From the IMG/VR virus record IMGVR_UViG_3300005660_000003, positions 10,261 to 74,260 of that record: a stretch of DNA of 64,000 bases; one strand, written 5' to 3'. Source of the stretch: a virus. Lineage: Duplodnaviria > Heunggongvirae > Uroviricota > Caudoviricetes. Made by a program: the position numbers and the translations under genes. A model generated the notes under the pieces. It made no database searches and was not told where the DNA came from. It saw only the letters and a list, made by a program, of their open reading frames with translations. Within the stretch, counting starts at the first letter, position 1; each line of letters begins with the position of its first letter. Shown piece after piece: positions 1 through 64,000 of the stretch.

Positions 1-515
1 ATTTGATTTAAAAAATCCGCATTGTGCTCCTCTATATCCGAAATCAAAGATTTCGCATTTACTCCATCGCAGGCTTCCCAAATCCACGTCCTATATCTTG
101 CTTCACTTAAAAATTTGTCATCATAACTCACTTCTACGGAGTGATCTTTTAGAAAAAGCTCCTTCTTTTTAAAGTATCTGCCATATTGGGCAGATCTTAC
201 TAGATTTAGATTATGTTCATGGGCATTTTCTATAAAACAAGACTTAGAGCACCTATAATAAGACTTTTTAAAATCTTTGATTAAGCTTTCTTTGTACACT
301 TTGTGATGTATGAATAGATTGAAATCTTTCCCACTTTTTCTCTTTAATGGGAAATTTGTTAGGGCGTAATCTAACTTTATACGAAAAACATCATTCCACT
401 GAATACTTTCAAAACTTTTAGGAGATGACGCATAATTTACTATATTGCTTTCACAAGAAAGGATTCTAAAAGGTCCCTCTTTAACTTGTAGTATATCTTC
501 AAATTCGAAATGCAA
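1..515 (-). CDS. partial hypothetical protein (N-terminal part in window), third member of the local paralog family; probable TTG start preceded by AAGGAGG
   Basis: Hand translation gives an open frame from 515 to the window edge. It carries a G.YF...YDDK motif like the ORFs at 1125..2198 and 2195..3328. A strong RBS (aaggagg) lies 6 nt upstream of TTG. The frame has no ATG, so the start is uncertain. Confidence 0.4.
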   Translation of the reverse strand, partial: MHFEFEDILQVKEGPFRILSCESNIVNYASSPKSFESIQWNDVFRIKLDYALTNFPLKRKSGKDFNLFIHHKVYKESLIKDFKKSYYRCSKSCFIENAHEHNLNLVRSAQYGRYFKKKELFLKDHSVEVSYDDKFLSEARYRTWIWEACDGVNAKSLISDIEEHNADFLNQ

Positions 516-1128
516 GATTGTCCTCCTTATTGTTTTCAGGTAGGCTTATACTCACCTTTAGGTGACCTTTTGCAGCGGGTAAAATGTCGTACTCATTAAA
601 TACCATCTGTGAGAATTCCCAAAAAAGGGGCTTATTGTAGATTTTATTTAAGTTAATGTAATTTATTAAGGCTATAGAAGTTGCTGCTGTATAATACGGT
701 ATTGTTTGATTTACTAAATCAGACAATTTTTGAAACAAAGAATACATGGTAGAAAAAGAAGATTTTAAATTATGTTGAAGTATGCATGAGGTAAAATACT
801 GAACATCTATGTACTTACTAGCGTCTAAACCGTAAAGTATATCAATACCTAACTTACTACTTTTGTCATCCAGTGCTACGCATTGCTTAAAAACATTAAA
901 GATTTCACTTAAGGGAAGTTCCTTTTTACTGTGTAATGCCCGCCAAGCTTTTGTATATTGCAAATAATCCTTTTTCATATAGAAAGCATTATGTCCATTC
1001 TCACCAAATATGTGTTCAGGGTCACTAAGCACTTCAGTATGCCCGTTTACTTTCGCTAACTTTCTTATATCTTCAAAAACCCTTCTATTAAGTCCTTGTG
1101 CTGTTTCCTCAAATGCAAAGGTGCTCAT
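499..1128 (-). CDS. hypothetical protein
   Basis: 209-aa ORF in the minus-strand gene chain with a 4-nt overlap to the upstream gene. Confidence 0.5.
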   Translation of the reverse strand: MSTFAFEETAQGLNRRVFEDIRKLAKVNGHTEVLSDPEHIFGENGHNAFYMKKDYLQYTKAWRALHSKKELPLSEIFNVFKQCVALDDKSSKLGIDILYGLDASKYIDVQYFTSCILQHNLKSSFSTMYSLFQKLSDLVNQTIPYYTAATSIALINYINLNKIYNKPLFWEFSQMVFNEYDILPAAKGHLKVSISLPENNKEDNLAFRI

Positions 1129-2198
1129 ATCTTAAAATTCTCTATGTTTAACTCGCCACTACTTTTTGCGGTTGTAGTGGTGAGCACTTCAAACTTTATC
1201 TTAAATCTATTTGATTTTTTCATAAACAAGCCCTGAAAAGCATCACAGTTAATAATGCCCGCCACCATTTCAAGGTTTTTGCTTGAATATTTACCACTGT
1301 TAATTTTTTTAACCACATCATTTACAAAGCTAAAGATGGCGGTATTTCCATATTTACTATACCGAATAAGTTCCTCTGAATTAACTTTAACAAAATAACT
1401 CAACTTACTGGATTTCATTCTTGATCTTTGCCCGCACAAAGAGGCTATTATTAATTTTATTAACTTGTAGTCATCAGAATAGTTAAGAATAGTTTCCACG
1501 GCAGTTTTCTTAGTGGAAAGATTATTAGAAAGTGCCTGATTAACAAGAGTCAAACAAGTATCCATATCCATGTCGTTTATTATTAATTCTGATTCTTTTA
1601 AATTAATCAAGTCTTCAATTCTAATAAGTTTACCAGTTAGATTAGAAAAGTCTTTTATTTTGTACAATGTGAAATACTTGTGTTCAAGATTTGAACTAAT
1701 ATTTTTAAGATCTTTATCAATACAGTTCTTTAAAAAATCCACATCATCTCTATGGTTTAATACATATAAACACTTATCAAGCGTATAACAATAAGCCGCA
1801 ATATTTTTTATATCATACATTTTTTTCATAACGCCATAATCATCATAGATGACAAGATCGGCATTTTCAATTATTCTTGTATACACAAGGTCCGGATATA
1901 ATCTTTTAAAATACGCCCTATCAAACTTAGTTTGAGGGCAGAAATAATAGGTTTTAGCTTCTCCTATCTTTTTCTTGTTCAAGAATAACTTTTTATCAAG
2001 CTTTTTAATCTCATCTTTTAAACACCCAGAATTATAATAGTTGTTGTTTTTTTGTGTGTATCCGGTTATGTCAGTTTCTTTAAAAGTGAAGTCCGACCTA
2101 AGTATTGGGGTGCCTAATGTGAAAGTGGTTGCCGTGTTCCATCGTCCATAATTTTTTATACTATTTATTCCGGAATACTTAATTTCTATCATTTTCAT
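1125..2198 (-). CDS. hypothetical protein, tandem paralog (FDRAYFKRLYP...YDD motif)
   Basis: 357-aa ORF. It shares the FDR(A/S)YF(K/R)RLYP...(V/I)IYDD block with 2195..3328. Confidence 0.55.
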   Translation of the reverse strand: MKMIEIKYSGINSIKNYGRWNTATTFTLGTPILRSDFTFKETDITGYTQKNNNYYNSGCLKDEIKKLDKKLFLNKKKIGEAKTYYFCPQTKFDRAYFKRLYPDLVYTRIIENADLVIYDDYGVMKKMYDIKNIAAYCYTLDKCLYVLNHRDDVDFLKNCIDKDLKNISSNLEHKYFTLYKIKDFSNLTGKLIRIEDLINLKESELIINDMDMDTCLTLVNQALSNNLSTKKTAVETILNYSDDYKLIKLIIASLCGQRSRMKSSKLSYFVKVNSEELIRYSKYGNTAIFSFVNDVVKKINSGKYSSKNLEMVAGIINCDAFQGLFMKKSNRFKIKFEVLTTTTAKSSGELNIENFKI

Positions 2199-3328
2199 AA
2201 CATAAACTCCGAAGCGGCTGACGCCGTTGTAACAGGTGCTTGCACTTCCTTTAACTTAGGATGTTTGCAAGTAAAAGAAATGTGGTTAACATCAATATGC
2301 GGTATTATATAATGATTTAGTTTTTTAAATAGAGTGGGTTCGTTCATAAACTGTTTACAAATTTCCCAGTCTATATTATAATTTGATTTATCAAAATCAT
2401 CCACTATATTGACGAAAAGATTTAATACACTAATAAAGTCTGTTGGTAGTGTATACTTCTTAAACCCAAACACTTTAGTGCCCTCAACAGATTTTAAAAA
2501 GAGATCTAACTTAGTGGAATTCTTTTTTTGGTACATACAGGTATTTTTAGAAATGGTTAATAGATATAAAAAGTATTGTATTGGGGCAAATTTATCTGAA
2601 TTATACATGATTAATGAATCAAGGGCCGCACAAATTACAGAGTAATTCCCGCTTGTTAACTGCTCTATGTAAACTATTAAATCACTTATTGATAGATCGT
2701 CCTGCTTAGAGTTAGACGGTATTTTATTTAAAGCGTCATCACTTAGCATGTACGGCAATTTAGAAGATTCCAATTTGTCAAAGTAATCATTTTCCACTGA
2801 TAAATAGGCGTATTCTGATTCGATGGTTGGATCTAAAATTTGCCCAATAATTTTTGAATTATTCTTATCTAAGGATAAAAACTTATTATACACATTGTAT
2901 TCATAAGTACTGGGCCTAAAAGCCATTCTTAGTCTATTGAATTCATTGGGGTGAAAATAAATATCTGTGTTTTTAATCTTAAGACAACATGTGGGCTTTT
3001 TATCATTTTCAAATATGGCTTTATCGTCATAAATTATAACCTCTGCTAAATCTAAATTATTTCTAATATTTATGTTGGGGTACAATCTTCTAAAGTATGA
3101 TCTATCAAAATAGGTACCTTTTATAAAATGGACATTCTTAATTTTAGAAAAATCCCCGCTAAATCTATTGGATGTATTTAAGTTTTTTCCTTGTGGGGAT
3201 GCAATCTTTATGTTTTTTAAAGTGTTTTTTATTAAATGCCCATCTGATACTGCGGTTATTGGAATCGCAGCATTATATGGATTGGGCATTAAAAAGGTAG
3301 GGGATAGGCTGTAAAAATCAATATCCAA
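2195..3328 (-). CDS. hypothetical protein, tandem paralog
   Basis: 377-aa ORF paralogous to 1125..2198, with a 4-nt overlap. Confidence 0.55.
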   Translation of the reverse strand: MDIDFYSLSPTFLMPNPYNAAIPITAVSDGHLIKNTLKNIKIASPQGKNLNTSNRFSGDFSKIKNVHFIKGTYFDRSYFRRLYPNINIRNNLDLAEVIIYDDKAIFENDKKPTCCLKIKNTDIYFHPNEFNRLRMAFRPSTYEYNVYNKFLSLDKNNSKIIGQILDPTIESEYAYLSVENDYFDKLESSKLPYMLSDDALNKIPSNSKQDDLSISDLIVYIEQLTSGNYSVICAALDSLIMYNSDKFAPIQYFLYLLTISKNTCMYQKKNSTKLDLFLKSVEGTKVFGFKKYTLPTDFISVLNLFVNIVDDFDKSNYNIDWEICKQFMNEPTLFKKLNHYIIPHIDVNHISFTCKHPKLKEVQAPVTTASAASEFML

Positions 3329-3370
3329 GGTTCACCTCCGGTGGAAAGGAAAAGGGTGAGAAACAACACG

Positions 3371-3415
3371 GAATTTAGAAAAAGAAGCGAATATAGAGAA
3401 GTATAAGTAGAGTTT
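3371..3415 (+). promoter_or_regulatory. promoter-like cassette variant (tttagaaaaag...gagaagtataagtag) 26 nt upstream of HNH gene
   Basis: Shares the core with the motifs at 5431, 7757, 33407, 34213 and 16025 (minus). Confidence 0.45.
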
Positions 3416-3440
3416 AAATTTACATCTTGAAGGGAATAAC

Positions 3441-4250
3441 ATGGAAAAGAAGAATTGTACTAAGTGCGGTGAATTAAAAGAATTGGGATTATTTGATAAA
3501 CAGAAAGCTGGCAAATATGGTCGTACATCTAAGTGTAAGTCTTGTAAAAGTATTATTGCTAAAGAGTATGCAGCTAAGAATCCTGATAAAATCAAGGAGG
3601 CGACTTACAAACAGAGTATTATAAGAAAAGAAAGCGGATATTATAAGAAATATGAAGAAATCAATAAAGAAAAACTTAAAAAGTATAGAACTGAGTACGC
3701 CGAACAGAATAGGGCGTGGATCGTTGAAAAGAAAAGTGAACACTATTTTAAAAATAAAGAAAAACATTTAGAAATTAGTAAAAAGTTTGCACAAGAAAAC
3801 AAGGAAAAAGTTAATGGTTACAAAAAGAAATACAAACTTAATAACAAGGATAAATCAAATTTGCAAGTTAGAGAAAGACGAAAAGTAGATCATAATTTTA
3901 GAATAAAAAGTGCATTAAGATCTAGGGTTTATATAGCCTTAAAAGCACAAAATGCTAAAAAGGTAAAACACACTATGGAATTAATTGGGTGTTCCCCAAA
4001 GTTTCTTTATAAGTATATTGAATCAAAGTTTACACAGGGTATGACTTGGAAAAATCATAAGGTTGACGGATGGCACATAGACCATGTTATTCCCTGCTCA
4101 TCTTTTGATCTAACAGATCCTGCTCAACAACTTAAATGTTTTCACTACACAAATCTCCAACCACTCTGGTCCACGCGTGACATTGCTATGTCTTACGGCG
4201 AAGATCCAGAGTACGTTGGAAACCTTGAAAAGGCTGATAAAATTATTTAG
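3441..4250 (+). CDS. HNH homing endonuclease (N-terminal CxxC...CxxC zinc finger, Lys-rich NK(E/D)KI repeats, C-terminal HNH: GMTWKNH..GWHIDHV.PC...NLQPLW)
   Basis: The conserved C-terminal HNH module is shared with four other copies. It is a plus-strand insertion between minus-strand genes. Confidence 0.8.
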   Translation: MEKKNCTKCGELKELGLFDKQKAGKYGRTSKCKSCKSIIAKEYAAKNPDKIKEATYKQSIIRKESGYYKKYEEINKEKLKKYRTEYAEQNRAWIVEKKSEHYFKNKEKHLEISKKFAQENKEKVNGYKKKYKLNNKDKSNLQVRERRKVDHNFRIKSALRSRVYIALKAQNAKKVKHTMELIGCSPKFLYKYIESKFTQGMTWKNHKVDGWHIDHVIPCSSFDLTDPAQQLKCFHYTNLQPLWSTRDIAMSYGEDPEYVGNLEKADKII

Positions 4251-5412
4251 TGACAATACTAATTATTTCTTTATGTTCAATTAAAGCAGCAAATTGTTTC
4301 CTCATGTTAAGGCTCTTTATGAGATTATAGCTAATGTCACCAGAAAAGCATCCACTCTTAACAATTTCAGCAATTCTGTCAACATCCTTTTTCTTATTGA
4401 AGGTTTTTTCTTCAATTATTTTATCAGAATAGTTGATGAGTCTAGAAGATAAAACACTAGCAATATTCTGCTTGTAACCTGAGGTCTCTACTTTACCTAC
4501 TACGGCACTTATCTTGGCGATAGCAGCCTCATGGTCCTTAGCCTCAAAAATATCTTTTGGGGAAGGGACTCTATCTAACTTGTTATTAATGAATAAGGCA
4601 AAGCAGGCTGAGAATTCGGGGCCGACTGAACCCTCTCCTAAAAGCTGAATTAGGTTAAGGGTCTCTGGTGATCCGAAGTCTTCTAAGCTAGATATACTAT
4701 TAAAGTAGTCTGTGGCAAGTCTTGCGTTAGTTTTACCTTTAATCATTTCGGGATTTAACATGAGGAAGTTAATGCAGCGTGAATCTACTCCATCTCTTTC
4801 GGCCCAAGCCGCCCACTCATCAACCGCGAACTTCATTTCTAGTTTAATAAAGCGTGAGGATTGGGCGGAATCAAGATCACATACAATATACTCCCCATTG
4901 GATGGATTGCTAGTAAGGAATACGTGGCAGTCTGAAGGGAGTTTCCAACTGATGAACTCACCACGATCTATAAGCTCTAAGCAAGCCTGAATGACATGAG
5001 TGGCTCCGCGAGTCCAATCATCGAGCAAAAGAATCACTCCACTACCGTCTTTTGGAACCCAAGCTGGCGGTGAATATGAGGTTCTAGTGTTACCCGTCAA
5101 GGCAACAGTATTTTTATAACTATCTATTTGCTTACCTGATGCCCATGCAACACTGCTCCCTTCACTAGCAACATACTCATATTCTATGAAGGGAAACCCG
5201 CATAGATCACCAGCCTGTTCAATTTGGGCCAAGTTTATCTTAACCAAGCCTAATCCATTTTCCTTAGCTATCTGGCACATTAAGGAAGTTTTACCCAGTC
5301 CAGATTCACCCTCAATAAGAATAGAGTTCTTCTTTTTACCAACCTTTTCAAGGTGACGATTGTTATTAATCACGTGATTAAGCACACTTTTTACTTGAGA
5401 AATCTTAAGCAT
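4243..5412 (-). CDS. cobS: MoxR/CobS-like AAA+ ATPase
   Basis: Walker A GESGLGKTS and Walker B VILLLDDW. It has CbbQ/NorQ/CobS-like architecture and is paired with a VWA protein nearby. Confidence 0.7.
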   Translation of the reverse strand: MLKISQVKSVLNHVINNNRHLEKVGKKKNSILIEGESGLGKTSLMCQIAKENGLGLVKINLAQIEQAGDLCGFPFIEYEYVASEGSSVAWASGKQIDSYKNTVALTGNTRTSYSPPAWVPKDGSGVILLLDDWTRGATHVIQACLELIDRGEFISWKLPSDCHVFLTSNPSNGEYIVCDLDSAQSSRFIKLEMKFAVDEWAAWAERDGVDSRCINFLMLNPEMIKGKTNARLATDYFNSISSLEDFGSPETLNLIQLLGEGSVGPEFSACFALFINNKLDRVPSPKDIFEAKDHEAAIAKISAVVGKVETSGYKQNIASVLSSRLINYSDKIIEEKTFNKKKDVDRIAEIVKSGCFSGDISYNLIKSLNMRKQFAALIEHKEIISIVTK

Positions 5413-5430
5413 CTAAAAACTTTCTACGAA

Positions 5431-5473
5431 AAATAGAAAAAACATCAAATCTAGAGAAGTACTAGATAAGGGA
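5431..5473 (+). promoter_or_regulatory. promoter-like cassette aaatagaaaaaa-N8-tagagaagtactagataag, 28 nt upstream of HNH gene
   Basis: Conserved motif family (see findings). Confidence 0.5.
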
Positions 5474-5500
5474 TATGTAATTTACGCTAATTTAAACTGA

Positions 5501-6319
5501 ATGGGGAAATTTGTGAAAACTTGTAGAATTTGTAATATTATAAAGAGTTTTTCTGAATTTGATAAAAATAAAGACAGTAGGGATAAACTTAGGCACGAAT
5601 GTAAGATATGTCTTAAAAAACGCCGCTCAGAACGTTATTTTAAAAATAAAAAACCAAAAGATATTACAAATAAAAAGATTATTAGTGTTAATAAAAAATG
5701 TTGCAAGTGTAAAGAAACTAAGAACTTGGACATGTTTAGTAAAAATAAGAACAGATTTGATGGTGTAAACGGAATGTGTAAAAAGTGTTATGTTACATAT
5801 AAATCTCAATATCAAGTAGAAAATAAAGAAAAGATTAAGCAGTACAACGATATGTATACCGTTAAAAACAAAGTAGCTAGACAAAAATATAAAAAGAAAT
5901 ATAGTTTAGAAAATAAAGATAAAATAAATCAGACTAATAAAAAATATTATTCTAATAACCCGAGTGTTAAAATAGGTAGAAGTTTAAGTGGTAGAGTTAG
6001 AAGTGCTATAAAAAATTCTGGCGGGACAAAATCCCAATCTTCTTGCGAATTTCTTGGATGTACAAGAGATGAAGTCTGTAAGTATTTAGAATCTAAATTT
6101 ACAACAGGGATGACTTGGGAGAATCACGGATTATATGGTTGGCATATAGACCACATAAAGCCGTGCGATTCTTTTGATTTAACAAATCCTGAGCAGCAAA
6201 GAGTTTGCTTTCATTATACCAATCTCCAACCACTTTGGGCGACTCGTGACATAGCAATGAGTTACGGTGAAGGCCCGGATTATGTAGGTAATTTGGAAAA
6301 ACATAACAAGCTATTGTAA
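5501..6319 (+). CDS. HNH homing endonuclease (two CxxC zinc-finger modules plus Lys-rich repeats plus HNH)
   Basis: C-terminal 80 aa are about 80 percent identical to the copy at 7832..8524. Confidence 0.8.
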   Translation: MGKFVKTCRICNIIKSFSEFDKNKDSRDKLRHECKICLKKRRSERYFKNKKPKDITNKKIISVNKKCCKCKETKNLDMFSKNKNRFDGVNGMCKKCYVTYKSQYQVENKEKIKQYNDMYTVKNKVARQKYKKKYSLENKDKINQTNKKYYSNNPSVKIGRSLSGRVRSAIKNSGGTKSQSSCEFLGCTRDEVCKYLESKFTTGMTWENHGLYGWHIDHIKPCDSFDLTNPEQQRVCFHYTNLQPLWATRDIAMSYGEGPDYVGNLEKHNKLL

Positions 6320-6541
6320 TTCCCAAGCCCACGGGCTTTGTCTAAAATTAATGATGCTTTTGGCACTTATATCGTTTTCTTTGAAAAATTCTAATACCTC
6401 TTTTCTAACATCACCTAAGTAGTCTTCATTAAATGGTAAGCTTGTCCATATAATTTTGTGTCCATTATCTAGGGTAAAAATATCCAAGTAACAATAATCC
6501 TTATATAAATAGTCTTTTCTACAAGCAATATATCTTTTCAT
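6311..6541 (-). CDS. small hypothetical protein
   Basis: 76-aa ORF with a 4-nt overlap to the VWA gene. Confidence 0.35.
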   Translation of the reverse strand: MKRYIACRKDYLYKDYCYLDIFTLDNGHKIIWTSLPFNEDYLGDVRKEVLEFFKENDISAKSIINFRQSPWAWELQ

Positions 6542-7725
6542 TTTAGGCCCTCAGCTAGGATTTTTTTTCCGGGGAAATTAACCAATTTAGGGTCTCCCCC
6601 AGCGGTAACCACCCACAAAATTGGCCTAGATCTCATTAAGTACTTTCCCGAAACGTATCCATCGGTAAACATTATAAGGGCGTTATATTTATTGCCTTTA
6701 TTAAGTAACTGGATCACTTCAGTGGGGTCAGTACCGCCGCCGCCCTTTACCTGACTATTCTGCCATTTCTTTTTATTTGAAAAATCAAATTTATCTTGAA
6801 TTCCAAAGTCCCAAGTAACTATCTCTATTTCTACACCAGATTTATTCATATATGAAATTTGATTAAAGAATTCAGAGAGCTGACTAGGACTAATTGACCC
6901 GCTAACGTCTACCCCCACAAGCATTTTTCTTCTTTGGTTTAAGGTTATTGCTGCCTGATCTGGATACCTCTTATTGGGTTTATTTTGTGTAAACTTTATA
7001 ACCTGCTTATCACAAAAGGATTTAAACTGCCGCATAACCTGTCGCCAATCCAGTACTGGTGGAGTTTTAATGTAAAGATTTAGAATAAAATCCCTAAGGT
7101 GTCCGGGAACACTTCCGGGCTGTTTATTAAAGGTGTGCTCATACACCTCTTTCATTTGGTGTTCTATTTGGGCTTTTATAAGCTCCTTCATACCGTCAGG
7201 GATAGGCTCCCCATCTTCTGCTGAGTCCCACAATGGATGCCCGCACACAGTTTTGCCGCCCTGCTTCATGAAGTTGACTAAACCCTTCAACTTCGGGGAC
7301 TTATTGTTTTGATTAGCTTTACACAACTCGTCGTAGTAAAACTTAGTGTCTTTAAATGGTGGAAGATTTAATTCTGGGAAAGAGGTTGGAAGCATAGCGT
7401 TTGGCGGAAGGTAATCTGTTTCGATATATTGATTTATTACCATATCGGCAGCTATGTTATAAATCTCTTTCTCTGCGTAGTTATCCCAATAAATTAAATG
7501 AAACAAACATATATGACCTACTTCGTGTTCCATTAGTCCTATCTTTTGTTTGTCTGTAAGCTTATTAAAATATTCCTCATTAAACCACATATCGATCATC
7601 ATTCCATTAATTTGGCAGCAAGCAGTTGGAATATGATCTGAAAAAGCCTTTTGAATTCCAAGTGCGAGGTGCCCATAGTACGGTGACCGGTACAGAAGCC
7701 CTTTACTACATTGTACTAAATCCAA
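6538..7725 (-). CDS. VWA-domain protein with N-terminal HExxH metallopeptidase-like motif (CobT-like partner of the AAA ATPase)
   Basis: HEVGHICLFH zincin motif. MIDAS-type VGVDVSGSIS motif of the VWA fold. Confidence 0.65.
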   Translation of the reverse strand: MDLVQCSKGLLYRSPYYGHLALGIQKAFSDHIPTACCQINGMMIDMWFNEEYFNKLTDKQKIGLMEHEVGHICLFHLIYWDNYAEKEIYNIAADMVINQYIETDYLPPNAMLPTSFPELNLPPFKDTKFYYDELCKANQNNKSPKLKGLVNFMKQGGKTVCGHPLWDSAEDGEPIPDGMKELIKAQIEHQMKEVYEHTFNKQPGSVPGHLRDFILNLYIKTPPVLDWRQVMRQFKSFCDKQVIKFTQNKPNKRYPDQAAITLNQRRKMLVGVDVSGSISPSQLSEFFNQISYMNKSGVEIEIVTWDFGIQDKFDFSNKKKWQNSQVKGGGGTDPTEVIQLLNKGNKYNALIMFTDGYVSGKYLMRSRPILWVVTAGGDPKLVNFPGKKILAEGLK

Positions 7726-7756
7726 GGTGAACTCCTTTGTTTTAAATTAGGGGTGG

Positions 7757-7800
7757 AAAATAGAAAAAAAGAATAAAAAATGAGAAGTATACTATATGGG
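7757..7800 (+). promoter_or_regulatory. promoter-like cassette aaaatagaaaaaaag-N10-gagaagtatactatatggg, 32 nt upstream of HNH gene
   Basis: Conserved motif family. Confidence 0.5.
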
Positions 7801-7831
7801 CCGTATTTACTATAAATGAAATGAGAATTCA

Positions 7832-8524
7832 ATGGACAAAGACAAAATTAAACAATATAAAAGAGAACACTATCTAGCTAATAAGGAAAAATACCACGAA
7901 GATAATAAAAAATATAGGGAGGAAAACAAAGATAAAATCCGGGAATCAAAGAAACAGTATAATATAAACAATAAGGAAAAGATTAAAGAAAGACAGAAGA
8001 GGTACTACCTAAATAATCAAGATAAAATAAAAAGCTATAGATTCAACAACAAAGAGAAGATTAGTAGTGAAAATAAAGAATATTGTAGGGCAAATAGGGA
8101 TAAAATAAATGCTCAAATAAGACTTAGAAAAAAGACTAACCCTAAACCAATGTTATTAAATAATAGACTTAAGAATAATTTAAGAAGAAGAATTGTTCAT
8201 GTAATACGAGGTAATAATAAATCTGCGGTTACGATGAAACTAATTGGGTGTGATATAGATTTTCTTAAAACCCACTTATCTTCCAAGTTTACTACTGGAA
8301 TGACTTGGGAAAACTATGGTTTATACGGTTGGCACATTGATCATATTAAACCCTGTGCTTCCTTTGATCTTTCAAACCCTATCGAGCAGACTGCCTGCTT
8401 CCACTACACAAATCTCCAACCTTTATGGGCAACTAAAGAAATTGCTCTATCTTATGGAGAGGGACTGGACTACGTGGGAAACCTAGAGAAGGGTTCACTG
8501 AACTTTAGTTCAGCTTCAAGGTAG
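7832..8524 (+). CDS. HNH homing endonuclease (Lys-rich NK(E/D)KI repeats plus HNH, no obvious zinc finger)
   Basis: HNH block GMTWENYGLYGWHIDHIKPC...NLQPLWA. Confidence 0.8.
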   Translation: MDKDKIKQYKREHYLANKEKYHEDNKKYREENKDKIRESKKQYNINNKEKIKERQKRYYLNNQDKIKSYRFNNKEKISSENKEYCRANRDKINAQIRLRKKTNPKPMLLNNRLKNNLRRRIVHVIRGNNKSAVTMKLIGCDIDFLKTHLSSKFTTGMTWENYGLYGWHIDHIKPCASFDLSNPIEQTACFHYTNLQPLWATKEIALSYGEGLDYVGNLEKGSLNFSSASR

Positions 8525-8938
8525 GCTCTTTACGTGAAGAATCACGGCAACAATGAAAGGCACGCAAGCGTGATTATACATGGCTGCATTAAACCCCAGA
8601 AAGAGTGCTTTATGCGATAGCACATCCACTTTACCCAAAAGCTTCATACCTAGGGTCCTACTGGCTTCATCTTTTGAGTTTATCATCATTATAATGTTTT
8701 CTACTTGCTCAGTGGTGTACTCTACTTTGGGGATATACTTAAGGAAAAACTCAATGGGATTGACTATCGGAACCCCTTTCTCACCGTAAGGGCAGATTCT
8801 AGAGATCAACGTATTAGATACAATTACCTCTGCTTTATTTACGTCTTTAACTGTTTCAAAATAGCAAGCATAATCTCTTAGTAATTCCCAATAATAGTCA
8901 TAGCGGCTGTTCGTATAGAAGTGAATCTTAATGGGCAA
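8516..8938 (-). CDS. hypothetical protein (shares SKDEA..L...LLGK motif with 10042..10596)
   Basis: 140-aa ORF. Confidence 0.45.
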   Translation of the reverse strand: MPIKIHFYTNSRYDYYWELLRDYACYFETVKDVNKAEVIVSNTLISRICPYGEKGVPIVNPIEFFLKYIPKVEYTTEQVENIIMMINSKDEASRTLGMKLLGKVDVLSHKALFLGFNAAMYNHACVPFIVAVILHVKSLP

Positions 8939-8949
8939 AATCTTCTCCT

Positions 8950-10035
8950 TTATTCATAATTCCTAATACAAATCATAACTGGAAATCTTGGTATACCATC
9001 AGATGTCAATTCAAAATATCTTATGGTAGCATATAAACCAATTAGAGTATCTGCCTCTTCAAGATATCTAAGTCTTTCGTTATCTGTACCCTTAGGTACA
9101 GCTTCAAACGTTTTGCCATTATCCATTTCAAATTCAAATGTAGGAATTAATTCAAATCTTCCCTTGCCAACTTTCCACCCAATAATTTTGTATTCAAAAT
9201 CTGTGAAGTCTTTTAATTTTAAGAGATCACAACTTCTTTTATTGGGTTGATATAAAGAAGTAATATTTCTTATCATGGTTCCTTCGCTGCCAGAAGAAGC
9301 TAATTTCTTGTGCCAAGAGTATAGTTCTTCTTCTGTTTTTAATATTTTCCACGGTACAATTTTTGTATGCTTTAAACCAATAACAAGTAGATCTAGCTCT
9401 ACTACTCTTTCGTGGTAAGTTTTTTCATTAATAATATCAAAAGCATAGAAAAATATATCCTCCATTCGAGGGTCTGTTGATTTACTCTTGCGGACAATTG
9501 ATATGATCTCCTCAAAAGAATAGGTGTCACTATACAATTCCCCATCTAACACAACATCATCTTTATTAAGTCTAATCAATTCTTCTGTAATATGATTAAG
9601 GCCAACAAGCTCTTTTCCTGTTCGACTAACACATGTTGCAACTCCATCTTTAATGGTTATTATACAACGTATTCCGTCAATTTTAATAGATCCAATAGCT
9701 GGCCAAGAAATTTTATGAGTATAATCTTTATATTTATGGGCCAACATAGGCAGGTTAGGCTTCTCCTCTGGTATAACCTTACTATACCCTTTCCTATCTA
9801 TTTGTTTCTGATGTTTTGCATCAGCTTCCGCAATACACTGCTCCTCTGGGGTTGTCTCATTGCTTCTACCAATATTTTTCCCTTTTAATACATAAACCAC
9901 AGCTTCCTGCATAGCTCCACCCACGGAGCCGTGGGTGACTTTATAGAAGTGGCCCTTGGCATCTTTTCCGGTAGAAATTTCCCATTCTCTTATCTTATCT
10001 TTAGAATCTTTTTTATATAGTTTCAAGTTCTGCAA
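8950..10035 (-). CDS. ATP-dependent DNA ligase (T7-like size)
   Basis: Nucleotidyltransferase motif I KIDGIRC and motif DGELY. The 361-aa length is similar to minimal phage DNA ligases. Confidence 0.65.
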   Translation of the reverse strand: MQNLKLYKKDSKDKIREWEISTGKDAKGHFYKVTHGSVGGAMQEAVVYVLKGKNIGRSNETTPEEQCIAEADAKHQKQIDRKGYSKVIPEEKPNLPMLAHKYKDYTHKISWPAIGSIKIDGIRCIITIKDGVATCVSRTGKELVGLNHITEELIRLNKDDVVLDGELYSDTYSFEEIISIVRKSKSTDPRMEDIFFYAFDIINEKTYHERVVELDLLVIGLKHTKIVPWKILKTEEELYSWHKKLASSGSEGTMIRNITSLYQPNKRSCDLLKLKDFTDFEYKIIGWKVGKGRFELIPTFEFEMDNGKTFEAVPKGTDNERLRYLEEADTLIGLYATIRYFELTSDGIPRFPVMICIRNYE

Positions 10036-10041
10036 AGCTCC

Positions 10042-10596
10042 TTATGTATTTTTTTCCACTAATTTTTGAATATCCCCACAAGTGGAAATATTCTTCATAA
10101 TATATTTAAATCCTTTATACACTGAATCCTGATTTAAAATCTTCAACAATAAAAACTGCTCATATTTTGTAGCTAGCAGAAATACAAGTCCTGCCAATAT
10201 GGTGCGTTCTCTATTATGCACAGTAAATATATTATCTTCAAAATTCATTTTACCTAATAGGTCTTCTGCTAATTTTTTAGTAGCCTCATCTTTTGATATA
10301 AACATGTCCACAAGTGTTTTAGGATTTATTTCGTTAGAAAACGTAGTAAATTTTCTTTCATATGTACTTTTTATGCAGAAAAGATTTCCAACTGTAATTT
10401 TGGGATCATACTTTAGGGCGGTTGATATTAATGCGTTAGTAAAAGTTCTATCTACATAATATGTAAAACGCACATCAGGCTGATGATAATCAACTATCTT
10501 TATCTTTTCATTATATTTTTCTTCCATTAGATCTTCAATGTAAGTTTTTTCACCAGCACCCAAATTTATAAACGAACAAGCAAAGGCTTTACCCAA
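10042..10596 (-). CDS. hypothetical protein
   Basis: 184-aa ORF. Confidence 0.45.
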   Translation of the reverse strand: MGKAFACSFINLGAGEKTYIEDLMEEKYNEKIKIVDYHQPDVRFTYYVDRTFTNALISTALKYDPKITVGNLFCIKSTYERKFTTFSNEINPKTLVDMFISKDEATKKLAEDLLGKMNFEDNIFTVHNRERTILAGLVFLLATKYEQFLLLKILNQDSVYKGFKYIMKNISTCGDIQKLVEKNT

Positions 10597-11212
10597 GAAT
10601 TTTAACCTTTTTATAAAGTAGATTAGGGAAAAAGTGATCTAGTATCATTTGATAAAAGCCGTATTGTTCAGTGTTTTTAAATATTGGAAGAAAAGCACCT
10701 AGGAAATAGTGTTTTATATGCAAGAAGTGATAGATACTTACTAGATCAGAATCATTTTCATTATAACCATTAATAATTAAAAACTTTATAGCTGTAATAA
10801 ATTCTTTTATCATAGGTCCATTTGTATTAAAATATTGTGTAGCGTAGTAACCATTTGATAATACATACTGTGTTAACAGGTGTTTGCCCATTACAGCGGA
10901 AGAAATATCTTTACACAATGCCATTTTAAATACTTCAAACATTTGTTGTTTGTTAAATTTTTGACTAAAATTTTCATGTTTTCTATAAAGAATATGTTCT
11001 AAAGAATCAGAGTTTATATTCTTAAACTTATAGAGAGAGGTTGTGGCGGGATCAGCATCTAACGCTGTTAAGCAGATAAGCCCCTCCCACTCTCCTTCTT
11101 CCGCCCATCTATAATTATCTTCAATGTTTTCTTCAAAATAACGATATATCAACTCTTTTTTTGGCAGAAGAGACTCATCCAAATAGTAAATCTTGGTGCT
11201 TTCTATCCGCAT
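10589..11212 (-). CDS. hypothetical protein
   Basis: 207-aa ORF. Confidence 0.45.
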   Translation of the reverse strand: MRIESTKIYYLDESLLPKKELIYRYFEENIEDNYRWAEEGEWEGLICLTALDADPATTSLYKFKNINSDSLEHILYRKHENFSQKFNKQQMFEVFKMALCKDISSAVMGKHLLTQYVLSNGYYATQYFNTNGPMIKEFITAIKFLIINGYNENDSDLVSIYHFLHIKHYFLGAFLPIFKNTEQYGFYQMILDHFFPNLLYKKVKILG

Positions 11213-11216
11213 ATTA

Positions 11217-11426
11217 CTACGCCCTGATGGTTAGGTCCGTCAGAACCTCCTCTTTTATCTCTACAAAGTACGAAGAAGAGAGGGTAGTCCTTGGAACTAC
11301 GCTACCCTCTATAAAACTTTTATCATAAACATTTATGCGGTATCTGTCCACCCCTACTGAGGCGATTGTTACTTCAGAAGAATCTGAAATATTTAAAGAT
11401 TTCCTAACCATCTTTTTATGTTCCAA
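11217..11426 (-). CDS. small hypothetical protein
   Basis: 69-aa ORF. Confidence 0.3.
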   Translation of the reverse strand: MEHKKMVRKSLNISDSSEVTIASVGVDRYRINVYDKSFIEGSVVPRTTLSSSYFVEIKEEVLTDLTIRA

Positions 11427-11436
11427 AGGAATACTC

Positions 11437-11685
11437 CTAGTATTGTGGGCCTGTAGAAATGATTCGGTTTCCGAAGGGTCTAATGGTGGTGCGTTGACCA
11501 GTTGACCAACGTATTACCGTGTTCGTCCCGAAGGGACGCACTTGTCCAGTAACTGTACTATGCCCATTTTGTTTAACGGTTATTTTGCTACCATTTCCAA
11601 AACGTTGCGAACTACGAAAACCCCAACCTGCTAACGATGTTTCTGCAAAACATAACAAACAAATAATAAATACTAAAGTTTTCAA
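11437..11685 (-). CDS. small secreted protein (signal peptide, Gly/Thr/Arg-rich)
   Basis: N-terminal hydrophobic leader MKTLVFIICLLCFAETSLA. The locus is locally GC-richer. Confidence 0.4.
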   Translation of the reverse strand: MKTLVFIICLLCFAETSLAGWGFRSSQRFGNGSKITVKQNGHSTVTGQVRPFGTNTVIRWSTGQRTTIRPFGNRIISTGPQY

Positions 11686-11891
11686 ATTACCCTCCTAGGA
11701 TAAGGTGGCAATACCACCCTCAATTGATAAAACACCTTTCCGGCAATCACACAAAATGGTTGCCTTTTTCTATTTTTACTTTCTGTGGGAACTTTACAAA
11801 TAATCTTTTCCACGGAAGTACACTGCCCCATATAATGTAATGTTAATATGGGCTTCCCAGCGGCCTTAGACGCTGAACTTATTATACTTAC

Positions 11892-12335
11892 TCAAGGTTT
11901 TTTGCTTTCCAAAACAATATTATTATAAGTAAAAGGAATACTGCTAGCTATATACCCACTTGCACCAATATTTAAATTACTGTAATTGTACTGCCAATCC
12001 CAATAATCAACTGCGTTTTTAGCATTTATTGGTAAATCTGCCCGAACATATTTAACTAATATTTGCCTAATATGATCTAGAGTATTATAAATTTCTGAAC
12101 GTATTTGTAAAGCGGTCGGGCCTTTGTAGTCCGCTATTCCATGCAAAGTTAAAACTTTATCCACATCGTCTTCTGATAAGTAACTTACTAATGTAAGCCC
12201 CATAACAAAAGAACCAACATCGGCACTTGTAAGTAAAGTGTAGACTTCGTCTAGTCCTTTTTCTGTAAGACTTATACGATGTTTTAAGTTATGTTTTTTA
12301 TATTCTTCTATAAGAAAAACCTGTATTGAATTCAA
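11892..12335 (-). CDS. hypothetical protein
   Basis: 147-aa ORF. Confidence 0.45.
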   Translation of the reverse strand: MNSIQVFLIEEYKKHNLKHRISLTEKGLDEVYTLLTSADVGSFVMGLTLVSYLSEDDVDKVLTLHGIADYKGPTALQIRSEIYNTLDHIRQILVKYVRADLPINAKNAVDYWDWQYNYSNLNIGASGYIASSIPFTYNNIVLESKKP

Positions 12336-12338
12336 GTC

Positions 12339-13016
12339 TTATACTCCAAAAGCTTCTAGGGAATACTTAAAAGGGTTACCTTCTAGGGCTTTTACAAGAT
12401 CAAGCATTTCTTGAGCCACTTCTCTGGTTTCAGCTTGAGCGTCTGGCTTTAGTCTTAATCCCCACAAGTGAAGAAAAGACAATAGAGAGCCAGTCCAAAT
12501 AAAAGTAGTATTAAGACTTAAAGGTAAAACTGTGCGGGCCTGCTCTTTGGAAACCCCGAGATCAATTAGGTCCTGATAAGCTTGTTTGCAAAATTCTATT
12601 ACCTGTCGTTCAATAATAGAGCATGATTCTTGATATTCCACAAGACCCTCGCTACCCTGCTTAGAAGAAGTGGATTGTTTCCTCCACTCTTTAATAGTGG
12701 TGTAGGAATCACTAAAGTCTATATATCGCCCGGAAATGCTATTTATTGAACTGTTCGGCTCTGGAGAAGTTCCCACTTCCATTCCTATTTCATGTTTTCG
12801 AAGTTGCCTCTCTACATAAATCGGGCAAGAGATTCTAAACTGTAGCTGAGGATGTCTAAACACACTTATATGCTTATGTTCTTTTAGATACTTAAGTAAC
12901 TTCTCATCCCTTTGATCGAAGATGGACTTGTTCTTACCATAACTTACACGGGCGGCATTTACTACCATTAAATCATTACCAAAAACTTCTAAAAGTTCAA
13001 CCAAGTTACACCTCAC
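12339..13016 (-). CDS. thyX: flavin-dependent thymidylate synthase ThyX-like (diverged)
   Basis: SVFRHPQLQFRISCPIYVERQLRKH aligns to the ThyX block H.VF.F.I.G.SR....QLVRHR. The downstream ...S...RY is diverged and carries an insertion. Confidence 0.5.
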   Translation of the reverse strand: MRCNLVELLEVFGNDLMVVNAARVSYGKNKSIFDQRDEKLLKYLKEHKHISVFRHPQLQFRISCPIYVERQLRKHEIGMEVGTSPEPNSSINSISGRYIDFSDSYTTIKEWRKQSTSSKQGSEGLVEYQESCSIIERQVIEFCKQAYQDLIDLGVSKEQARTVLPLSLNTTFIWTGSLLSFLHLWGLRLKPDAQAETREVAQEMLDLVKALEGNPFKYSLEAFGV

Positions 13017-13175
13017 TCACGATTCTAATCTTATAACTATTCAAAACCCAAATGCCCTGCTTTTGTTTTCTAGTAATAACCATCCGTTCTGAAACCACCT
13101 CTTCTTTGATTTCATCAGTAGTTCTAAACTTTTCGGGCAGATTAAACTGTAATGTATCTTTAGACAAGTGGGACA

Positions 13176-14135
13176 TTAGAACTCCTCATCAGTCTGATTA
13201 CAGTCAAATACGAAAAGCCCTTCTTCTACCCACATGCGTTTTACACTTTTCCTATCATCGTAAACACCCACTACGTGGTACTTGGGTTTAATATATATTT
13301 CGTATAATTCTTTTTTAATAATGGTGTCTTTTCTATTATCTTTTAATTCCCGCATAAAGAATAAGTCATAAGAAATTCTATTAGTTTCTAACCAGTCAAG
13401 TGTTTCATCTTTGCAAATACCATCTCGCCCAGTCATTATAATAATTACATGACCGGCTGCTTTATGGGCCAGAAGAGCCTCTACAACTGGTTCATTAGAT
13501 AAGTCAGTGCCAACCTTATTCCAATTAAAGGGGCTGCGTCCGTTCATAAGGGCCAAAGTCCCGTCAATATCAAATATACAAGCAGCCTGTTTATTTTCAC
13601 ACTCAGCAACAGCTTCACGTTCAATGCTTGTTCTTTTGGGTATTACTTTATTCAGATCAAAAGTTGTCTTAACGGCAACAAGGCCCTTAGCCATTCTATT
13701 AATGATCTCGGGTCCCACCTTTTTATCTCGCACGGCATCCCTTTGGATGCAGGTTGCCGTAGGCACATCAAAGACTTGAAAAGTCACTTCATCAAAAGCT
13801 GTACAGAATTTAATGAGTTTTTTCAAGAACTCGACAGAGCAATTCGTCTGATCTATAACAAGATCCTTATCACCTTTATTGGCAATAGCCTGCTCTATCA
13901 TCTTTGTTACTATCTTTTCCCCACGAGGATCTAAGAATGGGGCGTTTCCTAGCATCGCTCGAAGATCATCCCGACATAATCGTAGAGTATTTGGATTCTT
14001 CTGAATCCAGCTTTTTGCCCACGTACTTTTCCCAGATCCGGGAACACCAACTGCTAGATATATCAAGTTTTTACTCCTGTTAATTCTGAGGTATCCTAGA
14101 TACCGAGGAACTTCTTCTTGTAGGTAATGGTCCAA
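13176..14135 (-). CDS. pnk: polynucleotide 5'-kinase/3'-phosphatase (T4 Pnk-like)
   Basis: N-terminal P-loop GVPGSGKST. C-terminal HAD phosphatase motif IFDIDGTLA. Confidence 0.8.
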   Translation of the reverse strand: MDHYLQEEVPRYLGYLRINRSKNLIYLAVGVPGSGKSTWAKSWIQKNPNTLRLCRDDLRAMLGNAPFLDPRGEKIVTKMIEQAIANKGDKDLVIDQTNCSVEFLKKLIKFCTAFDEVTFQVFDVPTATCIQRDAVRDKKVGPEIINRMAKGLVAVKTTFDLNKVIPKRTSIEREAVAECENKQAACIFDIDGTLALMNGRSPFNWNKVGTDLSNEPVVEALLAHKAAGHVIIIMTGRDGICKDETLDWLETNRISYDLFFMRELKDNRKDTIIKKELYEIYIKPKYHVVGVYDDRKSVKRMWVEEGLFVFDCNQTDEEF

Positions 14136-14593
14136 TCATATACAAAATTATATGCATATTCTAAAGCATCTCCTAGAACAAACCTTAAGATACTAATGGG
14201 CCAGCAAATGATACGGTCACAAAAAGTGTTGAAAGAAGGTTCAGTTCTATATATGTAGAGATGCTCACTATCTAAATTGTGTTTCTTAAAAGATTCGCCG
14301 GTTAAATTGTTGGCACGTAAGTATTTACGTAACTTCCAAAGCTTTAAGTTAAAGATAGAAAACCACCACACTATGCCAACTATTAGATAGTTAAGTACCC
14401 ACAACCAACTTAAGCTACTAACTACTGTAGGTACATTAGTAAAACTTACTAAGAAAATGGTCAAAATAATTAGTGGAATTGTGCCATAATAATCTTCTTC
14501 ACCAAGAAAATAATAGCACCAAAAAAGAAAAGGCAAACAAATTGCCCAAAAGATGATTGAATTGAAAAGGACTAGTTCAAAAAGCAAAGTCAT
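14096..14593 (-). CDS. membrane protein (multiple TM helices)
   Basis: Hydrophobic 165-aa ORF. Confidence 0.45.
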   Translation of the reverse strand: MTLLFELVLFNSIIFWAICLPFLFWCYYFLGEEDYYGTIPLIILTIFLVSFTNVPTVVSSLSWLWVLNYLIVGIVWWFSIFNLKLWKLRKYLRANNLTGESFKKHNLDSEHLYIYRTEPSFNTFCDRIICWPISILRFVLGDALEYAYNFVYDWTITYKKKFLGI

Positions 14594-14859
14594 TTCTCCA
14601 AGTAATTTTGATATTCTGGTGGTAATTTATCAACTGTGTAATACTTACTAATTCTACCTAATCTAAAGTTTAAGGTAAAAAATGGTATTTTTATATTTTT
14701 AGGTGGATTTATATGATATCCAATATTTATAAAATACTTTATCTGACCTAATGGTAAATTTCTTGATTTAGCTTTAGAATAAGCTAAGTGTTTTAAAAAT
14801 GCATAAAGTTCATCTTTATAATATCTATTAACTAAAATAGAATAGGTGTTTATCTTCAA
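14590..14859 (-). CDS. hypothetical protein
   Basis: 89-aa ORF with a 4-nt overlap. Confidence 0.4.
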   Translation of the reverse strand: MKINTYSILVNRYYKDELYAFLKHLAYSKAKSRNLPLGQIKYFINIGYHINPPKNIKIPFFTLNFRLGRISKYYTVDKLPPEYQNYLEK

Positions 14860-14862
14860 GTT

Positions 14863-15228
14863 TTAATCCTTCAGTTGTTTAAAAAAGGCCAAATATAAAG
14901 CATATTCCTCAAGAGAAAGAAGTTTAACATGCTTTTCAATAGTAGACTCATAAGGTGAATCAAAGCCATAACTGATAACATTTTCATAAACTTCAGTACC
15001 ATAAGATACCAATAACCAATCTGGATCGTCATCTTCTGGCAGGCATTCACATTCTATCTCTACATCAAATCCGGGGAAAAGTTTATCTAGGCCCACGCAG
15101 AAGTCCGCATCCCCAAGAACTATTAATATTTTATTTTCTGTGCGATGTATGTAAGACTGCCCATAGTCTCCTCCATGTTCTTGTAAATCGAGCTTATTTT
15201 TTATCATGAACAATGTATAGCGATTCAT
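14863..15228 (-). CDS. hypothetical protein
   Basis: 121-aa acidic ORF. Confidence 0.45.
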   Translation of the reverse strand: MNRYTLFMIKNKLDLQEHGGDYGQSYIHRTENKILIVLGDADFCVGLDKLFPGFDVEIECECLPEDDDPDWLLVSYGTEVYENVISYGFDSPYESTIEKHVKLLSLEEYALYLAFFKQLKD

Positions 15229-15313
15229 TTTATATCCTTTTCCTTATTTTGCCCAAGAAACTGTAATATTGCTTTTTTCATAGTTAAGGCCGTAAGGCCA
15301 TTTGTCTTTTATG

Positions 15314-15372
15314 GTTAGAGTTCTAAACTCCTTTCACAATGCTAATCGCATTGTTCATCCCGTTTAGAACTC
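15314..15372. other. nested hairpin element (11-bp outer stem gagttctaaac/gtttagaactc enclosing 7-bp inner stem caatgc/gcattg) in a 420-bp non-coding gap
   Basis: Inverted repeats read directly from the sequence. Possible ncRNA or terminator-like element. Confidence 0.4.
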
Positions 15373-15647
15373 ATTTTAACTCTTTATAGCAGAAGTCAGT
15401 GCATACCTTCCCCCTTTGAGCGGACCATGTAAATAAAAATTTACACAGATACATACTAAGGAAGGTTAATTAAAATCCTTCAAATGCTGGTAAGGGGAAT
15501 TACTACACCCAGCCGAAGCTCATATTTCATCCCATTATTTTTTCTGGGAAATAGTAGGTTGTATTAGGTTCGTATGCCGAATTGCTAATTTGTTTATGAA
15601 GCCCTACGTGCTCCATGATAGTTGTGACTATTAAATTATACAAAATA

Positions 15648-15923
15648 TTATTGTAGTATTTTGTTAGCTTTTTCTTTTAGTTTTTCTTTATTCTTCTTTT
15701 TGTATTTTTCTAAATATCCAGATTCTTTTTGTTTTTGGTATGACTTTTTAGATCTTATTTTAATCTTATCTTTATTTTCTAAACGGTATTTTTTATTAAT
15801 TAAACTCATACACAATTTGCATTTAACTCTATACCCACCCTTACACTTTTTATGTTTGGAGAAAAGATTAATATTTTTCATTTCTTTACAGTTTGGACAA
15901 ATCTTTTCCATTTTTTCTCTCAT
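15648..15923 (-). CDS. stand-alone N-terminal module of the HNH family (CxxC...CxxC zinc finger plus Lys-rich repeats, no HNH domain)
   Basis: CPNCKEMKNINLFSKHKKCKGGYRVKCKLC resembles the N-termini of the 3441 and 5501 HNH genes. It is preceded by the same promoter cassette in minus orientation. Confidence 0.55.
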   Translation of the reverse strand: MREKMEKICPNCKEMKNINLFSKHKKCKGGYRVKCKLCMSLINKKYRLENKDKIKIRSKKSYQKQKESGYLEKYKKKNKEKLKEKANKILQ

Positions 15924-16024
15924 TAAATTACATCAAATACCAGATAGAGGTTACGCTCCACTTGCCGACTACCTATCTTAATGCGGCACCCATTTTACAG
16001 ACGGGCGATAGGATTATCTGGTGC

Positions 16025-16066
16025 TTATATACTATACTTCTCTAGATTCTTCTTTTTTTCTAAAAA
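16025..16066 (-). promoter_or_regulatory. promoter-like cassette (minus orientation: tagaaaaaaagaagaatctagagaagtatagtatataag)
   Basis: Reverse complement of the plus sequence matches the cassette. It lies about 100 nt upstream of the 15923 start. Confidence 0.45.
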
Positions 16067-16193
16067 ACGTACTCAAATTATTCACTTTATTTTTTTTCTC
16101 AATGTTTTGAAGGGGATTGCCAACAAAATTACACTCCCCTTATCAAATCCCGCTTTTTCAATCCGAGGCCCGCACAGGGCCTCCTGTGCGATT

Positions 16194-16862
16194 CTAGGGT
16201 ACTTCCAGCTCACAACTCTCTAACTCTGCTAAGCACCTAAAGTTGACTCCGTCAATGTTTGTTGTGAAGCTCTTATGCATATGTCCGCAGTACCAAGCTT
16301 TGGGTTTGTGGATTTTAAGAAGTTGATCCCCCAAGCGGGCTGTATTTTCCTTAAATCCTACATGGAATTTGTATTTCTGCAAAATGGAGTGTTTTCCACA
16401 TACTATTTTATCCCCAAAAGAAGCTGGTGGAACATGGGAAATTACTATCTCAGGCAAAGCCTGAGCGTACAGCCGCATACATTCCATCATTTCATCAAGG
16501 TTTAATTCCTCTTGGGACCAGTAAGTTTTGGGAGATCCTCCCAGTTCGTCACCTATTCTGTAGACTCTATCTATAGAGAGACCACCTCTAATAAAAAAGA
16601 AGTTGGCTCCGCCAAGCGTGGCTTCGCCAAAATCTCCCAATGAGTGGGCTTTGTGCGGACTTTCGTATGAACAATGATTCCCCTTGAGCACTTTATGTTT
16701 CTTTGGATCTAAGTCACTATAATGAAGCTTATTGTAAGCTGAGCCAAATCCAAAATCTCCAACCTGTACTGTGTATTCAGATTTTGATGCTATTTCGTAA
16801 TATTCGTTGTATTTTCCGTGGCAGTCTCCTATTAGGGTAATTGACATAATAATTTTGTCCAA
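16194..16862 (-). CDS. calcineurin-like metallophosphoesterase
   Basis: GDCHG...GDFGFG...GNHC/GHMH motif series. Confidence 0.7.
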   Translation of the reverse strand: MDKIIMSITLIGDCHGKYNEYYEIASKSEYTVQVGDFGFGSAYNKLHYSDLDPKKHKVLKGNHCSYESPHKAHSLGDFGEATLGGANFFFIRGGLSIDRVYRIGDELGGSPKTYWSQEELNLDEMMECMRLYAQALPEIVISHVPPASFGDKIVCGKHSILQKYKFHVGFKENTARLGDQLLKIHKPKAWYCGHMHKSFTTNIDGVNFRCLAELESCELEVP

Positions 16863-16950
16863 ATTAAAGTAATGAAAAAAGTAAATTTAAAGAAACCTGA
16901 TGCCTTTTGCGGACAAGTGTTTTACCATACTCAACATTTGGTCTAGTTAC

Positions 16951-17151
16951 TTATTCGGGGCTATCATTTTGTCCTTCTTCCCTTAGCTTCTTATTAAAAA
17001 ACATCATCTTGTCTTCAATTGCCCCAAGTAATTCATATTTACAAACAGTGGTCACAGTTGTATCTTCATTAATAGAAAAATCATAAGATCTACAGTCTAG
17101 TATAATCTCTTTTAATAGTTTTAAAATTTCTACCTTAGCGTCATTGTTCAA
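16951..17151 (-). CDS. small hypothetical protein
   Basis: 66-aa ORF. Confidence 0.35.
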   Translation of the reverse strand: MNNDAKVEILKLLKEIILDCRSYDFSINEDTTVTTVCKYELLGAIEDKMMFFNKKLREEGQNDSPE

Positions 17152-17301
17152 GAGTCTTTTCCTTTACATGAGTGGTAATTTGTTAGTAATTCCAATGAAT
17201 TTTCTATTTAGGCGATATATTTTATAAATATAAACTAATTGGATCCTCCCAGATTAAGGGTATAAATTAGAAAAATTATAAGAAAAAGAGAAGAATATAA
17301 T

Positions 17302-17613
17302 ATGAAGTTATCTGGTGTTAAAAAATCTAATTCGTGTTCAATTTTATTAGGTTGCTCTCCAGATTTTTTTAAATCTTACATAGAAGAAAAGTTTACAACC
17401 GGGATGACTTGGGAAAATCATGGGGTATATGGATGGCACCTAGATCATATAAAACCTTGTAATTCTTTCGATTTATCAAATCCAGAACAACAAAAAGAGT
17501 GTTTTCATTATACTAATATACGTCCCTTGTGGGCTACAACCGATATAGCGATGAGCTACGGAGAAGGCCCGGACTACATTGGGAATTTAGAGAAAGGAAA
17601 GACTGTCACATAA
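17302..17613 (+). pseudogene. 5'-truncated HNH endonuclease copy (HNH domain only, 103 aa)
   Basis: Retains GMTWENHGVYGWHLDHIKPC...NIRPLWA but lacks the zinc-finger/repeat N-terminus. The promoter cassette abuts the ATG. Confidence 0.6.
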
Positions 17614-17980
17614 GTTTTAAATGATCTGTTATACCAATAAATTTTTCTGAAAAATCTGGTCCTATAGCTACCACTGTATTCGTTGGTATATTTTTAAATT
17701 CAGTTTTTCCAGAATCTGTAATTAAATTAGTTATTAATCCTGCTTTTTTTGCTTTATTATAAACTTCCAATAGTTCTTTCTCTGTGTCAACGTACACTAC
17801 TACTTTTGTAGTACCTGTATTAAGCCACTCTAATTCGCTTTCCGAAAAACGTAAACTGTCTAGTTTTTTTAGTAAAAAGGCCATACTTCCGTGGCAAATT
17901 TGCGCGGCCATCTTGCCGGTTCTTATAGTCTTTGTTTCCACCCCTTCTTCATCGGGAAAATATCTGCGCATCACTATCAC
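17606..17980 (-). CDS. PTH2-family peptidyl-tRNA hydrolase-like protein
   Basis: GKMAAQICHGSMAF matches the PTH2 signature GK.AAQ..HA. Confidence 0.6.
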   Translation of the reverse strand: MIVMRRYFPDEEGVETKTIRTGKMAAQICHGSMAFLLKKLDSLRFSESELEWLNTGTTKVVVYVDTEKELLEVYNKAKKAGLITNLITDSGKTEFKNIPTNTVVAIGPDFSEKFIGITDHLKLM

Positions 17981-18182
17981 TTGTTTTGTTGAAATTGCTG
18001 TTTCTCCCTTGCTTTATTGTCTTCTATTTTTTTTGCAACACCATATGCACCTATACCACCTATTAAAATGCCAGTGATAAAAATTATTATTACAATTTTA
18101 AAAATAGAAGATAATAAGTCTTCACCCATTTTATGTACCGCATCACTATCCAAGATTATCTCCTTTGTTAACTACAAAATAA

Positions 18183-18431
18183 TCAACATTCTATATTAAC
18201 GCAATCAACAGTAACCATAATTCCAAAGTTCCAATTACAGCGACCCGCAACCTTGTCAATCATCTCTTCTGTATCTTTGAATAGGCGTTTGGGGTTTCTT
18301 ATATTATAATTTAAAATGATTTGATCCATCTTACGATCTGCTGAATCGCGGTCACGATAGAAAAATTCGCTCCATGTTTTTCCAATCATACCACCATCAC
18401 AGCTAAGTGTACGGCATCTCCAAATAATCAT
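18183..18431 (-). CDS. hypothetical protein
   Basis: 82-aa ORF. Confidence 0.35.
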   Translation of the reverse strand: MIIWRCRTLSCDGGMIGKTWSEFFYRDRDSADRKMDQIILNYNIRNPKRLFKDTEEMIDKVAGRCNWNFGIMVTVDCVNIEC

Positions 18432-18465
18432 TATAAATATCCCATAAGTAGTTTAAAATAAAGAT

Positions 18466-18538
18466 TGCGGCACACGGGATTTGAACCCGCAACCTCCGGT
18501 TTGGAAAACCAGTACTCTGCCAATTGAGTTAATGTCGC
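18466..18538 (-). tRNA. tRNA, probable Gly (anticodon UCC)
   Basis: Hand-folded cloverleaf: acceptor 7 bp with one A-C mismatch; D arm actc/aattggcag/gagt; anticodon stem ctggt/accgg; loop tttccaa; T arm gcggg-ttcaaat-cccgt. No encoded CCA. Confidence 0.55.
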
Positions 18539-18649
18539 ATAAATAGTTAGATGGTTCCTTAAGTGGACTTGTCTCGAATGATCTAGGCCGGTATCCAGAT
18601 CACCGTCTATATCTAACTAAGTATAAACCTCAGAATCATTCTTCGGTTT

Positions 18650-18958
18650 TTATCCGATAGGCACTAATTTTCGCCCGCCATTTACATCTTCTTCCACTTT
18701 AATACCGGGGACATAAGTGATGGCCTCTGCAACATGATCACCCTGCTGTGTAGTCACTTGAACCACACACCCGCCGACAACCTCCATAGCCTTACAAGAC
18801 TTCATCCACCTTTGTTCTTTGGAAGATGCTTTACAAAGGAGCTGGAACATGTTGCTGTTGCCGACAACTACAACGTCTGATACTTTTGCTTTTGTGTCTT
18901 CGACACTAATTACGTCCAATGACTTTTCCATTTGTTTATCTTTCTTTTTAAAATACAC
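18650..18958 (-). CDS. hypothetical protein
   Basis: 102-aa ORF between tRNA genes. Confidence 0.4.
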   Translation of the reverse strand: MYFKKKDKQMEKSLDVISVEDTKAKVSDVVVVGNSNMFQLLCKASSKEQRWMKSCKAMEVVGGCVVQVTTQQGDHVAEAITYVPGIKVEEDVNGGRKLVPIG

Positions 18959-18985
18959 ATATTTATCTTTACCGCGTCAGCGGAT

Positions 18986-19096
18986 TGAGTCCGGCAGGAT
19001 TCGAACCTACAATCTACTAATCCCCGAGCACTTCTTGTTTACGGGAAAATTCGAAGCACAGTATAGTGTGCCGCGTTTGCATTTCGCCACAGACTC
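18986..19096 (-). ncRNA. tRNA-like element of atypical length (111 nt): good acceptor stem and T arm (gtagg-ttcgaat-cctgc) but oversized interior with extra hairpins
   Basis: Acceptor gagtctg/cggactc pairs over 7 bp. The interior contains hairpins gcaca-ctatac-tgtgc and cccg-N15-cggg. It cannot be folded by hand into a canonical cloverleaf. Confidence 0.3.
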
Positions 19097-19100
19097 ATTT

Positions 19101-19319
19101 TCACCAATATTTTTCTACTGACTCTTTTAATGTTTTGCAACCTCCGGGGAGAGTAGAAAGTACGCACTCTTGGACAATCCACTTATTAACTTTTTCAGCA
19201 TATCTAAATTCTTCAATAGTTTCACATTCAAGCTCGTATGCCGCCGCCTCGATAGAGTCAGCCATACATATTACATTATCCCAACCATTTTGGGGTTGAA
19301 TTACTTTAATAATTTTCAT
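19101..19319 (-). CDS. hypothetical protein
   Basis: 72-aa ORF. Confidence 0.35.
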   Translation of the reverse strand: MKIIKVIQPQNGWDNVICMADSIEAAAYELECETIEEFRYAEKVNKWIVQECVLSTLPGGCKTLKESVEKYW

Positions 19320-19752
19320 TTACCTCTTTCCTTCCGTGTGTAAGAGTTACAATTACTGGGCCATTCTCAGAGGGCCTAGCTTCTTGCCAAGTAGCGGACC
19401 AAGGACCGCGAAAAGTTAAAGCCCAAGAATCTCCTTTGGAGGTTACTTTATGAAAGCAGTCTCGTTTAGTAATTTTAGGTACTAATGAAGGCCAAAAGTA
19501 TTTGATGTTACGTAATGGATAGTGTTGCTCTATAATAAAACCTCGTAACCACCAAGTGCATGCCCAAAAGGCATGACTGTGGTAACTTTCACGAGAACCA
19601 TTTTTAAAATGAAGTAATCCAATTGAGAATAGAGGCTTAAACTCTATAAGCATGTATCCTGTTACTCCAGAAGTTGGCCCACCATCACACTTCTTAAAGA
19701 AGAATCTTGGACACCAAGGATGAAGATAAATCTTTTTAAACCACTTCAACAT
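19306..19752 (-). CDS. hypothetical protein
   Basis: 148-aa ORF overlapping the dCMP deaminase gene by 17 nt. Confidence 0.45.
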   Translation of the reverse strand: MLKWFKKIYLHPWCPRFFFKKCDGGPTSGVTGYMLIEFKPLFSIGLLHFKNGSRESYHSHAFWACTWWLRGFIIEQHYPLRNIKYFWPSLVPKITKRDCFHKVTSKGDSWALTFRGPWSATWQEARPSENGPVIVTLTHGRKEVNENY

Positions 19753-20203
19753 ACTCTATTCCCGCTTCTTTTAATAATTCTTCTGATAGTCTTAAACTTT
19801 CCGCCCATTTGGTTGGTATACTTTTCTTTGGATAACTTATAATTTTCTTTATACCCGATTGTATAATGTGTTTGCAACATTGGTCACATGGTGCCCCGCC
19901 CCAAATTTTCCCTGAAGAATCTGTTGCACAAATATACATTGTATAGCCATCTATTTTAATTCCTATTCGGGCAGCGAACAACATAGAGTTAAGCTCTGCG
20001 TGAACAACAAGCCTAAGTTTTTCCTCCCTATTATTCAGTCTCTCTTTAGTATCTTCAATCCCCCGTGGAAATCCATTAAAACCAGTAGAAACAAGTTGGT
20101 TATCAGGAGTTACTATAACAGAGCCCACGCCCGTCGAAGGATCTTTTGATAAACCCGCTGTAAGCAAAGCTACGTCTAGGAAGTATTTATCCCATTTATT
20201 CAA
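19736..20203 (-). CDS. cd: dCMP deaminase
   Basis: Zinc-binding HAE...PCDQC cytidine/dCMP deaminase motifs. Confidence 0.8.
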   Translation of the reverse strand: MNKWDKYFLDVALLTAGLSKDPSTGVGSVIVTPDNQLVSTGFNGFPRGIEDTKERLNNREEKLRLVVHAELNSMLFAARIGIKIDGYTMYICATDSSGKIWGGAPCDQCCKHIIQSGIKKIISYPKKSIPTKWAESLRLSEELLKEAGIEYVEVV

Positions 20204-20478
20204 GAGCTTCGCTCCTTATTGATTCTTACTAGGATACACATACCGTTGTATTGTGATACCTTTATTACATGTTCTGACTTTTTTAATTTGTTAATAATTA
20301 GGTCTATCATATCTTGTCTTAGGCTACAAAATGGGTTATATAAATAATTATCTTCACCTCTTAATATAGCCTTAATAATTTTTTTCTTAATGTATTCAAT
20401 GTGTTCATCAACCTCTGAATTGATTGTAAGCACTCTTTTTTCTTTGGCTTTACTTATTTTTTTATCGAATTCACTCAT
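20200..20478 (-). CDS. hypothetical protein
   Basis: 92-aa ORF. Confidence 0.4.
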   Translation of the reverse strand: MSEFDKKISKAKEKRVLTINSEVDEHIEYIKKKIIKAILRGEDNYLYNPFCSLRQDMIDLIINKLKKSEHVIKVSQYNGMCILVRINKERSS

Positions 20479-20484
20479 CTAACC

Positions 20485-20937
20485 TCACTTCTGTGCTATT
20501 CCATAACAACTAAAAAAATGACACCTAAGGTTTTTATTGTAACAAGCATTCTTGTTTTCTTTACAAAATTCAGTAGCGTTAATCCACTTATCTAGTTCGT
20601 CTTCATATTCGACAATTATTAAATTCACCTTATGGTATCTCTTTAGTAAGCCCCACAAATTCCATATGGTACGCGGAGCCTTATCATCCTGTAGGTAAAT
20701 ATATAAAATAACTGTATCATTTCCCCACCCAAAATAATAGTTATATGGTTCTTTTACTTTGTAATTTTCACATAGATTATTTATAAGTTCTCTGTGATCT
20801 GACGTAGTCAGCACAAAATCCCAATCGGAAGAGGGGCGTTCCACGCCTATTGCCCTAGAACCAGTGAAGTGTGGGTTGACACCAAAAGAAGCTAGATCCG
20901 CTAGGAGCTTTTGTATGACAATAGGGAAAGTATCCAA
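20485..20937 (-). CDS. minimal nucleotidyltransferase (Pol-beta superfamily) -like protein
   Basis: GS...DxD signature: TGSRAIGVERPSSDWDFVL. Confidence 0.45.
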   Translation of the reverse strand: MDTFPIVIQKLLADLASFGVNPHFTGSRAIGVERPSSDWDFVLTTSDHRELINNLCENYKVKEPYNYYFGWGNDTVILYIYLQDDKAPRTIWNLWGLLKRYHKVNLIIVEYEDELDKWINATEFCKENKNACYNKNLRCHFFSCYGIAQK

Positions 20938-20944
20938 GTTTTAT

Positions 20945-21022
20945 TACCCCTCCGTGGATTTGAACCACGACTATGATAATGACAATCAAAGTGTCATGCA
21001 CTAAAAAGACCAGTAGCCTATC
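20945..21022 (-). tRNA. tRNA-like, Gln (UUG) anticodon arm and canonical T arm; acceptor stem not convincingly foldable (possible pseudo-tRNA)
   Basis: Anticodon arm tgaca-ctTTGat-tgtca and T arm cgtgg-ttcaaat-ccacg read on the minus strand. Confidence 0.3.
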
Positions 21023-21405
21023 ACGGTTTTGGGCGGGCTACTCCGCTTTCGTTATACGCTCATTCCACGGGTTAATGCCCGGATTTCCAACCGCCCCATT
21101 ATTTCTAATATCTGCCCAACTCCAAGATTCCGCCCCGTCAACATGAAGTAGGAAATTTATCTCCCCCTTGGGTAGTTCCGGGTGATCAGTATCTCTTAAG
21201 ATTTGCTGTACGGCGGCTGATATTGCTCTTTTTTGTTCTAGTGAAAAGATGGTATTCTCCTACTTGTTAAACTTTTTCCAAAGACTTTTTGTGTCTTCTT
21301 TTATAATTTTAAAAATTTCTACCGGGAGTATAAAGATACAAAAGAGTATAGCTAAGATGAGTGTTCTAAAGAATTTATTCAGGTTCGTGATCGATATAGC
21401 CATAA

Positions 21406-21639
21406 TTAATCTAACCCATTTCCGTCTGAGCAATCTCCACATTCCTCTTCGTCCATCCTAAAGTCTTCAAGAATATTTAGCACATCATGATAATCTGTAT
21501 ATTCGCCCTCTTGGTTAATCTCCATACGTGTATCATATTTTTCGTAAGAGTATCTAGTCAGATTACACTTCATTGCTACCCTAATCTCATCCAGCAACTC
21601 ATTAATTATTTGGTTTGCTTCTATTTCTTTCAAGTTCAT
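21406..21639 (-). CDS. small acidic hypothetical protein
   Basis: 77-aa ORF. Confidence 0.35.
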   Translation of the reverse strand: MNLKEIEANQIINELLDEIRVAMKCNLTRYSYEKYDTRMEINQEGEYTDYHDVLNILEDFRMDEEECGDCSDGNGLD

Positions 21640-21847
21640 TTCTCCATACTTTTACCAATAAATACCAATAAAACGTTTGCTATAGAATAGCACAAAAAGA
21701 GAAGGGCTACAAGATAGTTACCCTTCTTAAATTCATATATGGTTGCGGCCGTTTGAACAATAGCTTGTATTATCATAAATGGATTCAAGTTTTCTACCCC
21801 TTTAATTCCTGCTGAGCTTATCCGAGTTTCTAGAATTTAATCTATTC

Positions 21848-21925
21848 AGGGGTACAGGATTTGAACCTTATAAGATTAGTATATATCACTCGCTTAATAT
21901 ACCTGTTCGACCATTAAGAATAAAA
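21848..21925 (-). tRNA. tRNA-like fragment (T-loop/3' acceptor-like ggttcaaatcctgtacccct) without a foldable full cloverleaf
   Basis: Only the 3' third resembles a tRNA. Confidence 0.2.
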
Positions 21926-21986
21926 TCTGCATACGTTACAGATAAGATTATGCCGCTCATTTAAATCTTATAATAGCTCCGAAAAA

Positions 21987-22070
21987 TCCGCAAGACAGGA
22001 GTCGAACCTGCACGGGTTGTTAACCCAATAGCTTCTAACGCTACCGTGACTACCATTTCACCACTCGCGG
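21987..22070 (-). tRNA. tRNA-Leu (anticodon UAG), type II with long variable arm
   Basis: Hand fold: acceptor ccgcgag/cttgcgg; D arm gtga-aatggtag-tcac; anticodon stem gtagc/gctat with loop gtTAGaa; variable arm gggtt-aac-aaccc; T arm gcagg-ttcgact-cctgt. Length 84 nt. Confidence 0.6.
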
Positions 22071-22236
22071 GATAACGAACACACCTGCTAAGGCCAATCC
22101 CACTAAGTCTGGGTTGTTGTGTATTTTAGGACTCGGTTCATCCTGTTACTTTATACGAAAGTAACCAAACGAATAGATCATAGCTGCAGCTAAACCATCT
22201 ATTAGGGTAATGGCGGGATAAACCACTACCATGTTT

Positions 22237-22464
22237 TCAAATAAGAGCTCTACGAGACAGAGCTTTTCGGGCCACATCTCTAGCTCTATCAGATCCATCT
22301 GACGTAACTAGAGTACGAAAAGTTCCCGCGTGTTTTGTATTTTTTAGAATACTTTCTATTCCACGCCTGCTAAGTTCTCCTTTAACAAACTTAATGTAGG
22401 CAGCTTGCACGGTGGGGTTATCCAATTCTTTAGACCATTCAATTCTCGTTCTTTTGCTTTTCAA
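22237..22464 (-). CDS. hypothetical protein
   Basis: 75-aa basic ORF. Confidence 0.35.
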   Translation of the reverse strand: MKSKRTRIEWSKELDNPTVQAAYIKFVKGELSRRGIESILKNTKHAGTFRTLVTSDGSDRARDVARKALSRRALI

Positions 22465-22699
22465 GTTTCTTTTCCTTTAAAATATTACACTTCGTAATTC
22501 TTTTCAATATCACACCACTTTTGGACCCAACTATCTTTTAGGTTAGGTTCCCCATTTTCTTCATTACAAACCACAACAGAAGGCTCTGTTACTTCATAAG
22601 AGATCCGGCCATCTAAAGTATCCAATACCACAGTTCCTTCTGTTACTTCTTTAAGTATATAGATGGGATATTTATCAAAAGATCCACTCTTTGAAGAAG

Positions 22700-23250
22700 G
22701 AACCCAGCCGACTGGAGCGGTTTTATCATCGTTTGGCTGTACTAGATGACTTACGCCTTTTGGCGTTACCTTTTAAAAAGCTCCATTCGGAGCACTCTGA
22801 AAATTATCTTCAGCCCCGCCCCAAGATGCTCGTTTGTCTATTGTTATTTGCGATCTTCCTGCCCGTTTACATAGTTCATCGCCGAGTGCAGACTGTTCCT
22901 TGTAGCCTGCACTCGCATCAGCACTGTCGAACAAAACTTGACGAGACTTTCTTCTCCGAATTCTTTGTCGAATTCCGCCGGAGTGGAGAAATTCATCGCT
23001 CCGGAAATCCTCCACAGCATCGACTGCTCTTGCTTCGATAGATCGCAAATCAACACGCCACACCTCGCAAATAACAAAAAAATGCACAAGAGCCGCGATG
23101 GTCAGTTTTCACACATGGACGCTGGGCTCGTCGCGGCCATGTGATTTTTGGCGTTATTGGGTCTTCACACCAAATGAAGGGAACATTACGTTGTTTGCTT
23201 AATACTTTCTTCAAGATTCTTCTCCTAATACCAAAAATATTTAGAAGCAT
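22700..23250. other. GC-rich compositional island (about 50 percent GC in a one-third-GC genome) with only short, mutually overlapping ORFs on both strands
   Basis: Visible base-composition shift. No ORF product has recognisable motifs. One minus-strand frame is open from 23087 to about 22487 except for a single TAA at 22771-22773. Confidence 0.4.
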
Positions 23251-23437
23251 CATCTACAGACGATAGTTCTTCGGGCTCAAACACATGGGCGTCCTGCATA
23301 TTGCACTCACCATGTTTATATACAAGACATTTACCTGATCTGGTATAGTAACCAAATTCAAACAAAAAAGAGAAAGGCTTTTTAATAACTTTGTTAAAGC
23401 CATATGTAGCTAACACCGCTTGTTCTCTTTTAAACAT
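23225..23437 (-). CDS. small hypothetical protein
   Basis: 70-aa ORF downstream of nrdB. Confidence 0.35.
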   Translation of the reverse strand: MFKREQAVLATYGFNKVIKKPFSFLFEFGYYTRSGKCLVYKHGECNMQDAHVFEPEELSSVDDASKYFWY

Positions 23438-23444
23438 ATGACCC

Positions 23445-24503
23445 TCAATTCAAAAAGTCAAAATTCATAGTATCAACATCATTTACAGAAGCCCCAATTT
23501 TATAGGCATTATCAAGTTCTGTTTCTTGAGGGGCTTGTTGCGTAGAACTTGGGTTCATCCAATTGTTTACCCAACCACCTATAGGATTTTTAGTATTAAA
23601 CTCTTTCTCAAATCCAATATTCGTTAATCTGCTGTCTGTCAGCCACTCAATATACCCATGAAGAATGTGCTCATTTAGTCCAATAATCGCCCCATTTTTA
23701 AATAAGTGGGTCGCCCAATCCTTTTCTTGTTGGGCCGCCTCAATAAACATTAGTCTAGATTCCCCAGCTAGATCTTTAGCCACTTCTACAAAGCCCTCGT
23801 CTTTTTCTTTTTGTAGAATATCTATAATAGACTTTGTAATGGTTAAGTGAATAGCCTCATCTGCCCGAATCTTACTAATAATCTTAGCATTACCGATCAT
23901 CTTTTTGTTTTCAGCAAACGCAAAAGAACAAACAAAAGACACATAAAACCTAAGGGCTTCTAAAACATTAACACTTATTAGGGTCAAGTATATTTGTTCT
24001 TTTATATCTCTTGTGCCAAACTTAAGATTATCATACTGTTGAGACGCTACTTCTGCCCTTTTCATAATCTCTACATTTTGTAATATCCCGTCAAAAATTT
24101 CACTTGAACTCGGATAAACAGCCTGTATTACGGTTGAATATGATTTTGAGTGTATATTTTCATAAAATGCCCACGCACTCATACAGGTTTCTAGTTCGGT
24201 ATTTGTAACATGGTCCATTAGAATAGGAACACCCCTACTAATTACAGAGTCTAGTAAAGTTTGATATTGTAAGTTAGATGTAAAAATAAACCGTTCATTT
24301 TCATTCATATTCTTAAAATCTGTTTTATCTTGGGCCAAATTAAATTCATTCGGGGTCCAAAATAAGTCGGTTTGTTTGTCGAATAGGGATACGAATATTG
24401 GGTACTTGGGATCGTCATATCTTTGAATTGATAGATCTTCCCCTAGGAAAAGTGGCTGTGTTTTATTGTCTACTAAATTTCTATTTAAAATAGTTTTTTT
24501 CAT
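23445..24503 (-). CDS. nrdB: ribonucleotide reductase class Ia beta subunit
   Basis: Di-iron ligand pattern (E..H twice) and 352 aa. Immediately downstream of nrdA. Confidence 0.8.
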   Translation of the reverse strand: MKKTILNRNLVDNKTQPLFLGEDLSIQRYDDPKYPIFVSLFDKQTDLFWTPNEFNLAQDKTDFKNMNENERFIFTSNLQYQTLLDSVISRGVPILMDHVTNTELETCMSAWAFYENIHSKSYSTVIQAVYPSSSEIFDGILQNVEIMKRAEVASQQYDNLKFGTRDIKEQIYLTLISVNVLEALRFYVSFVCSFAFAENKKMIGNAKIISKIRADEAIHLTITKSIIDILQKEKDEGFVEVAKDLAGESRLMFIEAAQQEKDWATHLFKNGAIIGLNEHILHGYIEWLTDSRLTNIGFEKEFNTKNPIGGWVNNWMNPSSTQQAPQETELDNAYKIGASVNDVDTMNFDFLN

Positions 24504-24512
24504 TTGTTTTTT

Positions 24513-27500
24513 CTAAATTGAACAGGCCCCACCAGAACACCCTGACTCAACAGTCATATCGTCGGTGCCGTCTGGGGTTACTAAGTAATACAGGTTTTTA
24601 ATACCCAATTTGTGTGAGTATATCATTTGTTTAATTATTTCAGATAGTGGAATTTTACCATTAGGATAATTATTATAATCCATAAAAAGATTTAGAGATA
24701 TACTCATACATATCCATCTTTGCATTGATGCATAGATTTTAATATGATGGAGCTGATCTACCATTTCAAATGCTGTTGTGTAATAATTCTTATTTTTAGG
24801 CCAAGACGGAGGAATAACCTTAATTGCCCCAGAGCCAGATTTTTTAGTAGTCAAAAAACTACGTATTGCATCTACCCCATTTGTAGAATTTTGCACAACC
24901 GAAGACGATTCTACCGGCATTTCTGCAAGTAATGTAGAATTCATAAGACCGAACTCTAATATTCTTCCACGTAATTTTTCCCAATCCATTTTAGGTTTAT
25001 CTAAAAACTTTAACTCTTTAGCTGTGTCAATTGGTAAAATTCCATCTGCCCATTTAGTTTTTTCAAACCAAGGCATTCTTTCACCCAACTCTTCTGCTAT
25101 TTTACAAGAGGCACTTATCATATAATAGGAAACTTTTTCAAAAATATCAGAGGTTTCCTGCAGTACTTCTTGAGATGTAAGCTTTATCTTTTTGCTAGCC
25201 ATATAGGCCGCATAATTAGTGATTCCTATCCCTAGCGACCTATAGTTCTTACAAAAGTTTTCTGCTGCCGGGAATCTATACTCTTGAGAATCTATGACTT
25301 CGTGCAATATTCTAGATATAATATAGCACACACTTTCATACTCTTCTTCTTTTGTTGTAAGAACATTAACAGCAGATAGCACGCACACACCAATTAATCC
25401 ATCAGGGTCCTGTAGGTGTTGTACTGGTTTAAGTGGGTGAACGACCTCTTGGCAATTTCCAGTTAAAATCCCATTAAATACAGCTTTATGTTCTAACGGC
25501 TCATTTAAACAATACGTATCATCTTTTCTACCGTCGTCCGTTATATTGGCTACCGTAATAAATTGAGATGCCTCTCTCTGTGGTAATCTTTGATTAAATT
25601 TTAATCTATTTGTTTTAAACCCCATCAATGAAAGCTTATATAAATCATTTGAATTTATTAATAGTCTTTTTGTTTCCTTGCATGAGAATAATTTATACCC
25701 GCCACGACCATCTGGTAAAAGTCTGTCTCCAGTTTCTACTCCATTTACAATTTTACTATTTATACCAAGGGTTTGAAGCATTAATTGTAATTCATAAATA
25801 AATTCTTGCTCTATAGAAGAAACCTGTATTGACTCATTTGTTCCATTTCTAGCTATAGTTCCATCTCCATCTAAATAACCAGCTAACCAAGCGAGTTTTA
25901 TTTTAACCGAAGAGTTAGTTGGTATTTTAAATTTCATAGGCATATCTTCATGCATTACAACATTTCTTCTACCAGAGGTGTCTTCTCCTCTATCTTTTTT
26001 AATATCTAGAAACTTAACAAGATTTTTCTTTTCTCCATATAGAGATATTCTTCTTGCCGATCCAGTCTCATGTGTTCCGTCAGCACAAAATAGTCCGTGG
26101 GTATATGGATATTTAAAATCTTCTGATCCATCTACAATAGGTAGATCAAATTTACATAGCTTGTCACCCACCTTAAGATCTTTAGTTTCTTTAATGGTTA
26201 ACTTACCCTTAACTTGATCTGCATATGACTCAACAATATACCACTTGTGGTATGGTGTGCATTCTAAATATTTACCATCTGAAAGTATAACTTTAACAAG
26301 TTTTTTATTAACCCCAGTTTTTACAACTTGCGTTTTTGACCATTGTTTACCATTCCAAACAGATACAATTTCATTTTCTAGTTCACGTATTGGAATGTGA
26401 CCATCTTTCGTTAGTAACAATGTCTCTGGAGCAACACACAAATTACTAGTAGTAACTCTTTCTTTAAAAGTACTGTGCTCATTCACATTATCTATGTGCA
26501 TAATATATATACGGCCAGTTTCAAGTCTTTCTTTTGCTATTTGGTTTAATAACTCAGATGCCTTTATTCTCTTTGAGAACTTTCCCCCTTTTTCTTCTGC
26601 TCTTGTGTAGATCTCATCAAATTCGGGTAGTCCAAAACTATTATAAACCTCGGGAAATTCATGATAACTCATTAAGGTAACGTCCTCACCCTTCATAAAT
26701 CTATTATAAAGAATTCCACTAATCTGTATACAATAATCCATCCATCTTACCTTATTTTCATCCGCCCCCTTATTATTCTTATAAGTGAGAATATCCTCTA
26801 TCTCTGGATGAAAGAATGGGAAATTTATTGTAGCAGAACCTTTTCTAATTCCTCCTTGTGAGGTTGAATTAACAGAACTTTCAAGTAGCTTTGCAAACGG
26901 GCGAATACCTGTATGTTTAACTTCCCCGTTTCTAATAGGGGCATTTCTAGCCCGGATAGATCCCATGTCTAAGCCAATTCCAGACCTATCTGCTACATAC
27001 TGCCCGACTATATGACTAGACGAAAAGATGGAGTTTAATGTATCATCAATTTTAATTAATATACAGCTTGAGTAATTCTTTAGTTTAGTTCTTACGCCAG
27101 CTAAAATGGGGGTAGGGAGATTTATTTTAAACAAAGAAAGATAATCATAAGTTTTCTTTATTAAGTCTAATCTATTCTCGTAACTCTTAAATAAAACCAT
27201 TGGAATTAATATAAAAGCGAATTGGGGAGTTTCATATATTTTCCCCGTTGATCTATCCTTAATTAGATACTTATCACACATTTGCTGAATACCAGCGTGG
27301 GTAAACATAAAGTCTCTATCATGTTTAACCATTTTATTTATTTTGTGTATTTCAGACTCTGAGTATTCCTTTAGTATGTCCTCATTGTAAATAGTCTTAT
27401 TTTTTCTAAGATGGTCATACAACCTAGGTGGGTCACTTTCTCCCCAGACTTGTTTTCTTAGGGCGTATGTCCGCAGCCTCCCGGCAACATATTGATAATT

Positions 27501-27719
27501 AGGATTATCTAATGTTATTAGGTCATACGCCGATCTTACTAATATCTCTTGTATATCAGAGGTTTTCATCTTATTTGATATTGAAATCTTAGCGTTCATG
27601 GCTACATCACTAGCTGATACGTCACTTAAATCGCTACATGCCCACTCAAGGACTTTGTTAATTTTTTCAGCATTAAATTCTTCTAATTTACCATTTCTCT
27701 TTTTTATTTGTAAAGTCAC
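24513..27719 (-). CDS. nrdA: ribonucleotide reductase class Ia alpha subunit containing an intein
   Basis: N-terminal ATP-cone, then SNL-C...N-CQEV. The extein is about 740 aa. The 328-aa insert has Hint blocks and LAGLIDADG motifs. Confidence 0.9.
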   Translation of the reverse strand: MTLQIKKRNGKLEEFNAEKINKVLEWACSDLSDVSASDVAMNAKISISNKMKTSDIQEILVRSAYDLITLDNPNYQYVAGRLRTYALRKQVWGESDPPRLYDHLRKNKTIYNEDILKEYSESEIHKINKMVKHDRDFMFTHAGIQQMCDKYLIKDRSTGKIYETPQFAFILIPMVLFKSYENRLDLIKKTYDYLSLFKINLPTPILAGVRTKLKNYSSCILIKIDDTLNSIFSSSHIVGQYVADRSGIGLDMGSIRARNAPIRNGEVKHTGIRPFAKLLESSVNSTSQGGIRKGSATINFPFFHPEIEDILTYKNNKGADENKVRWMDYCIQISGILYNRFMKGEDVTLMSYHEFPEVYNSFGLPEFDEIYTRAEEKGGKFSKRIKASELLNQIAKERLETGRIYIMHIDNVNEHSTFKERVTTSNLCVAPETLLLTKDGHIPIRELENEIVSVWNGKQWSKTQVVKTGVNKKLVKVILSDGKYLECTPYHKWYIVESYADQVKGKLTIKETKDLKVGDKLCKFDLPIVDGSEDFKYPYTHGLFCADGTHETGSARRISLYGEKKNLVKFLDIKKDRGEDTSGRRNVVMHEDMPMKFKIPTNSSVKIKLAWLAGYLDGDGTIARNGTNESIQVSSIEQEFIYELQLMLQTLGINSKIVNGVETGDRLLPDGRGGYKLFSCKETKRLLINSNDLYKLSLMGFKTNRLKFNQRLPQREASQFITVANITDDGRKDDTYCLNEPLEHKAVFNGILTGNCQEVVHPLKPVQHLQDPDGLIGVCVLSAVNVLTTKEEEYESVCYIISRILHEVIDSQEYRFPAAENFCKNYRSLGIGITNYAAYMASKKIKLTSQEVLQETSDIFEKVSYYMISASCKIAEELGERMPWFEKTKWADGILPIDTAKELKFLDKPKMDWEKLRGRILEFGLMNSTLLAEMPVESSSVVQNSTNGVDAIRSFLTTKKSGSGAIKVIPPSWPKNKNYYTTAFEMVDQLHHIKIYASMQRWICMSISLNLFMDYNNYPNGKIPLSEIIKQMIYSHKLGIKNLYYLVTPDGTDDMTVESGCSGGACSI
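25455..26438 (-). mobile_element. intein (residues 428-755 of NrdA) with LAGLIDADG homing-endonuclease domain, inserted at the thiyl-radical Cys (SNL|C)
   Basis: Starts CVAPETLLLTKDG (block A). TPYH (block B). HGLFCADGT and LAGYLDGDGT motifs. Ends ...TGN followed by +1 Cys. Confidence 0.8.
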
Positions 27720-27819
27720 TATCGTTCTTTCATGTACTAAATTCTCCTGTAATTAAAAGTTAAAACCGAAAATATTACTTAAAAATCTTTGTGGGCAACA
27801 AGCCCGTACTACATATGTC

Positions 27820-28173
27820 TCACCAGTCGTAGGTAAAGCTCCATATAAACTTATCTAATATTTCTTCTTTAAGCTGGTCAATATTTATTTTGGGATAAGT
27901 TTCCCCATTATCAAGCTCTATGCTATTGATAACATTTATTAATTTTACTGTTTCGTACCTACTCACTGAATAATCCCCGTCGTATGATATAAAGTTTTTG
28001 GGTAATGATTTAAATTTTTCTACATAAACTTTATTTACACCAACTAGATGTCCGCACATTTCAAATATTTCCCACCGTAATTTTAGTGGTATATTCTTGT
28101 CCTGACAATAAGACTTAACTGTATCACCAAGGCCCGCTAATGTTTTTAGTATAGCCTCTATTGTTTCTTTCAA
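27820..28173 (-). CDS. hypothetical protein
   Basis: 117-aa ORF. Confidence 0.4.
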   Translation of the reverse strand: MKETIEAILKTLAGLGDTVKSYCQDKNIPLKLRWEIFEMCGHLVGVNKVYVEKFKSLPKNFISYDGDYSVSRYETVKLINVINSIELDNGETYPKINIDQLKEEILDKFIWSFTYDW

Positions 28174-28350
28174 GTTATAATCTCCTGCCTAATTCATTTA
28201 GCCTAATGGCAACTTCATACTGTTTTATTTCATCGTCTACATTGAGCTTTAGAGATGGGTGACAATGCTCATCTATTTCTTTTTGATCGCACCCTAATAT
28301 CTTCATCCATTCTGCCCTAATTTCGTGGGCGGTTTTACCGATCACGCTTT

Positions 28351-28623
28351 TCAAGATCTTGGCTCCTTCTTTATGTATTCTTCAACATTCATCTCTTTTA
28401 ATTGATAAAACCTAAAGCCTCGTTCATCGCCCCAAAAGCCATTCCCTTTAATATAAAATACAAAAGAGGTTCGACCTAAGAACAATTGCTCAAATTCTTC
28501 ACCCTTATATTTAGTTTTTAAGTCTCTAAACTGTGGGAAGATATCTTCAAAGGTTCCGCAGTCAATCACAACCCTATCAATGTTATCAAAATCTTCAACA
28601 AAGAGCTCTAGTACCCAATTCAT
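28351..28623 (-). CDS. hypothetical protein
   Basis: 90-aa ORF. Confidence 0.4.
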   Translation of the reverse strand: MNWVLELFVEDFDNIDRVVIDCGTFEDIFPQFRDLKTKYKGEEFEQLFLGRTSFVFYIKGNGFWGDERGFRFYQLKEMNVEEYIKKEPRS

Positions 28624-28641
28624 AAGGACAGCCTTTCAAAG

Positions 28642-28860
28642 TTACATCTTTCTTCCAGTTGGTTCAGTTAGTGGGGTATTACCCCACTCACACTCTTGGA
28701 GATACGTAGATTTTAAATTATGTGTTTCATTTTCCTCATTTATGTCTACGAGTAGTGTTTTACCAGAGTAATATATTTTAACTATCTCTGTTACTTCATT
28801 ATTCCATTTAACCCAATAATATCCGGGTCTGCTTGGCTTTGTTTTGGTCCAGTATTGCAA
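28642..28860 (-). CDS. hypothetical protein
   Basis: 72-aa ORF. Confidence 0.35.
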   Translation of the reverse strand: MQYWTKTKPSRPGYYWVKWNNEVTEIVKIYYSGKTLLVDINEENETHNLKSTYLQECEWGNTPLTEPTGRKM

Positions 28861-28872
28861 GATTATGATCCT

Positions 28873-30102
28873 TTAAGAACGTAAAATTTTTGCTTGTAAA
28901 TCAGATTGTGATACAGGAAAGGTTAAGGTATCAAGTAAATATAACTTAGATACATCTATGAACTCTATCATTGCTTTAGCCATACATTTGTCCGCAGCCC
29001 CCATCTCTACCCTTATATCAAAACGCCCAGATCTAGTAAGAGCCTCATCTAGAATTTCTAAATTGTTAGTAGTGGCAAATACGACGGAACCCTCGGGAAG
29101 ATCAACACCGTCTAACATGCGTAGAATAAGAGATAGATCGGAAGACTTTTCATTTTCTTCTGTTCTTTTATGTAAACATTTATGACAATCTATATCTTCT
29201 AGTACAATAAATGGGCAATCTTTTAATTTTGCCAAATTTTTAAGGACCGAAGTTAGGTTTTTATTATTTTCACTAAAATCAACGTACAAAATGTTCTTGT
29301 TGTATTTGGTCGCTAATGCTTGTATAAGCGAACTTTTTCCGGTACCGGGTGGCCCATGAAGCAATATTCCTAAATTTTTATTTTGCCCAAGCTTTGTAAA
29401 TCTTACATCTTCGTGAAAAGAAGACTCTATGGCGTGGTCTATGGTCAACAGGTCTACCTTATCCATAAAAATAGAGTCAATAGATCTTGGTTTTATTTCT
29501 CTTATTTTGTATTCATCACCGTAATCGCCCATTTTATAATAACTTGGCTTTTTGGTATTTAGTTCATGAAAAGAAGTGAATTCTTCGTAAAAATTGTTAC
29601 GGTTCTGCCTAGGAGAAACCCCCATAAAGTATACACTAATAGTTTCTGTTTTGTCTTGTGTGTGGTTAGAAGAATCTTGAGAGACAGCAACTTTAACTAC
29701 CGTGTGCCAGTTATAAATAAACCAATGGGCCCCAAAACCTATTTGGTGTAGTGAGTTTAATCTATTGGGTCTTTTGGGCGTTATATTTTTATGTGTTCTT
29801 GTCCCATCTAAACTAAAATTTACACGGTACGCTTCACTTTTTTTACCAACATACTCTTCTGTTATTTTAATGCTTTTAGGGTTTTTAATAAATCGTGAAA
29901 TAAAAGAACTAAAGCTATTATAGTAGTCAACTTCTCTATGGGAAGATATTGTAATTTCTCTAATAAAGAAACTTCTAAAGATACTCCAAGCAAACATAAA
30001 CCAATTTTTGGCATATGCTAAAATAGTAAAGCTAAGACTACCACCTATGGCTCCAGATAAGAATTGATTTGTTTTAACTTGGTCTAAGATCCAATCGTAC
30101 AT
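28873..30102 (-). CDS. AAA ATPase, BCS1-like (N-terminal membrane anchor)
   Basis: Walker A GPPGTGKSS. Walker B FIVLEDID. SRH ...TTNNLEILDEALTRSGRFD. Confidence 0.65.
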   Translation of the reverse strand: MYDWILDQVKTNQFLSGAIGGSLSFTILAYAKNWFMFAWSIFRSFFIREITISSHREVDYYNSFSSFISRFIKNPKSIKITEEYVGKKSEAYRVNFSLDGTRTHKNITPKRPNRLNSLHQIGFGAHWFIYNWHTVVKVAVSQDSSNHTQDKTETISVYFMGVSPRQNRNNFYEEFTSFHELNTKKPSYYKMGDYGDEYKIREIKPRSIDSIFMDKVDLLTIDHAIESSFHEDVRFTKLGQNKNLGILLHGPPGTGKSSLIQALATKYNKNILYVDFSENNKNLTSVLKNLAKLKDCPFIVLEDIDCHKCLHKRTEENEKSSDLSLILRMLDGVDLPEGSVVFATTNNLEILDEALTRSGRFDIRVEMGAADKCMAKAMIEFIDVSKLYLLDTLTFPVSQSDLQAKILRS

Positions 30103-30116
30103 AATAATACTTATCC

Positions 30117-30332
30117 TTATTTGGTTCTAAAACTTCTTGTAAACAAATGTGTTAAAATACAACCATCTCTTACGTCACGCCCCTCTGCGTCTAAATCTCT
30201 GGGAGATTCGACTCTAGTGCTCATTGGAACATAATTCATACACTCCATGTATTTATCATATTCCCACTCTGTAACACTCTTTTCTATTTCTAGGGCTAAG
30301 TCTATATCTTCTTGCGGCGTTTCAAATTTCAC
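30117..30332 (-). CDS. small hypothetical protein
   Basis: 71-aa ORF. Confidence 0.3.
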   Translation of the reverse strand: MKFETPQEDIDLALEIEKSVTEWEYDKYMECMNYVPMSTRVESPRDLDAEGRDVRDGCILTHLFTRSFRTK

Positions 30333-30337
30333 AATTA

Positions 30338-30955
30338 TTAATCCTTTAGAAATTCCACTATATATTTAGCTGGCACGAAATGTGCTTCATTTTCCCCATT
30401 AATTCTAGAAGATAAAACCCCCACAAGTTTTCCGTTCCTAATCAGTGGACCTCCGCTCATTCCAAGTTCAACAGATCCTCGTGTAACCATGAATTGGGCC
30501 TTCGTACTACCAACAAACATATTATAGCTTTCTACTACCACATATCTGCTATCATAGTTACCGCCCAAAGGAAAACCGCAAGATAAACATCTAGTGCCCG
30601 GTTCTACAAATTTAGGATCAACAACAAAGGGTCGGCAAATTATATGAGTGTTTTCTGCTGAAAGCAGCATTAAGTCTTGGTCTCTGTTAATTGTTTTAAC
30701 CATCATAGGTAAGGTTGCGGACACTTGCGTAGTATTGAAGATACGAAATTCGGCATCCACAACATCTCCCTCACCACCTTCACCTATACCGTGAGCACAA
30801 GTTAGAATTAATATTTCTTCTTTACATTTAATTATAGTGCCAGAAAATTTTTCTTTGGAGTTATAAATAAGCTTGACATGGGGGCTGTAGCTGTATTCTT
30901 GAGCATGGATTGTGGTTGAAAAGAGTAAAAATATAAAGGTAAAGATTTTTAACAC
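30338..30955 (-). CDS. secreted trypsin-like (S1) serine protease
   Basis: Signal peptide. TCAHG (His) and GMSGGP (Ser) catalytic motifs. Confidence 0.7.
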   Translation of the reverse strand: MLKIFTFIFLLFSTTIHAQEYSYSPHVKLIYNSKEKFSGTIIKCKEEILILTCAHGIGEGGEGDVVDAEFRIFNTTQVSATLPMMVKTINRDQDLMLLSAENTHIICRPFVVDPKFVEPGTRCLSCGFPLGGNYDSRYVVVESYNMFVGSTKAQFMVTRGSVELGMSGGPLIRNGKLVGVLSSRINGENEAHFVPAKYIVEFLKD

Positions 30956-31125
30956 GTTAATCCTTCAGGTTCTGATAATGGTTCATTACTATACAAGTAT
31001 ATTCCATAAGAAGGGTTTTTATTAAATGGGCGGAAATCCCCATCTTCATATAGAAATCCCAACACTTCGTCTTCCTCAACCAATATCCCGGCCTATTAGG
31101 AAAATCATACGTCCAATGTAAAGGT

Positions 31126-31716
31126 TTATTCATTTAGATCACCAAACTGCTTATAATACTCGGGCAAATCGTGTCCTTTACGGACACTCAATATTCCGTT
31201 AATCTCTTCTTCTGAAAAGATTCCGAATTCTCCGAAATGCTTCTTATAGGATTCGGGGCTAACATCTAGGCTTCTCATTTCTGGCTCTAACTGATTCATG
31301 TAATCTGTACGCTGGGAGTGCACATGTCCGAAAAGGTGGTAAGATCCGTGGTGTGACTTATTCCAGTACAAGATTGGATAGTGAAAAAGAATAGTTGGAA
31401 CGCCGCACACTTTTGTTTCGTAAGTTATGCGAAACCTGTATCCAAAAACTTCTTGGCAAATGGAAATTGCTGGTTCATGATTGCCGACGATTAACCATAC
31501 ATCCTTAATCTGTATTAATTGTCGATATTTCATGAACTCTTTTCTTTGCCCAAAAGCAAAATCTCCCAAAATATATAATCTATCATGTTTAGTTAATTTC
31601 TCATTTATTATACTTGATGTATGATCAATCCAACTTTGTACAGTAAAACCTTTTCTTCCCGGAAAATTTATAGCTCTTTCGTGACCCCAATGAAGATCGG
31701 CTGTAAAATAATTCAA
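31126..31716 (-). CDS. metallophosphoesterase (phage Ser/Thr phosphatase-like)
   Basis: DLHWGH...GDFAFG...GNHE motifs. Confidence 0.7.
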   Translation of the reverse strand: MNYFTADLHWGHERAINFPGRKGFTVQSWIDHTSSIINEKLTKHDRLYILGDFAFGQRKEFMKYRQLIQIKDVWLIVGNHEPAISICQEVFGYRFRITYETKVCGVPTILFHYPILYWNKSHHGSYHLFGHVHSQRTDYMNQLEPEMRSLDVSPESYKKHFGEFGIFSEEEINGILSVRKGHDLPEYYKQFGDLNE

Positions 31717-31726
31717 GTTTAAACCT

Positions 31727-32257
31727 TTATTTTTCTGTGTTACTAAGTAAGCTTATTGCTGTTGTTTTTATAAAGCTATTAAGGCGAATATACTCTGTTT
31801 CAATTCCTAGAAATTCCGCATCTACAGTTATTAATTCAGTAAGCTCATTGTCTATAGTTTCAGAGTGTTGAATTTCTTCAAACGTCATACCTCTAAGTTT
31901 TTTACATAAAACCGCCGAAATTAATTCAGCTAATGCTAAATCTGAATCATAATTTTCAACAAGATACGCTATTGGGTCTGTTATATAATATGTTATAGAA
32001 CAATCTACCGCACAACTTATTCCGTCTTTTGTTGTTAATTGTATTGTAGAAATATCTAATGGTTGTCTAACCTTTGTTAAGATTACTATTTCAGTCAAGA
32101 ATGGGTAATGCCAACGAAGGCCAGAGCCAACTTCTAAAACAGATCCGTCGTATTTAAATTTTACCATACAATCAGTTGCTTTAACAATTGTACGTCTTGG
32201 TATAAAGAGACCCAATGTCTCCATTACCTCTTTGATCCAACTAAATGCTGATTCCAA
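31727..32257 (-). CDS. hypothetical protein
   Basis: 176-aa ORF. Confidence 0.4.
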   Translation of the reverse strand: MESAFSWIKEVMETLGLFIPRRTIVKATDCMVKFKYDGSVLEVGSGLRWHYPFLTEIVILTKVRQPLDISTIQLTTKDGISCAVDCSITYYITDPIAYLVENYDSDLALAELISAVLCKKLRGMTFEEIQHSETIDNELTELITVDAEFLGIETEYIRLNSFIKTTAISLLSNTEK

Positions 32258-32272
32258 GATAATGCTCCAATT

Positions 32273-32557
32273 TTATAAAAAGATACATTTGGTCCCATAT
32301 AGATCAATGGTGTTAATCTCTATTCCGTCTTTTGTGTATTTCCCATTTTTTAATCTATATTCAACATACACACCTCTTCCTTTATCAAGATACTGCGTTA
32401 TTTGTTCCGCAAGTTTTCCAGAATAAAAGACATCAACATATAGGGTCTCATCGCTGGTCTCGTTTTCCGCCACACGAATTTTTGTCCAAGGCCCATTGGC
32501 CCCCTTGTTTAAAATGGGCTTTTTAACAAGATTTCCAATTATAGAATTATTTTGCAA
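32273..32557 (-). CDS. hypothetical protein
   Basis: 94-aa ORF. Confidence 0.35.
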   Translation of the reverse strand: MQNNSIIGNLVKKPILNKGANGPWTKIRVAENETSDETLYVDVFYSGKLAEQITQYLDKGRGVYVEYRLKNGKYTKDGIEINTIDLYGTKCIFL

Positions 32558-32603
32558 TATTACACTCCCGATAAAGGTACTTCTCTATTTTTTGATTTTA
32601 AAT

Positions 32604-32864
32604 TTATAAGCGAACTACGTTCGAAGCATAAAGAATTGGATTCTTTGAATAAGCACGGCGTCTATTGGTTTTTTGTACACAAATTTCGACTTTGTCTGGA
32701 TCAAAATATATCTTACATTGTTTAGATTTAAGAATTTTAACTATTTCCCCGACTGAATATTCTGTGCCCGCCCCTGTCTTTATGCTAAAAAGAACCATAT
32801 CTCCTACTGAGATTGGGCATTTAAATGCGTCTCTAGTCATGTAGTTTCTACTTCTTCTAACCAA
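32604..32864 (-). CDS. hypothetical protein
   Basis: 86-aa ORF. Confidence 0.35.
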   Translation of the reverse strand: MVRRSRNYMTRDAFKCPISVGDMVLFSIKTGAGTEYSVGEIVKILKSKQCKIYFDPDKVEICVQKTNRRRAYSKNPILYASNVVRL

Positions 32865-33083
32865 CTTATGGCGTGGGCAATTGTCCGCAAATAATCCTCT
32901 TCACTAAAGTCCTTTAGGTTTTTCCCCACTGGGTAATACCTATCATCTAAACTTGCCCCGTTTGTCCAGCCAATATTGTTTAATTGCATGCCAAATAACC
33001 CAGTAGATTGCCCAAACAAGTAAGTTAGGTCTTAAGTTATATATTGCAATCTAGCTAATTCTGTATCTTTCAAGAGGTGTTCC

Positions 33084-33380
33084 TTATAACTGCTTTATTT
33101 TAGTTTTGATGTATTTTTGCCATCTGTCTTCTAAATCTCCATAAGTAAATAACCACAATCTTTCATCTTCTTTGTCTACCAAAAGGTAAGCATTTTCTCC
33201 ACCATTAGTACTTCTACCAGCTTTAAAATAATCGAACTGATATCCACGATATTCGTAAGAATCTGTGGATTCAATATATTTAATTTCTGGATACATTTTA
33301 CATAGCACTATTTGAGCTTCTTGCTTATCGCTTGGTAAAGATGAACCGGGTATTGTTAATTCTTGTGTTTTATTAGCCAT
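33084..33380 (-). CDS. hypothetical protein
   Basis: 98-aa ORF. Confidence 0.4.
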   Translation of the reverse strand: MANKTQELTIPGSSLPSDKQEAQIVLCKMYPEIKYIESTDSYEYRGYQFDYFKAGRSTNGGENAYLLVDKEDERLWLFTYGDLEDRWQKYIKTKIKQL

Positions 33381-33406
33381 ATTTTATGCCTCATCTAGCG
33401 TAGATA

Positions 33407-33446
33407 AATAGAAAAAAAGAAGAAAAAAGAGAAGTATTATATAGGA
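33407..33446 (+). promoter_or_regulatory. promoter-like cassette aaatagaaaaaaagaagaaaaaagagaagtattatatagg
   Basis: It lies 34 nt upstream of the Met at 33480 (signal-peptide start). This implies that 33480 is the real start rather than the ORF-track start at 33450. Confidence 0.5.
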
Positions 33447-33479
33447 AAGATGAATCTTTTAATTATTGGAGAAAGAAAT

Positions 33480-34172
33480 ATGGGAAAAATCCTAAGAATA
33501 TTTATCATTTTATTGTTATTTTGTTCAGTTTCTGTGGGCGACCTAATACCACGTTACCTAAACATTCCACCTTACGGAAGGATAGATTTACAAACATACT
33601 CTAGACAATACAGAGACGGATCAGCTTGTCAGTGTGACATGTGCCTTTCAATATATCCTTATCAAAACACTTATTTCGCACAACAGAATCAGCCTCAAAT
33701 TAAAGCTTCTGAGGAATTACCACTTAACGTGGGGCAAGAAGCCACACCTATGGAGCTAGTTAATGCTGGAATTAAAGTCGCCAGACTAAAGTCTAGCGAT
33801 ACCTTTTGTGACATTGGTGCTGGGGATGCCCGTTGGGTAATAGCTGCAGTAAAAAGTTCTGGGTGTACAGGTATAGGTGTAGAATACGATAAAAGATTAG
33901 TAAAATTAGCCCGTAAAAATGTGGAAGATGCTGGCTTATCTGGTAAGATCACCATTATTGAAGGAGATGCTCGCAAATACGATTACTCAAAAATTACTGT
34001 AATATCCGTGCATTTATATGATGATCTACTCAATGAACTAAAAAACTTAGGGGCTTTTAATTATGCACAAACCATTATAGCTCCATACCATGACATACAA
34101 GGATTAGACATGAAGCAGGTTGATGGTATCTGGATTTATAATCGGCCAACAAAGGCAAATGCCCGCATATAA
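33480..34172 (+). CDS. secreted class I SAM-dependent methyltransferase
   Basis: Signal peptide MGKILRIFIILLLFCSVSVG. SAM-binding DIGAGDARW...GIGVEYD...IEGDARK. Confidence 0.6.
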   Translation: MGKILRIFIILLLFCSVSVGDLIPRYLNIPPYGRIDLQTYSRQYRDGSACQCDMCLSIYPYQNTYFAQQNQPQIKASEELPLNVGQEATPMELVNAGIKVARLKSSDTFCDIGAGDARWVIAAVKSSGCTGIGVEYDKRLVKLARKNVEDAGLSGKITIIEGDARKYDYSKITVISVHLYDDLLNELKNLGAFNYAQTIIAPYHDIQGLDMKQVDGIWIYNRPTKANARI

Positions 34173-34212
34173 ATGCGGGCAAAAGTCCGAGAAAAAAATA
34201 AAAATGATATGA

Positions 34213-34254
34213 AAAATAGAAAAAAACAAGAAAAAAGAGAAGTATATAATAGGG
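34213..34254 (+). promoter_or_regulatory. promoter-like cassette aaaatagaaaaaaacaagaaaaaagagaagtatataataggg (contains TATAAT)
   Basis: 40 nt upstream of the 34295 ATG. Confidence 0.5.
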
Positions 34255-34294
34255 CGATATTCTTTTTAACACTTAAATAAAGGTAATTATAATA

Positions 34295-34813
34295 ATGGCA
34301 ACATTTTCTCGTGGTACGTACGGAACATCCGATAATGGTGGTGGTGGAGTAACTCTTGGTAATGGTACAGTAAGTGCAATACAAGGGCAGTCAGCAATTG
34401 CTGGAGAAGCTGGCACTTCTGTTTTACCTTCTGGGAGCACGAACAAAACCTATTCTTCTGGTACACTTGATTACAATAGAACCGGTGGCTTTGTTCAGCA
34501 TTCAGTTTTGGTCGAAGACGTAAACGGAGTTGCTGCTAATGATTTCTATATGACTAACAATGGGTCAATTGCTGATGAACAACACTCAAGTAAGTATGCT
34601 GTCAAACGATCTATTACTAGCTATGATCAGTACGGGCGACCAACTTATGGTGCTACTGACGGTACGCGTTATGGTCTTTACACAACTAGCGGAACCCCAG
34701 TAGATAAGCCAATTGACGCCGCAAAAGATCCATATGGAACACCGGCGACATTTGTTACCCTTGATGGATTAGCACCAGTGGTTCATTCATTTTCAGCACT
34801 AACTTCTTACTAG
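34295..34813 (+). CDS. Gly/Thr/Ser-rich hypothetical protein (possible structural or surface protein)
   Basis: 172-aa ORF of low-complexity composition. Confidence 0.45.
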   Translation: MATFSRGTYGTSDNGGGGVTLGNGTVSAIQGQSAIAGEAGTSVLPSGSTNKTYSSGTLDYNRTGGFVQHSVLVEDVNGVAANDFYMTNNGSIADEQHSSKYAVKRSITSYDQYGRPTYGATDGTRYGLYTTSGTPVDKPIDAAKDPYGTPATFVTLDGLAPVVHSFSALTSY

Positions 34814-34822
34814 GATAAGACT

Positions 34823-35071
34823 ATGAACTTTTTAACAAAACTTACAAGTGTATTTACAAAAAATGTACCAGATACTTCGGATTCTGGCAAAGTAGACACA
34901 ACGGATGTAGCAAAAGTATTGCGGACATCTGTCTTCATTGCTCTATCTTCTGGTCTAGCTTACTTATTAAACGCTATAGACCCAACCGTTTTTGGAAGCT
35001 ACAGTCCACTTGTTGTTGTAGCTGGAACAGCATTAATGGAATTTTTCACAAAATTGTCAAAGGGAAACTAA
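34823..35071 (+). CDS. small membrane protein
   Basis: 82 aa with a C-terminal TM segment. Confidence 0.4.
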   Translation: MNFLTKLTSVFTKNVPDTSDSGKVDTTDVAKVLRTSVFIALSSGLAYLLNAIDPTVFGSYSPLVVVAGTALMEFFTKLSKGN

Positions 35072-35395
35072 ATGTTAGAACCGCTTAGTCAGTATTGGAT
35101 TATACCAATTGGAATAGTAATATTGCTTGGGCCGAAAGTTTATAGCTATTTTAAAGATAGTGTATCAAATATTAAACTACCTTCTTTTGCAAAGGGTAAA
35201 GTGGAAAGCGTGGATCAAGTTGGTGTAGTTAATAAAGATGTTGAAGCCGTACAATGGTTGGCAAATCGTGCCGTAGACGTTGGTGATAAAGACCTAATTT
35301 TGGAGTTAGAAAATGTTAATAAGAAATTTTTTCATATTCACTGCGATATGCGTAAGCCAAATATTAGTAATAGCTCAAACGAGCCCGCAAAGTAA
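35072..35395 (+). CDS. small membrane protein
   Basis: 107 aa with an N-terminal TM segment. Confidence 0.4.
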   Translation: MLEPLSQYWIIPIGIVILLGPKVYSYFKDSVSNIKLPSFAKGKVESVDQVGVVNKDVEAVQWLANRAVDVGDKDLILELENVNKKFFHIHCDMRKPNISNSSNEPAK

Positions 35396-35741
35396 CATAG
35401 CTGACTCTATAAAAAATGTTGCTAACACTGAGAATATAAGTAATATTGAGCTTGAAAAGGCTTACATTGCTTACATGGGTGCGTATCAATATGGAAAACT
35501 ACTTGACTTTGAAGGCTGTGAAGACTTCGCTGAATTATTTGACAAGATGCGGCTCGTTACCACTCGCCTACAATATGTTAGGAATGCTAAACTGAGTGAT
35601 GCGGCCTATGCAGAATTAAAAGAATTCGAAAAAGATGATAAGGGAAACCCCATTCCTTTTGATTCCGAGCATCAGGCTGCCTTTATGGAGAAGGCTTATC
35701 AAGTAGCGGAAGGTCTAAAGGCAGCAATTGAACGTGAATAA
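35313..35741 (+). CDS. secreted hypothetical protein (start uncertain, overlaps upstream ORF)
   Basis: Signal-peptide-like N-terminus. 142 aa. Confidence 0.35.
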   Translation: MLIRNFFIFTAICVSQILVIAQTSPQSNIADSIKNVANTENISNIELEKAYIAYMGAYQYGKLLDFEGCEDFAELFDKMRLVTTRLQYVRNAKLSDAAYAELKEFEKDDKGNPIPFDSEHQAAFMEKAYQVAEGLKAAIERE

Positions 35742-36798
35742 AACAAGGCATTATGTTTATAAAATAACAAATAAGATTAATGGTAAGTTTTATATTGGTA
35801 TTAAATCTTCTAGGCTTAACTTTTTAGATACTAATTATTATGGAAGTGGGAGGTTAATTAAAGCTTCTATTAAAAAACACGGTAAAGAAAATTTCTTAAG
35901 AGAAGTTCTTTTTGAATTTAGAACTCGTGAAGAAGTCTTAAGTAAAGAAAAAGAATTGGTTACCAAAGATTTAGTTAGTAGCCATAATTGTTACAATATA
36001 ACAGTTGGTGGTGGAGGATTTACCAATCTCAATTATCGTTCACTTCCTATAAAGAGTCTTGATTTTATGGGTAAAATAACTTACTATAAGTCTATGCTTG
36101 ATGCCTCACTTTTAGTTAAGGGATGTAATAGAACTGGCGTGCGTAATGCTATTATTGGTAAAGCAAATACCCATAATAATTTATATTGGTCTAAAGCTGA
36201 TAAAGACTTTTTAATCAAGAAAAATAGAAACTCTATTACCCCGTGCTTTTCACTAGATGAAAATAGTAGTAAAATTTACTATAATTCATTTTCAGAAGCC
36301 TCAAAGGCTACAGGGGTAGCTTGTAGTATAATCAGGAGATGTGTGGTTTCTGGTAAGGGCACTGGTGGCGGATTTAATTGGTATAAAACTACATCAAAAT
36401 TAGACTCATCTAGTTTCCGTGGAAAAAATTATTTAACTAGAAAACCTTGTATTTCTATAGATAAGACTGGTGCAAAGAAATATTATTCTTCTATTACTGA
36501 AGCTAGTAAGCAAACTGGTATTTGTAATACAAATATTTGTTTATGCTTAAAATTAAAAGCACGTTCTGCTGGTGGATTATCTTGGTATTATACCGATTCT
36601 GAAACAAATAAATTTAATGGAGTCGGTCCCCGCACCAAGTGTTACGAAAGTACAGATTCTAGAGGAAATAAAAAACGTTATAAATCCTTAAAAGAAGCTG
36701 CAAAAAGCAACAATTACAGTGTAGATTATATCTCTAAAGCTGCTAAAAATAATTTATTAGTTGCTGGATTAAAATGGGAGAGAATAAATGCTAAATAA
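35728..36798 (+). CDS. GIY-YIG homing endonuclease with C-terminal repeated helix-turn-helix (NUMOD/IENR-like) DNA-binding modules
   Basis: HYVYKITNKINGKFYIGIKS is GIY-(10)-YIG. Repeats YY(N/S)S(F/I)(S/T)EASK.TG. Overlaps the intein-containing gene start by 11 nt. Confidence 0.8.
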   Translation: MNVNKTRHYVYKITNKINGKFYIGIKSSRLNFLDTNYYGSGRLIKASIKKHGKENFLREVLFEFRTREEVLSKEKELVTKDLVSSHNCYNITVGGGGFTNLNYRSLPIKSLDFMGKITYYKSMLDASLLVKGCNRTGVRNAIIGKANTHNNLYWSKADKDFLIKKNRNSITPCFSLDENSSKIYYNSFSEASKATGVACSIIRRCVVSGKGTGGGFNWYKTTSKLDSSSFRGKNYLTRKPCISIDKTGAKKYYSSITEASKQTGICNTNICLCLKLKARSAGGLSWYYTDSETNKFNGVGPRTKCYESTDSRGNKKRYKSLKEAAKSNNYSVDYISKAAKNNLLVAGLKWERINAK

Positions 36799-38773
36799 TA
36801 CTGAGGGGTGGATTCACGACCCACGAGCCATAGAAGAGGTGATGTCTTCTCTTGAGCAACCATTCTTTTTTCAAGCGGCTGACGTTTTACAAGCTACTGG
36901 TAAGGGTAAATCAGCTTACCTTTATGAGAATTTTAAAAAGTTAAATATTCCATATCCCAAGCCACTCCAAGCTGGCGAAGGAGACTGTTTTAATCCGTCT
37001 TCATTAGTTACTATGGCTGACGGCTCTAAGAAATCTATCATTGATATTAAGGTTGGTGATTTAGTAATTTCTGCAATTGGTAATATTAAAAAGGTTTTAT
37101 CGGTATTTAATAAACCGTTTACTGGTAAAATGATTAAAATAACTACTCAGAGTTACCATAAACCATTGATTTGCACACCTGACCATAAATTAGTTCAATG
37201 TGTTAGTAAAAATACCACTAGATGGAATCGAGCGGATCTATTAGATCTTAAAGATTATATTCTAGTTTCAAAAATGCCTAACATAAATAATGAAAAAATA
37301 TACGATTTATCACAAATTTGTCCGAAGTCTGAGAACGTAGGTACTGATCAAATTAAAGCAATTAGATCTAATAAATTAGCTAACAGATTTATTAAGAATT
37401 CAGAAAAATTATTTTGGTTATTCGGTATGTATTTAGCTGAGGGAAGTTGTGACTTAGGTGGTGACAAATTACCAAAAAGAATTACATTTAACCTATCTAA
37501 TGATGAAATTTTAATAGCTGAAAAAATTAAACAATACATTAAAGATGTTTTTAATCTTGATGCTATTATTTGTAGTGTCCCATCGAAACCAAGTGTTTTG
37601 TACGTAAGAATTGGTAGTTATTTATTTGCTAATTTTGTTAAACATTTTTGTACCGGAAACGTTTATTCTAAATCATTTAGTGATGACTTTAAAATAGAAT
37701 CATTTTCTAATAAGTTAGCATTGCTTGAGGGATGGATGGATGGTGATGGATGGGAAGATAGAAAAGGCGTAACCGTAAGTGAAAATTTAGCTTATAATTT
37801 TTTTGATATAGCTAATTCTTTGGGCATGAATGTTAGAATTGATCATCGTAAAGCATACAAACAAAGTAAAAAAAGTTATTCGGTCGATATTAATTGTAGT
37901 GTTAAAACTTATGAAAAAGCTAAAGTTTTTACGAAAACTAGACTAAGTTATAATTTTATCACTAAGGTAGGTAAAGCTGCTAAAATAAAAAATGTAGAAT
38001 ATATTGAGCCAGAAACTGACAAGGTTTATTGTATTGAGGTAGAGGGTGATAACTCATTTATCTGTGACGGTTATGGTGTTCATAACTGCGTCTCTCACGC
38101 CACATCTTTGGCACTCGACACTTTATCTGTTACTGAAATTGTAAATGGCGATAGAGAAGTTTGGGTTGCAAGATCCGCTAGCGAATACGTTTATCATGTT
38201 TCTAGGATGGTAATCGGTAAAGGTAGATTTGGCTCCGGCGGAGGGTCCGTGAATGCTTATGCCGCTAAGGGTCTTCAGGAATATGGTAGTTTACGACGAA
38301 CCCAATATAACTCTGTAGATTTAACTAAATACTCTGAGAAAAGAGCGTATTCTTGGGGTCGTGGTTCTATTCCTAAAGATCTTTATGACATAGCTAAGGC
38401 CCAGAATATTGGTAAATTTGCAGCTATTAAAAATTTTAGTGATGCGTGCGACAGTCTTTATAATGGATATCCAATTGTTGTTGCGTCAAGCCAAGGGTTT
38501 TCTTCTACGAGAGATAAGGATGGTTTTTGTAGACCTCAGGGTAGCTGGATGCATTCCATGAGTGTACTTGGATATAAAGACGGTAGTCGTCCCGGTGTTG
38601 CAATTTGTAATTCTTGGCCCAGCTTTTTACCCGGAGAAAATGAGTTTGGGTTACCACCATCGTGTTTCTTCTGCGATGCTTCTGTCTTTGATAATATGTG
38701 TAAAATGGGTGACACTTTTTCATTAGCCGGATTTAACGGTTTTAAACCACGTGCCGACGCTCGTGTAATTTAA
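36788..38773 (+). CDS. papain-like (C1 family) cysteine peptidase interrupted by an intein
   Basis: The 294-aa extein has Q-x5-C (QAGEGD|C), ...HSMSVLGYKDGS... and NSWP...GENEFG, matching papain Q19/C25/H159/N175 plus NSWG...GENGY. Confidence 0.7.
   Translation: MLNNTEGWIHDPRAIEEVMSSLEQPFFFQAADVLQATGKGKSAYLYENFKKLNIPYPKPLQAGEGDCFNPSSLVTMADGSKKSIIDIKVGDLVISAIGNIKKVLSVFNKPFTGKMIKITTQSYHKPLICTPDHKLVQCVSKNTTRWNRADLLDLKDYILVSKMPNINNEKIYDLSQICPKSENVGTDQIKAIRSNKLANRFIKNSEKLFWLFGMYLAEGSCDLGGDKLPKRITFNLSNDEILIAEKIKQYIKDVFNLDAIICSVPSKPSVLYVRIGSYLFANFVKHFCTGNVYSKSFSDDFKIESFSNKLALLEGWMDGDGWEDRKGVTVSENLAYNFFDIANSLGMNVRIDHRKAYKQSKKSYSVDINCSVKTYEKAKVFTKTRLSYNFITKVGKAAKIKNVEYIEPETDKVYCIEVEGDNSFICDGYGVHNCVSHATSLALDTLSVTEIVNGDREVWVARSASEYVYHVSRMVIGKGRFGSGGGSVNAYAAKGLQEYGSLRRTQYNSVDLTKYSEKRAYSWGRGSIPKDLYDIAKAQNIGKFAAIKNFSDACDSLYNGYPIVVASSQGFSSTRDKDGFCRPQGSWMHSMSVLGYKDGSRPGVAICNSWPSFLPGENEFGLPPSCFFCDASVFDNMCKMGDTFSLAGFNGFKPRADARVI
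36986..38086 (+). mobile_element. intein (367 aa) with LAGLIDADG endonuclease domain, inserted immediately before the catalytic Cys of the peptidase
   Basis: CFNPSSLVTMADG (block A). CTPDH (block B). LFGMYLAEGS and LLEGWMDGDGW. Ends GVHN|C. Confidence 0.8.
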
Positions 38774-38785
38774 GGATAAATCTTC

Positions 38786-39379
38786 ATGAAGTATAGAATT
38801 GTAATCTTGTTAGTTCTTTTTTTTGTTTGGCAAAATATGGGTGGCCTTGGACCTCTAAGTCCCCCATTTATTGCTGATCTATCCGCCCAAGAATTAGAAG
38901 CTAAAGTTATAGCTGCTCTTTTGGTTTTATCTGATGATGGGCCTACGCCCATCCCCGTAGTTATACCAGAAGTTAAAATTATTACACCTCTGGAAGAGCC
39001 TAGAGAGGTAGTCGAGATCGAAGATCTCGCCACTATTCCCGGTCGCAGGCCAAGGGTAATTTTACTTACAGACACTAAGCGTTGTTCTCCATGTGTGCTT
39101 ATGGATAGAACAATAGTTAATGTCCTTAAGCAAGATAACTTTAAATCCGCTGGGTGGACAGTTGGCAGGGATAATATTAACACTTTAGAAGTAGTAGACA
39201 TAAATAAAGACAAAGAAAAGTTTTGGGAGTATTCTACCCTACTCTCTAATAGTAATTTGAACTATAACTCTACTATTCCAGTTTTTGTTAGAGTAAATAA
39301 AAAGGGAGTTATAGATAAGATTAGCGGACCCATGACACTAGAACAATTTATCACCTTTAGTACAAAGTTTGAAGAGTAA
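38786..39379 (+). CDS. secreted thioredoxin-fold protein (CSPC motif)
   Basis: Signal peptide. C-x-x-C and a thioredoxin-like beta-alpha-beta context. Confidence 0.5.
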   Translation: MKYRIVILLVLFFVWQNMGGLGPLSPPFIADLSAQELEAKVIAALLVLSDDGPTPIPVVIPEVKIITPLEEPREVVEIEDLATIPGRRPRVILLTDTKRCSPCVLMDRTIVNVLKQDNFKSAGWTVGRDNINTLEVVDINKDKEKFWEYSTLLSNSNLNYNSTIPVFVRVNKKGVIDKISGPMTLEQFITFSTKFEE

Positions 39380-39671
39380 CATGGAATTTGGAATAAATTC
39401 AATCACCGAACTAATAATAAAAAAAGAACTTATAATTGAAGACGGTGTCAAAATTATTTGTGGCGATAAGGTGCGGCCAATATTCTTTTCAGATGGGGAG
39501 AATATAGTTATTGATTTTGAGGCCCCTTTTGTCTACTTGATTATCAGCAAGTTGGGCCCAGTTACTATATTTGAAATTAAAAGAAAAATTAATAAGATTA
39601 TAATCGGGCCCAAAACCTACACGATAGATATCGCAGACTTCCCTAATATAACTAGGAATATAAAAACATGA
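39369..39671 (+). CDS. hypothetical protein
   Basis: 100-aa ORF. Confidence 0.4.
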   Translation: MKSNMEFGINSITELIIKKELIIEDGVKIICGDKVRPIFFSDGENIVIDFEAPFVYLIISKLGPVTIFEIKRKINKIIIGPKTYTIDIADFPNITRNIKT

Positions 39672-39958
39672 TGGGCGAACTATTATATTCTGAATATACT
39701 CAAGAAAACCCGACTATTGTTGGTGCTAAGGGTGAAATTAAAAGAAGATTGCGACCCGGTCTAAGGCGTGAAAAATTCATAAGTATCGGCAACACCGCCT
39801 ATGGCGAAGGGCTACCCATTTCTAAGGGTAGAGATGCTTGTGAGCGAGAGATGCTTAATCGCGTTAGTGGGTCTCTTGGGTTCATTGAGTATTTCTTACT
39901 AAAGGCAATAATCATGTGGATTATTCGTAAGATACTTGACTGGAAGTTTCCAACGTAA
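39668..39958 (+). CDS. hypothetical protein
   Basis: 96-aa ORF. Confidence 0.4.
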   Translation: MMGELLYSEYTQENPTIVGAKGEIKRRLRPGLRREKFISIGNTAYGEGLPISKGRDACEREMLNRVSGSLGFIEYFLLKAIIMWIIRKILDWKFPT

Positions 39959-40283
39959 ACATAATTGCTTCGTCATTTTCATCTAAATCGGCCATCTCTA
40001 GATGGCTTTTTTTCGTATATGACACATTGTCAATGATCTGAAACTCAAAAGAACGCTTAGCTTTAATAGCAAAAATTTTTCTACTAAAATTAGAGTATAT
40101 AGATTTATAAAGATATGAATTGAAATTCCCTCGATCTTTATCAAAATTCTTATTGCACACTAATGCCGTGTAGCAAATATCAGACAAGATCTCATCTTCT
40201 TCAATATTCAGGCCCTTTAGGGCTTGCACTTGTTTAGAGAATCTTTTCATCAGTGATTCGGTCTCTATTTTACCAATCTTCAT
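39921..40283 (-). CDS. hypothetical protein
   Basis: 120-aa ORF. Confidence 0.4.
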   Translation of the reverse strand: MKIGKIETESLMKRFSKQVQALKGLNIEEDEILSDICYTALVCNKNFDKDRGNFNSYLYKSIYSNFSRKIFAIKAKRSFEFQIIDNVSYTKKSHLEMADLDENDEAIMFTLETSSQVSYE

Positions 40284-40963
40284 TTTACAACTCCATTTTC
40301 TATAACAATAGAATCTTTAATCTTGCTTTGAATATCAGCCATTTCTATAATTTTTTCAGCATAGTCGGGGTCTGTGGGTAGTGTTATTGCTGTTTTCCCA
40401 TTGGGGAATATTATAGCAACATAATTATTGATATTTTTTTCATTAACCTCTTGTATAAATTTCTCTACCGCGACATTTACAGTGGGGGATTTTTCGACTT
40501 CTTCCTGAATAAGTAATTTATCGTCTATATTTTTTGCTACTTCTTCCCAAGTATATAATCTAGCCTTACCTACAATAAAGCAATATGGATCGAGAGCCTT
40601 CCATAGAGCAACGCCCTCTACACCATCCATTACATCAACAAATTTTGGTATTGTAAATGAAGAGAATCCCCGGAAGTGGGCAATCTTAAGACTGTAAAAA
40701 TTAAATGGGGCAAATTTATTATCTATTTGGAACTGACCCCAAGGGGTAGATACTAATTCTCCGGTAAACATAGTTTGGGGCATACCGATAATCATTTTAC
40801 CCATTCTAATCGTATCTATCTCTTGCATTTCATCTTCGTCAAAATCCTCAAAGTCATCTTCTTCTATTTCATTATTTACCTCTGACTTTTCATAATCTTT
40901 ATCAACATAATTAGCCTTATAATCCTCCCAAAGAATTGATCTATTCATTAGAGTAAACCTCAC
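40280..40963 (-). CDS. hypothetical protein (acidic N-terminal region)
   Basis: 227-aa ORF. Confidence 0.45.
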   Translation of the reverse strand: MRFTLMNRSILWEDYKANYVDKDYEKSEVNNEIEEDDFEDFDEDEMQEIDTIRMGKMIIGMPQTMFTGELVSTPWGQFQIDNKFAPFNFYSLKIAHFRGFSSFTIPKFVDVMDGVEGVALWKALDPYCFIVGKARLYTWEEVAKNIDDKLLIQEEVEKSPTVNVAVEKFIQEVNEKNINNYVAIIFPNGKTAITLPTDPDYAEKIIEMADIQSKIKDSIVIENGVVK

Positions 40964-41237
40964 TAGCTTTTATTAAGCGATTAACTTTATTATTGTCTTT
41001 TAACGTTATTATACCTTTGACTACCTCTTCATATCCGTCTTCAATTAGAATTTCGTTTAGTATATCAAAGAGTTGATCATCTGTAGACATTAGGCTTATT
41101 GTGGCGATATATTGAACATCGGAGTATATTATTTCATCAGAACTAATAAGGATATAATCGTAAAGAGGATTGAATCTCTTGTACAATTTCAAAAGGAAGG
41201 TCGCTAGTTTGATTAATATACTTGATAGTATTTTCAT
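40941..41237 (-). CDS. hypothetical protein
   Basis: 98-aa ORF. Confidence 0.35.
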   Translation of the reverse strand: MKILSSILIKLATFLLKLYKRFNPLYDYILISSDEIIYSDVQYIATISLMSTDDQLFDILNEILIEDGYEEVVKGIITLKDNNKVNRLIKASEVYSNE

Positions 41238-41452
41238 TTATAAATCCTAAAGGGACAAAAGAAGAATAAAATATCGCAAGTTCCCCATCAATTATAGTAG
41301 TAGATACATGGCGGATATCAAGCCATTGATATACTAAATTATAATAGTCTTTTAAATAATTTGTTGTCTGTGTTATCAATGAAGAAGTGGAGTGTGCCAA
41401 AAAGTTTGGTAAAGTATTTTCTACATCATTATGACATATCATTTTAATTGAT

Positions 41453-42244
41453 TTATTCGTCATTACTTTTAACACTAAGTAAATTCGCACATTCATTTTT
41501 AAAGTACCCCTCTTTAAAAGAGTCTAAAAAATTACCCAATAATTCTAGTGGTTTTTTTCTAAATTGTTTGGGGGTTCTTGATATATTTGTTGCGTGCCAT
41601 AAGTATTTACACACTGGTAAGTTAATATATTTAAAATTTCCATAATCAGCAAAAGAAGAATATAATTCCCAGTCACATGCATTAATGGAAAAGTTTGGTT
41701 TTACATGATCGTACACTTCTGCTTTATATAAAAATTGCCCATTATCTATACCAACACTCTTTTTATGAGACTCATACTGAGGGCAGCTTACTGTTCGGTA
41801 ATAATGAAAATCTCCATTTGTATCTGCTGAATATTCTTCACGATCCCCATAAACTAATATGGTGCTGGCCTCTTTTAGCTCCTCTGAAATAATGAACTTC
41901 CTTTTCTTTGGCAAGCAGTCGTCGTCTGTATGGGATAGTATTGCCCCATTGGCGTAGGATATTCCTATATTCCTTGGTATCGTTACTGTGCCCGAATTAA
42001 TGTTTAACCTAACATACTGTATATTTGCCCAGTTTTTAGACAAAGAATTAAGTAAAGATACATTACTTGAGCTTGTAAATTCGTCTGAACCATCTTCTAC
42101 AACTATAATTTCTAGTTTTTTACCCAACTCACACTTAGCAAGTGAGTGCAGTGCTGCAGATAAAAAATTATGTCTATTATAAGTTGGAATTATCACGGTG
42201 ATAATATCCCTATCCAGTGATTCTATCCAAGTTTTTATTTCCAT
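41453..42244 (-). CDS. glycosyltransferase family 2
   Basis: N-terminal ITVIIPTYNRHNFL...VVEDGSDE (GT-A DxD). Confidence 0.7.
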   Translation of the reverse strand: MEIKTWIESLDRDIITVIIPTYNRHNFLSAALHSLAKCELGKKLEIIVVEDGSDEFTSSSNVSLLNSLSKNWANIQYVRLNINSGTVTIPRNIGISYANGAILSHTDDDCLPKKRKFIISEELKEASTILVYGDREEYSADTNGDFHYYRTVSCPQYESHKKSVGIDNGQFLYKAEVYDHVKPNFSINACDWELYSSFADYGNFKYINLPVCKYLWHATNISRTPKQFRKKPLELLGNFLDSFKEGYFKNECANLLSVKSNDE

Positions 42245-42247
42245 TTA

Positions 42248-42505
42248 TTAATTGCTCTCCCTAATTCTTTTTTCGTATTTTTCTTTTAGTATAACGCACA
42301 TTAAAATTACTGAGTGTCTCAAAAGACTATCTATTAACACTGGTGCGTCTGGTTCACCTAAAACTTGTACAGGGGTCAAATTACTTGATGACATCAAAAG
42401 CTCCTCCAAGTTTTCAATACTCATTTCATTAATTTTATTAAACAATTTACTTGAACACAACTCTTGTTTTATGTTGTCATAATTAATTATATTATGCATA
42501 TTCAT
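42248..42505 (-). CDS. hypothetical protein
   Basis: 85-aa ORF. Confidence 0.35.
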   Translation of the reverse strand: MNMHNIINYDNIKQELCSSKLFNKINEMSIENLEELLMSSSNLTPVQVLGEPDAPVLIDSLLRHSVILMCVILKEKYEKRIRESN

Positions 42506-43190
42506 CTATCCTTAGAAAGGTAAGAGTGTTACCCTCAACAAAGTTGCAAATTTTATCAAATTGATCGTAAATACTATTACCACAACTTAAGGAAGGGATC
42601 TGGGATGTGTGGCCATGCGACACTAGCGTGTCACTCTGAAGGGGATTTTCTAAGACGCCATAGGTATCCTTTAGGTTCCAATTGTAGTATACTACCGTAA
42701 TCTTATCTTTGTAAACCTCATTAAGTTTTTTAAAGTTAGTGTGTGAATAAATATGGGTGTAGCCCAAGTCACAAAGTGCGTCCATATTATGTTGGTTAAT
42801 GGTCCACTGAGGGGCCCTAAAAACCCTAACAAAAGGGAGCTTGGCAGCTCTAAAAATATTCTCAGAAAGTTTAATTTTATCAACGCTTTGTGTATAGTTG
42901 TAATATTTGTACTCTTCAGAAGAGTGATATGTGCCGTGTACACCTAAGCATACGTTTCCTGCGGAAATTAATGATCGTAACTTATCACACCAAGTTTTAT
43001 TAGCATAAAGAGGAACGTTGTTGTAGCACGGTGGAACAAAGAAATTAATGATTAAGTTTGGGAAAGTTTTAATTAATTCTTCAGCTACTGGTAGACAGTC
43101 TACATCTGGGTTGTGGTGTAGGTCATCAAACTCTAGTATTACCTTCAAGTGTTTTCTCCGTGTGCATATAAGTTTGAAAATTGCCCGCAA
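42492..43190 (-). CDS. hypothetical protein (possible carbohydrate esterase/deacetylase-like)
   Basis: 232-aa ORF with His-rich motifs. Assignment is weak. Confidence 0.3.
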   Translation of the reverse strand: MRAIFKLICTRRKHLKVILEFDDLHHNPDVDCLPVAEELIKTFPNLIINFFVPPCYNNVPLYANKTWCDKLRSLISAGNVCLGVHGTYHSSEEYKYYNYTQSVDKIKLSENIFRAAKLPFVRVFRAPQWTINQHNMDALCDLGYTHIYSHTNFKKLNEVYKDKITVVYYNWNLKDTYGVLENPLQSDTLVSHGHTSQIPSLSCGNSIYDQFDKICNFVEGNTLTFLRIDEYA

Positions 43191-43405
43191 GGAGAAAAGA
43201 TTTCAAAAAGTGTAACTTTGTTACACTTCCACCCTTTAGTTTCCTTGAGCAATGCTTCTTTGGATCGCTGATTATCTTTTGTGTCCAATGGAATAGTGTT
43301 AAATGACCAAGGAAATTTAGCAAATGATGTGAATAACTAACAGCACTTTGTGCCAGAATCTAAAAATTTAAATTTTTCATATGTTATAACTTTGTCTTTT
43401 CTTAA

Positions 43406-44149
43406 TTAAATCTTTATAAAAGGGTCTTCACCTTTTGGTAAGAGGTAGGAACCTAGTGGTATTGCATAAAACTTCTTCTTAACATATTCAAATCCTTCTA
43501 TTGTCCATTGTAAATAAGCTTCGTGATCATCACTGTAGTGTCCACAAGCGTAGGGATCATGACTCTCCACTAGAGCTATTACTCCAGTGTCCAATCTACC
43601 GAAGTCTACAGCTCCGCAGAAATCTTCTGGCCACGCAATATCCAGCTCTGGAGCTGGCTCCTCCTCGTCATCCCCATCATACCACCCAGTAGTTAAAACC
43701 TTACCATTGGAAACGTAATATCTCCATTCTTGGGTAAAGCTTACAGGGTCTACATAATAATTTATACCGTTTGGGCGTTTTTCACCCACTTTATAAATCC
43801 TAGAAACATTATGCTTGTAAGAGGTTGAATCTTTGATAAATACGTCGGTTGATATTGGTTTATCTTTTAACTCTGAAAAACCCTTACGATTTAAGTCAAT
43901 AATGTAAAAATGTCTAAACATTAGATGGCATAAAAATTCTGGGTAAAAATCTGGCACTGGCTTACTTATTCCCAGCCCGAGCAGGGCTGCTTCACAGTAT
44001 TCCACATCACCTATTGGTATACAGTTTTCTGTAAAGTCTTTCGGGTGCTTAACGCGCCACTCAAGATTCAAGGTTCTACAGGCTTGGGCGGCTTTAATTA
44101 CCTCTCGGCCATTGTAACCGGGCTGAAAACAAACAACGTAGTCGTTCAC
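43406..44149 (-). CDS. hypothetical protein
   Basis: 247-aa ORF. Confidence 0.45.
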   Translation of the reverse strand: MNDYVVCFQPGYNGREVIKAAQACRTLNLEWRVKHPKDFTENCIPIGDVEYCEAALLGLGISKPVPDFYPEFLCHLMFRHFYIIDLNRKGFSELKDKPISTDVFIKDSTSYKHNVSRIYKVGEKRPNGINYYVDPVSFTQEWRYYVSNGKVLTTGWYDGDDEEEPAPELDIAWPEDFCGAVDFGRLDTGVIALVESHDPYACGHYSDDHEAYLQWTIEGFEYVKKKFYAIPLGSYLLPKGEDPFIKI

Positions 44150-44613
44150 TTAAATTCCTTATAAAGTGCAGATACGGTAGCAAAGCCACCGCTCCAATCC
44201 CAAACATCTCTTACAAAACATTGAAACTCAGCGTGGGTTAGCTCTATAGTATCTCTTATATCCCAACTCATCATGTCGATTGCCGCATCATAATCATCTG
44301 AAAAATTATGAGGTACTTCAAGTTTAATACCAATTTGATCTACTAAGACTATATAACCACTAGTATTTTCTGGGGCGGCAGGATCAAAGGTTTCAATCTT
44401 TTTCATTGCTGCTTCGGCTCTCTCATCTAATCTAATGCTAGCTTTTTCATAAGCGTCCTTTAATCTTCCTTGAGCTACAACTTTATACCCCGTAAGGGCT
44501 TCTTCATATTCTGCAATATGCTTTACTTTATTAGCCTTAAGTTTTTCTAATAAGTCTTCTCGTTTTACTTCTACTACTCTTTTCTTTTGGTCATTCATTG
44601 CTTGTTGGGCCAA
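44146..44613 (-). CDS. hypothetical protein
   Basis: 155-aa ORF. Confidence 0.45.
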   Translation of the reverse strand: MAQQAMNDQKKRVVEVKREDLLEKLKANKVKHIAEYEEALTGYKVVAQGRLKDAYEKASIRLDERAEAAMKKIETFDPAAPENTSGYIVLVDQIGIKLEVPHNFSDDYDAAIDMMSWDIRDTIELTHAEFQCFVRDVWDWSGGFATVSALYKEFK

Positions 44614-44797
44614 GTGTGTGCTCCTTTTGCGGACTATTGTGTGGAATTAGTAAAATGTTTTTCTTCAGCCAATGCTAATAAATACGCTGCTTGAGCTACA
44701 TCTTTTGCAGCTTTAGCATAATGAGCAGAATTTTCTGCGGTAGATGCATTTCTAGACAAAGTAATTAATTTGTTTATTGCTTCATTGTATTCTTGGT

Positions 44798-45097
44798 TCA
44801 TTTATTTTCTCTATTATCTTTAAGTGATTCATACATTAAGAATTCTTCATATTCTTTTAATTCTCTTATGGTTTTCTTAAATTCTTTATACGATATTATT
44901 CCATCTGCCATGAGACTATTAATACGAAGTGCCATAAACTCAGGATATTTAATCTTATTTTCATTGAGTATTGATAATTCTGCTAGTGATATTTTCTGGT
45001 TTTCAACTATTGTTGGTAATTCAACAGTTGAATAATATAGTACGTAAATACTAAAAGAGGCAAGTAAAATACATGAAATTTTTTCTATAGTTTTCAA
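44798..45097 (-). CDS. membrane-anchored hypothetical protein
   Basis: 99 aa with an N-terminal TM segment. Confidence 0.4.
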   Translation of the reverse strand: MKTIEKISCILLASFSIYVLYYSTVELPTIVENQKISLAELSILNENKIKYPEFMALRINSLMADGIISYKEFKKTIRELKEYEEFLMYESLKDNRENK

Positions 45098-45339
45098 GTT
45101 ATTTTCTCCAATATATTAAAGTCACTTACGTTAAAATAAGTGGGGTCATAAAACCAATTTGCTTCTATAGTTTCTAGGCGGAAGTTGTTATACTTAAAAA
45201 CTATTCTATATTTTCCTGCGGCCTTTTTACGTAATATTTCATCTGGAATATTGTCAGCGGCAGATATGTAAACACCTACTATATCCCCCTCAAAAAGAGG
45301 TTCACCATTTCTATCTTTGCAATACGTATCTCTGTTCAT
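45094..45339 (-). CDS. hypothetical protein
   Basis: 81-aa ORF. Confidence 0.35.
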   Translation of the reverse strand: MNRDTYCKDRNGEPLFEGDIVGVYISAADNIPDEILRKKAAGKYRIVFKYNNFRLETIEANWFYDPTYFNVSDFNILEKIT

Positions 45340-45538
45340 TAAAGTCTTCTAAAGATACCATCTCAAAGAAACAGCCCTTAACGCTGCCCATCCTATCAAA
45401 ATCATTCATAATAAAACCAGTTAATACAAGTGGGAACTTAAGTGGTTTAATTAAATCTGCAAATTTAATATCGCTCTTAATTATATCTCTATCTTCATCT
45501 TCCCATTTCTCAAGCTCTTCTTCTAATTCTAGGCCCAT
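45311..45538 (-). CDS. hypothetical protein
   Basis: 75-aa ORF. Confidence 0.3.
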   Translation of the reverse strand: MGLELEEELEKWEDEDRDIIKSDIKFADLIKPLKFPLVLTGFIMNDFDRMGSVKGCFFEMVSLEDFNEQRYVLQR

Positions 45539-45802
45539 CCCTTCAAATATATCATGGATATTATTACCATAAAGAGCATCTCTTAATTCGATATATTTAT
45601 CTGCATAATTTTTCCTACATTCCTGATAAAAATCAAATGAAACCTTTACTTCTTCTGGCCATGTATCATATCTATTTATATTTTTAGACCATTGAAACCA
45701 CGGCTCTAATTGGGCCCTATCCTCTTCTTTCTTCTAAAACTAAAGGTTAAAGTCGCATTTCATGCGAGTAATTCATTCAATCTTCTTCTTCGCTCAATCT
45801 TT

Positions 45803-46384
45803 TTAGTTGAGTTCATACACCACATCCTCTGGGCCAAAATAGGTACGTTTATATCCTATTTCTTCCAATTTGCTAACCACTGCCGCAAATTCTTCAGGGC
45901 TTATATGGATGTGCTCAAATTGTATCTTCTTTATTGTTAGTCCAGTAAAATCACACCCCAATAAAACCTTAGCGTCATAACCTTCAGTGTCAATTTGTAA
46001 TATGTCCACTACTGACTCGTGGAAAAACTCATGGAGCGGATAACAAGTGACTCGGCGAGTCGATATTACTTGATCAGAATGACCGAGCTTATGTAGGTGG
46101 GACCTGTTCATAGATGCGTGTTGAGATCCTTCGTTTCCGGGAACGTCATTATCAATGAAAAGATCTAACTCTTCATGCGTGTCAGATATGCCGCAACAAA
46201 AAACAACAACATTAGTGAATCCAGCAACTCTGTAATTTTCTCTACAGATTTCTACAGCTTTTGGATTTGGTTCAATTAGATCAATTTTCCAATCTAAAGA
46301 GGCAGGCATGTTTTCTTGACATAGTTTCCAAACGGGATCATTGTCTGTATTACCTTTATTTGCACCAACTTGTATAATATGCAC
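45803..46384 (-). CDS. FkbM-family-like methyltransferase
   Basis: HIIQVGANKGNTDNDP...IDLIEPNP resembles the FkbM MTase N-terminal motif. Confidence 0.45.
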   Translation of the reverse strand: MHIIQVGANKGNTDNDPVWKLCQENMPASLDWKIDLIEPNPKAVEICRENYRVAGFTNVVVFCCGISDTHEELDLFIDNDVPGNEGSQHASMNRSHLHKLGHSDQVISTRRVTCYPLHEFFHESVVDILQIDTEGYDAKVLLGCDFTGLTIKKIQFEHIHISPEEFAAVVSKLEEIGYKRTYFGPEDVVYELN

Positions 46385-46396
46385 TGCGTGGCTCCC

Positions 46397-46606
46397 TTAA
46401 TTTTTTGTAAATTTTTTACTAATCCATTCTATCGTATCGTATAAAATTAGACCATACCTAATATTGTATCCATAATATATTAACATCCATAGTAAAAGTC
46501 CCGGCCAAAACCAAGGTAAAATTAATGTTGTACTTGCATCATTGATGTCAAAAAATATTAACACAAGAAACACAATAATAGCCATGTAAATTAGTACGTA
46601 TATCAT
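46397..46606 (-). CDS. small membrane protein
   Basis: 69 aa with two TM segments. Confidence 0.4.
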   Translation of the reverse strand: MIYVLIYMAIIVFLVLIFFDINDASTTLILPWFWPGLLLWMLIYYGYNIRYGLILYDTIEWISKKFTKN

Positions 46607-46616
46607 TATATATTTT

Positions 46617-47303
46617 CTAAACTAAAAAATCACCAAGTAATTTGCCGGGTATTAAAAATTTGGTGTGGGACTCTTTGTTTTTATCATTTAGATAAGACAA
46701 ATGATCTATGCCAGTTCCATAATGCATGGCAAAAAAGTCCCTTTTCTTTACTGCTGGGTAAAAATATTCCATTTCTTGCCACTCGGTGTCTTTCCTAGAT
46801 AATGGGCGTGGCCAATCATCTAATACTAATTCTTTTCTTATGCAAAAGTAAGAAGATTTTATAACAAAGGTATACTTCTTACCAAAGCCAATGTGCGGGC
46901 AAATTAATCCAATGGACTTATTCCCCTGAAACATATCGTTATATTCTTTTAGCCAGCCACCTCTTTTAGAAACCGCCATTTCTGCTATGAAAAAATAATA
47001 TTGATAATCACTCTTTAATACTTCTAAGTAACCTGCTCTATATGCTCCAATATCTTCACCGACATTTTGTCTTTCAAAGTATTTTATATTACTATATCTT
47101 TTGTCTAGGGCAATTCCCATTTTAGAAATGGTGTCAATTTCTTCCCGACTTCTTGATCTTCTATTTTGTATGTTTGTTTCAAACTTATTGTGAATTATAA
47201 ATATGTCGTGATCAAAACCTAAGTCAAAACTAAGTAAAGATTTAAGACATCGAGATACTCTATTGTAGTGAAAAGCTGGAACTATTAAACAAAATTTATT
47301 CAA
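46617..47303 (-). CDS. putative glycosyltransferase (GT-A-like)
   Basis: N-terminus CLIVPAFHYNRVSRCLKSL resembles the GT2 start. Confidence 0.4.
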   Translation of the reverse strand: MNKFCLIVPAFHYNRVSRCLKSLLSFDLGFDHDIFIIHNKFETNIQNRRSRSREEIDTISKMGIALDKRYSNIKYFERQNVGEDIGAYRAGYLEVLKSDYQYYFFIAEMAVSKRGGWLKEYNDMFQGNKSIGLICPHIGFGKKYTFVIKSSYFCIRKELVLDDWPRPLSRKDTEWQEMEYFYPAVKKRDFFAMHYGTGIDHLSYLNDKNKESHTKFLIPGKLLGDFLV

Positions 47304-47310
47304 GGTGATC

Positions 47311-47856
47311 TCATTTTTTTCTTAGTAAGCAGGAAGTATTTGCGTCTGTAGAAATGATTTTAACAATTTCGAAATCGAATCCAAATAAGTAAGTGAAAGC
47401 ATCCTTACTTAATCTCCAGTAGTCTCCAAAGCTTCCTGCTTCCCCATGATAATCTGGTGCCTTGGGACCCCAAGGTGAATCGACTATAACATATCCACCC
47501 CTATTTAATAAAGCATCAAAAGCTTCTGATAGCTCAGTAATGTGTGGTATATGTTCTATTACTTGAGTGATGTGGATTAGGTCGTAAGTAATTCCATTAG
47601 ACCAGTCGGTTGGTTCTACAATATTCCCAACAATATCTGGCTCCCATTTTTTATCAAAATCTAAAGTGGTTAGTGTATACCTACTAAATAGACGGGGATT
47701 GTCTAAGCCCGGCTTACCTTTATGGGTTCGCGGATTACCAGCGGTCCCTACCATTAACATGGTAGGATTTAATAAAGTTACATTGTTTAGATTGATAATA
47801 GCGGCAAAATCCGCTTCAGCGGCTTCGCAGTCTTGTCTCGTTTGGCTTTTACTCAT
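47311..47856 (-). CDS. putative methyltransferase-like protein
   Basis: 181-aa ORF. Weak class I MTase-like features. Confidence 0.35.
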   Translation of the reverse strand: MSKSQTRQDCEAAEADFAAIINLNNVTLLNPTMLMVGTAGNPRTHKGKPGLDNPRLFSRYTLTTLDFDKKWEPDIVGNIVEPTDWSNGITYDLIHITQVIEHIPHITELSEAFDALLNRGGYVIVDSPWGPKAPDYHGEAGSFGDYWRLSKDAFTYLFGFDFEIVKIISTDANTSCLLRKK

Positions 47857-48425
47857 TTATATATTTTTCCCCAGATTTCTGAACAATGTCTATATTTTTC
47901 TATTAGGCAATATTTATATCCAATGTTATCTAGTATTTTAATCAATTGTTCTTTATCTTTTATTGGTGATGTGTGGGAAGGGTTATATTTTTCAACCTCT
48001 TCTTTTGTTTCACCAATTGGCACAATAAAGAATAAGACTTTACGAACAACATTAATAAGAGTTTTCAGGGCCACTTCTAGGTCTAGGGCGTGTTCTAAAG
48101 TATGAGAACAAAATATATAATCAATGGATCCTTCTTCAAATTCACACAGTGTATGAAAATCTGAATTCAAAACTATGTGTCCACGCTCCTTAGCCTTGGC
48201 CAACTTTTCATCTGATAAATCTACACCAATTATATTGATAAATCCCATATCTTTGAGAGCATCTAAACCTCTACCTTCACCACATCCCACGTCTAATACG
48301 TGGGCTTCACGATCTATATCTTTGAAGGTTTCTCGTATTGCGGCTTCTATTGAGTCTCCCCAAGGTGATCCATATGACCAAGCAGATCCAGACACTTGGA
48401 TATCTATGTATTCTTTATCTAACAA
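47853..48425 (-). CDS. class I SAM-dependent methyltransferase
   Basis: [11 protein letters not shown]...GVDLS...[10 protein letters not shown] (Methyltransf_11-like). Confidence 0.7.
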
Positions 48426-48711
48426 GGTGATTCCTTATTCCATTGAGGGTATTAAAATTAACAAGGAAAATAGAAAATTTAAGAGAAAAGGTATGACTTG
48501 GGAAAACCGTGGAAAGGGCGGCTGGCATATTGATCATGTTCTTCCGTATGCAAGTTTCGATCTTTCAGACCCTGAACAACAGAAGATTTGTTTCCATTAC
48601 ACAAACCTACAACCATTATGGGCTACTACCGCGATTGCAATGAGCTACGGGGAAGGGTCAGAATATGTTGGAAACATTGAAAATCTGATAAACCCTATCC
48701 TCTTAATTTAA
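48406..48711 (+). pseudogene. HNH endonuclease remnant (HNH domain only)
   Basis: [46 protein letters not shown] with no N-terminal DNA-binding modules. The ORF-track frame overlaps the opposite-strand MTase. Confidence 0.5.
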
Positions 48712-49504
48712 AATAATCTTTATACCTTAAAGTTTGCGAAAGCGTGCCCTCGTTATGCTCAACGTAAATAGCTGTATCTAAATAATACATAGGGATGCTA
48801 TTATGTTGAGCGTACGTAGACAAATCCCCATCCTCTGTGCCAGAAATTCTACCACTTTTATCTAGATCGTTTGGAAATGTAAACCCTTCATAAATTTCTC
48901 TACGGGCAAATCTACATATTCCACCGACATGATGTACCCTGCGTAACTGGTAATATGAATCATTTTCTTCGTCATGTATAGAGGAGTGAGCATACCCCTT
49001 AACACCACAAAGATTATTCTGTAAGCCCCCAACCATTGGTGCCCAAATACTTTTACCCAACACGCTATCAAGAAACATACAATGACTAAAGAAATCCTTG
49101 CTAATAATCTTGCAGTCATCGTCAAACTTAAGGGTTAATTTTCCGGACAAATGCGGGACAATATAATTTATTCCCGCCCCTATGCCAATATTTTGTGGTA
49201 ATTCGTGGGCAATTACGTCAAAGTTCTTAAGCCCTAGGTCATATAGATTATTTTTGCAACCTTGGAAAATGACGTGATGTTCAATTGTAATGGGGTTTTC
49301 AGTGTGGATTGACAACATTTCTGCTTCATAGGTGGCTTGCCCAACCGAAGACACGCAGTCTCGTAAGTACTTATCCCGCCCGCCCAAAGTCATTGTAAAG
49401 ATAGATATATCCAAATTACCTTTTCCTTTTTCCAAGTTTCTCGTATGGGATTGTATGATGACATTCTCTACTATGTTGATAACAGTGGTCTCCACAAGAA
49501 TCAT
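48695..49504 (-). CDS. hypothetical protein (possibly glycan-modifying)
   Basis: 269-aa ORF in the glycosyltransferase island. Confidence 0.4.
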
Positions 49505-49751
49505 TCCAGTACCTTATACTAGAAGATCCGCAGTATAAACAAAGTCTACCAACAACCTTATATAGATTTGCAAATATAATTTCATCTAACTCTTGTTGGG
49601 TAAATAAAGAGTATGATTTTGCCCGCACATCTGATGCCGTTATCATCTCAAAAACCGCAGAAGTCATGTCGTCAGATTTGGGTGAATTTGGATATAAATA
49701 TTTACTATTCAAGTCTTTATCCCTTATCCAAAACCTTATCACACGCAACAC
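49416..49751 (-). CDS. Cys/His-rich hypothetical protein
   Basis: 111 aa. CxxC...C..HC...H..ECHH. Confidence 0.35.
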   Translation of the reverse strand: MLRVIRFWIRDKDLNSKYLYPNSPKSDDMTSAVFEMITASDVRAKSYSLFTQQELDEIIFANLYKVVGRLCLYCGSSSIRYWNDSCGDHCYQHSRECHHTIPYEKLGKRKR

Positions 49752-49877
49752 AAAACTCTACCCAATCACCATTTATCCCAAAAATCAACTCTTTATCTTT
49801 TTCTATATACTGGTAGGATGCCAGCCTAATGATTTGTTTTATTTGAGCACACCTTCTAGCTATGCTCACTTCGTGAT

Positions 49878-50117
49878 TCAAGATTGTATCCTTTTTGTTG
49901 ATTTATCAACAGCTTCAAAACAATCTGCCTCGTGGAGTTCTCCAGTAATACTAACTAACCATCGATTAGTTAAAGCTGACCATACTATGTTATCTATCGT
50001 ATAATTATGACCAGCGATACACTTACAATTCCCATTTTCTATTCCATTTATGCATACTTCTATCGCATCCTTTATACAAAATATCTTTTCACCTATACCA
50101 AAGGGCTGAGATTGCAT
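49878..50117 (-). CDS. hypothetical protein
   Basis: 79-aa ORF. Confidence 0.3.
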   Translation of the reverse strand: MQSQPFGIGEKIFCIKDAIEVCINGIENGNCKCIAGHNYTIDNIVWSALTNRWLVSITGELHEADCFEAVDKSTKRIQS

Positions 50118-50422
50118 TAAAACACCACCCCTAATTTTTCTAATTCTTCCTTATTCTCTTTGACTTTTTCGTTATTTATTCTTCTTTTCTGGTTGATTAT
50201 GGTAACTATTGTTGGGCACCCAATTTGTATTAGAGCGGGACAAATAAAGGATATGGACGAAACCTGAAGAAATGATTTACTGATAATACATGAAATAAAG
50301 AAAAAACAAATTTGTAAAAGGGTTATATTAAACCACGCTTCATATAAATCTATTTCTAATTTAGGCTTTGGCAAGCTGTAAGAATAGCATTTTAATGGAA
50401 GTGGATGGTAAGGATTATGCAT
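50117..50422 (-). CDS. hypothetical membrane protein
   Basis: 101-aa ORF. Confidence 0.3.
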   Translation of the reverse strand: MHNPYHPLPLKCYSYSLPKPKLEIDLYEAWFNITLLQICFFFISCIISKSFLQVSSISFICPALIQIGCPTIVTIINQKRRINNEKVKENKEELEKLGVVF

Positions 50423-50611
50423 ACAATATGATCTCTATAAAACACACTGGAACATTTTTAGAAAAAGGTGTAGCTGAAGCCACATAGATCACTTCTATCG
50501 AAGAATCTTGTTCACAAGTATCAGTAGAAATGTATACAAAATATTTATTCTCTTGTAGCCAAACCCCATAAATTGACACGGTCAGCATCAAATTTCGTGC
50601 AAGTGCGGGGT

Positions 50612-51319
50612 TCATACCCCGCTCCAATCAACAAAAGGAGATAGGAAGGGCTCATGGCAATGTGTTGAGGCACCCAACATGGGAGTAAAAAGCACTACGT
50701 GATTCTTACGAAGAAAACGAAACAATTCCCTATCTTGTAGCCCAAAAGACTTCGCTAACTTATACACCTTATCTAGATACAACCCTTGGGAAATTGCCCA
50801 CGTACAAGTGGTGCTTTCGGCAGTTCTCCAATATTTAAGATTTCCAAGTCTAATTAAAGTTTGGTGAAAATCTATGTCGTCGGTTCTTAGTAGTCTATCT
50901 AAATGATCATAAAGACTTATAACATTATCTTTATTTATGGCGTCAGCCACCTCAAATCCCTCTTTAAGTACTGCAAATGCGTCGTCAGTATGTAGGTAAT
51001 CATCTTCAACAAAATAAATAACATCTGTTTGTGGCAATTTTGCGGCAAAGTCTAAGCAATACTGAAGAGATCCGGCGTTAGAATTCAAATTTATTTTTTC
51101 AATATTAATGTCACAAAAATCTAGATGGGTATGCAGTTGTCCTTTTTCACCGTCGTGAACAGCAGTAAGAATAATTTCATCTTCTTTTGTAATTCCTTGT
51201 GGGTCATATTTAAAAACACCCAGTAAATTATCTAAACACTTTAGCTTAGAGAACCACCTTGGTCTAGCGTCCAGCTTTGTATCTAGTTCGCAACACCTGT
51301 AAATTACGTGTAGTTTCAT
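50612..51319 (-). CDS. hypothetical protein (possible GT-A glycosyltransferase, EDDY motif)
   Basis: 235-aa ORF. Confidence 0.35.
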   Translation of the reverse strand: MKLHVIYRCCELDTKLDARPRWFSKLKCLDNLLGVFKYDPQGITKEDEIILTAVHDGEKGQLHTHLDFCDINIEKINLNSNAGSLQYCLDFAAKLPQTDVIYFVEDDYLHTDDAFAVLKEGFEVADAINKDNVISLYDHLDRLLRTDDIDFHQTLIRLGNLKYWRTAESTTCTWAISQGLYLDKVYKLAKSFGLQDRELFRFLRKNHVVLFTPMLGASTHCHEPFLSPFVDWSGV

Positions 51320-51634
51320 ATAAATGTTTTACTTTTTTCCTGTGTTAAGTTCATTAATAAACAAAATTAAGATAAAACCGAAAATAAATAAATTTAAAAA
51401 TGGTATTAAACACCAAATTGATCCCCAGAAAGCGTTTGATACTGACGGATAATCTTTTATAAATGAATTATATATTTCGCCCAAAGACAATGCTGCGAAC
51501 GAGATAAGTAATGATACAAATTTCTATACTCATATTGGTAGCCCTACAGTTATTTTTTTAAATCATTCAAGCCATTCCTTAAACTTTGGTATGTAGTGGG
51601 CGGGTACATTGATATTGTAGGTGATCTACTACGT

Positions 51635-51979
51635 TCATTTTAATTCCAACTTAATCTTTACTTTTGCCTTAATCTTTTTAACAAAAATGTGATTATTAAA
51701 AGATTCTAGGTCATTTCCGCTCTCAACTGACATTCTATATGTAGAATTCTCTTCATCATACCACAAAGATACAGGAAACTCATTACAGCCACACCCAATA
51801 AAGTACGTAGGATTCGGGTCGTCTTCTCTTTGTGTATTAACCATTTGGAAAATAGTTCCCTGTTTTGCCCCATACATTTGCATTGGGCGAAGCAACTTTA
51901 TCTTTTTATCACTATCTTCTTTTTTTACTATTTTAATTTTCAAAATTATTTCTCCTAAGGTGTGTAAGCTCTTGCCCAC
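51635..51979 (-). CDS. hypothetical protein
   Basis: 114-aa ORF. Confidence 0.4.
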   Translation of the reverse strand: MGKSLHTLGEIILKIKIVKKEDSDKKIKLLRPMQMYGAKQGTIFQMVNTQREDDPNPTYFIGCGCNEFPVSLWYDEENSTYRMSVESGNDLESFNNHIFVKKIKAKVKIKLELK

Positions 51980-52081
51980 TTAATAAGTTCTCGTCCAGAA
52001 ACTTCTTTCTCTTTCATGTGTGAAAAAGTGGGGTAGGTTATTACAAATTTCTTTCTACTCAACTTTTCTACTTTACAACCT

Positions 52082-52333
52082 CTATCCTGTAGTATCTTCA
52101 TAGCTTTCTTGGTTTTCAAAGTCTGCACTCCCTACGTAGTGGGCACCAACAATTTCCGTTAAAGCTTCTATGCTGTAATTTATACTGGCGTTTGCACAAA
52201 GTAACACCTCCATATCTTTATTAAAATCTCTAAACACAGCGATATCTAGCCTAGACTTATTAAGGCTATCTTGTATTTGTTGGATTTCTTTGTTTGAATA
52301 ATCGGCAGTGTCTACAATGATTGAACGCCTCAT
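52082..52333 (-). CDS. hypothetical protein
   Basis: 83-aa ORF with a 4-nt overlap. Confidence 0.35.
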   Translation of the reverse strand: MRRSIIVDTADYSNKEIQQIQDSLNKSRLDIAVFRDFNKDMEVLLCANASINYSIEALTEIVGAHYVGSADFENQESYEDTTG

Positions 52334-53040
52334 GAAAATAGCTCCTTGTGCTTTTCGTCTATATATGCCATTGCTGAAAAATTAAAACTACCGTGGAACA
52401 TAAAAGATTTATAAGTACTTAGATCCCCATATTCATGAGGATCTTCTTTAATTGGACGCTCCACACTAAATCTACGGGCTAATTCAATACTAGGAAATTT
52501 AATACCCTTATTATTTTCTAAAAACTTTCTTGCTGTGACAGAAATAAACCAGTCTTCATTACTTATTATAAATCCACTCTGAGGTATTAAATCAGCCATT
52601 TGGGATGAGGCTTCTAGTAGCTTTTTTGATCGCAGACAAGCACCACCGTTAAAACCCGTGTGTTCATTATCCCAACAGGCCCCAATGTAATCATACAACA
52701 AGAACTCCTCAATCCAAAGATCTGGATTTATTATACAAGAATCCCATTGTTGAACTAGGCAAAAATCCGTATCAATAAAGTTAACAAGGTGTTTTAAAAT
52801 CCAATAAGAATAGGTCCCGTCGGCTTTGTATTCTGCCCATTTAATTACGGGATGGGTAAACTCTTGCGGACATATGATGAGGGCTTTTTCAAAAGAAAAG
52901 GACGCGAGCGACACCTCCATAGCCTTTATGGTTTGCTCTAAAAAATCTTGCGTATGGATTATTGATACTAGTGTTATTAATTTAGAAGGCATTCTACTCC
53001 TCCTCCTCGTCGTTGTCCTCTTCCTCTTCTTCGGTCTCAA
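52330..53040 (-). CDS. hypothetical protein
   Basis: 236-aa ORF. Confidence 0.45.
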   Translation of the reverse strand: MRPKKRKRTTTRRRSRMPSKLITLVSIIHTQDFLEQTIKAMEVSLASFSFEKALIICPQEFTHPVIKWAEYKADGTYSYWILKHLVNFIDTDFCLVQQWDSCIINPDLWIEEFLLYDYIGACWDNEHTGFNGGACLRSKKLLEASSQMADLIPQSGFIISNEDWFISVTARKFLENNKGIKFPSIELARRFSVERPIKEDPHEYGDLSTYKSFMFHGSFNFSAMAYIDEKHKELFS

Positions 53041-53347
53041 AATTATCTAGATCGCATACAAAATTGAGATTTGTCATACGAACAAACTCCTGCAATAAAT
53101 CATACATCTTATTGTGCTTATCGCTAGTGTAAAAATTAAGGCGTCCATTATAATTTGTTAAGGATTGCTGACTTAGACCTCTTTCACCATTAATAAGTTC
53201 TTGGAAAATAAAAGGTGAGTTACTTATATCATTTATTATTTCAATAGCTATTTGAAATGCTTCTAGTAGTGACTCCTTAGTATTCATGGTCACTAATTCG
53301 GCAAATCTTTTTGATAAATCTACAGTTTCTTTGTTTGCTATGATCAA
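52994..53347 (-). CDS. hypothetical protein with poly-Glu/Asp C-terminal tail
   Basis: 117 aa ending EEEEEDNDEEEE. Confidence 0.4.
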   Translation of the reverse strand: MIIANKETVDLSKRFAELVTMNTKESLLEAFQIAIEIINDISNSPFIFQELINGERGLSQQSLTNYNGRLNFYTSDKHNKMYDLLQEFVRMTNLNFVCDLDNFETEEEEEDNDEEEE

Positions 53348-54366
53348 GAGAGTAATTCCTTAAAAATGCGTGCTGTATTTTCCCAAGAGAACATCTTTGA
53401 AATTTGTATTCCTGTAATATTAACCTTATAGCCATTCTTATAGGAGGCTCTAAGGGCTTCAACAAGGTGATTTATGTCGAAGACGCCCCAATTTCCTTGT
53501 CCGAAAAACCACTTGTCATCAAATGCAGGTGTAAGACTAGTAACAGGAATAAGCGTCGAGTTATGTCCATTACAAAATTCTGTGTGCCCAGCATAGTCAG
53601 TAACAATTACTTCCTTGCCACACGCCATCATTTCTAAGGTTTCTAATCCCCACCCCTCAGCTTTAGAAGGGAAAACGCCGCAACTAACAGTGTTCATTAT
53701 TCGGGCTAAATCTTGCTGGGTTTTAAATGGGCCAACAAACTTTATCTTTTTAGCCTTACCCATTGGGGTATTCATGTATTTGTATCTAATACGGCCCATG
53801 AATTCTGTATCATGGAAAATGTTATTCATAGACATCCATAGCTCAACATTGTCCGTAGGTTTAAACGCAAGATTAAAAGCTTCTACTATTTCATCCTGAG
53901 ATTTTCTTATTTCCCACTTACCAGCAGAAAAGAAGATGTGTACATTTGGTGTGTGTTCTACCTCGTGAAATATATCGCGATCAACACCAAGTGGAACCAC
54001 TTTAACAGGAGTAGTAATACCGTTGTTTTTTACAACCCCTTTTGCCCACTCAGTACACACCCATATCTCATCAACACTAGATAGGTGGGCTTTTTCAATA
54101 TTGTTAAACGTATCTAATTCAAAAATGGTATAACCTATACGTTTATTTTTGCCCACCATCATAAGGTCAAACTGATGGAATAATCTAACTGTTGGTAAAG
54201 ATAGATCGTAAGGTTTGCTTCCTATGAATTTGTTAGTAATAGATTGCGGCAATCCGAAGGATGGTTGCCCTATTGGTATAATATTACAATCTAAATGTTT
54301 TGCAATATTTAGGGCAACCAATCCATATGAAGTTATATTACTTATAGGAGCGTTAAAATTAAACAA
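53344..54366 (-). CDS. glycosyltransferase family 1 (GT-B)
   Basis: EGWGLETLEMMACGKEVIVTD matches the GT1/GT4 E-x7-E motif. Confidence 0.7.
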   Translation of the reverse strand: MFNFNAPISNITSYGLVALNIAKHLDCNIIPIGQPSFGLPQSITNKFIGSKPYDLSLPTVRLFHQFDLMMVGKNKRIGYTIFELDTFNNIEKAHLSSVDEIWVCTEWAKGVVKNNGITTPVKVVPLGVDRDIFHEVEHTPNVHIFFSAGKWEIRKSQDEIVEAFNLAFKPTDNVELWMSMNNIFHDTEFMGRIRYKYMNTPMGKAKKIKFVGPFKTQQDLARIMNTVSCGVFPSKAEGWGLETLEMMACGKEVIVTDYAGHTEFCNGHNSTLIPVTSLTPAFDDKWFFGQGNWGVFDINHLVEALRASYKNGYKVNITGIQISKMFSWENTARIFKELLS

Positions 54367-54754
54367 GGTCTAAACTTGCTAGACGACTTTGCAGGTCGTT
54401 AATTTTTCTTGCTCTAGCTGGCAACATAGCATTAATAACCTCTCTTATTTTTATTGCCTCTGGAGATTTACCGCCTTCTTGTGACCAAATTTCTTTTGTT
54501 CTAGCATCGGTTGTGCTAAATTTTTGTTTGGTAAGGTGATTCCTTAATGGATGAAGTACGTCGTTTCTAAATTTTTGTGACGCAACAAGATCCTTCTTTT
54601 CATCTTCATCGGTGTATCCTAAATACTTCCTGCAGTCTAATAGAGTACCCGCTGAACTCTTTGCCACTTCTCTTACAAACTTAATCTTTCGAAGATCTGC
54701 GTCTGTAACAGATACACAAACAGTTTCAAAAATTTCTTTCAATTTGTCATTCAT
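54359..54754 (-). CDS. hypothetical protein
   Basis: 131-aa ORF. Confidence 0.4.
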   Translation of the reverse strand: MNDKLKEIFETVCVSVTDADLRKIKFVREVAKSSAGTLLDCRKYLGYTDEDEKKDLVASQKFRNDVLHPLRNHLTKQKFSTTDARTKEIWSQEGGKSPEAIKIREVINAMLPARARKINDLQSRLASLDLV

Positions 54755-55355
54755 CTTTTAATTTTCCTTTATAAACAAAAGAGTTTTTATTGTATGACCA
54801 GACACAATTTTCTGGATCATATAAATAATCTGCTTCAAGATAATACCCATTTTTATCTACTATTGGGCAACAACAACCGTTTTCTAATTTGTAGTTTGGG
54901 GTCATTTTTTTACACAACACACAAGGCTTAAGATCAGTTTCTTCATCTTCTGGGTGCCAATATCCACTATCACTATACTCAGATATTACACTATGCAGTA
55001 TTTGGGGAAAGATGGGAAGTGTTTTACTGTTGTGTAATGTACTGTATAAACCCCCTGTGCAAAATTTATTGTAGCACTCACCACTAAATCTAACTGAACA
55101 ACCAATATCAACATTGGGGTGGTGATAATTAAAGTAAAGACGTAACTCGTGTGAAGGTTCTACTAACATTCTTGGTTTTTCAAAACTGAAAAAACGATCA
55201 CAACTTGACTCACCATCTTCATCTTCATCTTTTGTGGCTACACAGGTTATTGGTTTAAATTCATATAGAGTGTAATTATTATTACTCTGCTTAATCTTCC
55301 TAGGTTTTTTTAACAATACATCCAACATAAAATTCCCCAAAAGGTATATTAACAC
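54747..55355 (-). CDS. Cys-rich hypothetical protein immediately downstream of the E1-like gene
   Basis: 202 aa with multiple Cys clusters (CVLCKK...GCCCP). Confidence 0.4.
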   Translation of the reverse strand: MLIYLLGNFMLDVLLKKPRKIKQSNNNYTLYEFKPITCVATKDEDEDGESSCDRFFSFEKPRMLVEPSHELRLYFNYHHPNVDIGCSVRFSGECYNKFCTGGLYSTLHNSKTLPIFPQILHSVISEYSDSGYWHPEDEETDLKPCVLCKKMTPNYKLENGCCCPIVDKNGYYLEADYLYDPENCVWSYNKNSFVYKGKLKDE

Positions 55356-55441
55356 CGTAGTAATTTTGTAATATATGTGTGTCCCTTGCAGTACAAGTCT
55401 TTAAGAAATCTAGTAGATCTTTGTCCGCACACACATTTATA

Positions 55442-56164
55442 TTACTTCTGTTCGTTGTTATTGTTACAGTTACCAAAGTACTCATCTGGGTTCTCCGGAG
55501 ATAAAACAGAATTAATAGAACAAAAACTCAACATCCTGTGAACGGGCCAACCTTTTCCACCCATCAAATTGGCGAATTGATTAACGCTGGTCCCAGCTGC
55601 AATGTTGGCTATATAGTTACTCATTGGTTGAACGCACCCAAAACTTGCTGATTCACTTGATGGGAAAATGGTTTTGAGATACCAATCATTAGTAGTCTCC
55701 ATGTCTTTTACAGTAAGAATTTGAGCAACAGAAGCCCCGATTCTAACATCAAAGAAATATTTGCACTTATCCCTGTAGTAGTTATACAGGAGTTTCCTTA
55801 TATCAATGTTGTCTACGGTACTCCATACTGCGTCATAGGTGGTGTTTTTCCCCACTATTCTAGGGGCCCATTTATTAGGGTAAGCACTTACTTTAATGGC
55901 TTCGCCCATTTGGGAAACAATTTCTTCAGCTAGAACTTCTACCTTTGTCTTGCCACAATCACCCTGTGACCAATTCTGAGGAATTATATTGTGCGCTTCT
56001 ACAATGTCATTATCAACTAAATCAATAGACTTGACTCCAAGTCTAGCTACACAACTCGCTACGTTTCTACCTATAGCCCCACATCCGACAATTAAGACCC
56101 GTACTTCTTCTAGGTTTTTAGCAGGGCAGAAGTACTCTTGGCGAGAATAGAAAGCCGCGCTCAT
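55442..56164 (-). CDS. E1-like (ThiF/MoeB/UBA superfamily) adenylating enzyme
   Basis: Rossmann motif VLIVGCGAIGRNVASCVARLGVKSIDLVDNDIVE. 4-nt overlap with the JAB gene. Confidence 0.7.
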   Translation of the reverse strand: MSAAFYSRQEYFCPAKNLEEVRVLIVGCGAIGRNVASCVARLGVKSIDLVDNDIVEAHNIIPQNWSQGDCGKTKVEVLAEEIVSQMGEAIKVSAYPNKWAPRIVGKNTTYDAVWSTVDNIDIRKLLYNYYRDKCKYFFDVRIGASVAQILTVKDMETTNDWYLKTIFPSSESASFGCVQPMSNYIANIAAGTSVNQFANLMGGKGWPVHRMLSFCSINSVLSPENPDEYFGNCNNNNEQK

Positions 56165-57285
56165 TTGAAATCTCCTGTATTAATTTTACTTGCTGTATCT
56201 TTAAATTGTGGATACTTTAATCCCGCTGTATTAATGGCTTTTACTCTGTCAAGTTTATTATTACTTTTATAGGCTATCTGGAAATCTTTTTCTAACAAAT
56301 CCCCGTGTATAGCTCCGAGAATAACAGATATTCCATCCATTGGATTATAAGGGTTGTCAAACTCAAATATTCTTTCCATGCTCTGCAAGGATGTAATATC
56401 CTCTATGTCTGCGAATGCAGCTTTCATTCTTTGTAGCTCGTTGTCAGTCATCACCCTAAATGATTCTCGGTGCTCTCCTAACTCGAGTAGCATTTCTGGG
56501 ATTATTTCCGGGGACGCACTTTTTTTAAAACTATTTTTAGCGGGTTGGTAATGACTATGGTTTCCACCATATCCTTGATACCCGCTTCTTATTACTGTGT
56601 AAGTATCTGGGCTAACTAATTTGTCATATTCAGTAATCAGTTCGTTAAATTCTGGGAAAATTTCAATTAGTGAAACATGTGGGAGGAGTGACTTCTTAGC
56701 TTTTTCCATACCCAATTTATCTACAGCCCTTTCCCCAAAAATATTTTTTAAACCTGTTAAAATTTTAGCATCGTATCCTTCATCTTTAATAATTTCAACA
56801 GGTATCTCTTTTTCTACTTCATACGGATGATCTAGCCCGTTTACTGATGTGCTAAGATTACCTCTAACTCTCAGTTTACAGGTAATTTGTCCTGTCTTTG
56901 ACAGGATCATCATTACCATAAAATTTTTCATAGCGTTATCTTGGTCGTTCCAAGTGCTCATATCTTTACCAGAGGGATTAGCTGAACTATCTCCAGTCAT
57001 TGGGTGAGTATGACACCAAACTCTTTCACAGTTAATAGGTGGTATTCCCGCCATAGCGTTAGTTTCTATATATTCCGCCATATACTCGGGGCAACAATCG
57101 GAACTAGTTGAATTTACTTTTTGTTTTACGATCCTGAAATCATAAACATGAAGTGGGTTTTCTTTGTGGGTGATTCCAAACATTGTAATTTCTGAGTCTT
57201 TGTGGTCTCTCATAAATACAAACTTATCAAATGCATACGCATCAATTTTAAGTGTAAGTTCTTTTTTGGGTGTAGTTGTGTTCAT
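56161..57285 (-). CDS. JAB/JAMM (MPN+) metallopeptidase with C-terminal extension (deconjugating/processing enzyme)
   Basis: E...HTHPMTGDSSANPSGKD fits E-x(n)-H-x-H-x(10)-S-x2-D. Confidence 0.65.
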   Translation of the reverse strand: MNTTTPKKELTLKIDAYAFDKFVFMRDHKDSEITMFGITHKENPLHVYDFRIVKQKVNSTSSDCCPEYMAEYIETNAMAGIPPINCERVWCHTHPMTGDSSANPSGKDMSTWNDQDNAMKNFMVMMILSKTGQITCKLRVRGNLSTSVNGLDHPYEVEKEIPVEIIKDEGYDAKILTGLKNIFGERAVDKLGMEKAKKSLLPHVSLIEIFPEFNELITEYDKLVSPDTYTVIRSGYQGYGGNHSHYQPAKNSFKKSASPEIIPEMLLELGEHRESFRVMTDNELQRMKAAFADIEDITSLQSMERIFEFDNPYNPMDGISVILGAIHGDLLEKDFQIAYKSNNKLDRVKAINTAGLKYPQFKDTASKINTGDFK

Positions 57286-58196
57286 ACTTTAATCTCTTCC
57301 TTTTCTTGACAAACTTCACAGATTGCCTTGTTGTTTATGGTAAAGTAATACGGGGTGGTTTTTTCACAAACTGAACACTTTTTAATGCAATTTAGGGAAT
57401 AAAATTTCCCATCAATTTCTTCAGAACAATCCTTGTGTATAATTGCTTTTGTTTTTTCACAACTAATTTGTTCTCCGTCAAATTGGTAGCAAACAGAGCA
57501 CTTTTGTCCTACCCAATTATCTATGTACGCCCCGCTCCAATTAAGTGAGTTAGCATTATACCTACATAGTAATCCACAGACATTGTACAAAATTGACATT
57601 ATATCAAATTTTTGGGTATCTGCTCCCGATAGACGCGGATTTAGATATCCTCCTAGGCACAGCCCTCCATTTGGTCCTATGTGTGGGTGAAAACAACTTT
57701 TACCCCCAATGTTTCGCGGGTTATTTTCTCCACTTGGAGTACTTACTGCAGATAGACCTACTGAACGTGGAGAACTACTAACGTAATCGTCGAAATATAA
57801 TCTTGTTTTAAATAGTCCTAGGTCTACTGTTAGGTTAGTATTTGTTTGGTGGTTTTTTTCTGATATTACGGCTCTAGATTCAAACATAATTGTTGATACA
57901 TACTCATCCATTTCTAGCATTGTAAAATCGTGCTTTTTAACTAATCCATCATAAAGGCTATCGAAGCCTTCTCTACTTACAGCCTTTAAGGGTTCGCGAT
58001 AGTATGTATCGCCATAGTTGGCCAATGTATTTACCGCAGAAGAAAGTTCTCGGATTGTTCTACTTCTAGCTTTTTCTAGTGTTTTGTAGCTTGTGTCTAT
58101 TACTGGAAGATGTTCATTCTCCCATTTTTTTCTTCTCGAACACCCAATAGTGTATTGTCCATAGAATTTTTCTTTAGTTAACATCACACGCTCCAC
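57282..58196 (-). CDS. E2-like (UBC-fold) conjugating enzyme with C-terminal Cys-rich zinc-ribbon domain
   Basis: CFHPHIGPNGGLCLGGYL matches the UBC active-site motif FHPNI...G.ICLDIL, with a candidate catalytic Cys. Confidence 0.65.
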   Translation of the reverse strand: MERVMLTKEKFYGQYTIGCSRRKKWENEHLPVIDTSYKTLEKARSRTIRELSSAVNTLANYGDTYYREPLKAVSREGFDSLYDGLVKKHDFTMLEMDEYVSTIMFESRAVISEKNHQTNTNLTVDLGLFKTRLYFDDYVSSSPRSVGLSAVSTPSGENNPRNIGGKSCFHPHIGPNGGLCLGGYLNPRLSGADTQKFDIMSILYNVCGLLCRYNANSLNWSGAYIDNWVGQKCSVCYQFDGEQISCEKTKAIIHKDCSEEIDGKFYSLNCIKKCSVCEKTTPYYFTINNKAICEVCQEKEEIKV

Positions 58197-59061
58197 ATAT
58201 TACTACATCAGATTTAATAATCCAATCCACTTTATCTTTTTTGCACACATAGCATTCTTTAACCATTGCTGGATTGTAAATAGTCCCATTTATTACCTTA
58301 CCACAGTTTGCGTGTAGGATCATGCCGGTTTTAGGGCAGGTAATCATGTTCTTCTTGGAGTATTCCTCGCATACGCAACATTTTCTACCAATAAAATTTT
58401 CCATTGAACTAGCAATGTATGACGAATTAAACACCGATAACTGTTTTATAATGTTATCAATTATATCATAAAAGAACTTGTTTGTATCAAATGCTTTTGT
58501 AAAAATGGCATAATGTATGAACTCTCCGTATATATCAAAATATGGATGTTTTATTTTTCCATCAGTTTTTAATTTAATTATTCTTGGATGTAAAATATTT
58601 TCTTTACTAGTAAAAGTAACATGAATTGGGAAATTTTCAAATTGTAGGGTCCAAAACTCACCTGTCTTTATATTTTTATTATGTAAATTTAAATCAACAC
58701 TAAAATATAAACTTTGGTTACCGGAATGTTTTATAAATTTTATGCTTGGGTACTTTTCTTCTAGTTCTTTTATTTGAGAATCTAGTGTGGCAGGGTTGAA
58801 TTCTTCAAAAGAATTTAAGTAATCCAAATCTATGTCTGAATATTTCGACATATTATCTCGTATCTCTGGATACTTTCTTTTTTCAATATATTCGTCAATT
58901 TTGTTTTTTTCTTTATGTAATCTGATTATCTTTGAAAGTAGGAGGTCGTATACATGTTGTAAGGCATGGTTTTCTTTAAGCGTATTTATTTGCTCAAGAA
59001 AAGCCTCTGTGTATACACTCTTATCTAGTGCGGGTTTTTTTGTTGGCATTGCTGTTACCAA
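58174..59061 (-). CDS. E2-like paralog lacking the catalytic Cys (UEV-like?), same C-terminal Cys-rich zinc-ribbon domain
   Basis: Same two-domain architecture as 57282..58196. The HP-containing loop ILHPRIIKLKTDGKIKHP has no Cys. Confidence 0.45.
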   Translation of the reverse strand: MVTAMPTKKPALDKSVYTEAFLEQINTLKENHALQHVYDLLLSKIIRLHKEKNKIDEYIEKRKYPEIRDNMSKYSDIDLDYLNSFEEFNPATLDSQIKELEEKYPSIKFIKHSGNQSLYFSVDLNLHNKNIKTGEFWTLQFENFPIHVTFTSKENILHPRIIKLKTDGKIKHPYFDIYGEFIHYAIFTKAFDTNKFFYDIIDNIIKQLSVFNSSYIASSMENFIGRKCCVCEEYSKKNMITCPKTGMILHANCGKVINGTIYNPAMVKECYVCKKDKVDWIIKSDVVICGACDVN

Positions 59062-59221
59062 GAGATTACTCCGTAAGAAAATTTTTAAATAATTAAAGTA
59101 GGTGGAGCGTTTCCACGAAGATGGTTATTGTTCCGAGTATAAAGTTTGCGCAAGTATTACAAACAAAGTAAAAGGGGTGGAATTAAATTCCACCCCTTTA
59201 TCCTTAAGCGGTCAGACTATT

Positions 59222-59437
59222 TTAGCCTGCATCGACCTTGCCCAAGCTCACAGTCAAAATATCGCCGTCACCAAGAGGCGTTTCTGTGTTTGCCTGCATT
59301 CCGTTCACGCGATATACAGATCCGCTTGGAGCCCCAACTCGTGAGCCAGCAGCCCCCGCAGTAGAGCCGTGAGACAGGGTTACTGATACCTGATTGCCGT
59401 CTGAAAAAGCCTTGATAACGTTTACTGTAATGTTCAA
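59222..59437 (-). CDS. ubiquitin-like beta-grasp protein (ThiS/MoaD-like), C-terminus ...GKVDAG
   Basis: 71 aa. PLGDGDILTVSLGKVDAG resembles the ThiS/MoaD C-terminal ...DGD.I....V.GG. First gene of the E2-E2-JAB-E1 chain. Confidence 0.6.
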   Translation of the reverse strand: MNITVNVIKAFSDGNQVSVTLSHGSTAGAAGSRVGAPSGSVYRVNGMQANTETPLGDGDILTVSLGKVDAG

Positions 59438-59528
59438 GTGATTACTCCAACTAAAAAACCAAAAAGATGTGGGTGGCCAACATTAACCACCCACTGAAAA
59501 CTAATCTCGGACTTTCGTCCTTCAAATA

Positions 59529-59942
59529 CTACTCAGCTTTTGGAGCTGGCACTGACCAAATCAGGTCGTCGTTTGTTGGAACAAGCAATCCCGCACACTG
59601 TGCGAACTGAATAGCAGACTGCTTAGCTCCAACCGCAGCAGCCAAGCAGAATATGTTCTGCGTTGACTGAGCGTGCGCAGCGGCCACATTGATTCTGTCA
59701 ATTTCTTTATGCACACTTGCCAACTCATCCTCAAGGTTCTTCTTGGCCCGAGCCAACGCTGTGGAACGGTTTTGAGCTGATGTAAGAACACCAACAGTAA
59801 ACCCTTCCAATTTTTCAAGAGCAGCAGCCTGCTTCTTTGCCAAAGCCTTACCAATTACGTCTGAACCAAACGTAGATGGGGCAATAACATCCGCAACAGT
59901 CAAAGTTGACAACGGATTCACAACACTCGTACTTTCACTCAT
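59529..59942 (-). CDS. Ala-rich hypothetical protein (start assigned to the internal Met with RBS; ORF-track start at 60011 is less likely)
   Basis: agggaag lies 8 nt upstream of the ATG at 59942. Coiled-coil-like Ala/Lys/Glu-rich sequence. GC-rich. Confidence 0.4.
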   Translation of the reverse strand: MSESTSVVNPLSTLTVADVIAPSTFGSDVIGKALAKKQAAALEKLEGFTVGVLTSAQNRSTALARAKKNLEDELASVHKEIDRINVAAAHAQSTQNIFCLAAAVGAKQSAIQFAQCAGLLVPTNDDLIWSVPAPKAE

Positions 59943-60010
59943 AAAACTTCCCTTTGCAAAGGAAACTATAAAATGGGAGCAACTACATATTACCCCCGGT
60001 AAACTACACA

Positions 60011-60583
60011 CTAATCACCAAAGCCATCATTAAGTAAAAATGGCCTTTGTGGACTCGAATCAGAAATTGTCCAACTAATTTCTGGACTTCTTAATTGATT
60101 TTTGTTTTTAACTACACCTATAATCTTCCTGTCGAAATTAGGTAAAAGCATTTCTATCTTATTGTTATTATTTATCGACAATTCAAAATCTTGGAAAGCG
60201 AAACTTTTTGAGTCTTTATCATACGGTATGTTTTTCGTATAATATAGAAATGAAAAGTTTGTTTTGTCTTCGGTTTCTTTTAACCCTGTAATCACGCAGG
60301 AGAATATATGGTCGCACGCCAATGAAATCGCATATGGAAAACCATCTATCGTACGTTGGAATTTAGTGTGCCCAGTAAATCTTACTGAAGATCCATCGTA
60401 AATATTAATTACCTCGGCGTATCCTTCTGGGGTAATTTGTACGTATACCCTTCTACCATCTGGATTTTTCTTATTCGTAAAGAAATGTAGATCATTGCTA
60501 TATGTTTTTCCAACATATGTATGGTCAAACATTCTTCCCCATTTATGAAGTAGTGGGTGACTTTTATACTGTAATTGCGTCAT
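60011..60583 (-). CDS. hypothetical protein
   Basis: 190-aa ORF. Confidence 0.45.
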   Translation of the reverse strand: MTQLQYKSHPLLHKWGRMFDHTYVGKTYSNDLHFFTNKKNPDGRRVYVQITPEGYAEVINIYDGSSVRFTGHTKFQRTIDGFPYAISLACDHIFSCVITGLKETEDKTNFSFLYYTKNIPYDKDSKSFAFQDFELSINNNNKIEMLLPNFDRKIIGVVKNKNQLRSPEISWTISDSSPQRPFLLNDGFGD

Positions 60584-60606
60584 AAAAACTTTCTAAGAAA
60601 AGGGTG

Positions 60607-61029
60607 TTATGTTTGAAGAGACAATCTCTTCTTTATTTCACTAAAAGTAGAAGAGTTGCAGGATGCTCCGTTAAGAAAGATGGAGGTCAACTCTCCCTCT
60701 TTTTCCTGCTCCGGTGAACAATCATTAAGTAACACAAGGACTCCATTGTCTCTTTTGATTACTGAAAGTAATCCTTTTGCGGACTTCTTCATGCCATCGC
60801 CAGTTTTTGGATCTTTAAAGATGCTCTTGGCTACGCCAGAGATTTGGACCCAAGTAGCCTTGCAGGCAATAGAATATGTATCACGGGTAACATATTGGTA
60901 TGTGTAAGACCCAATACCAAACACTACATTAGTGGAAGCAAAACCCTTGTCGGCTAGTAATTTGCAAATTTGTTCACACCTATAGATGATTGGTGTGAAT
61001 AAATAAGCATTCAGGGATACCAGAAGCAT
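60607..61029 (-). pseudogene. nadV: C-terminal remnant (about 140 aa) of nicotinamide phosphoribosyltransferase NadV/NAMPT
   Basis: GIGS...QYVTRDTYSIACKATWVQISGVAKSIFKDPKTGDGMKKSAKGLLSV...TFSEIKKRL aligns by eye to the NAMPT C-terminus (GSGGG...LTRDLLNCSFK......VFKDP...KRSKKGRLSL...SFDEIRKN). The N-terminal ~350 aa are absent. Confidence 0.5.
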
Positions 61030-61357
61030 CCATTTCTACATCATCTAATATTAAGATCTTACCACTAACTGGGTTGCTTGCGATCCAGCTCTTGATCTCA
61101 TCTATTCTCCAACTACCCTCTATATCTGTACAGGGCAATATTGGCGTATGATCAAAGATAGTAAGCCCCGCCCACAATAACTCACTTCTTACGCGGGTTA
61201 TTGAGGCTGGGTGTCTACGCTAATCAGAAGAAAGAACTATCTTAGAACTGGTGCTCTCTACGAGAAATTTCAACAGTAGCAACTTGTCATTCTCAAAAGG
61301 TGTTTCGCTTATTGAGCGATTAAGAACACCATCCACGTCTAAGAAAATAATGTTCAC
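60980..61357 (-). pseudogene. small HAD-superfamily phosphatase with an in-frame TAG at codon 46 (probable TGG to TAG in the conserved SSDWR motif); GTG start overlapping upstream stop (GTGA)
   Basis: Hand translation: VNIIFLDVDGVLN...KIVLSSD*RRH...KILILDD.... HAD motifs I (DxDGxL) and IV (DD) are present. The ORF track shows only the post-stop part (60980..61177). Confidence 0.5.
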
Positions 61358-61602
61358 GCCGTTTTCCCACCAATTCCAAATTTTCTAACATCTTCTCTTG
61401 GGTTTACTACCCTAATCTTTTCGACTAGAATATTATCAATACTATCTATCAATTCTTCCGTTAGTTTTCCCAAATTTTTCCTTTCGGCAACGCTTGGGAT
61501 TCCCTCAACGGTAATTGAAAAATCTGTATTTTGATAACTACCAGAAGATATTTTAACTGATCTTGTTACAGTTACACTTTTGATTATCATGAAAATGCCC
61601 AA
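61354..61602 (-). CDS. hypothetical protein
   Basis: 82-aa ORF. Confidence 0.4.
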   Translation of the reverse strand: MGIFMIIKSVTVTRSVKISSGSYQNTDFSITVEGIPSVAERKNLGKLTEELIDSIDNILVEKIRVVNPREDVRKFGIGGKTA

Positions 61603-62696
61603 TGTTTAGTTTGGATTTCGTTTACAAACACATCAGCTTTTATGTGTTTCTCTGGAGCTGGATTTGATTTAATCCATTCTTCATAAATTACTTCTGTGTC
61701 TTTGTTATTAACTTCATCCCAAGCTTCATCCCAAGCTTTATATGCAGGATTTACCATAGTAACCATGAAGGTTTTTTCACCAGTTATACTAATTAAACAT
61801 ATAACATGGTTGCCGCCCTTATCATAAATCCAAGATCCGGGTGGTGAAAACCTTGTAAATGGTTCACATAGTTCAAGTTTTTCATGATATATTGTACCAT
61901 CTTTTGCATCTACTATTTGGTAGTTATATGAATATTTTTTGCCAACGCTTCTATTGCAGTTTAAAATACTAATAAATGCAGATGGCTTTTCATCATATAA
62001 ATTTGATTCATCTATTATTTCTATCACCGAATCTATAGAAATAGTATCCATTTTTGAAATTACTTCAATTGTGTCATCAGTAAATGCCACATTTTTAAGT
62101 CTATCTTGTACGATCTCTGTGATGGTGTCCTTGGTTAGATCTCCGTATTCTTTAACATATCTAATTCTACTTAGTCTATTAAGCAGATTTTCATTAACAA
62201 ACATGTGATTTGTTGTCAGAAGATACAAACACTTTTGCTTAGGAACTTGTACTCCATCCATACAGGATAGCAACACACCCCTAGTGTCCTGAGTGAAAAC
62301 CTTTTCATATTCATCAACAAGAATTACACAATCGAAATCTATCGTGTTAATGAATTCTGGTATTCCGGGTAGATTTTCACTAATCATAATTACGGGCAAT
62401 TTTAGCTCATTACATATAATTTTTGCCGTAAATGTTTTACCAGAACCCTTCATTCCATTTAGTAAAACGCCCAAATTTCTTTTTGATTGATTAAAGCTTT
62501 TTACAATCCTATCAATTAAGGTTTTGTCCACATCGTAGATCTTTTCTGGAAGCTTAAAAGACTCTCCTACGTGACTTAAATATAAGCCAATGCGTGGACT
62601 AAGACATAGTTGATACATTCCAGCTTCAATTTTTACTGGAACGTGTGGATCTGTAGAGTAAATACACCCGCTACTATTAACCCAAATTTTAGACAA
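61587..62696 (-). CDS. AAA ATPase
   Basis: Walker A GMKGSGKT. Walker B ILVDEYEK. LLSCMDGV (sensor region). Confidence 0.65.
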   Translation of the reverse strand: MSKIWVNSSGCIYSTDPHVPVKIEAGMYQLCLSPRIGLYLSHVGESFKLPEKIYDVDKTLIDRIVKSFNQSKRNLGVLLNGMKGSGKTFTAKIICNELKLPVIMISENLPGIPEFINTIDFDCVILVDEYEKVFTQDTRGVLLSCMDGVQVPKQKCLYLLTTNHMFVNENLLNRLSRIRYVKEYGDLTKDTITEIVQDRLKNVAFTDDTIEVISKMDTISIDSVIEIIDESNLYDEKPSAFISILNCNRSVGKKYSYNYQIVDAKDGTIYHEKLELCEPFTRFSPPGSWIYDKGGNHVICLISITGEKTFMVTMVNPAYKAWDEAWDEVNNKDTEVIYEEWIKSNPAPEKHIKADVFVNEIQTKHWAFS

Positions 62697-63011
62697 GGTT
62701 TTCTCCGTAAGTAAAAGATGAAAAGCTAGACTCTGAAGAAGGCTTCAGCTTCTGAAAGTGAAAGAGGGATAATTGACCCTTTGGGGCTGGTCAGAGTAAC
62801 ACTCTTAGTGCTAATATTTATTACGGTATAACCGTCTTTAGTGGTGCCAATTCCAATAGTAGGTGTTTGTTGTGTTTCGCTCAAGAGTCTTCTCCTAAAA
62901 GGTTTTTAACTTTTTCAAGTATTTCCGAAGTGGTTTCGCCGCCATCTATGTGACTTGCTTCATCTGTGATACTATGATAAAGGTCGTTTAGAGTACCACA
63001 TAGATCATCAA

Positions 63012-63620
63012 TTAAACATTTTTCCAAATCTTAATTCTATTTTTAGGACTCCACACATCGTCATCCTCATAATCTACATCTGGCTCAACCCCTTTAATAC
63101 CAAGAGGGACACAGCATTCCATTGTGATTAAATGTCTTACAGGTGCCTTTATGTAGGGCAGAGTATTTTCTATTCTAGCGTGAGAGTGTACGCACACAAT
63201 AACACAAGGTTTATTAAAGCTAAGCCAACAGTCTTCTATTTTGAATCTGTGTGTTGTAAGCCTTTCAATATTCCACTCCTTGTCCCTCATTTTGGGATCT
63301 ACTGAGTGACACTCCCATTTTGACATAAAGGCAAACGAGGCGGCTGTTCTTGGAGCGTGTCCATCGCCCACACAAACCACAGTAATATCCTCATTCCATT
63401 CTACTGGTAGGTGTCTGCAGGCTTCTACGGCTGCAAAACTTTCAGTGATTTCCTTAGCGTTTGGAAATAGGCCGCGTATGAGTAGGTCAGAGGCGGCCTT
63501 CATACCCATGAAGCGGTTAATATAACGGCCAGCATACCTTTTGTTATTGCCTTTTAGTTTGGAGTTTTTGAATTCAGTTGTCAATATTCTGCTCCTCTTC
63601 GCAATCTGAATAATTTTCAT
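63012..63620 (-). CDS. hypothetical protein
   Basis: 202-aa ORF. Confidence 0.45.
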   Translation of the reverse strand: MKIIQIAKRSRILTTEFKNSKLKGNNKRYAGRYINRFMGMKAASDLLIRGLFPNAKEITESFAAVEACRHLPVEWNEDITVVCVGDGHAPRTAASFAFMSKWECHSVDPKMRDKEWNIERLTTHRFKIEDCWLSFNKPCVIVCVHSHARIENTLPYIKAPVRHLITMECCVPLGIKGVEPDVDYEDDDVWSPKNRIKIWKNV

Positions 63621-63816
63621 CCTCTTTAGCGATTCCGGCCAAAATTTTGTACAACCAGCTCTTGTTTTTAAAGCATCGCCACCTGCTTCCGTTAATTCTT
63701 AAGCAGGTGCCTTCCATAGGGTGGCGTTTATCTATTGGGTCCGGACCATCGAAGGAGTCTACTCTCTTAAGTAAAGCATCGTAATCTCCATCAAATACGA
63801 ATCTATCTAATTCCAA
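63574..63816 (-). CDS. hypothetical acidic protein
   Basis: 80-aa ORF overlapping the downstream gene. Confidence 0.35.
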   Translation of the reverse strand: MELDRFVFDGDYDALLKRVDSFDGPDPIDKRHPMEGTCLRINGSRWRCFKNKSWLYKILAGIAKEDENYSDCEEEQNIDN

Positions 63817-64000
63817 GACATGTGGTATAGAGTGTAATATGCACCAATCTTTGACTTCATCCCAAGTTAGGTCTAACTCCTTACCGGAGGGTAATACATA
63901 AGAAATTCTGTAAACATATACTCCGAAATCCCCGTCGGCATGCCCATAAGAATAAGTGATAGTTTCGGGGTATAGTTTCTTATATTCCTTTTCTTTTACT

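Follow-up and report, generated by a model that had tools for sequence, protein, structure and literature searches.

Described inteins at the thiyl-radical cysteine of ribonucleotide reductase

The point directly before the thiyl-radical cysteine is the commonest intein site of ribonucleotide reductases (RNR; PMC2677866), and an insert at this point interrupts the nrdA gene in the DNA that we analysed (64,000 nucleotides from an uncultured phage; in the following "the window"). The closest known system is the NrdA intein of Vibrio phage ICP1 (HQ641347, ORF203, annotated 'intein-containing ... precursor'), and it has close relatives in Aeromonas phage PhAER-4, the Vibrio phages PG07 and VnaP, the Rheinheimera Barba phages and Staphylococcus Silviavirus. 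These inteins share with the one in the window: the insertion point (SNL/C.../C.E, slashes marking the splice junctions), roughly the length (325-333 aa), a HINT domain with two LAGLIDADG motifs, the start CVAPET, a block B with T-P-Y-H, a Cys at F:4 and Thr-Gly at G:5-G:6. They are not closely related to it (43-48% full-length identity), most end in Gln instead of Asn and have Phe instead of Trp at B:12, and their RNRs are only 19-40% identical to the NrdA of the window.

Two further groups occupy the equivalent position. The bnrdE (RIR1) intein of Bacillus phage SPbeta/SPBc2 is likewise of the LAGLIDADG type, precedes the radical Cys and ends in ...FNGIVTGN/C with a penultimate Gly, but it is about 23% identical, has Asp and not Cys at F:4, is longer (the 'putative intein' feature of the record spans 1155 bases, about 385 aa) and resides in a class Ib NrdE, which also has a group I intron. 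The cyanobacterial RIR1 inteins (Crocosphaera watsonii WH 8501, Microcystis, Hydrococcus) belong to the same family as the window intein (44-47% identity) and sit at the equivalent RNR Cys, but end in FNGILTGQ/C, with a C-terminal Gln, and are flanked by cellular RNR sequence (GVNL/C.../CTESFSNV) unlike that of the window. The split NrdA inteins of the 'fractured genes' in ocean metagenomes (Dassa et al. 2009) are likewise integrated immediately N-terminal to the thiyl-radical Cys, their two halves being separated by a free-standing endonuclease gene (PMC2677866), whereas the window intein is contiguous and has an internal LAGLIDADG domain.

For unusual C-terminal ends two viral inteins are informative, both likened to the window intein by their described features only. 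The gp51 (RDF) intein of Mycobacteriophage Bethlehem belongs to the LAGLIDADG-bearing phage inteins of class 1 and has Cys1, with Gly as its penultimate residue. Its splicing goes to completion, but slows down, with a build-up of precursor, once this Gly is changed to His (PMC5050341); although it resides in another host protein at another site, it is by analogy the best experimental counterpart for the TGN end described below. The RNR intein of Chilo iridescent virus (CIV) splices with a non-canonical C-terminal Gln, and does so better with this native Gln than with Asn (PMC4031507), whereas the window intein ends in an ordinary Asn.

The interrupted nrdA gene and the boundaries of its insert

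The first-pass annotation, made from the sequence, had described a 1068-aa NrdA of class I with a 328-aa LAGLIDADG intein between SNL and CQEV. Translation and alignments confirmed this insert to the base, and the identity of host gene and insert was borne out by Pfam, by the alignment with E. coli NrdA and by AlphaFold and Foldseek. The features of the locus are:

24513..27719, minus strand: nrdA precursor ORF, 1068 aa, GTG start, about 121.8 kDa; class Ia RNR alpha subunit with an in-frame intein
26439..27719, minus strand: N-extein, precursor aa 1-427, C-terminal end ...RVTTSNL
25455..26438, minus strand: intein, 328 aa, 37.1 kDa, precursor aa 428-755, CVAPET to GILTGN
25452..25454, minus strand: codon of Cys+1 (precursor aa 756), the predicted second splicing nucleophile, aligned with E. 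coli C439
24513..25454, minus strand: C-extein, 313 aa plus stop, N-terminal start CQEVVHPLKP
23445..24503, minus strand: nrdB, RNR small subunit, 352 aa, 9 nt downstream of nrdA; Pfam Ribonuc_red_sm, 5.5e-52

The Pfam matches on the complete ORF were ATP-cone, Ribonuc_red_lgN and Ribonuc_red_lgC, next to LAGLIDADG_3 (7.6e-14, exceeding the Pfam cut-off) and Intein_splicing (24.4 bits on the insert, under the curated cut-off of 35.8), and the match of the barrel domain (precursor aa 217-1046) runs across the insert. On the N-extein lie the ATP-cone (aa 4-89, window 27453..27710), the all-alpha domain and the initial portion of the barrel, in which the Cys that aligns with E. coli C225 is found; the aligned counterparts of E441, C462, Y730/Y731 and of the C-terminal CxxxxC pair of E. 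coli are in the C-extein. With the insert removed, the 740-aa NrdA could be aligned over its whole length with E. coli NrdA (E = 3e-188), gap-free at the junction, and all catalytic positions (C225, N437, C439, E441, C462, Y730, Y731 and the C-terminal Cys pair) were matched, within the motifs SSCIL, SNLCQEV, GVCVLS, NLYYL and GCSGGACSI. The ATP-cone, the all-alpha domain, the ten-stranded barrel domain and the adjacent nrdB identify the protein as a class Ia NrdA. The nrdB product is the partner of the spliced NrdA, and it is 80% identical to the nrdB adjoining an intein-less nrdA from IMG/VR (L016; NrdA 74% identical). A scan of 23000..28300 for promoters and terminators yielded sites no more numerous than in shuffled sequence.

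The junctions read TTSNL/CVAPET and GILTGN/CQEV. In tblastn the intein-less L016 NrdA matched the window in two segments, one ending at 26436 and the other beginning at 25454, that have only the Cys codon in common, so that the host protein is collinear with both E. coli NrdA and L016 once the in-frame insert is taken out. The sole formal ambiguity is a slide by one residue, as a Cys begins the intein as well as the C-extein; such a slide yields an identical product, and the placement that we chose follows the usual intein convention. Cys+1 aligns with C439 in the SNLCLEI motif of E. coli and, as judged from this alignment, would after splicing serve the RNR active site as its thiyl-radical Cys; the earlier reading of a classic insertion at the active-site Cys is hereby sustained.

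The TGN/C end without a penultimate His is likewise real: the penultimate residue is Gly327 (G:6). The first-pass annotation had allowed for boundaries that are off by a few residues and hide a canonical His-Asn end. The probability of this is negligible: no His-Asn occurs within 12 residues of the C-terminal junction (the closest histidines being residue 317 of the intein and position +5 of the extein), the alignments of the extein with E. coli NrdA and L016 show neither a gap nor any overlap apart from the shared Cys, over 85 homologues have their ends in an identical register, and a penultimate His is missing from 71 family junctions and from 15 phage relatives. The boundary shift was rejected on the gap-free alignments and the comparison of the 71 junctions.

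Splicing motifs and the penultimate glycine

The motifs within the insert were located with the help of an alignment of trimmed full-length inteins comprising 14 relatives (alignment A2):

26400..26438, minus strand: splicing block A (CVAPETLLLTKDG), with Cys1 as the predicted N-terminal nucleophile; C1, V2, A3, P4 and T6 invariant in A2
26235..26276, minus strand: splicing block B (GKYLECTPYHKWYI), with Thr61 (B:7), His64 (B:10) and Trp66 (B:12)
26070..26108, minus strand: first LAGLIDADG motif (PYTHGLFCADGTH), GLFCADG, with the acidic Asp120
25854..25895, minus strand: second LAGLIDADG motif (LAWLAGYLDGDGTI), LAGYLDGDG, with the acidic Asp192; matched by Pfam LAGLIDADG_3, I-CvuI and I-MsoI
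25476..25523, minus strand: splicing block F (DDTYCLNEPLEHKAVF), with Cys310 at F:4 and His317 at F:13
25455..25475, minus strand: splicing block G (NGILTGN), with Thr326 (G:5), Gly327 (G:6, the usual place of His) and Asn328 (G:7, the predicted cyclising residue)

The nucleophiles and helpers of a class 1 intein are complete (Cys1, Thr B:7, His B:10, His F:13, Asn G:7 and Cys+1), with the nucleophiles at positions 1 and +1 kept in all relatives compared, the Thr-x-x-His of block B (T61-P-Y-H64) kept in 53 of 53 family members and a cyclisable residue, Asn328, at the end. The AlphaFold model of the intein (pLDDT 92.8, pTM 0.90) has the HINT fold and matched solved inteins and mini-inteins in Foldseek, best among them the TliVMA and PhoVMA inteins (7qsu, 7qss, 7qst), PI-PfuI (1dq3, from an archaeal RNR), PI-SceI (1vde) and PI-TkoII. 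The matches to TliVMA/PhoVMA, PI-PfuI and PI-SceI (E = 4e-16 to 1e-11, TM about 0.55-0.64) come with a sequence identity of 11-19%, and these endonuclease-bearing inteins differ in being larger, with extra DNA-recognition regions; a sequence search of the intein against the PDB gave weak LAGLIDADG-motif matches only (E about 0.3).

The insert is thus very probably a standard class-1-type, endonuclease-bearing intein of the CVAP(E/Y)T family, located directly before the thiyl-radical Cys of a class Ia nrdA in an uncultured phage. From its sequence and predicted fold, and following established intein chemistry, we infer this course of splicing. The 122-kDa precursor would fold its HINT domain first, after which Cys1, aided by Thr61 and His64 of block B, would carry out an N-S acyl shift at Leu(-1) and the N-extein would be handed to the thiol of Cys+1. 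Cyclisation of Asn328, without the usual neighbouring His and probably aided by His317 of block F and by family-specific active-site residues, would then free the 37-kDa intein, and a final S-N shift would give the 85-kDa NrdA with a native SNL-CQE bond. The unspliced RNR is expected to be inactive, since the radical-Cys loop is interrupted and the radical Cys itself is used as a splicing nucleophile. With Gly at G:6 and Cys in place of the usual Asp at F:4, the details of the first three splicing steps may differ from those of textbook inteins.

His G:6 normally aids the cyclisation of Asn and its loss cuts the rate in some inteins, yet about 5% of functional inteins are without it (PMC4031507); in phage class 1 inteins Gly, Lys or Ser is frequent at this position, and a block F His is able to substitute for the missing one (PMC5050341). 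Within the family of the window intein, G:6 was occupied in 71 metagenomic homologues by Gly (68), Ser (2) or Val (1) and never by His. The penultimate His was also absent from all 15 phage relatives compared (ICP1, T5-like phages and SPbeta among them, as well as CcrSwift; GenBank annotates an intein in ICP1 and CcrSwift) and from the cellular relatives for which the C-terminal junction was covered (25 of 50 loci and 5 more), with Crocosphaera, Microcystis, Oceanobacillus and Leptotrichia among the genomes concerned. The C-terminal residue itself was Asn in 30 and Gln in 23 of 53 family members. On these sequences the TGN/C end is not peculiar to the window intein, Gly at G:6 being the family norm. 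The earlier suggestion that the missing His marks an atypical or less efficient splicing special to this intein found no support: Gly G:6 is family-wide, the genomes with such inteins rely on the RNR that houses them, and a published intein with penultimate Gly splices fully.

In its strongest form, the earlier suggestion of a reduced efficiency would mean that splicing is slow or redox-gated through Gly G:6 and a three-cysteine site (Cys1, Cys310 and Cys+1), which would hold back the maturation of NrdA or couple it to redox conditions in the infected cell. Besides the rate effect of His G:6 loss, disulfide control via catalytic cysteines, including the Cys at F:4, is documented in other inteins (PMC6195587), and cofactor loading is reportedly improved by an intein in RNR R2, which means that RNR inteins are not always neutral (PMC8772380). 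We consider this unlikely, as nothing in the sequence demands a slow or conditional route and hundreds of RNR genes from phages and cells keep the same C-terminal end, an argument for adequate function; the behaviour of the Bethlehem gp51 and CIV inteins (see above) also speaks against it.

The window contains a second intein, in a papain-fold protease, that is more unusual than the one in nrdA; it is unrelated to the latter and has Cys1 and Cys at F:4 with a normal His-Asn end.

The combination of Trp B:12, Cys F:4 and Thr G:5 (W66, C310, T326) in the nrdA intein is the signature triplet of class 3 inteins (PMC2807308; PMC5222942), such as those of Bethlehem DnaB and of Msm and Mch DnaB-1. 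Under a class-3-like or hybrid route, Cys310, together with Trp66 and Thr326, would attack the N-terminal junction or relay the thioester; Cys1 could then be dispensed with or would have a secondary role, and the missing His G:6 would belong to the altered site. Cys was found at F:4 in 71 of 71 homologues (the pattern by which these were collected did not demand it), this position occupies the middle of the active site, flanked by the two junctions (PMC6195587), and 3 of 37 inteins with the WCT triplet retain Ser1 or Cys1 (Tori et al., PMC2807308). Such a route is nonetheless very improbable. Class 3 inteins have no nucleophile at position 1, usually Ser or Thr at +1 (with one known exception) and a retained His G:6, and are described as one lineage mostly of helicase-type genes, whereas the window intein resides in an RNR and combines Cys1 and Cys+1 with Gly G:6. 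Cys1 was moreover kept in all 14 relatives of alignment A2 and in 53 of 53 complete family members, the latter collected by a pattern that required it, and Thr B:7 and His B:10 are present in all 53, as class 1 predicts. Trp B:12, needed by the class 3 inteins tested (PMC5222942), was found in only 3 of the 53, Phe in 49. Nor is Cys F:4 alone a sign of class 3, because the protease intein combines it with Cys1 and a His-Asn end.

There is also a small chance that the CVAPET...TG(N/Q) inteins of RNRs form a mechanistically distinct Cys1 group, in which the block F Cys, Thr G:5 and the aromatic residue at B:12 are catalytic, which would explain why His G:6 is dispensable; the block F Cys might then pass on the thioester, or enter a reversible disulfide bond in which its partner is Cys1 or the Cys that later carries the radical. 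If so, RNR activation could be redox-tied and the family would, in evolutionary terms, bridge the phage inteins of class 1 and class 3.

The endonuclease domain and the spread of the family

Returning to the class-1-type reading, the endonuclease domain has two LAGLIDADG motifs, each with an acidic residue followed by Gly. In alignment A2, G115 and G121 are invariant with Asp or Glu at 120 in 14 of 14 sequences, as are W184, G187, D190, D192 and G193 in the second motif. The doubled alpha-beta-beta-alpha-beta-beta-alpha fold was recovered in the model, with Foldseek matches to I-DmoI, I-Tsp061I and the endonuclease domains of PI-SceI and PI-PfuI. The domain would be expected to cleave intein-free nrdA at the conserved site encoding SNLC.E, repair then copying the intein in (homing); the candidate 42-bp substrate is AGAGTTACTACTAGTAATTTG/TGCCAAGAGGTCGTTCACCCA.

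The family is recognised by the signature CVAP(E/Y)T at the N-terminal end and DT(Y/F)C...FNGILTG(N/Q) at the C-terminal end. With tblastn the intein matched 343 phage records, far above chance (best E = 3e-90), the closest full-length relative being 48% identical and the best partial match 63% identical over 63% of the query; as no match found exceeds 48% full-length identity, none of the inteins tested by experiment is closely related to it. A scan of IMG/VR for close intein relatives found none above 44%, and megablast of the whole nrdA gene against 50,697 phage genomes gave no match, so no close isolate exists. The family is found in viable lytic phages, within their RNR genes, and in cyanobacterial chromosomes, and includes mini-intein derivatives (132-170 aa) at the same insertion site. 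Identity was higher for the intein than for the exteins in 14 of 14 relatives compared (for eight phage relatives 43-48% against 19-40%), which points to horizontal spread to one conserved site.

Whether homing continues in this phage is another matter, and it is possible, if rather less probable, that the intein is splicing-competent with a dead endonuclease, fixed and vertically inherited in the phage lineage. Four contigs from four sample accessions are 100% identical to the window over overlaps of 3.9-5.1 kb and cover the C-terminal 250 to 984 bases of the intein (none spans the N-terminal junction, one ends inside the intein); every copy that reaches the intein carries its sequence, and no intein-minus copy was seen among the four. 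Current mobility of the intein is therefore a prediction. A dead endonuclease would also agree with the lack of a near-identical intein in the other genomes searched, with the endonuclease loss in the mini-intein relatives and with a codon usage fully adapted to the window (GC3 0.19 versus 0.29 for the extein), which fits the window genes as well as nrdB does and at least as well as the extein, and so gave no usable compositional signal of recent foreign origin. Against it, both LAGLIDADG motifs, their acidic residues and all positions invariant among the 14 full-length relatives are intact, the endonuclease domain was modelled with high confidence, and in L016 a related phage allele of nrdA offers an unoccupied target that is nearly identical (34 of 42 nt). 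For homing, this vacant L016 site and the excess of intein over extein identity across hosts are indirect evidence.

The nrdA intein is a divergent (≤48% identity) addition to a known kind, real but ordinary, and as one uncultured-phage member at the commonest RNR intein site it has little import for intein biology. It does correct the view of the TGN end, which is no anomaly, and for RNR phylogeny and subclass assignment nrdA must be read with the intein removed. Many intein-bearing phage nrdA genes are labelled only 'ribonucleotide reductase' or 'hypothetical protein'; Cys1, the Thr/His of block B, Cys F:4 and the terminal Thr-Gly-Asn/Gln give a compact boundary rule for hundreds of such unannotated genes, and the constant block F Cys in a Cys1 family poses a cheap, testable question for intein enzymology.

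The nrdA precursor and the boundaries of its intein

The gene for the large subunit of ribonucleotide reductase (RNR) and the intein that interrupts it are located as follows:
24513..27719, minus strand: nrdA ORF, 1068 aa, GTG start
25455..26438, minus strand: intein, 328 aa, precursor residues 428-755

Pfam recognizes an ATP-cone, the all-alpha domain and the RNR barrel domain in the ORF product, the barrel match (aa 217-1046) spanning a large insert, together with a LAGLIDADG_3 match above the cut-off (7.6e-14) and an Intein_splicing match under it (2.8e-5). The junctions read TTSNL/CVAPET on the N-side and GILTGN/CQEV on the C-side (slash: splice junction). The 740-aa NrdA without the insert aligns end-to-end to E. 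coli NrdA (E = 3e-188), gap-free at the junction, with the first C-extein residue (Cys+1) on C439 of E. coli SNLCLEI, and counterparts of E. coli C225, N437, E441, C462, Y730, Y731 and the C-terminal Cys pair are all present in this alignment; nrdB lies 9 nt downstream. IMG/VR contig L016 (UViG_3300044678_001814) carries an NrdA gene without intein, its product being 74% identical and sharing RVTTSNL-CQE. Its tblastn match to the window consists of two segments, one ending at 26436 and the next starting at 25454, that overlap by the Cys codon only. Because the break surrounds the proposed intein and only the Cys codon is shared, a small boundary shift does not uncover a hidden His-Asn; the His residues closest to the C-terminal junction are residue 317 of the intein and residue +5 of the extein. 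The first-pass annotation had placed this intein between SNL and CQEV at the active-site Cys and had described a TGN/C end that lacks the penultimate His: the junctions and the L016 break show its coordinates to be exact, the E. coli alignment bears out the insertion site, and the absence of the His is real. The refuting alternative it had named beforehand, a mis-set boundary hiding a His-Asn end, is ruled out by the gap-free alignment and the L016 break.

Over a 42-nt target, the reconstituted window site (AGAGTTACTACTAGTAATTTGTGCCAAGAGGTCGTTCACCCA) and the natural empty site of L016 (AGAGTTACGACTAGTAATCTATGTCAGGAGATCACCCATCCA) match at 34/42 nt. On L016 the nrdA-nrdB pair alone (2887..6269) resembles the window (NrdA 74%, NrdB 80%) and no similarity was detectable in the 3-kb flanks on both sides, which points to an RNR cassette common to otherwise different phages. 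Upstream of the window nrdA (27719..27748, minus strand) the sole Shine-Dalgarno-like sequence, AGGAG, is found 25 nt ahead of the GTG start and 10 nt ahead of an out-of-frame ATG that opens a four-codon mini-ORF (ATGAAAGAACGATAG), the stop of which shares bases with the GTG (TAGTG); either translational coupling or simply a weak start could account for the arrangement.

The penultimate residue in the RNR intein family

The intein matched 343 phage records (tblastn), the best at 46-48% identity over the full length. These relatives include Aeromonas phage PhAER-4, Vibrio phages PG07, VnaP and ICP1, the Rheinheimera Barba phages, Staphylococcus Silviavirus, Corynebacterium and Caulobacter phages and, distantly, SPbeta; an intein at this site is already annotated in the GenBank records of ICP1 and CcrSwift. 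The 'intein' feature of ICP1 ORF203 (HQ641347, 1501..2490) is set two codons too far downstream at either end, relative to the boundaries that the splicing chemistry requires, so that it starts with Ala and ends in ...GQCQ, where the alignment gives Cys1...Gln/Cys as in all relatives. The junctions were read for 15 phage loci: all share one insertion site and end in Thr/Ala-Gly/Ser/Met-Asn/Gln followed by Cys, and a penultimate His occurs in 0/15. A collection of 5.8 billion proteins yielded 98 homologues (top identity 48% full-length; a partial match reached 63% over 63% of the query). The C-terminal junction was readable in 71 of these homologues, recovered by a pattern that left G:5, G:6 (the penultimate position), the last residue and F:4 unconstrained. 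G:6 holds Gly in 68, Ser in 2 and Val in 1, the last residue is Asn (48) or Gln (23), G:5 is Thr in 64/71 and F:4 is Cys in 71/71. Thr B:7 and His B:10 are invariant across 53 complete inteins; so is Cys1, although the collecting pattern demanded Cys there, and Cys1 is likewise invariant in an alignment of 14 trimmed full-length inteins. The family extends to chromosomal RNRs of cellular organisms (Crocosphaera watsonii WH 8501, Microcystis, Hydrococcus, Oceanobacillus, Leptotrichia) and to many metagenome-assembled genomes, the junctions that were read in these cellular genomes having the same C-terminal end as the phage members, and it contains mini-inteins of 132-170 aa at the same site. 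TGN/C is thus the normal state of this RNR intein family and no flaw of the window copy.

Loss of the penultimate His has precedent. About 5% of functional inteins have a non-His residue at G:6, putting the His back benefits some inteins and harms others, and in the RNR intein of Chilo iridescent virus the native C-terminal Gln allows better splicing than Asn does (Mills, Johnson and Perler 2014, PMC4031507). Conservation of the penultimate His is poor among phage class 1 inteins, where Gly, Lys and Ser occur; the Bethlehem gp51 intein, which has Gly at this position, splices completely, whereas precursor builds up in its G316H mutant, and the upstream block F His is able to replace the role of the penultimate one (Kelley et al. 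2016, PMC5050341). This residue is retained in the window intein as His317. The reduced splicing efficiency suggested in the first-pass annotation is therefore unsupported, considering the family norm, the Gly result of Kelley et al. and the retained His317. Its other suggestion, an atypical mechanism, holds in the weak and already documented sense of an intein without His at G:6, but not as anything peculiar to this copy.

Three further IMG/VR contigs (L026, L027 and L029) carry a cyanophage-like nrdA in which another insert occupies this site, SNL being followed by CLDIETSFVNSVEIDG and the NrdA extein match ending at residue 431. Possibly they are 'fractured genes' with split inteins, such as Dassa et al. 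2009 described.

Mobile elements and gene content of the window

The nrdA intein is 43-48% identical to those of eight phage relatives, the exteins of these eight sharing just 19-40% identity with the window NrdA, and intein identity exceeded extein identity in 14/14 comparisons. The closest NrdAs of isolated phages (T4-like cyanophages and pelagiphages; ~47%) and the closest metagenomic one (L016) are without intein. Conservation beyond that of the hosts, combined with empty near relatives, is the pattern expected of homing into a single conserved DNA site in unrelated genes, and the endonuclease looks intact, both of its LAGLIDADG motifs having kept their acidic residues (Asp120 and Asp192). 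The window phage is present in metagenomes JGI 3300027802, ERZ27275351, SRR5580760 and SRR6266368. Four contigs from four sample accessions are 100% identical to the window over all overlaps, with intein sequence in every one; no near-identical intein was found in other genomes (5.8-billion-protein collection and IMG/VR scan) and the codon usage of the intein is fully adapted to the window. These three observations count against current mobility in the window phage.

Other elements and genes of the window are:
35728..36798, plus strand: free-standing GIY-YIG + NUMOD-like homing endonuclease gene, SegE-like
36986..38086, plus strand: second LAGLIDADG intein, 367 aa, inside ORF 36788..38773, unrelated to the nrdA intein
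6538..7725, minus strand: DUF2201 metallopeptidase/VWA-like protein
8950..10035, minus strand: ATP-dependent DNA ligase
28873..30102, minus strand: BCS1-like AAA ATPase
18465..18539: tRNA-Gly
21987..22070: tRNA-Leu

The end of the GIY-YIG/NUMOD gene overlaps the start of the second intein ORF by 11 nt, so that two kinds of mobile element are adjacent. The second intein (CFNPSS...GYGVHN/C) has the canonical penultimate His and a Cys at block F:4. Its spliced host, of 294 aa, matches intein-less hypothetical proteins of 291-297 aa at up to 76% identity over the full length; one homologue (P0107) has a shorter intein inside. In this uncharacterised family, for which there was no sequence match in 50,697 phage genomes nor in the PDB, Cys67 (the intein +1 residue), His222 and Asn241-Ser-Trp are invariant, and P0099, the nearest homologue (76% identical), is modelled by AlphaFold (pLDDT 91) with a fold that matches papain-family proteases (xylellain, cathepsins B, L, S and K). 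The invariant residues and the predicted fold thus place the second intein directly ahead of the putative catalytic Cys of a papain-fold peptidase. To our knowledge such a position is unusual, and this intein merits its own study.

The window holds two to three tRNAs. Between tRNA-Gly and tRNA-Leu an Rfam tRNA model matches 18986..19096 (minus strand; 39.2 bits, full model) without an ARAGORN call; at 111 nt this stretch is too long for a plain tRNA and may be an interrupted or long-arm one. The PHROGs family label 'HNH endonuclease' for the 6538..7725 protein was unsupported by Pfam. The nrdA gene had no nucleotide match to isolated phages (50,697 genomes); this, along with the tRNAs, the ligase, the AAA ATPases and the GIY-YIG/NUMOD endonuclease, supports the origin of the window from an uncultured phage.

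Predicted fold, block F cysteine and probable splicing route

AlphaFold modelled the nrdA intein, with three flanking residues per side, at pLDDT 92.8 and pTM 0.90. The closest solved structures are the endonuclease-bearing inteins TliVMA, PhoVMA, PI-PfuI (from an archaeal RNR), PI-SceI and PI-TkoII, the HINT part matching mini-inteins and the endonuclease part I-DmoI; by sequence alone, a PDB search matched the LAGLIDADG motif and nothing else. The class 1 elements Cys1, block B Thr61-x-x-His64, block F His317, C-terminal Asn328 and Cys+1 are present, the penultimate His being the sole one missing.

The family has Cys at F:4 in place of the usual Asp, with Thr at G:5, and the window intein, like two others of the 53 complete ones, adds a Trp at B:12 and so bears the exact Trp-Cys-Thr triplet of the class 3 signature (PMC2807308; PMC5222942). 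We do not assign it to class 3 because Cys1 is conserved and the +1 residue is Cys, Thr B:7 and His B:10 do not vary, B:12 is Phe in most relatives, and the host gene is not of the helicase type; moreover, the unrelated second intein also pairs Cys1 with Cys F:4, at a normal His-Asn end. As F:4 is situated between both splice junctions (PMC6195587), a catalytic or redox role of Cys310 is conceivable, if improbable.

For this class-1-type intein, established intein chemistry suggests an N-S acyl shift at Leu(-1)-Cys1, with help from Thr61 and His64, trans-thioesterification onto Cys+1, cyclisation of Asn328 without a His at G:6, probably assisted by His317, and an S-N shift to the native SNL-CQE bond, which would turn the 121.8-kDa precursor into NrdA (84.7 kDa) and free intein (37.1 kDa). 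Since Cys+1 is to become the radical cysteine and the insert breaks up the loop around it, the precursor is incapable of reductase activity, and NrdA function depends on splicing. The nrdA intein is an ordinary example of a well-known arrangement, a divergent new member of its family whose sole 'odd' feature is the family norm.

Follow-up and report, generated by a model that had tools for sequence, protein, structure and literature searches.

A free-standing GIY-YIG endonuclease gene and a LAGLIDADG intein side by side at a papain-like peptidase gene of an uncultured phage

A GIY-YIG endonuclease gene next to a peptidase gene that contains an intein with an endonuclease of its own raises the question of whether the two are independent selfish elements, a cooperating pair, or settled residents of the genome. 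We addressed this for a 64,000-nt stretch of a Caudoviricetes genome (here, the window), which belongs to an uncultured phage lineage binned by NCBI with Chitinophagaceae. The sequence-only reading of this DNA called the elements nested, which is wrong: they lie side by side, the endonuclease ORF ending 187 nt ahead of the intein (Table 1). Its 11-nt overlap of the endonuclease gene with the peptidase start holds, as the endonuclease stop codon (36796-36798) lies 11 nt beyond the peptidase ATG (36788). We take this ATG to be the true start because homologues conserve residues G7, W8, and P25, which lie downstream of it; the NCBI call (P0140) is shorter and begins at M19. At the other end, the weak start codon of the endonuclease gene (TTG or GTG) overlaps the stop codon of the upstream gene. 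The insert measured from that stop to the peptidase start is 1046 nt, and GIY-YIG and LAGLIDADG both fall within a 1.3-kb span of the window.

Table 1. Features of the peptidase locus, with positions counted from the first nucleotide of the window
Feature	Position	Strand	Remarks
Probable transcription unit with both elements, nine same-strand genes	34266..40007	+	Minus-strand genes on either side
Borders of the unit	Promoter-like site 34266-34293; terminator-like hairpin 39990-40007		Weak: consensus scan at chance level overall
Conserved upstream gene; 142 aa with a hydrophobic N-terminal segment; assigned to no family	35313..35741	+	Left border of insertion
Free-standing GIY-YIG homing-endonuclease gene	35728..36798	+	Pfam and PHROG matches; missing from syntenic relatives; GC
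GIY-YIG catalytic domain, aa 5-93	35746..36012	+	RHYVYKITN ... KFYIGIKS ... YYGSG ... E72 ... CYN88
Four NUMOD-like helix-turn-helix repeats	36043..36777	+	Pfam I-HmuI_NUMOD-like and NUMOD1; repeat self-alignment
NUMOD-like repeat units	36043-36189, 36238-36381, 36442-36585, 36634-36777	+
Peptidase gene with intein, 661-aa precursor	36788..38773	+	294 aa without intein
N-extein, aa 1-66, ends ...PLQAGEGD	36788..36985	+	GC 0.43
LAGLIDADG intein, 367 aa, precursor aa 67-433	36986..38086	+	GC 0.291
Intein motifs	TPDH 37175-37186; LFGMYLAEGS 37418-37447; LLEGWMDGDGW 37721-37753	+
C-extein	38087..38773	+	GC 0.418; starts at invariant Cys, the +1 splicing residue
Triad sites in C-extein	His (WMHSM) 38546-38560; Asn-Ser-Trp 38606-38617	+

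The endonuclease ORF encodes 356 aa when read from the TTG and 354 aa when read from GTG 35734, the start used in public gene calls. It matches the Pfam families SegE_GIY-YIG (PF19835; 27.7 bits, cutoff 25) and I-HmuI_NUMOD-like (PF22083; 39.9 bits, cutoff 27) and PHROG 314, annotated as homing endonuclease (E = 1.5e-31). The generic GIY-YIG family (PF01541; 20.1 bits, cutoff 22.6) scores below its cutoff and NUMOD1 slightly below its own, and a sequence search against the PDB returned no match. The description of a free-standing GIY-YIG ORF with C-terminal NUMOD-like repeats is thus borne out. There are four such repeats of about 50 aa, mutually alignable (aa 104-152, 169-216, 237-284, and 301-348), which presumably form the DNA-binding region; the homologues have three, and the window's protein has about 68 extra residues. 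Across the three peptidase-associated homologues (window, L011, and L023), the catalytic domain is 61 to 71% identical, and Y9 (of YVY), Y20-I21-G22, E72, and N88 are unchanged in all three. We take E72 and N88, by position, to be the counterparts of E75 and N90 of I-TevI. The canonical arginine has no confident placement in this three-sequence alignment, as R27 varies among the homologues. The window contains no second GIY-YIG gene. Using the catalytic domain, 94 other loci were retrieved from IMG/VR and GTDB genomes; none has the repeat-array C-terminal region, and none has the peptidase gene within 4 kb. From its distribution, the repeat-array DNA-binding domain of this GIY-YIG subfamily appears to be dedicated to the peptidase gene.

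An unbroken ORF could nonetheless encode an inactive enzyme heading for loss, as expected late in a homing cycle. The non-ATG start codon, the arginine that cannot be placed, the subcutoff score for the generic Pfam family, and a fast-evolving DNA-binding region (dN/dS of 0.36 to 0.68, on saturated dS) are all consistent with such decay. They are opposed by the persistence of intact ORFs of 280 to 356 aa in three lineages despite divergence to about 45% identity, by the invariance of the GIY and YIG tyrosines, E72, and N88, and by a dN/dS of about 0.2 for the catalytic domain (about 0.17 to 0.32 in the three peptidase-associated lineages). The catalytic domain is under purifying selection, and we regard a decaying relic as very unlikely.

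The interrupted gene encodes a protein in which C67, H222, and N241-S242-W243 are invariant across 34 homologues. A glutamine lies six residues ahead of the cysteine in close homologues (Q61, invariant in alignment A2). The AlphaFold model (pLDDT 92.7) gives Foldseek matches to xylellain (E = 4e-11) and cathepsins. Judged by these residues and the model, the protein is a predicted papain-fold (clan CA) cysteine peptidase with a Cys/His/Asn triad. Its sole family match, Peptidase_C39_2, is below the cutoff (16.7 bits, E = 0.011; cutoff 24), and searches of PHROG and of PDB sequences gave none. The protein has the papain fold and triad, yet is outside every described family. Scans of IMG/VR with the single sequence and with an alignment found no match, a single metagenome scan yielded two loci, and the sequences of the wide alignment (A1) were too far apart to serve for pattern scans.

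The intein is inserted in frame, directly before the codon for the invariant Cys67, a residue that is both the triad cysteine and the +1 nucleophile for splicing. All splicing residues are present, namely, Cys1 (CFNPSS), the TPDH motif (block B TxxH), and the GVHN/C junction, and the Pfam Intein_splicing family (PF14890) matches at 44.6 bits (cutoff 35.8). The motifs G..LAEG and GW..GDG are invariant in all four members of this intein lineage, which are mutually 25 to 38% identical; the Pfam LAGLIDADG_3 match is under its cutoff (20 bits, cutoff 22.5). The structural model (pLDDT 70 on average and mostly 76 to 92 in blocks covering the endonuclease core) matches PI-SceI (E = 1e-14), the TliVMA intein, and I-DmoI. 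Motifs and model together identify the insert as a probable class 1 intein bearing a LAGLIDADG endonuclease domain, in agreement with the sequence-only reading, which had placed such an endonuclease within the intein. In a protein search, the precursor matched other inteins only, and the ribonucleotide reductase (RNR) intein elsewhere in the window is unrelated to it.

Most of the 34 peptidase matches are intein-free and continuous across the site (...GDCVSH...); the closest of these proteins are 291 to 297 aa long, and distant ones reach 400 aa with other extensions. Two intein lineages occupy this one site: the window type (also P0141 to P0143) and the L015/P0009 type, which is unrelated to the window type, yet has the same insertion site. 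The C-exteins of L015 (with intein) and L020 (without) are 92% identical at the protein level.

A comparison of presence and absence across relatives had been proposed as a check, and it favors mobile elements. The set is small, comprising about ten related lineages, all uncultured phages on metagenomic contigs, with conserved gene order; a DNA search of 50,697 phage records found no isolated-phage relative, the sole match being a 50-nt GIY-YIG motif. Orthologues of the upstream gene in L001, L002, L006, and L008 are 55 to 65% identical. Neither element is present in five lineages (L001 to L007 and L020 to L022). The endonuclease gene is missing from L001 to L010 and L020 to L022, where its neighbors abut; in loci without it, the upstream stop codon overlaps the peptidase ATG or sits 0 to 4 nt from it. 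The sister lineage L011 has a GIY-YIG gene at the same upstream junction and no intein. A homologous gene (46% identical to the window's) lies downstream of the peptidase gene in L023/L024, again without an intein. Conversely, L008 to L010 have only a mini-intein of 155 aa and no endonuclease gene, L018 and L019 carry an intein or mini-intein allele without the GIY-YIG gene, and L015 has a full-length intein of the second lineage. Both elements are found in the window and in L012 to L014, a genotype identical in three metagenomes.

All combinations of presence and absence thus occur among the relatives, so that each element varies independently of the other and the locus has seen repeated invasion. 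These sequence comparisons support a recurrently invaded locus that holds two independent selfish elements, much as the first reading had suggested when it spoke of two homing systems at a hotspot. That reading would have failed if the GIY-YIG gene were a conserved, nonmobile feature; the gene is instead missing in five related lineages. The GC content is 0.305 for the endonuclease gene and 0.291 for the intein versus 0.42 to 0.43 for the exteins, and this low GC marks both elements as compositionally foreign.

A 7-nt direct repeat, GAATAAA, is present at the ends of the insert (35736-35742 and 36782-36788). We gave it no weight as a trace of insertion, and it is missing in L011. The repeat looks like the ancestral junction GGAATAATG; chance is a plausible source of such a match in AT-rich DNA.

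The extein tree pairs the window with L011 as sisters and puts L023 in a separate clade, a placement that implies at least two insertions of the endonuclease gene. A single old insertion passed on by vertical descent would account for the copy upstream of the peptidase gene in both the window and L011; their endonucleases are about 45% identical and the adjoining peptidases 76%. An extension of this scenario is a resident, domesticated nuclease, inserted once in the common ancestor of the window and L011, inherited vertically since, and no longer homing. It may be kept for translation signals that its 3' end provides to the peptidase gene or for the exclusion of competing phages. Besides the sister relationship, this idea draws on the missing co-conversion gradient (a sliding-window comparison of the window and L011 along the peptidase gene showed no rise in identity toward the endonuclease gene, and so no sign of recent homing). 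It also fits an ORF that overlaps both neighbors, whose last codons contain the purine-rich GGGAGAG and the peptidase ATG in the window and in L011, and the single genotype shared by three metagenomes. T4 offers precedents of retention through embedded expression signals (PMC2988022). The homologue on the opposite flank in a different clade argues against domestication, as it requires at least one further insertion event, and the low GC still marks the gene as foreign. Purifying selection on the catalytic domain in all three lineages also counts against it, although such selection would fit domestication too. On balance, we consider domestication unlikely. The downstream genes of L011 are no nearer to those of the window than are the downstream genes of other relatives.

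We sought the site at which the GIY-YIG enzyme might cut. Among nine peptidase alleles, the best 24-nt stretches had only 13 invariant positions, and those alleles from endonuclease-carrying genomes had no distinguishing nucleotide feature. Since almost all synonymous positions vary among the relatives, no stretch stands out as conserved at the nucleotide level. Around the Cys codon, nucleotide conservation is unremarkable, and the intein-free carriers L011 and L023 lack distinctive changes there. We infer from the association of the two genes that the peptidase gene is the likely target.

If the cut fell at or near the Cys67 codon, the two elements could collaborate: the intein would ride along as a passenger of gene conversion and shield its carrier from the endonuclease, or the elements would compete for the site. 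The distance of 187 nt is inside the typical range of co-conversion, free-standing endonucleases that cut intron insertion sites are known (F-CphI/psbA and T3/T7-like phages), and the occurrence of this endonuclease family on either flank of the peptidase gene fits a target within it. Even so, the intein needs no helper, since its own LAGLIDADG domain is apparently intact. Homologous endonucleases stand beside intein-free alleles (L011 and L023), alleles with an intein or mini-intein exist where the endonuclease is missing (L008 to L010, L018, and L019), and the nucleotides of the Cys codon show neither unusual conservation nor distinctive changes in L011 and L023. Thus, it seems quite improbable that the GIY-YIG enzyme cuts near this codon with the intein as both passenger and shield. 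If true, this would be the first case of a free-standing endonuclease driving the trans-homing of an intein, and an ongoing contest or alliance over one active-site codon would be recorded in the four allele states found in nature.

Given the observed domain identities, exact insertion points, and independent presence and absence, we think it likely that two separately acquired selfish elements, a Seg-like GIY-YIG gene and a LAGLIDADG intein, lie side by side at this locus. We infer nuclease activity, target location, and co-mobilization as follows. In a cell co-infected by a relative that has no GIY-YIG gene, the four helix-turn-helix repeats of the enzyme may bind a long, degenerate site, most likely within the peptidase gene or at its edge. 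Repair of the resulting double-strand break from the carrier genome would copy the endonuclease gene, together with flanking DNA, into the relative. At only 187 nt from that gene, the intein would usually travel with it. Independently of the GIY-YIG enzyme, the intein endonuclease may cut intein-free alleles at the Cys-codon site.

The arrangement adds a new instance to a known phenomenon, with precedents in the T4 seg genes, mobE/nrdB trans-homing, and HEG islands. The seg and mob genes of T4 are cassettes that lack a promoter and are set between conserved genes; they often overlap the upstream ORF, and they cut a neighbor gene (PMC2988022). The gene studied here resembles T4 SegA to SegG (associated with intronless homing) in its N-terminal GIY-YIG domain (the SegE_GIY-YIG match) and modular C-terminal DNA-binding region. 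It is likewise sporadic, placed between conserved genes in the same orientation, overlapping the upstream ORF, with no evident promoter. Sigma-70-like matches that might serve as its own promoter numbered 24 versus 23.5 expected; the host may be a member of Bacteroidota, whose promoters are different. No T4-like RNA hairpin hides the endonuclease start (minimum free energy of -9 kcal/mol, z = 0.09). The gene differs from T4 Seg in its DNA-binding region, built of three or four tandem NUMOD-like repeats and seen only beside the peptidase gene, in its non-ATG start, and in its uncultured phage group.

Trans-homing of an adjoining splicing element also has a precedent (PMC2790892). As in T4 mobE/nrdB and F-CphI/psbA, a free-standing endonuclease adjoins a spliced gene within reach of co-conversion. 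In those cases, however, the splicing element is a group I intron that is endonuclease-less or defunct, whereas here it is an intein with an apparently intact endonuclease. We considered and rejected a pair with a dependent splicing element, as the intein keeps both LAGLIDADG motifs; the occurrence of all four presence/absence combinations leaves dependence between the endonuclease and the intein unsupported.

The term HEG island denotes a cluster in which homing endonuclease genes from different classes surround a single conserved phage gene (Barth et al. 2023, PMC10448857). The locus fits this description, with two endonuclease classes (GIY-YIG and LAGLIDADG) at one conserved gene and GIY-YIG homologues on either flank in different genomes. 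It differs in that the bracketed gene encodes a papain-like peptidase, not a recognized essential replication or structural gene, and in that no single genome so far has both flanks occupied. The intein, for its part, shares with PI-SceI, PI-PfuI, and the TliVMA intein the Hint domain blocks A, B, F, and G, a two-motif LAGLIDADG insert, and an insertion point at an active-site residue of the host. Unlike in those inteins, the host is a papain-like peptidase, whose nucleophile Cys directly follows the intein. A literature search for phage inteins at the catalytic cysteine of papain-like proteins found nothing, which is weak evidence of absence.

The locus leaves the current understanding of homing endonucleases unchanged and offers a clean natural example of two homing-element classes converging on one phage gene. 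It also extends the range of intein hosts to a papain-fold peptidase whose interruption falls precisely at the nucleophile Cys. With four allele states, a mini-intein, and another intein lineage inserted at this codon, it provides a compact test bed for the question of whether neighboring selfish elements aid each other's spread, through co-conversion or trans-homing, or interfere with it.

The gene interrupted by the intein encodes a cysteine peptidase of papain fold, and the insertion lies exactly before the nucleophile: Cys67, His222, and Asn241-Ser-Trp (numbered on the spliced extein) are invariant in 34 homologues, and the extein model (pLDDT 92.7) matches xylellain and cathepsins. No curated family was found for the spliced 294-amino-acid extein; its sole hit, to Peptidase_C39_2, is subthreshold. 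The true start is ATG 36788, because residues 7 to 25 are conserved across homologues; the public annotation (NCBI protein P0140) begins the precursor at Met19 (643 aa). The intein combines Cys1, a TPDH motif, and two LAGLIDADG motifs with a terminal His-Asn that directly precedes a Cys. Its motifs are invariant among four lineage members whose mutual identity is only 25 to 38%, and a model of it, of moderate confidence, matches PI-SceI, the TliVMA intein, and I-DmoI. The two LAGLIDADG motifs and the PI-SceI and I-DmoI matches bear out the sequence-only reading of an intein with its own LAGLIDADG endonuclease.

Features of the window at and around the peptidase locus
Feature	Position	Strand	Description
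tRNA-Gly (TCC)	18465-18539	-	
tRNA-Leu (TAG)	21987-22070	-	
Ribonucleotide reductase (RNR) large subunit	24513-27719	-	1068 aa; second LAGLIDADG intein (Pfam LAGLIDADG_3, 52 bits)
SAM-methyltransferase-like ORF	33450-34172	+	240 aa; Methyltransf_25; divergent junction just upstream of probable operon
Gene block holding both elements	~34295-39958	+	nine genes; minus-strand genes on either side
Proteins probably cotranscribed with peptidase	34295-35741, 38786-39958		small; without family assignment
GIY-YIG endonuclease ORF	35728-36798	+	356 aa from TTG; 354 aa from GTG 35734
Interrupted peptidase ORF	36788-38773	+	661 aa
Intein in peptidase gene	36986-38086	+	367 aa

The upstream gene was likewise correctly read as a GIY-YIG endonuclease with C-terminal NUMOD-like repeats. 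It exceeds the curated Pfam thresholds for SegE_GIY-YIG and I-HmuI_NUMOD-like and matches PHROG 314 ("homing endonuclease"; E value, 1.5e-31), and its C-terminal 250 aa form four alignable repeats of ~50 aa (pattern x-S-x-D-x-x-G-x-x-x-Y-x-S-x-x-E-A ... W). No position in it could be assigned to the canonical GIY-YIG arginine, there is no in-frame ATG near its start, and searches found neither a dedicated promoter nor a regulatory hairpin at the gene. At its 5' end the ORF runs over the preceding gene's stop codon (35739-35741), and its own stop lies 11 nt beyond the peptidase ATG, the overlap originally reported; the elements, described then as nested, are in fact adjacent. Each edge of the endonuclease insert (35736-35742 and 36782-36788) carries the same 7-nt sequence, GAATAAA, which is similar to the ancestral stop/start junction GGAATAATG in endonuclease-free loci. 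It was not seen in L011, a related locus with an endonuclease gene, and is plausibly due to chance in AT-rich DNA.

Searches with the spliced extein recovered orthologues mostly without an intein, the closest thirteen being 62 to 76% identical to it (291 to 297 aa in 12 of them), on metagenomic or uncultured-phage contigs that keep gene order over >15 genes. Four allelic states emerged from this presence/absence comparison. Neither element occurs in L001, L002-L004, L005-L007, L020/L021, and L022; in loci free of both, the upstream stop overlaps the peptidase ATG or lies ≤4 nt from it. A 155-aa mini-intein without an endonuclease gene characterizes L008-L010. The endonuclease gene occurs without an intein either upstream (L011; at the same junction, with three repeats in 280 aa and 45% identity) or downstream (L023/L024; a 288-aa homologue, 46% identical, between the peptidase and next genes). 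Both elements are found in the window and in L012-L014, whose sequences are identical. The endonuclease must have been inserted at least twice, given an extein tree that makes the window and L011 sisters and places L023 elsewhere. In composition, both elements are foreign: the endonuclease has a GC content of 0.305 and the intein one of 0.291, versus 0.42 to 0.43 in the exteins and 0.354 in the window as a whole.

This independent occurrence supports the earlier interpretation of two independent homing systems at one locus; that they target it is inferred. Relatives of the endonuclease catalytic domain by itself run to hundreds (in IMG/VR, at least 336 loci), and among 94 fetched loci none had the repeat-array DNA-binding region or the peptidase within 4 kb. 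Purifying selection acts on the catalytic domain (dN/dS, ~0.2), and the DNA-binding part evolves faster (0.36 to 0.68, dS saturated). The presence of the repeat-array region in only three endonuclease genes, all peptidase adjacent, this dN/dS pattern, and the positions on either flank suggest that the target lies within the peptidase gene or at its edge, for which T4 Seg enzymes provide a precedent (PMC2988022). Neither a co-conversion gradient nor any other sign of recent transfer was found, and no cleavage target could be deduced by comparing relatives' alleles, because synonymous sites are scrambled among them.

At the same peptidase codon, L015 carries an intein of a second full-length lineage with its own LAGLIDADG domain (locus, L015:1-1257; the contig begins inside the intein), and its C-extein shares 92% identity with the L020 allele, which has no intein. 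This second intein has the C-terminal block YVYCLEV.xDHRFQAN in common with the mini-intein of L008-L010 (locus, L008:2056-3411), which appears to be an endonuclease-deleted derivative of this lineage. Window-lineage inteins in proteins P0141-P0143 (L017, L018:6001-7905, L019:2431-4323), 27 to 35% identical to the window's, lie in unrelated contigs, where they directly precede the putative catalytic Cys in papain-like proteins that are very divergent and have no adjoining GIY-YIG gene; the lineage seems specialized on the nucleophile codon across a peptidase superfamily. L019 has a resolvase and a TnpB/Cas12f-like gene near its intein-bearing gene. The RNR and peptidase inteins are unrelated by sequence; the L001 RNR (1069 aa) also has a LAGLIDADG match, the L006 RNR (739 aa) has none, and a DUF723 gene adjoins the latter.

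The window encodes RNR genes (one intein bearing), AAA ATPases, glycosyltransferases, and two tRNAs, and its source looks like a large uncultured phage. No DNA-level relatives were found among 50,697 deposited phage genomes. The 13 kb surrounding the locus is 100% identical across three JGI metagenomes, and the identical sequence is at NCBI as a contig in a Chitinophagaceae MAG bin; the contig is phage-like, and the bin label may hint at its host. Several small proteins around the peptidase start with hydrophobic signal-like or transmembrane-like segments, a 197-aa protein downstream has a weak glutaredoxin-like match, and some distant peptidase homologues have twin-arginine-like leaders, a hint that the module may be envelope directed in function. 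The Methyltransf_25 ORF, not called at the equivalent position in syntenic relatives L001-L008, L020, L022, and L023, looks like another lineage-specific insertion.

In its behavior the endonuclease gene resembles the promoterless seg-type cassettes of T4. As in mobE/nrdB-intron trans-homing and F-CphI/psbA collaborative homing, a free-standing endonuclease lies beside a gene with a splicing element. Here, in contrast to both, the splicing element is an intein that carries an endonuclease itself and occurs independently of the free-standing gene, so the dependence that defines trans- and collaborative homing is lacking. We consider a small "HEG island" (PMC10448857) the best-fitting description of the locus. 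According to one account, neighboring inteins interfere with each other's homing (PMC10643990), which makes cooperation versus interference a live question. The main value of this locus is as a natural four-state allele series for testing interactions between free-standing and intein endonucleases.

Follow-up and report, generated by a model that had tools for sequence, protein, structure and literature searches.

The region at 41453-54366 of the window (the whole 64,000-nucleotide stretch of DNA analysed, from an uncultured large phage) is an expanded copy of an order-conserved cassette of related uncultured phages, and it very probably encodes a conserved pathway for glycan assembly and tailoring. 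Its enzymes comprise five to six sugar-transferring enzymes, two to three methyltransferases, and one sugar deacetylase (Table 1). The best explanation overall, which we advance tentatively, is a cytoplasmic glycan pathway with virion proteins as the acceptor.

Table 1. Features of the cassette region, the adjoining E1 gene, and HNH-like copies elsewhere in the window
Feature	Position	Strand	Basis or relation
GT2-family (GT-A) glycosyltransferase, 263 aa, core cassette	41453-42244	-	PF00535
CE4/DUF2334-like carbohydrate deacetylase (candidate), 218 aa, core cassette	42492-43148	-	NodB-type motifs, PF10096
R2K-clade ATP-grasp, predicted amide/peptide ligase, strain-specific accessory	43406-44149	-	PF18299, 4.7e-15
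155-aa protein, ATP-grasp partner	44146-44613	-	phrog_34511, 6e-21
Further small predicted membrane proteins	44798-45097, 50117-50422, 51329-51490		Kyte-Doolittle scan
FkbM-family SAM methyltransferase, variable accessory	45803-46384	-	PF05050, TIGR01444
69-aa hydrophobic small ORF	46397-46606	-	Kyte-Doolittle scan
228-aa protein, possibly GT-A-like	46617-47303	-	1/19 relatives matches Glyco_tranf_2_5
Class-I methyltransferase (probable), 181 aa, core cassette	47311-47856	-	PF13489, borderline
Methyltransf_11-type SAM methyltransferase, 190 aa	47853-48425	-	PF08241
HNH-like homing-endonuclease copy, truncated, 101 aa	48406-48711	+	C-terminal module
Divergent GT2-like GT-A glycosyltransferase, 269 aa, core cassette	48695-49504	-	homologues with PF00535
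GT-A glycosyltransferase, GnT-I/GT13-like fold, 235 aa, core cassette	50612-51319	-	AF2 model
DUF5672 protein, core cassette	52330-52992	-	PF18922, 4.6e-17
GT4-family (GT-B) glycosyltransferase, 340 aa	53344-54366	-	PF13692, PF00534, phrog_2170
131-aa protein, GT4 companion	54359-54754	-	8-nt overlap with GT4 gene
ThiF/E1 gene, adjoins region	55442-56164		PF00899, 3.8e-26
Full-length HNH-like copies, 230-272 aa	3441-4250, 5501-6319, 7832-8524	+	C-termini match 48406-48711
Short HNH-like copy	17401-17592	+	matches 48406-48711

The shared order is DUF5672, GT13-like GT-A, GT2-like GT-A, 181-aa methyltransferase, CE4/DUF2334 deacetylase, and GT2, and it is kept in six independent metagenomic phage contigs (L015, L017, L018, L025, L026, and L028) at 29-63% amino acid identity, a conservation that indicates clustering beyond chance. 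In the 203-kb contig L028, the cassette is a compact, contiguous 3.7-kb operon of overlapping or abutting ORFs directly followed by a GDP-mannose 4,6-dehydratase gene (4.9e-105); together with the order retained in six contigs, this arrangement points to a functional unit. In the window, small ORFs, the R2K ATP-grasp pair, FkbM, and the truncated HNH-like copy expand the cassette to 13 kb, and the six-gene core is joined by GT4, the 131-aa companion of GT4, and a second methyltransferase. In the relatives, the variable positions are occupied by genes for methyl, acetyl, and deoxy-sugar tailoring (TylF or Methyltransf_24 methyltransferases, GNAT, and GDP-mannose dehydratase or epimerase). Identity to L015 and L017 is 45-63% for the cassette, 48-50% for the neighboring JAB gene, and 71-73% for the E1 gene; because the cassette falls in the JAB range and somewhat under E1, we infer lineage-wide retention rather than sporadic acquisition.

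The initial annotation had described the region as an island abutting a Ubl operon. The adjoining ThiF/E1 gene bears out the second description, whereas the first does not apply: the GC content of 0.33-0.38 is that of the remaining window, so that no island is delimited by composition, and the order kept in related uncultured phages speaks against an acquired one. Every gene is on the minus strand, with the exception of the 101-aa HNH-like ORF, and coding density is ~89%. As had been noted, small ORFs are numerous, and family searches return no match for many of them.

The dense run of GT-A and GT-B enzymes reported previously is confirmed and extended. GT2 (PF00535 3.8e-16, 59.9 bits against a cut-off of 23.3) carries a DDD motif at residue 107 and has chondroitin synthase, TarS, and GalT1 as its best solved relatives in the PDB; its position is kept in the six contigs and in L027, with 26-54% identity to related loci (43-54% for the closest four). 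GT4 (PF13692 5e-12, PF00534 1.6e-10, phrog_2170 5e-24) has an E-x7-E motif at residue 237 and is 61-62% identical to its counterparts in L015 and L017. The companion 131-aa gene, the product of which has no family match, adjoins GT4 in L015, L017, and L025, and in L025 the two have moved jointly to the other end of the cassette. To these are added a divergent GT2-like enzyme, which itself has no Pfam match and no match in the cultured-phage search, with 29 homologues, several of them matching PF00535, an invariant D128-x-D130, and a position kept in seven loci, and a GT13-like enzyme from a family that has no Pfam model. The AF2 model of the latter (pLDDT 95.1) adopts a GT-A fold, for which Foldseek against the PDB gives GnT-I as the best match (2e-7), followed by POMGnT1, LH3, SpsA, and TarS/TarP; E105-D106-D107 is invariant, and the enzyme has >350 homologues. 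The 228-aa product is possibly GT-A-like; it belongs to a small family, for which 1.84 billion proteins yield only 27 representatives, one of 19 relatives matches Glyco_tranf_2_5 (0.0034), and the protein has no Pfam or PDB match of its own and is absent from the related loci.

At least three SAM methyltransferases had been proposed. Two are firmly predicted: FkbM (PF05050 4.9e-19; TIGR01444 56.5 bits against a cut-off of 37.7), found among related loci only in L025 at 48% identity, and the Methyltransf_11-type enzyme (PF08241 1.2e-16), which has a DVGCGEG motif, otherwise only generic matches, and is present in L017 and L018. The third, the 181-aa core protein, is probable: PF13489 barely passes (27.5 bits against 27.0), yet the class-I motifs VGxAG, LDFD, DIVG, and QVIEHIP are conserved and the protein is 40-63% identical, in the same position, in five loci. 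Similarly borderline by profile score is the predicted deacetylase, whose own Pfam scan gives only PF01522 at 0.011, under the cut-off, and whose PDB profile matches to chitin/polysaccharide deacetylases are below significance. An identical 218-aa product is on record with a PF10096 match, and four homologues all retain unchanged the NodB-type motifs FDD (7), HGTYH (71), and RxPxW (111); begun at TTG, the ORF would reach 43190. The DUF5672 protein, the single-sequence AF2 model of which has a pLDDT of 34, keeps its position in the relatives and occurs in glycan-related contexts in every case, as in cyanophage S-B05, where the homologue sits within an annotated glycan cluster. Thus, GT2, GT4, FkbM, and Methyltransf_11 exceed curated cut-offs in profile searches, so that the glycosyltransferase and methyltransferase calls are not refuted, and with the second GT2, the GT13-like GT-A, the deacetylase, and DUF5672 as glycan enzymes beyond those first listed, the proposed capacity to build or modify a polysaccharide or to glycosylate virion proteins is reasonable.

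A Kyte-Doolittle scan detects no membrane segment in any of the region's enzymes, GT2 included, and no flippase, polymerase, or initiating phosphoglycosyltransferase is seen in the window or its flanks. The soluble enzymes would act in the cytoplasm of the infected cell, consuming host nucleotide sugars and SAM to produce a short, methylated hetero-oligosaccharide. The proposed sequence of steps starts with four to five glycosyl transfers, after which an N-acetyl-hexosamine would be de-N-acetylated and outer sugars would be O-methylated; strain-specific extras, here FkbM, would vary the decoration.

By analogy, the acceptor may most likely be the phage's own structural proteins, which would give the virion a glycan coat, although we put this forward with less than even confidence. 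It is favored because similar sets of genes in mycobacteriophages and chloroviruses have been demonstrated experimentally to glycosylate structural proteins. The mycobacteriophage genes for virion glycosylation lie outside the structural module and include an O-methyltransferase in some cases. Virion glycosylation by phage-encoded glycosyltransferases was reportedly described by Freeman and colleagues in 2023, as cited in PMC12582341 and PMC12619734. The virion systems of mycobacteriophages (Che8, Corndog, Myrna) and Streptomyces BE-cluster phages use soluble GT2-/GT4-type enzymes as in the window, and GT4 has weak homologues, labelled glycosyltransferases, in 64 Streptomyces phages; identity is only 24-27%, however, and the host here, unlike theirs, is probably a Gram-negative Bacteroidota, because an identical protein has been assigned to a Chitinophagaceae MAG. 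Chloroviruses and giant viruses glycosylate their capsids autonomously (PMC9614988). Their virus-encoded cytoplasmic GT-A enzymes and sugar methyltransferases (e.g., the PBCV-1 glycosyltransferase/methyltransferase proteins) make methylated glycans without relying on the host. The GT13-like enzyme has giant-virus GT-A proteins among its fold matches, but these viruses have eukaryotic hosts and no sequence-level kinship to the window, and the likeness is one of analogy. In favor of a virion acceptor, the best fold matches GnT-I, POMGnT1, and LH3 are protein-glycan transferases, and, among cultured phages, GT4 is best matched by a single domain within a 1226-aa multi-domain protein labelled "methyltransferase FkbM" in Microcystis phage Mel-JY01, two genes downstream of a structural-protein gene. 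Against it, the cassette is surrounded by replication and nucleotide-metabolism genes rather than a morphogenesis module, and cyanophage DUF5672/GT13-like homologues occur in clusters ascribed to host-surface modification. No structural gene lies within the window, hence it offers no candidate acceptor with a glycosylation-prone tail.

A close rival to virion proteins as the acceptor, although on balance unlikely, is the host envelope, in which case undecaprenyl-linked O-antigen, capsule, or envelope intermediates would be modified at the inner membrane face and exported by the host's own flippases, blocking superinfection or reducing the loss of progeny to cell debris. Enzyme solubility does not discriminate between these targets, because peripheral cytoplasmic glycosyltransferases that act on undecaprenyl-linked host glycans also lack transmembrane segments. 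Envelope modification is the standard reading for multi-glycosyltransferase clusters of cyanomyoviruses and jumbo phages (PMC7824862 section 3.4.10; PMC12801897), where DUF5672 and the GT13-like family occur with epimerases, DegT, GT10, GT11, GT25, and GT47. Large aquatic phages are already known to carry clusters of this type, and the initial annotation aptly proposed marine myovirus "LPS" cassettes for comparison: the "LPS"/cell-wall clusters found in large T4-like phages of aquatic origin (P-SSM2, S-SCSM2R, S-B05, uncultured freshwater Caudovirales) share with the window DUF5672, the GT13-like family, and a combination of several glycosyltransferase families with O-methyltransferases in a large lytic phage. 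GT2 also resembles EPS, colanic-acid, and teichuronic-acid glycosyltransferases, GT4 weakly matches GT4-conflict (0.00083), a family tied to cell-surface modification, and four small predicted membrane ORFs are scattered in the region. However, those ORFs are not conserved in the relatives, and the window, unlike the aquatic clusters, has no NDP-sugar epimerase/dehydratase, nucleotidyltransferase, aminotransferase, or sugar kinase genes (a single dehydratase or epimerase gene occurs in each of L018 and L028); identity to cultured phages is no higher than ~37% for any gene tested. Host-surface clusters are described as sporadic and polymorphic even among related phages (PMC7824862), whereas the six-gene core here has a fixed order, its content and order being kept across relatives as distant as 29-42% identity. 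GtrABC seroconversion modules provide a further contrast: GT2 weakly matches GtrB-like PHROGs families (1.9e-5) but has no transmembrane domains, and GtrA-, GtrC-, Wzx-, and Wzy-like proteins, membrane-anchored glycosyltransferases, and integrase or lysogeny genes are not seen in the window.

DNA is an unlikely acceptor, and hypermodification, in which sugars are added to a hydroxylated pyrimidine (5hmC, 5hmU, 5hoC) to evade restriction, we consider highly improbable. Phage GT-A/GT-B relatives of teichoic-acid/LPS enzymes do put ≤3 sugars on DNA (Pyle et al.; Lee et al.), the fold search with the GT13-like enzyme returns TarP and TarS among its matches, and the cassette adjoins replication genes in several contigs, much as the envelope-derived enzymes of DNA hypermodification clusters (T4 alpha/beta-GT; 5mYOX-/ThyS-associated glycosyltransferases) lie near replication genes. 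The genome exceeds the window, so partner genes may lie farther off, but such pathways are usually clustered (Pyle et al.), and no TET/JBP dioxygenase (5mYOX included), C5-cytosine methyltransferase, or ThyA-type hydroxymethylase/hydroxylase was found in the 64-kb window and ~8 kb of flanks. The phage's ThyX, dCMP deaminase, and RNR make ordinary dTMP, the tailoring enzymes far outnumber those of DNA hypermodification clusters, and GnT-I and POMGnT1 lead the fold matches, with T4 beta-GT and a JGT-like protein absent among the 50 matches listed. We know of no DNA glycan that needs five glycosyltransferases plus sugar methylation and deacetylation. Also improbable is that the genes form no single pathway, the region being a hyperplastic stretch that gathers unrelated accessory genes, some of whose glycosyltransferases or methyltransferases might have host proteins, small molecules, or RNA as substrates. 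In the relatives, RNA ligase, PTH2, HD, and GNAT genes are interspersed among those of the cassette, and the window copy holds a predicted protein modifier, a homing-endonuclease fragment, many orphan ORFs, and a Methyltransf_11 enzyme with generic matches only. Against this reading stand the same relative order of six enzymes in six contigs, contiguous in L028 beside the GDP-mannose dehydratase, and the occasional fusion of the GT13-like domain to methyltransferase or cytidylyltransferase domains in BFVD.

Part of the gene content, comprising the R2K ATP-grasp and its partner, the small ORFs, and the HNH-like fragment, is specific to this strain and has no demonstrable link to glycans. The ATP-grasp, of a family predicted to modify proteins and with an R2K.2 member also in Myrna (PMC4431377), and its 155-aa partner are absent from all related loci, and their genes overlap by 4 nt at the end-to-start junction. 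The HNH remnant annotated at 48.4 kb, which lies on the plus strand with a cassette gene on either side, is indeed a truncated copy of a multi-copy gene, whereas the name HNH finds no match in a Pfam search and is therefore taken from the motif. The fragment keeps only the C-terminal "GWHIDH...NLQPLW...GN" module, and four other plus-strand copies of this module occur in the window at 70-75% identity over 64 aa.

In terms of gene content, the region at 41453–54366 has all of its credible genes on the minus strand, is ~89% coding, and contains a set of six genes whose order is common to related metagenomic phage contigs: DUF5672, a GT13-like GT-A enzyme, a GT2-like protein, a 181-aa methyltransferase, a CE4/DUF2334 deacetylase, and a GT2. 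These contigs were found via the GT2-like family, and the six-gene order is kept in the loci L015, L017, L018, L025, L026, and L028 at 29–63% identity; the E1 gene that adjoins the cassette is better conserved (71–73% identity). The 203-kb phage contig L028 carries the cassette in a compact form (8327–13381), in which the six genes follow one another without interruption for ~3.7 kb, ahead of a gene for GDP-mannose 4,6-dehydratase (4.9e-105) and then of genes for a DnaB-like helicase, a primase, and a PD-(D/E)XK nuclease. Judged by the same genes occurring in the same order in related contigs, the 13-kb region represents this conserved six-gene core in expanded form. The initial annotation had described the region as an island; an acquired island was rejected because its GC content is the same as that of the remaining window and its gene order is kept across relatives.

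Features of the cassette, of the adjoining operon, and of the HNH-like family, in window coordinates
Feature	Coordinates	Strand	Characteristics
Full-length HNH-like copies, 230–272 aa	3441–4250, 5501–6319, 7832–8524	plus	Cys-rich and Lys-rich N-terminal regions
Second short HNH-like copy	17401–17592	plus	64-aa module
GT2	41453–42244	minus	PF00535, 3.8e-16; 59.9 bits vs gathering threshold 23.3; DDD at residue 107
CE4/NodB-type (DUF2334) deacetylase, predicted	42492–43148	minus	FDD at 7, HGTYH at 71, RAPQW at 111
R2K-clade ATP-grasp	43406–44149	minus	4-nt overlap with 155-aa partner gene
FkbM methyltransferase	45803–46384	minus	4.9e-19; 69.5 bits vs 22.7; above NCBIfam cutoff
228-aa protein	46617–47303	minus	Tiny family, 27 representatives; at most faint GT-A signal
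Third, borderline methyltransferase, 181 aa	47311–47856	minus	27.5 bits vs cutoff 27.0
Methyltransf_11	47853–48425	minus	1.2e-16; 61.6 bits vs 21.2
HNH-like fragment, 101 aa	48406–48711	plus	64-aa module GMTWEN..GWHIDH..P..NLQPLW..GN(L/I)E
GT2-like, second divergent GT2	48695–49504	minus	Family members with PF00535; invariant DxD
GT13-like GT-A, predicted	50612–51319	minus	Alignment-based AF2 model, GT-A fold, pLDDT 95.1
DUF5672	52330–52992	minus	4.6e-17
GT4/GT-B	53344–54366	minus	PF13692, 5e-12; phrog_2170, 5e-24; E-x7-E
JAMM-like protein	56161–57285	minus	HTH-x10-SGKD; no Pfam match
Two paralogous Cys-rich genes	58174–59061, 57282–58196	minus	Weak RING-like matches
ThiS/MoaD-like ORF, 71 aa	59222–59437	minus	Ends in GKVDAG

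Among the insertions, which are either strain-specific or vary from relative to relative, no counterpart in the related loci exists for the ATP-grasp gene and its partner, for the 228-aa protein, or for ~15 small ORFs; the FkbM gene recurs, among the related loci, in L025 only, and another insertion is the plus-strand HNH-like fragment. In relatives, the same slots are occupied by other tailoring genes (TylF, Methyltransf_24 in as many as four copies, GNAT, and epimerase/dehydratase) and also by unrelated genes (RNA ligase, PTH2, and HD). Ligation of amino acids to proteins is the predicted role of the R2K ATP-grasp family (PMC4431377). GT4 and its 131-aa neighbor travel as a pair: in L015, in L017, and in the window itself, the pair is upstream of DUF5672, and in L025 and the P0005 contig, it is downstream of GT2. 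GT4 alone is a poor marker of the cassette, since the IMG/VR loci collected with it (L007–L012) have no further cassette gene in common, except for DUF5672 in L012. A scan of promoters and terminators performed no better on the real than on the shuffled sequence (74 versus 78 promoters and 13 versus 10 terminators), its only convincing hairpins being two around 59.2–59.5 kb, and TATAAATA is present twice, which is roughly the chance expectation.

The GT-A and GT-B glycosyltransferases of the initial annotation are borne out by profile searches, with PF00535 for GT2 and PF13692 for the GT-B enzyme. GT4 scores 46.7 bits versus 27 and 41.3 versus 26.4 (PF00534/PF13692), and its E-x7-E motif reads EGWGLETLE at residue 237. 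The GT2-like protein has no match for its own sequence in the Pfam scan and none by tblastn against phage records; it is assigned as a second, divergent GT2 because its homologues at 41–49% identity carry PF00535 and because D128-D-D130 is invariant across 16 sequences of the family. No Pfam family matches the GT13-like protein even at E ≤ 10, and its family, which has no Pfam model, comprises >350 proteins and is represented on phage contigs as long as 405 kb. The best solved Foldseek matches of its AF2 model are GnT-I (2e-7, 13% identity, TM 0.60), POMGnT1, collagen LH3, SpsA, and TarS/TarP, and the invariant residues E105-D106-D107 are taken here to correspond to the EDD motif of GnT-I. The protein is thus a predicted GT-A-type enzyme that resembles GT13 in fold and EDD motif only, short of membership in that family. 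In BFVD, freshwater Caudovirales as well as Synechococcus phage S-SRM01 have this fold, and some of the matching proteins carry a methyltransferase or cytidylyltransferase domain in fusion with it. Comparison by hhalign gave no signal for DUF5672 or the GT2-like family against the GT13-like family.

At least three SAM methyltransferases had been called at the outset; the FkbM and Methyltransf_11 genes stand above their thresholds, whereas the third is borderline, keeping the class-I motifs with VGTAG in place of GxGxG and having relatives that are 62% identical. Besides the FkbM domain, the NCBIfam scan returned generic sub-threshold matches only, and PADLOC returned methyltransferase-domain matches only (mad2, a Type II MTase; best 1.8e-9) and no sign of a defense system. 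Taken together, the glycosyltransferase and methyltransferase annotation is well supported and will not surprise a specialist.

Enzymes of the CE4/NodB type carry the motifs (T)FDD, H(S/T)xxH, and RxPY. The corresponding set in the predicted deacetylase (FDD, HGTYH, and RxPxW) is invariant in four homologues, the third motif reading RGPYW or RGPHW in relatives. A PF10096 (DUF2334) match is on record for an identical product; our scan yielded PF01522 alone, at 16.2 bits and under the cutoff of 23.1. No match was significant in any of five PDB profile searches (queries A1, A2, A3, A4, and A7), the one with this protein among them. The DUF5672 homologue of cyanophage S-B05 lies midway in an annotated glycan cluster. 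Literature searches on DUF5672 and PF18922 gave nothing useful, and a single-sequence AF2 model of DUF5672 (pLDDT 34) was unusable.

No membrane segments are predicted in the cassette enzymes, and neither the window nor its flanks contain genes for nucleotide-sugar synthesis or for a flippase, a polymerase, or an initiating phosphoglycosyltransferase, which makes the assembly of a short glycan in the cytoplasm the simplest model. Soluble enzymes would draw on host nucleotide sugars, and the glycan would undergo a de-N-acetylation step and O-methylation. The compact operon in L028 speaks against a further reading, in which the region does not encode a single pathway. Virion proteins are our leading, albeit tentative, candidate for the acceptor. 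Among the soluble multi-glycosyltransferase sets of lytic viruses, with or without methyltransferases, those of chloroviruses and mycobacteriophages are the ones that, to our knowledge, have been resolved experimentally; the chlorovirus sets place their product on capsid or tail proteins, and the product of the mycobacteriophage sets reportedly sits there as well. Lineage-wide retention with fixed content would fit a constant, self-encoded acceptor whose outer decoration is variable; structural genes are absent from the 64-kb window.

Host envelope glycans, a somewhat less likely acceptor than virion proteins, are what is usually assumed for the clusters of cyanophages and jumbo phages in which DUF5672 and the GT13-like family also occur (PMC7824862; PMC12801897). 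Such clusters are, however, described as sporadic and polymorphic (PMC7824862), and an export or membrane component is absent here. The region likewise differs from a Gtr-type seroconversion module, as the families of the GtrA flippase, the membrane-anchored GtrB, and GtrC were not found and the enzymes have no TM segment. Glycosylation of DNA appears improbable: the known pathways need a TET/5mYOX or ThyA homologue, usually clustered with the glycosyltransferase (Pyle et al.; Lee et al.), and none is present among precomputed Pfam calls from roughly −6 kb to +66 kb, whereas ThyX and dCMP deaminase are present, pointing to ordinary thymidine. If virion proteins are indeed the acceptor, the cassette would, as far as we know, extend phage self-glycosylation to Gram-negative (probably Bacteroidota) hosts.

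The region belongs to a known class, the glycan gene clusters of large aquatic phages, among which multi-enzyme clusters are common. We know of no case, other than those of actinophages, of T-even phages, and of giant viruses, in which the target of such a cluster has been shown. A complete cluster of the cyanomyovirus type has genes for an NDP-sugar epimerase/dehydratase, a nucleotidyltransferase, and a sugar kinase, none of which was found in the window or in the flanking DNA; among the relatives, L018 carries a single epimerase/dehydratase and L028 carries Gmd. Unlike the known clusters, this one is built around a fixed core of six genes, two of which represent uncharacterized families (the GT13-like GT-A and DUF5672). 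The core is small enough for heterologous reconstitution, with the compact L028 form as a good template for a synthetic version, and would allow a direct test of what phage clusters glycosylate.

Next to the cassette, RING-like, JAMM-like, and ThiF/E1 genes form an overlapping chain (55442–59061, minus strand) that runs on into GT4 and DUF5672. The ThiS/MoaD-like ORF just upstream of these genes is probably the ubiquitin-like protein (Ubl) of this operon; it lies in a locally GC-rich patch and is bracketed by strong terminator-like hairpins (59171–59199 and 59469–59494). In this sub-lineage, the chain is unbroken from this ORF to E1 and onward, via two small genes, to GT4, an acidic-tailed protein of 117 aa, and DUF5672. 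The gene order from Ubl to DUF5672 is the same in L015 and L017; E1 and JAB are absent from the other cassette-bearing contigs. A highly improbable reading unites the glycan enzymes and the Ubl system in one machine for protein modification; the phage would then attach both Ubl and glycan to a single target, a virion or host protein. An NAPRTase-family gene (~60000–61500, minus strand; 4638–5558 in the related locus L013) is located upstream of this operon, alongside genes for an AAA ATPase and an RNA-ligase-like protein; the NAPRTase-family gene, of which the sister contig L014 has a split or truncated version, could have an NAD-salvage counter-defense function.

The fragment at 48.4 kb had been called an HNH remnant. 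The term remnant is apt because its 64-aa C-terminal module is common to full-length copies elsewhere in the window, whereas the HNH label relies on a motif, H-x-D-H ... N-L-Q-P-L-W ... G-N, that resembles HNH by eye: the Pfam HNH profile matches neither the 101-aa ORF nor the full-length paralogues, the family has no Pfam model, and the only PHROGs match is phrog_28061, of unknown function. Five plus-strand copies in the window share the module, the fragment being 70–75% identical to the other four at the amino acid level, and the family looks like homing endonucleases spreading between minus-strand genes. In L015 (6639–8142), the GT13-like gene is split over two reading frames (pieces at 7457–7579 and 7600–8139), with a 238-aa HNH-like copy immediately upstream on the opposite strand; the split may reflect endonuclease-associated damage or an assembly frameshift.

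The source is a large uncultured tailed phage of ~35% GC. Megablast of 41000–55000 against 50,697 phage records gave no match, no cultured phage matches at the DNA level, and tblastn with the DNA ligase gave ≤37% identity only, which does not place the lineage. Identical proteins occur on 17–19 metagenome contigs of up to ~118 kb. NCBI lists one identical protein under a Chitinophagaceae MAG, and the nearest cultured-phage relatives of the E1 gene are from Flavobacterium and Bacteroides phages; both observations hint weakly at a host among the Bacteroidota. This phage may belong to the "moraphage" lineage, which has four core GT orthogroups and Bacteroidota hosts (PMC12619734).

The window further encodes a class I RNR, ThyX, dCMP deaminase, an ATP-dependent DNA ligase, PNKP, an RNA ligase, an NAPRTase, and two tRNAs, and genes for a UvsX-like RecA and PhoH lie just past its left edge. 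ThyX (PF02511; 12339–13016, minus strand) reads RKH...SGRY, where the canonical ThyX signature is RHR...SGRY. The gene for the large (alpha) subunit of RNR (24513–27719, minus strand) is interrupted by a LAGLIDADG intein, and a 661-aa protein (36788–38773, plus strand) with weak helicase-like PHROGs matches has intein-splicing and Hint domain matches and is adjoined by a homing endonuclease gene of 354–356 aa at 35728–36798.
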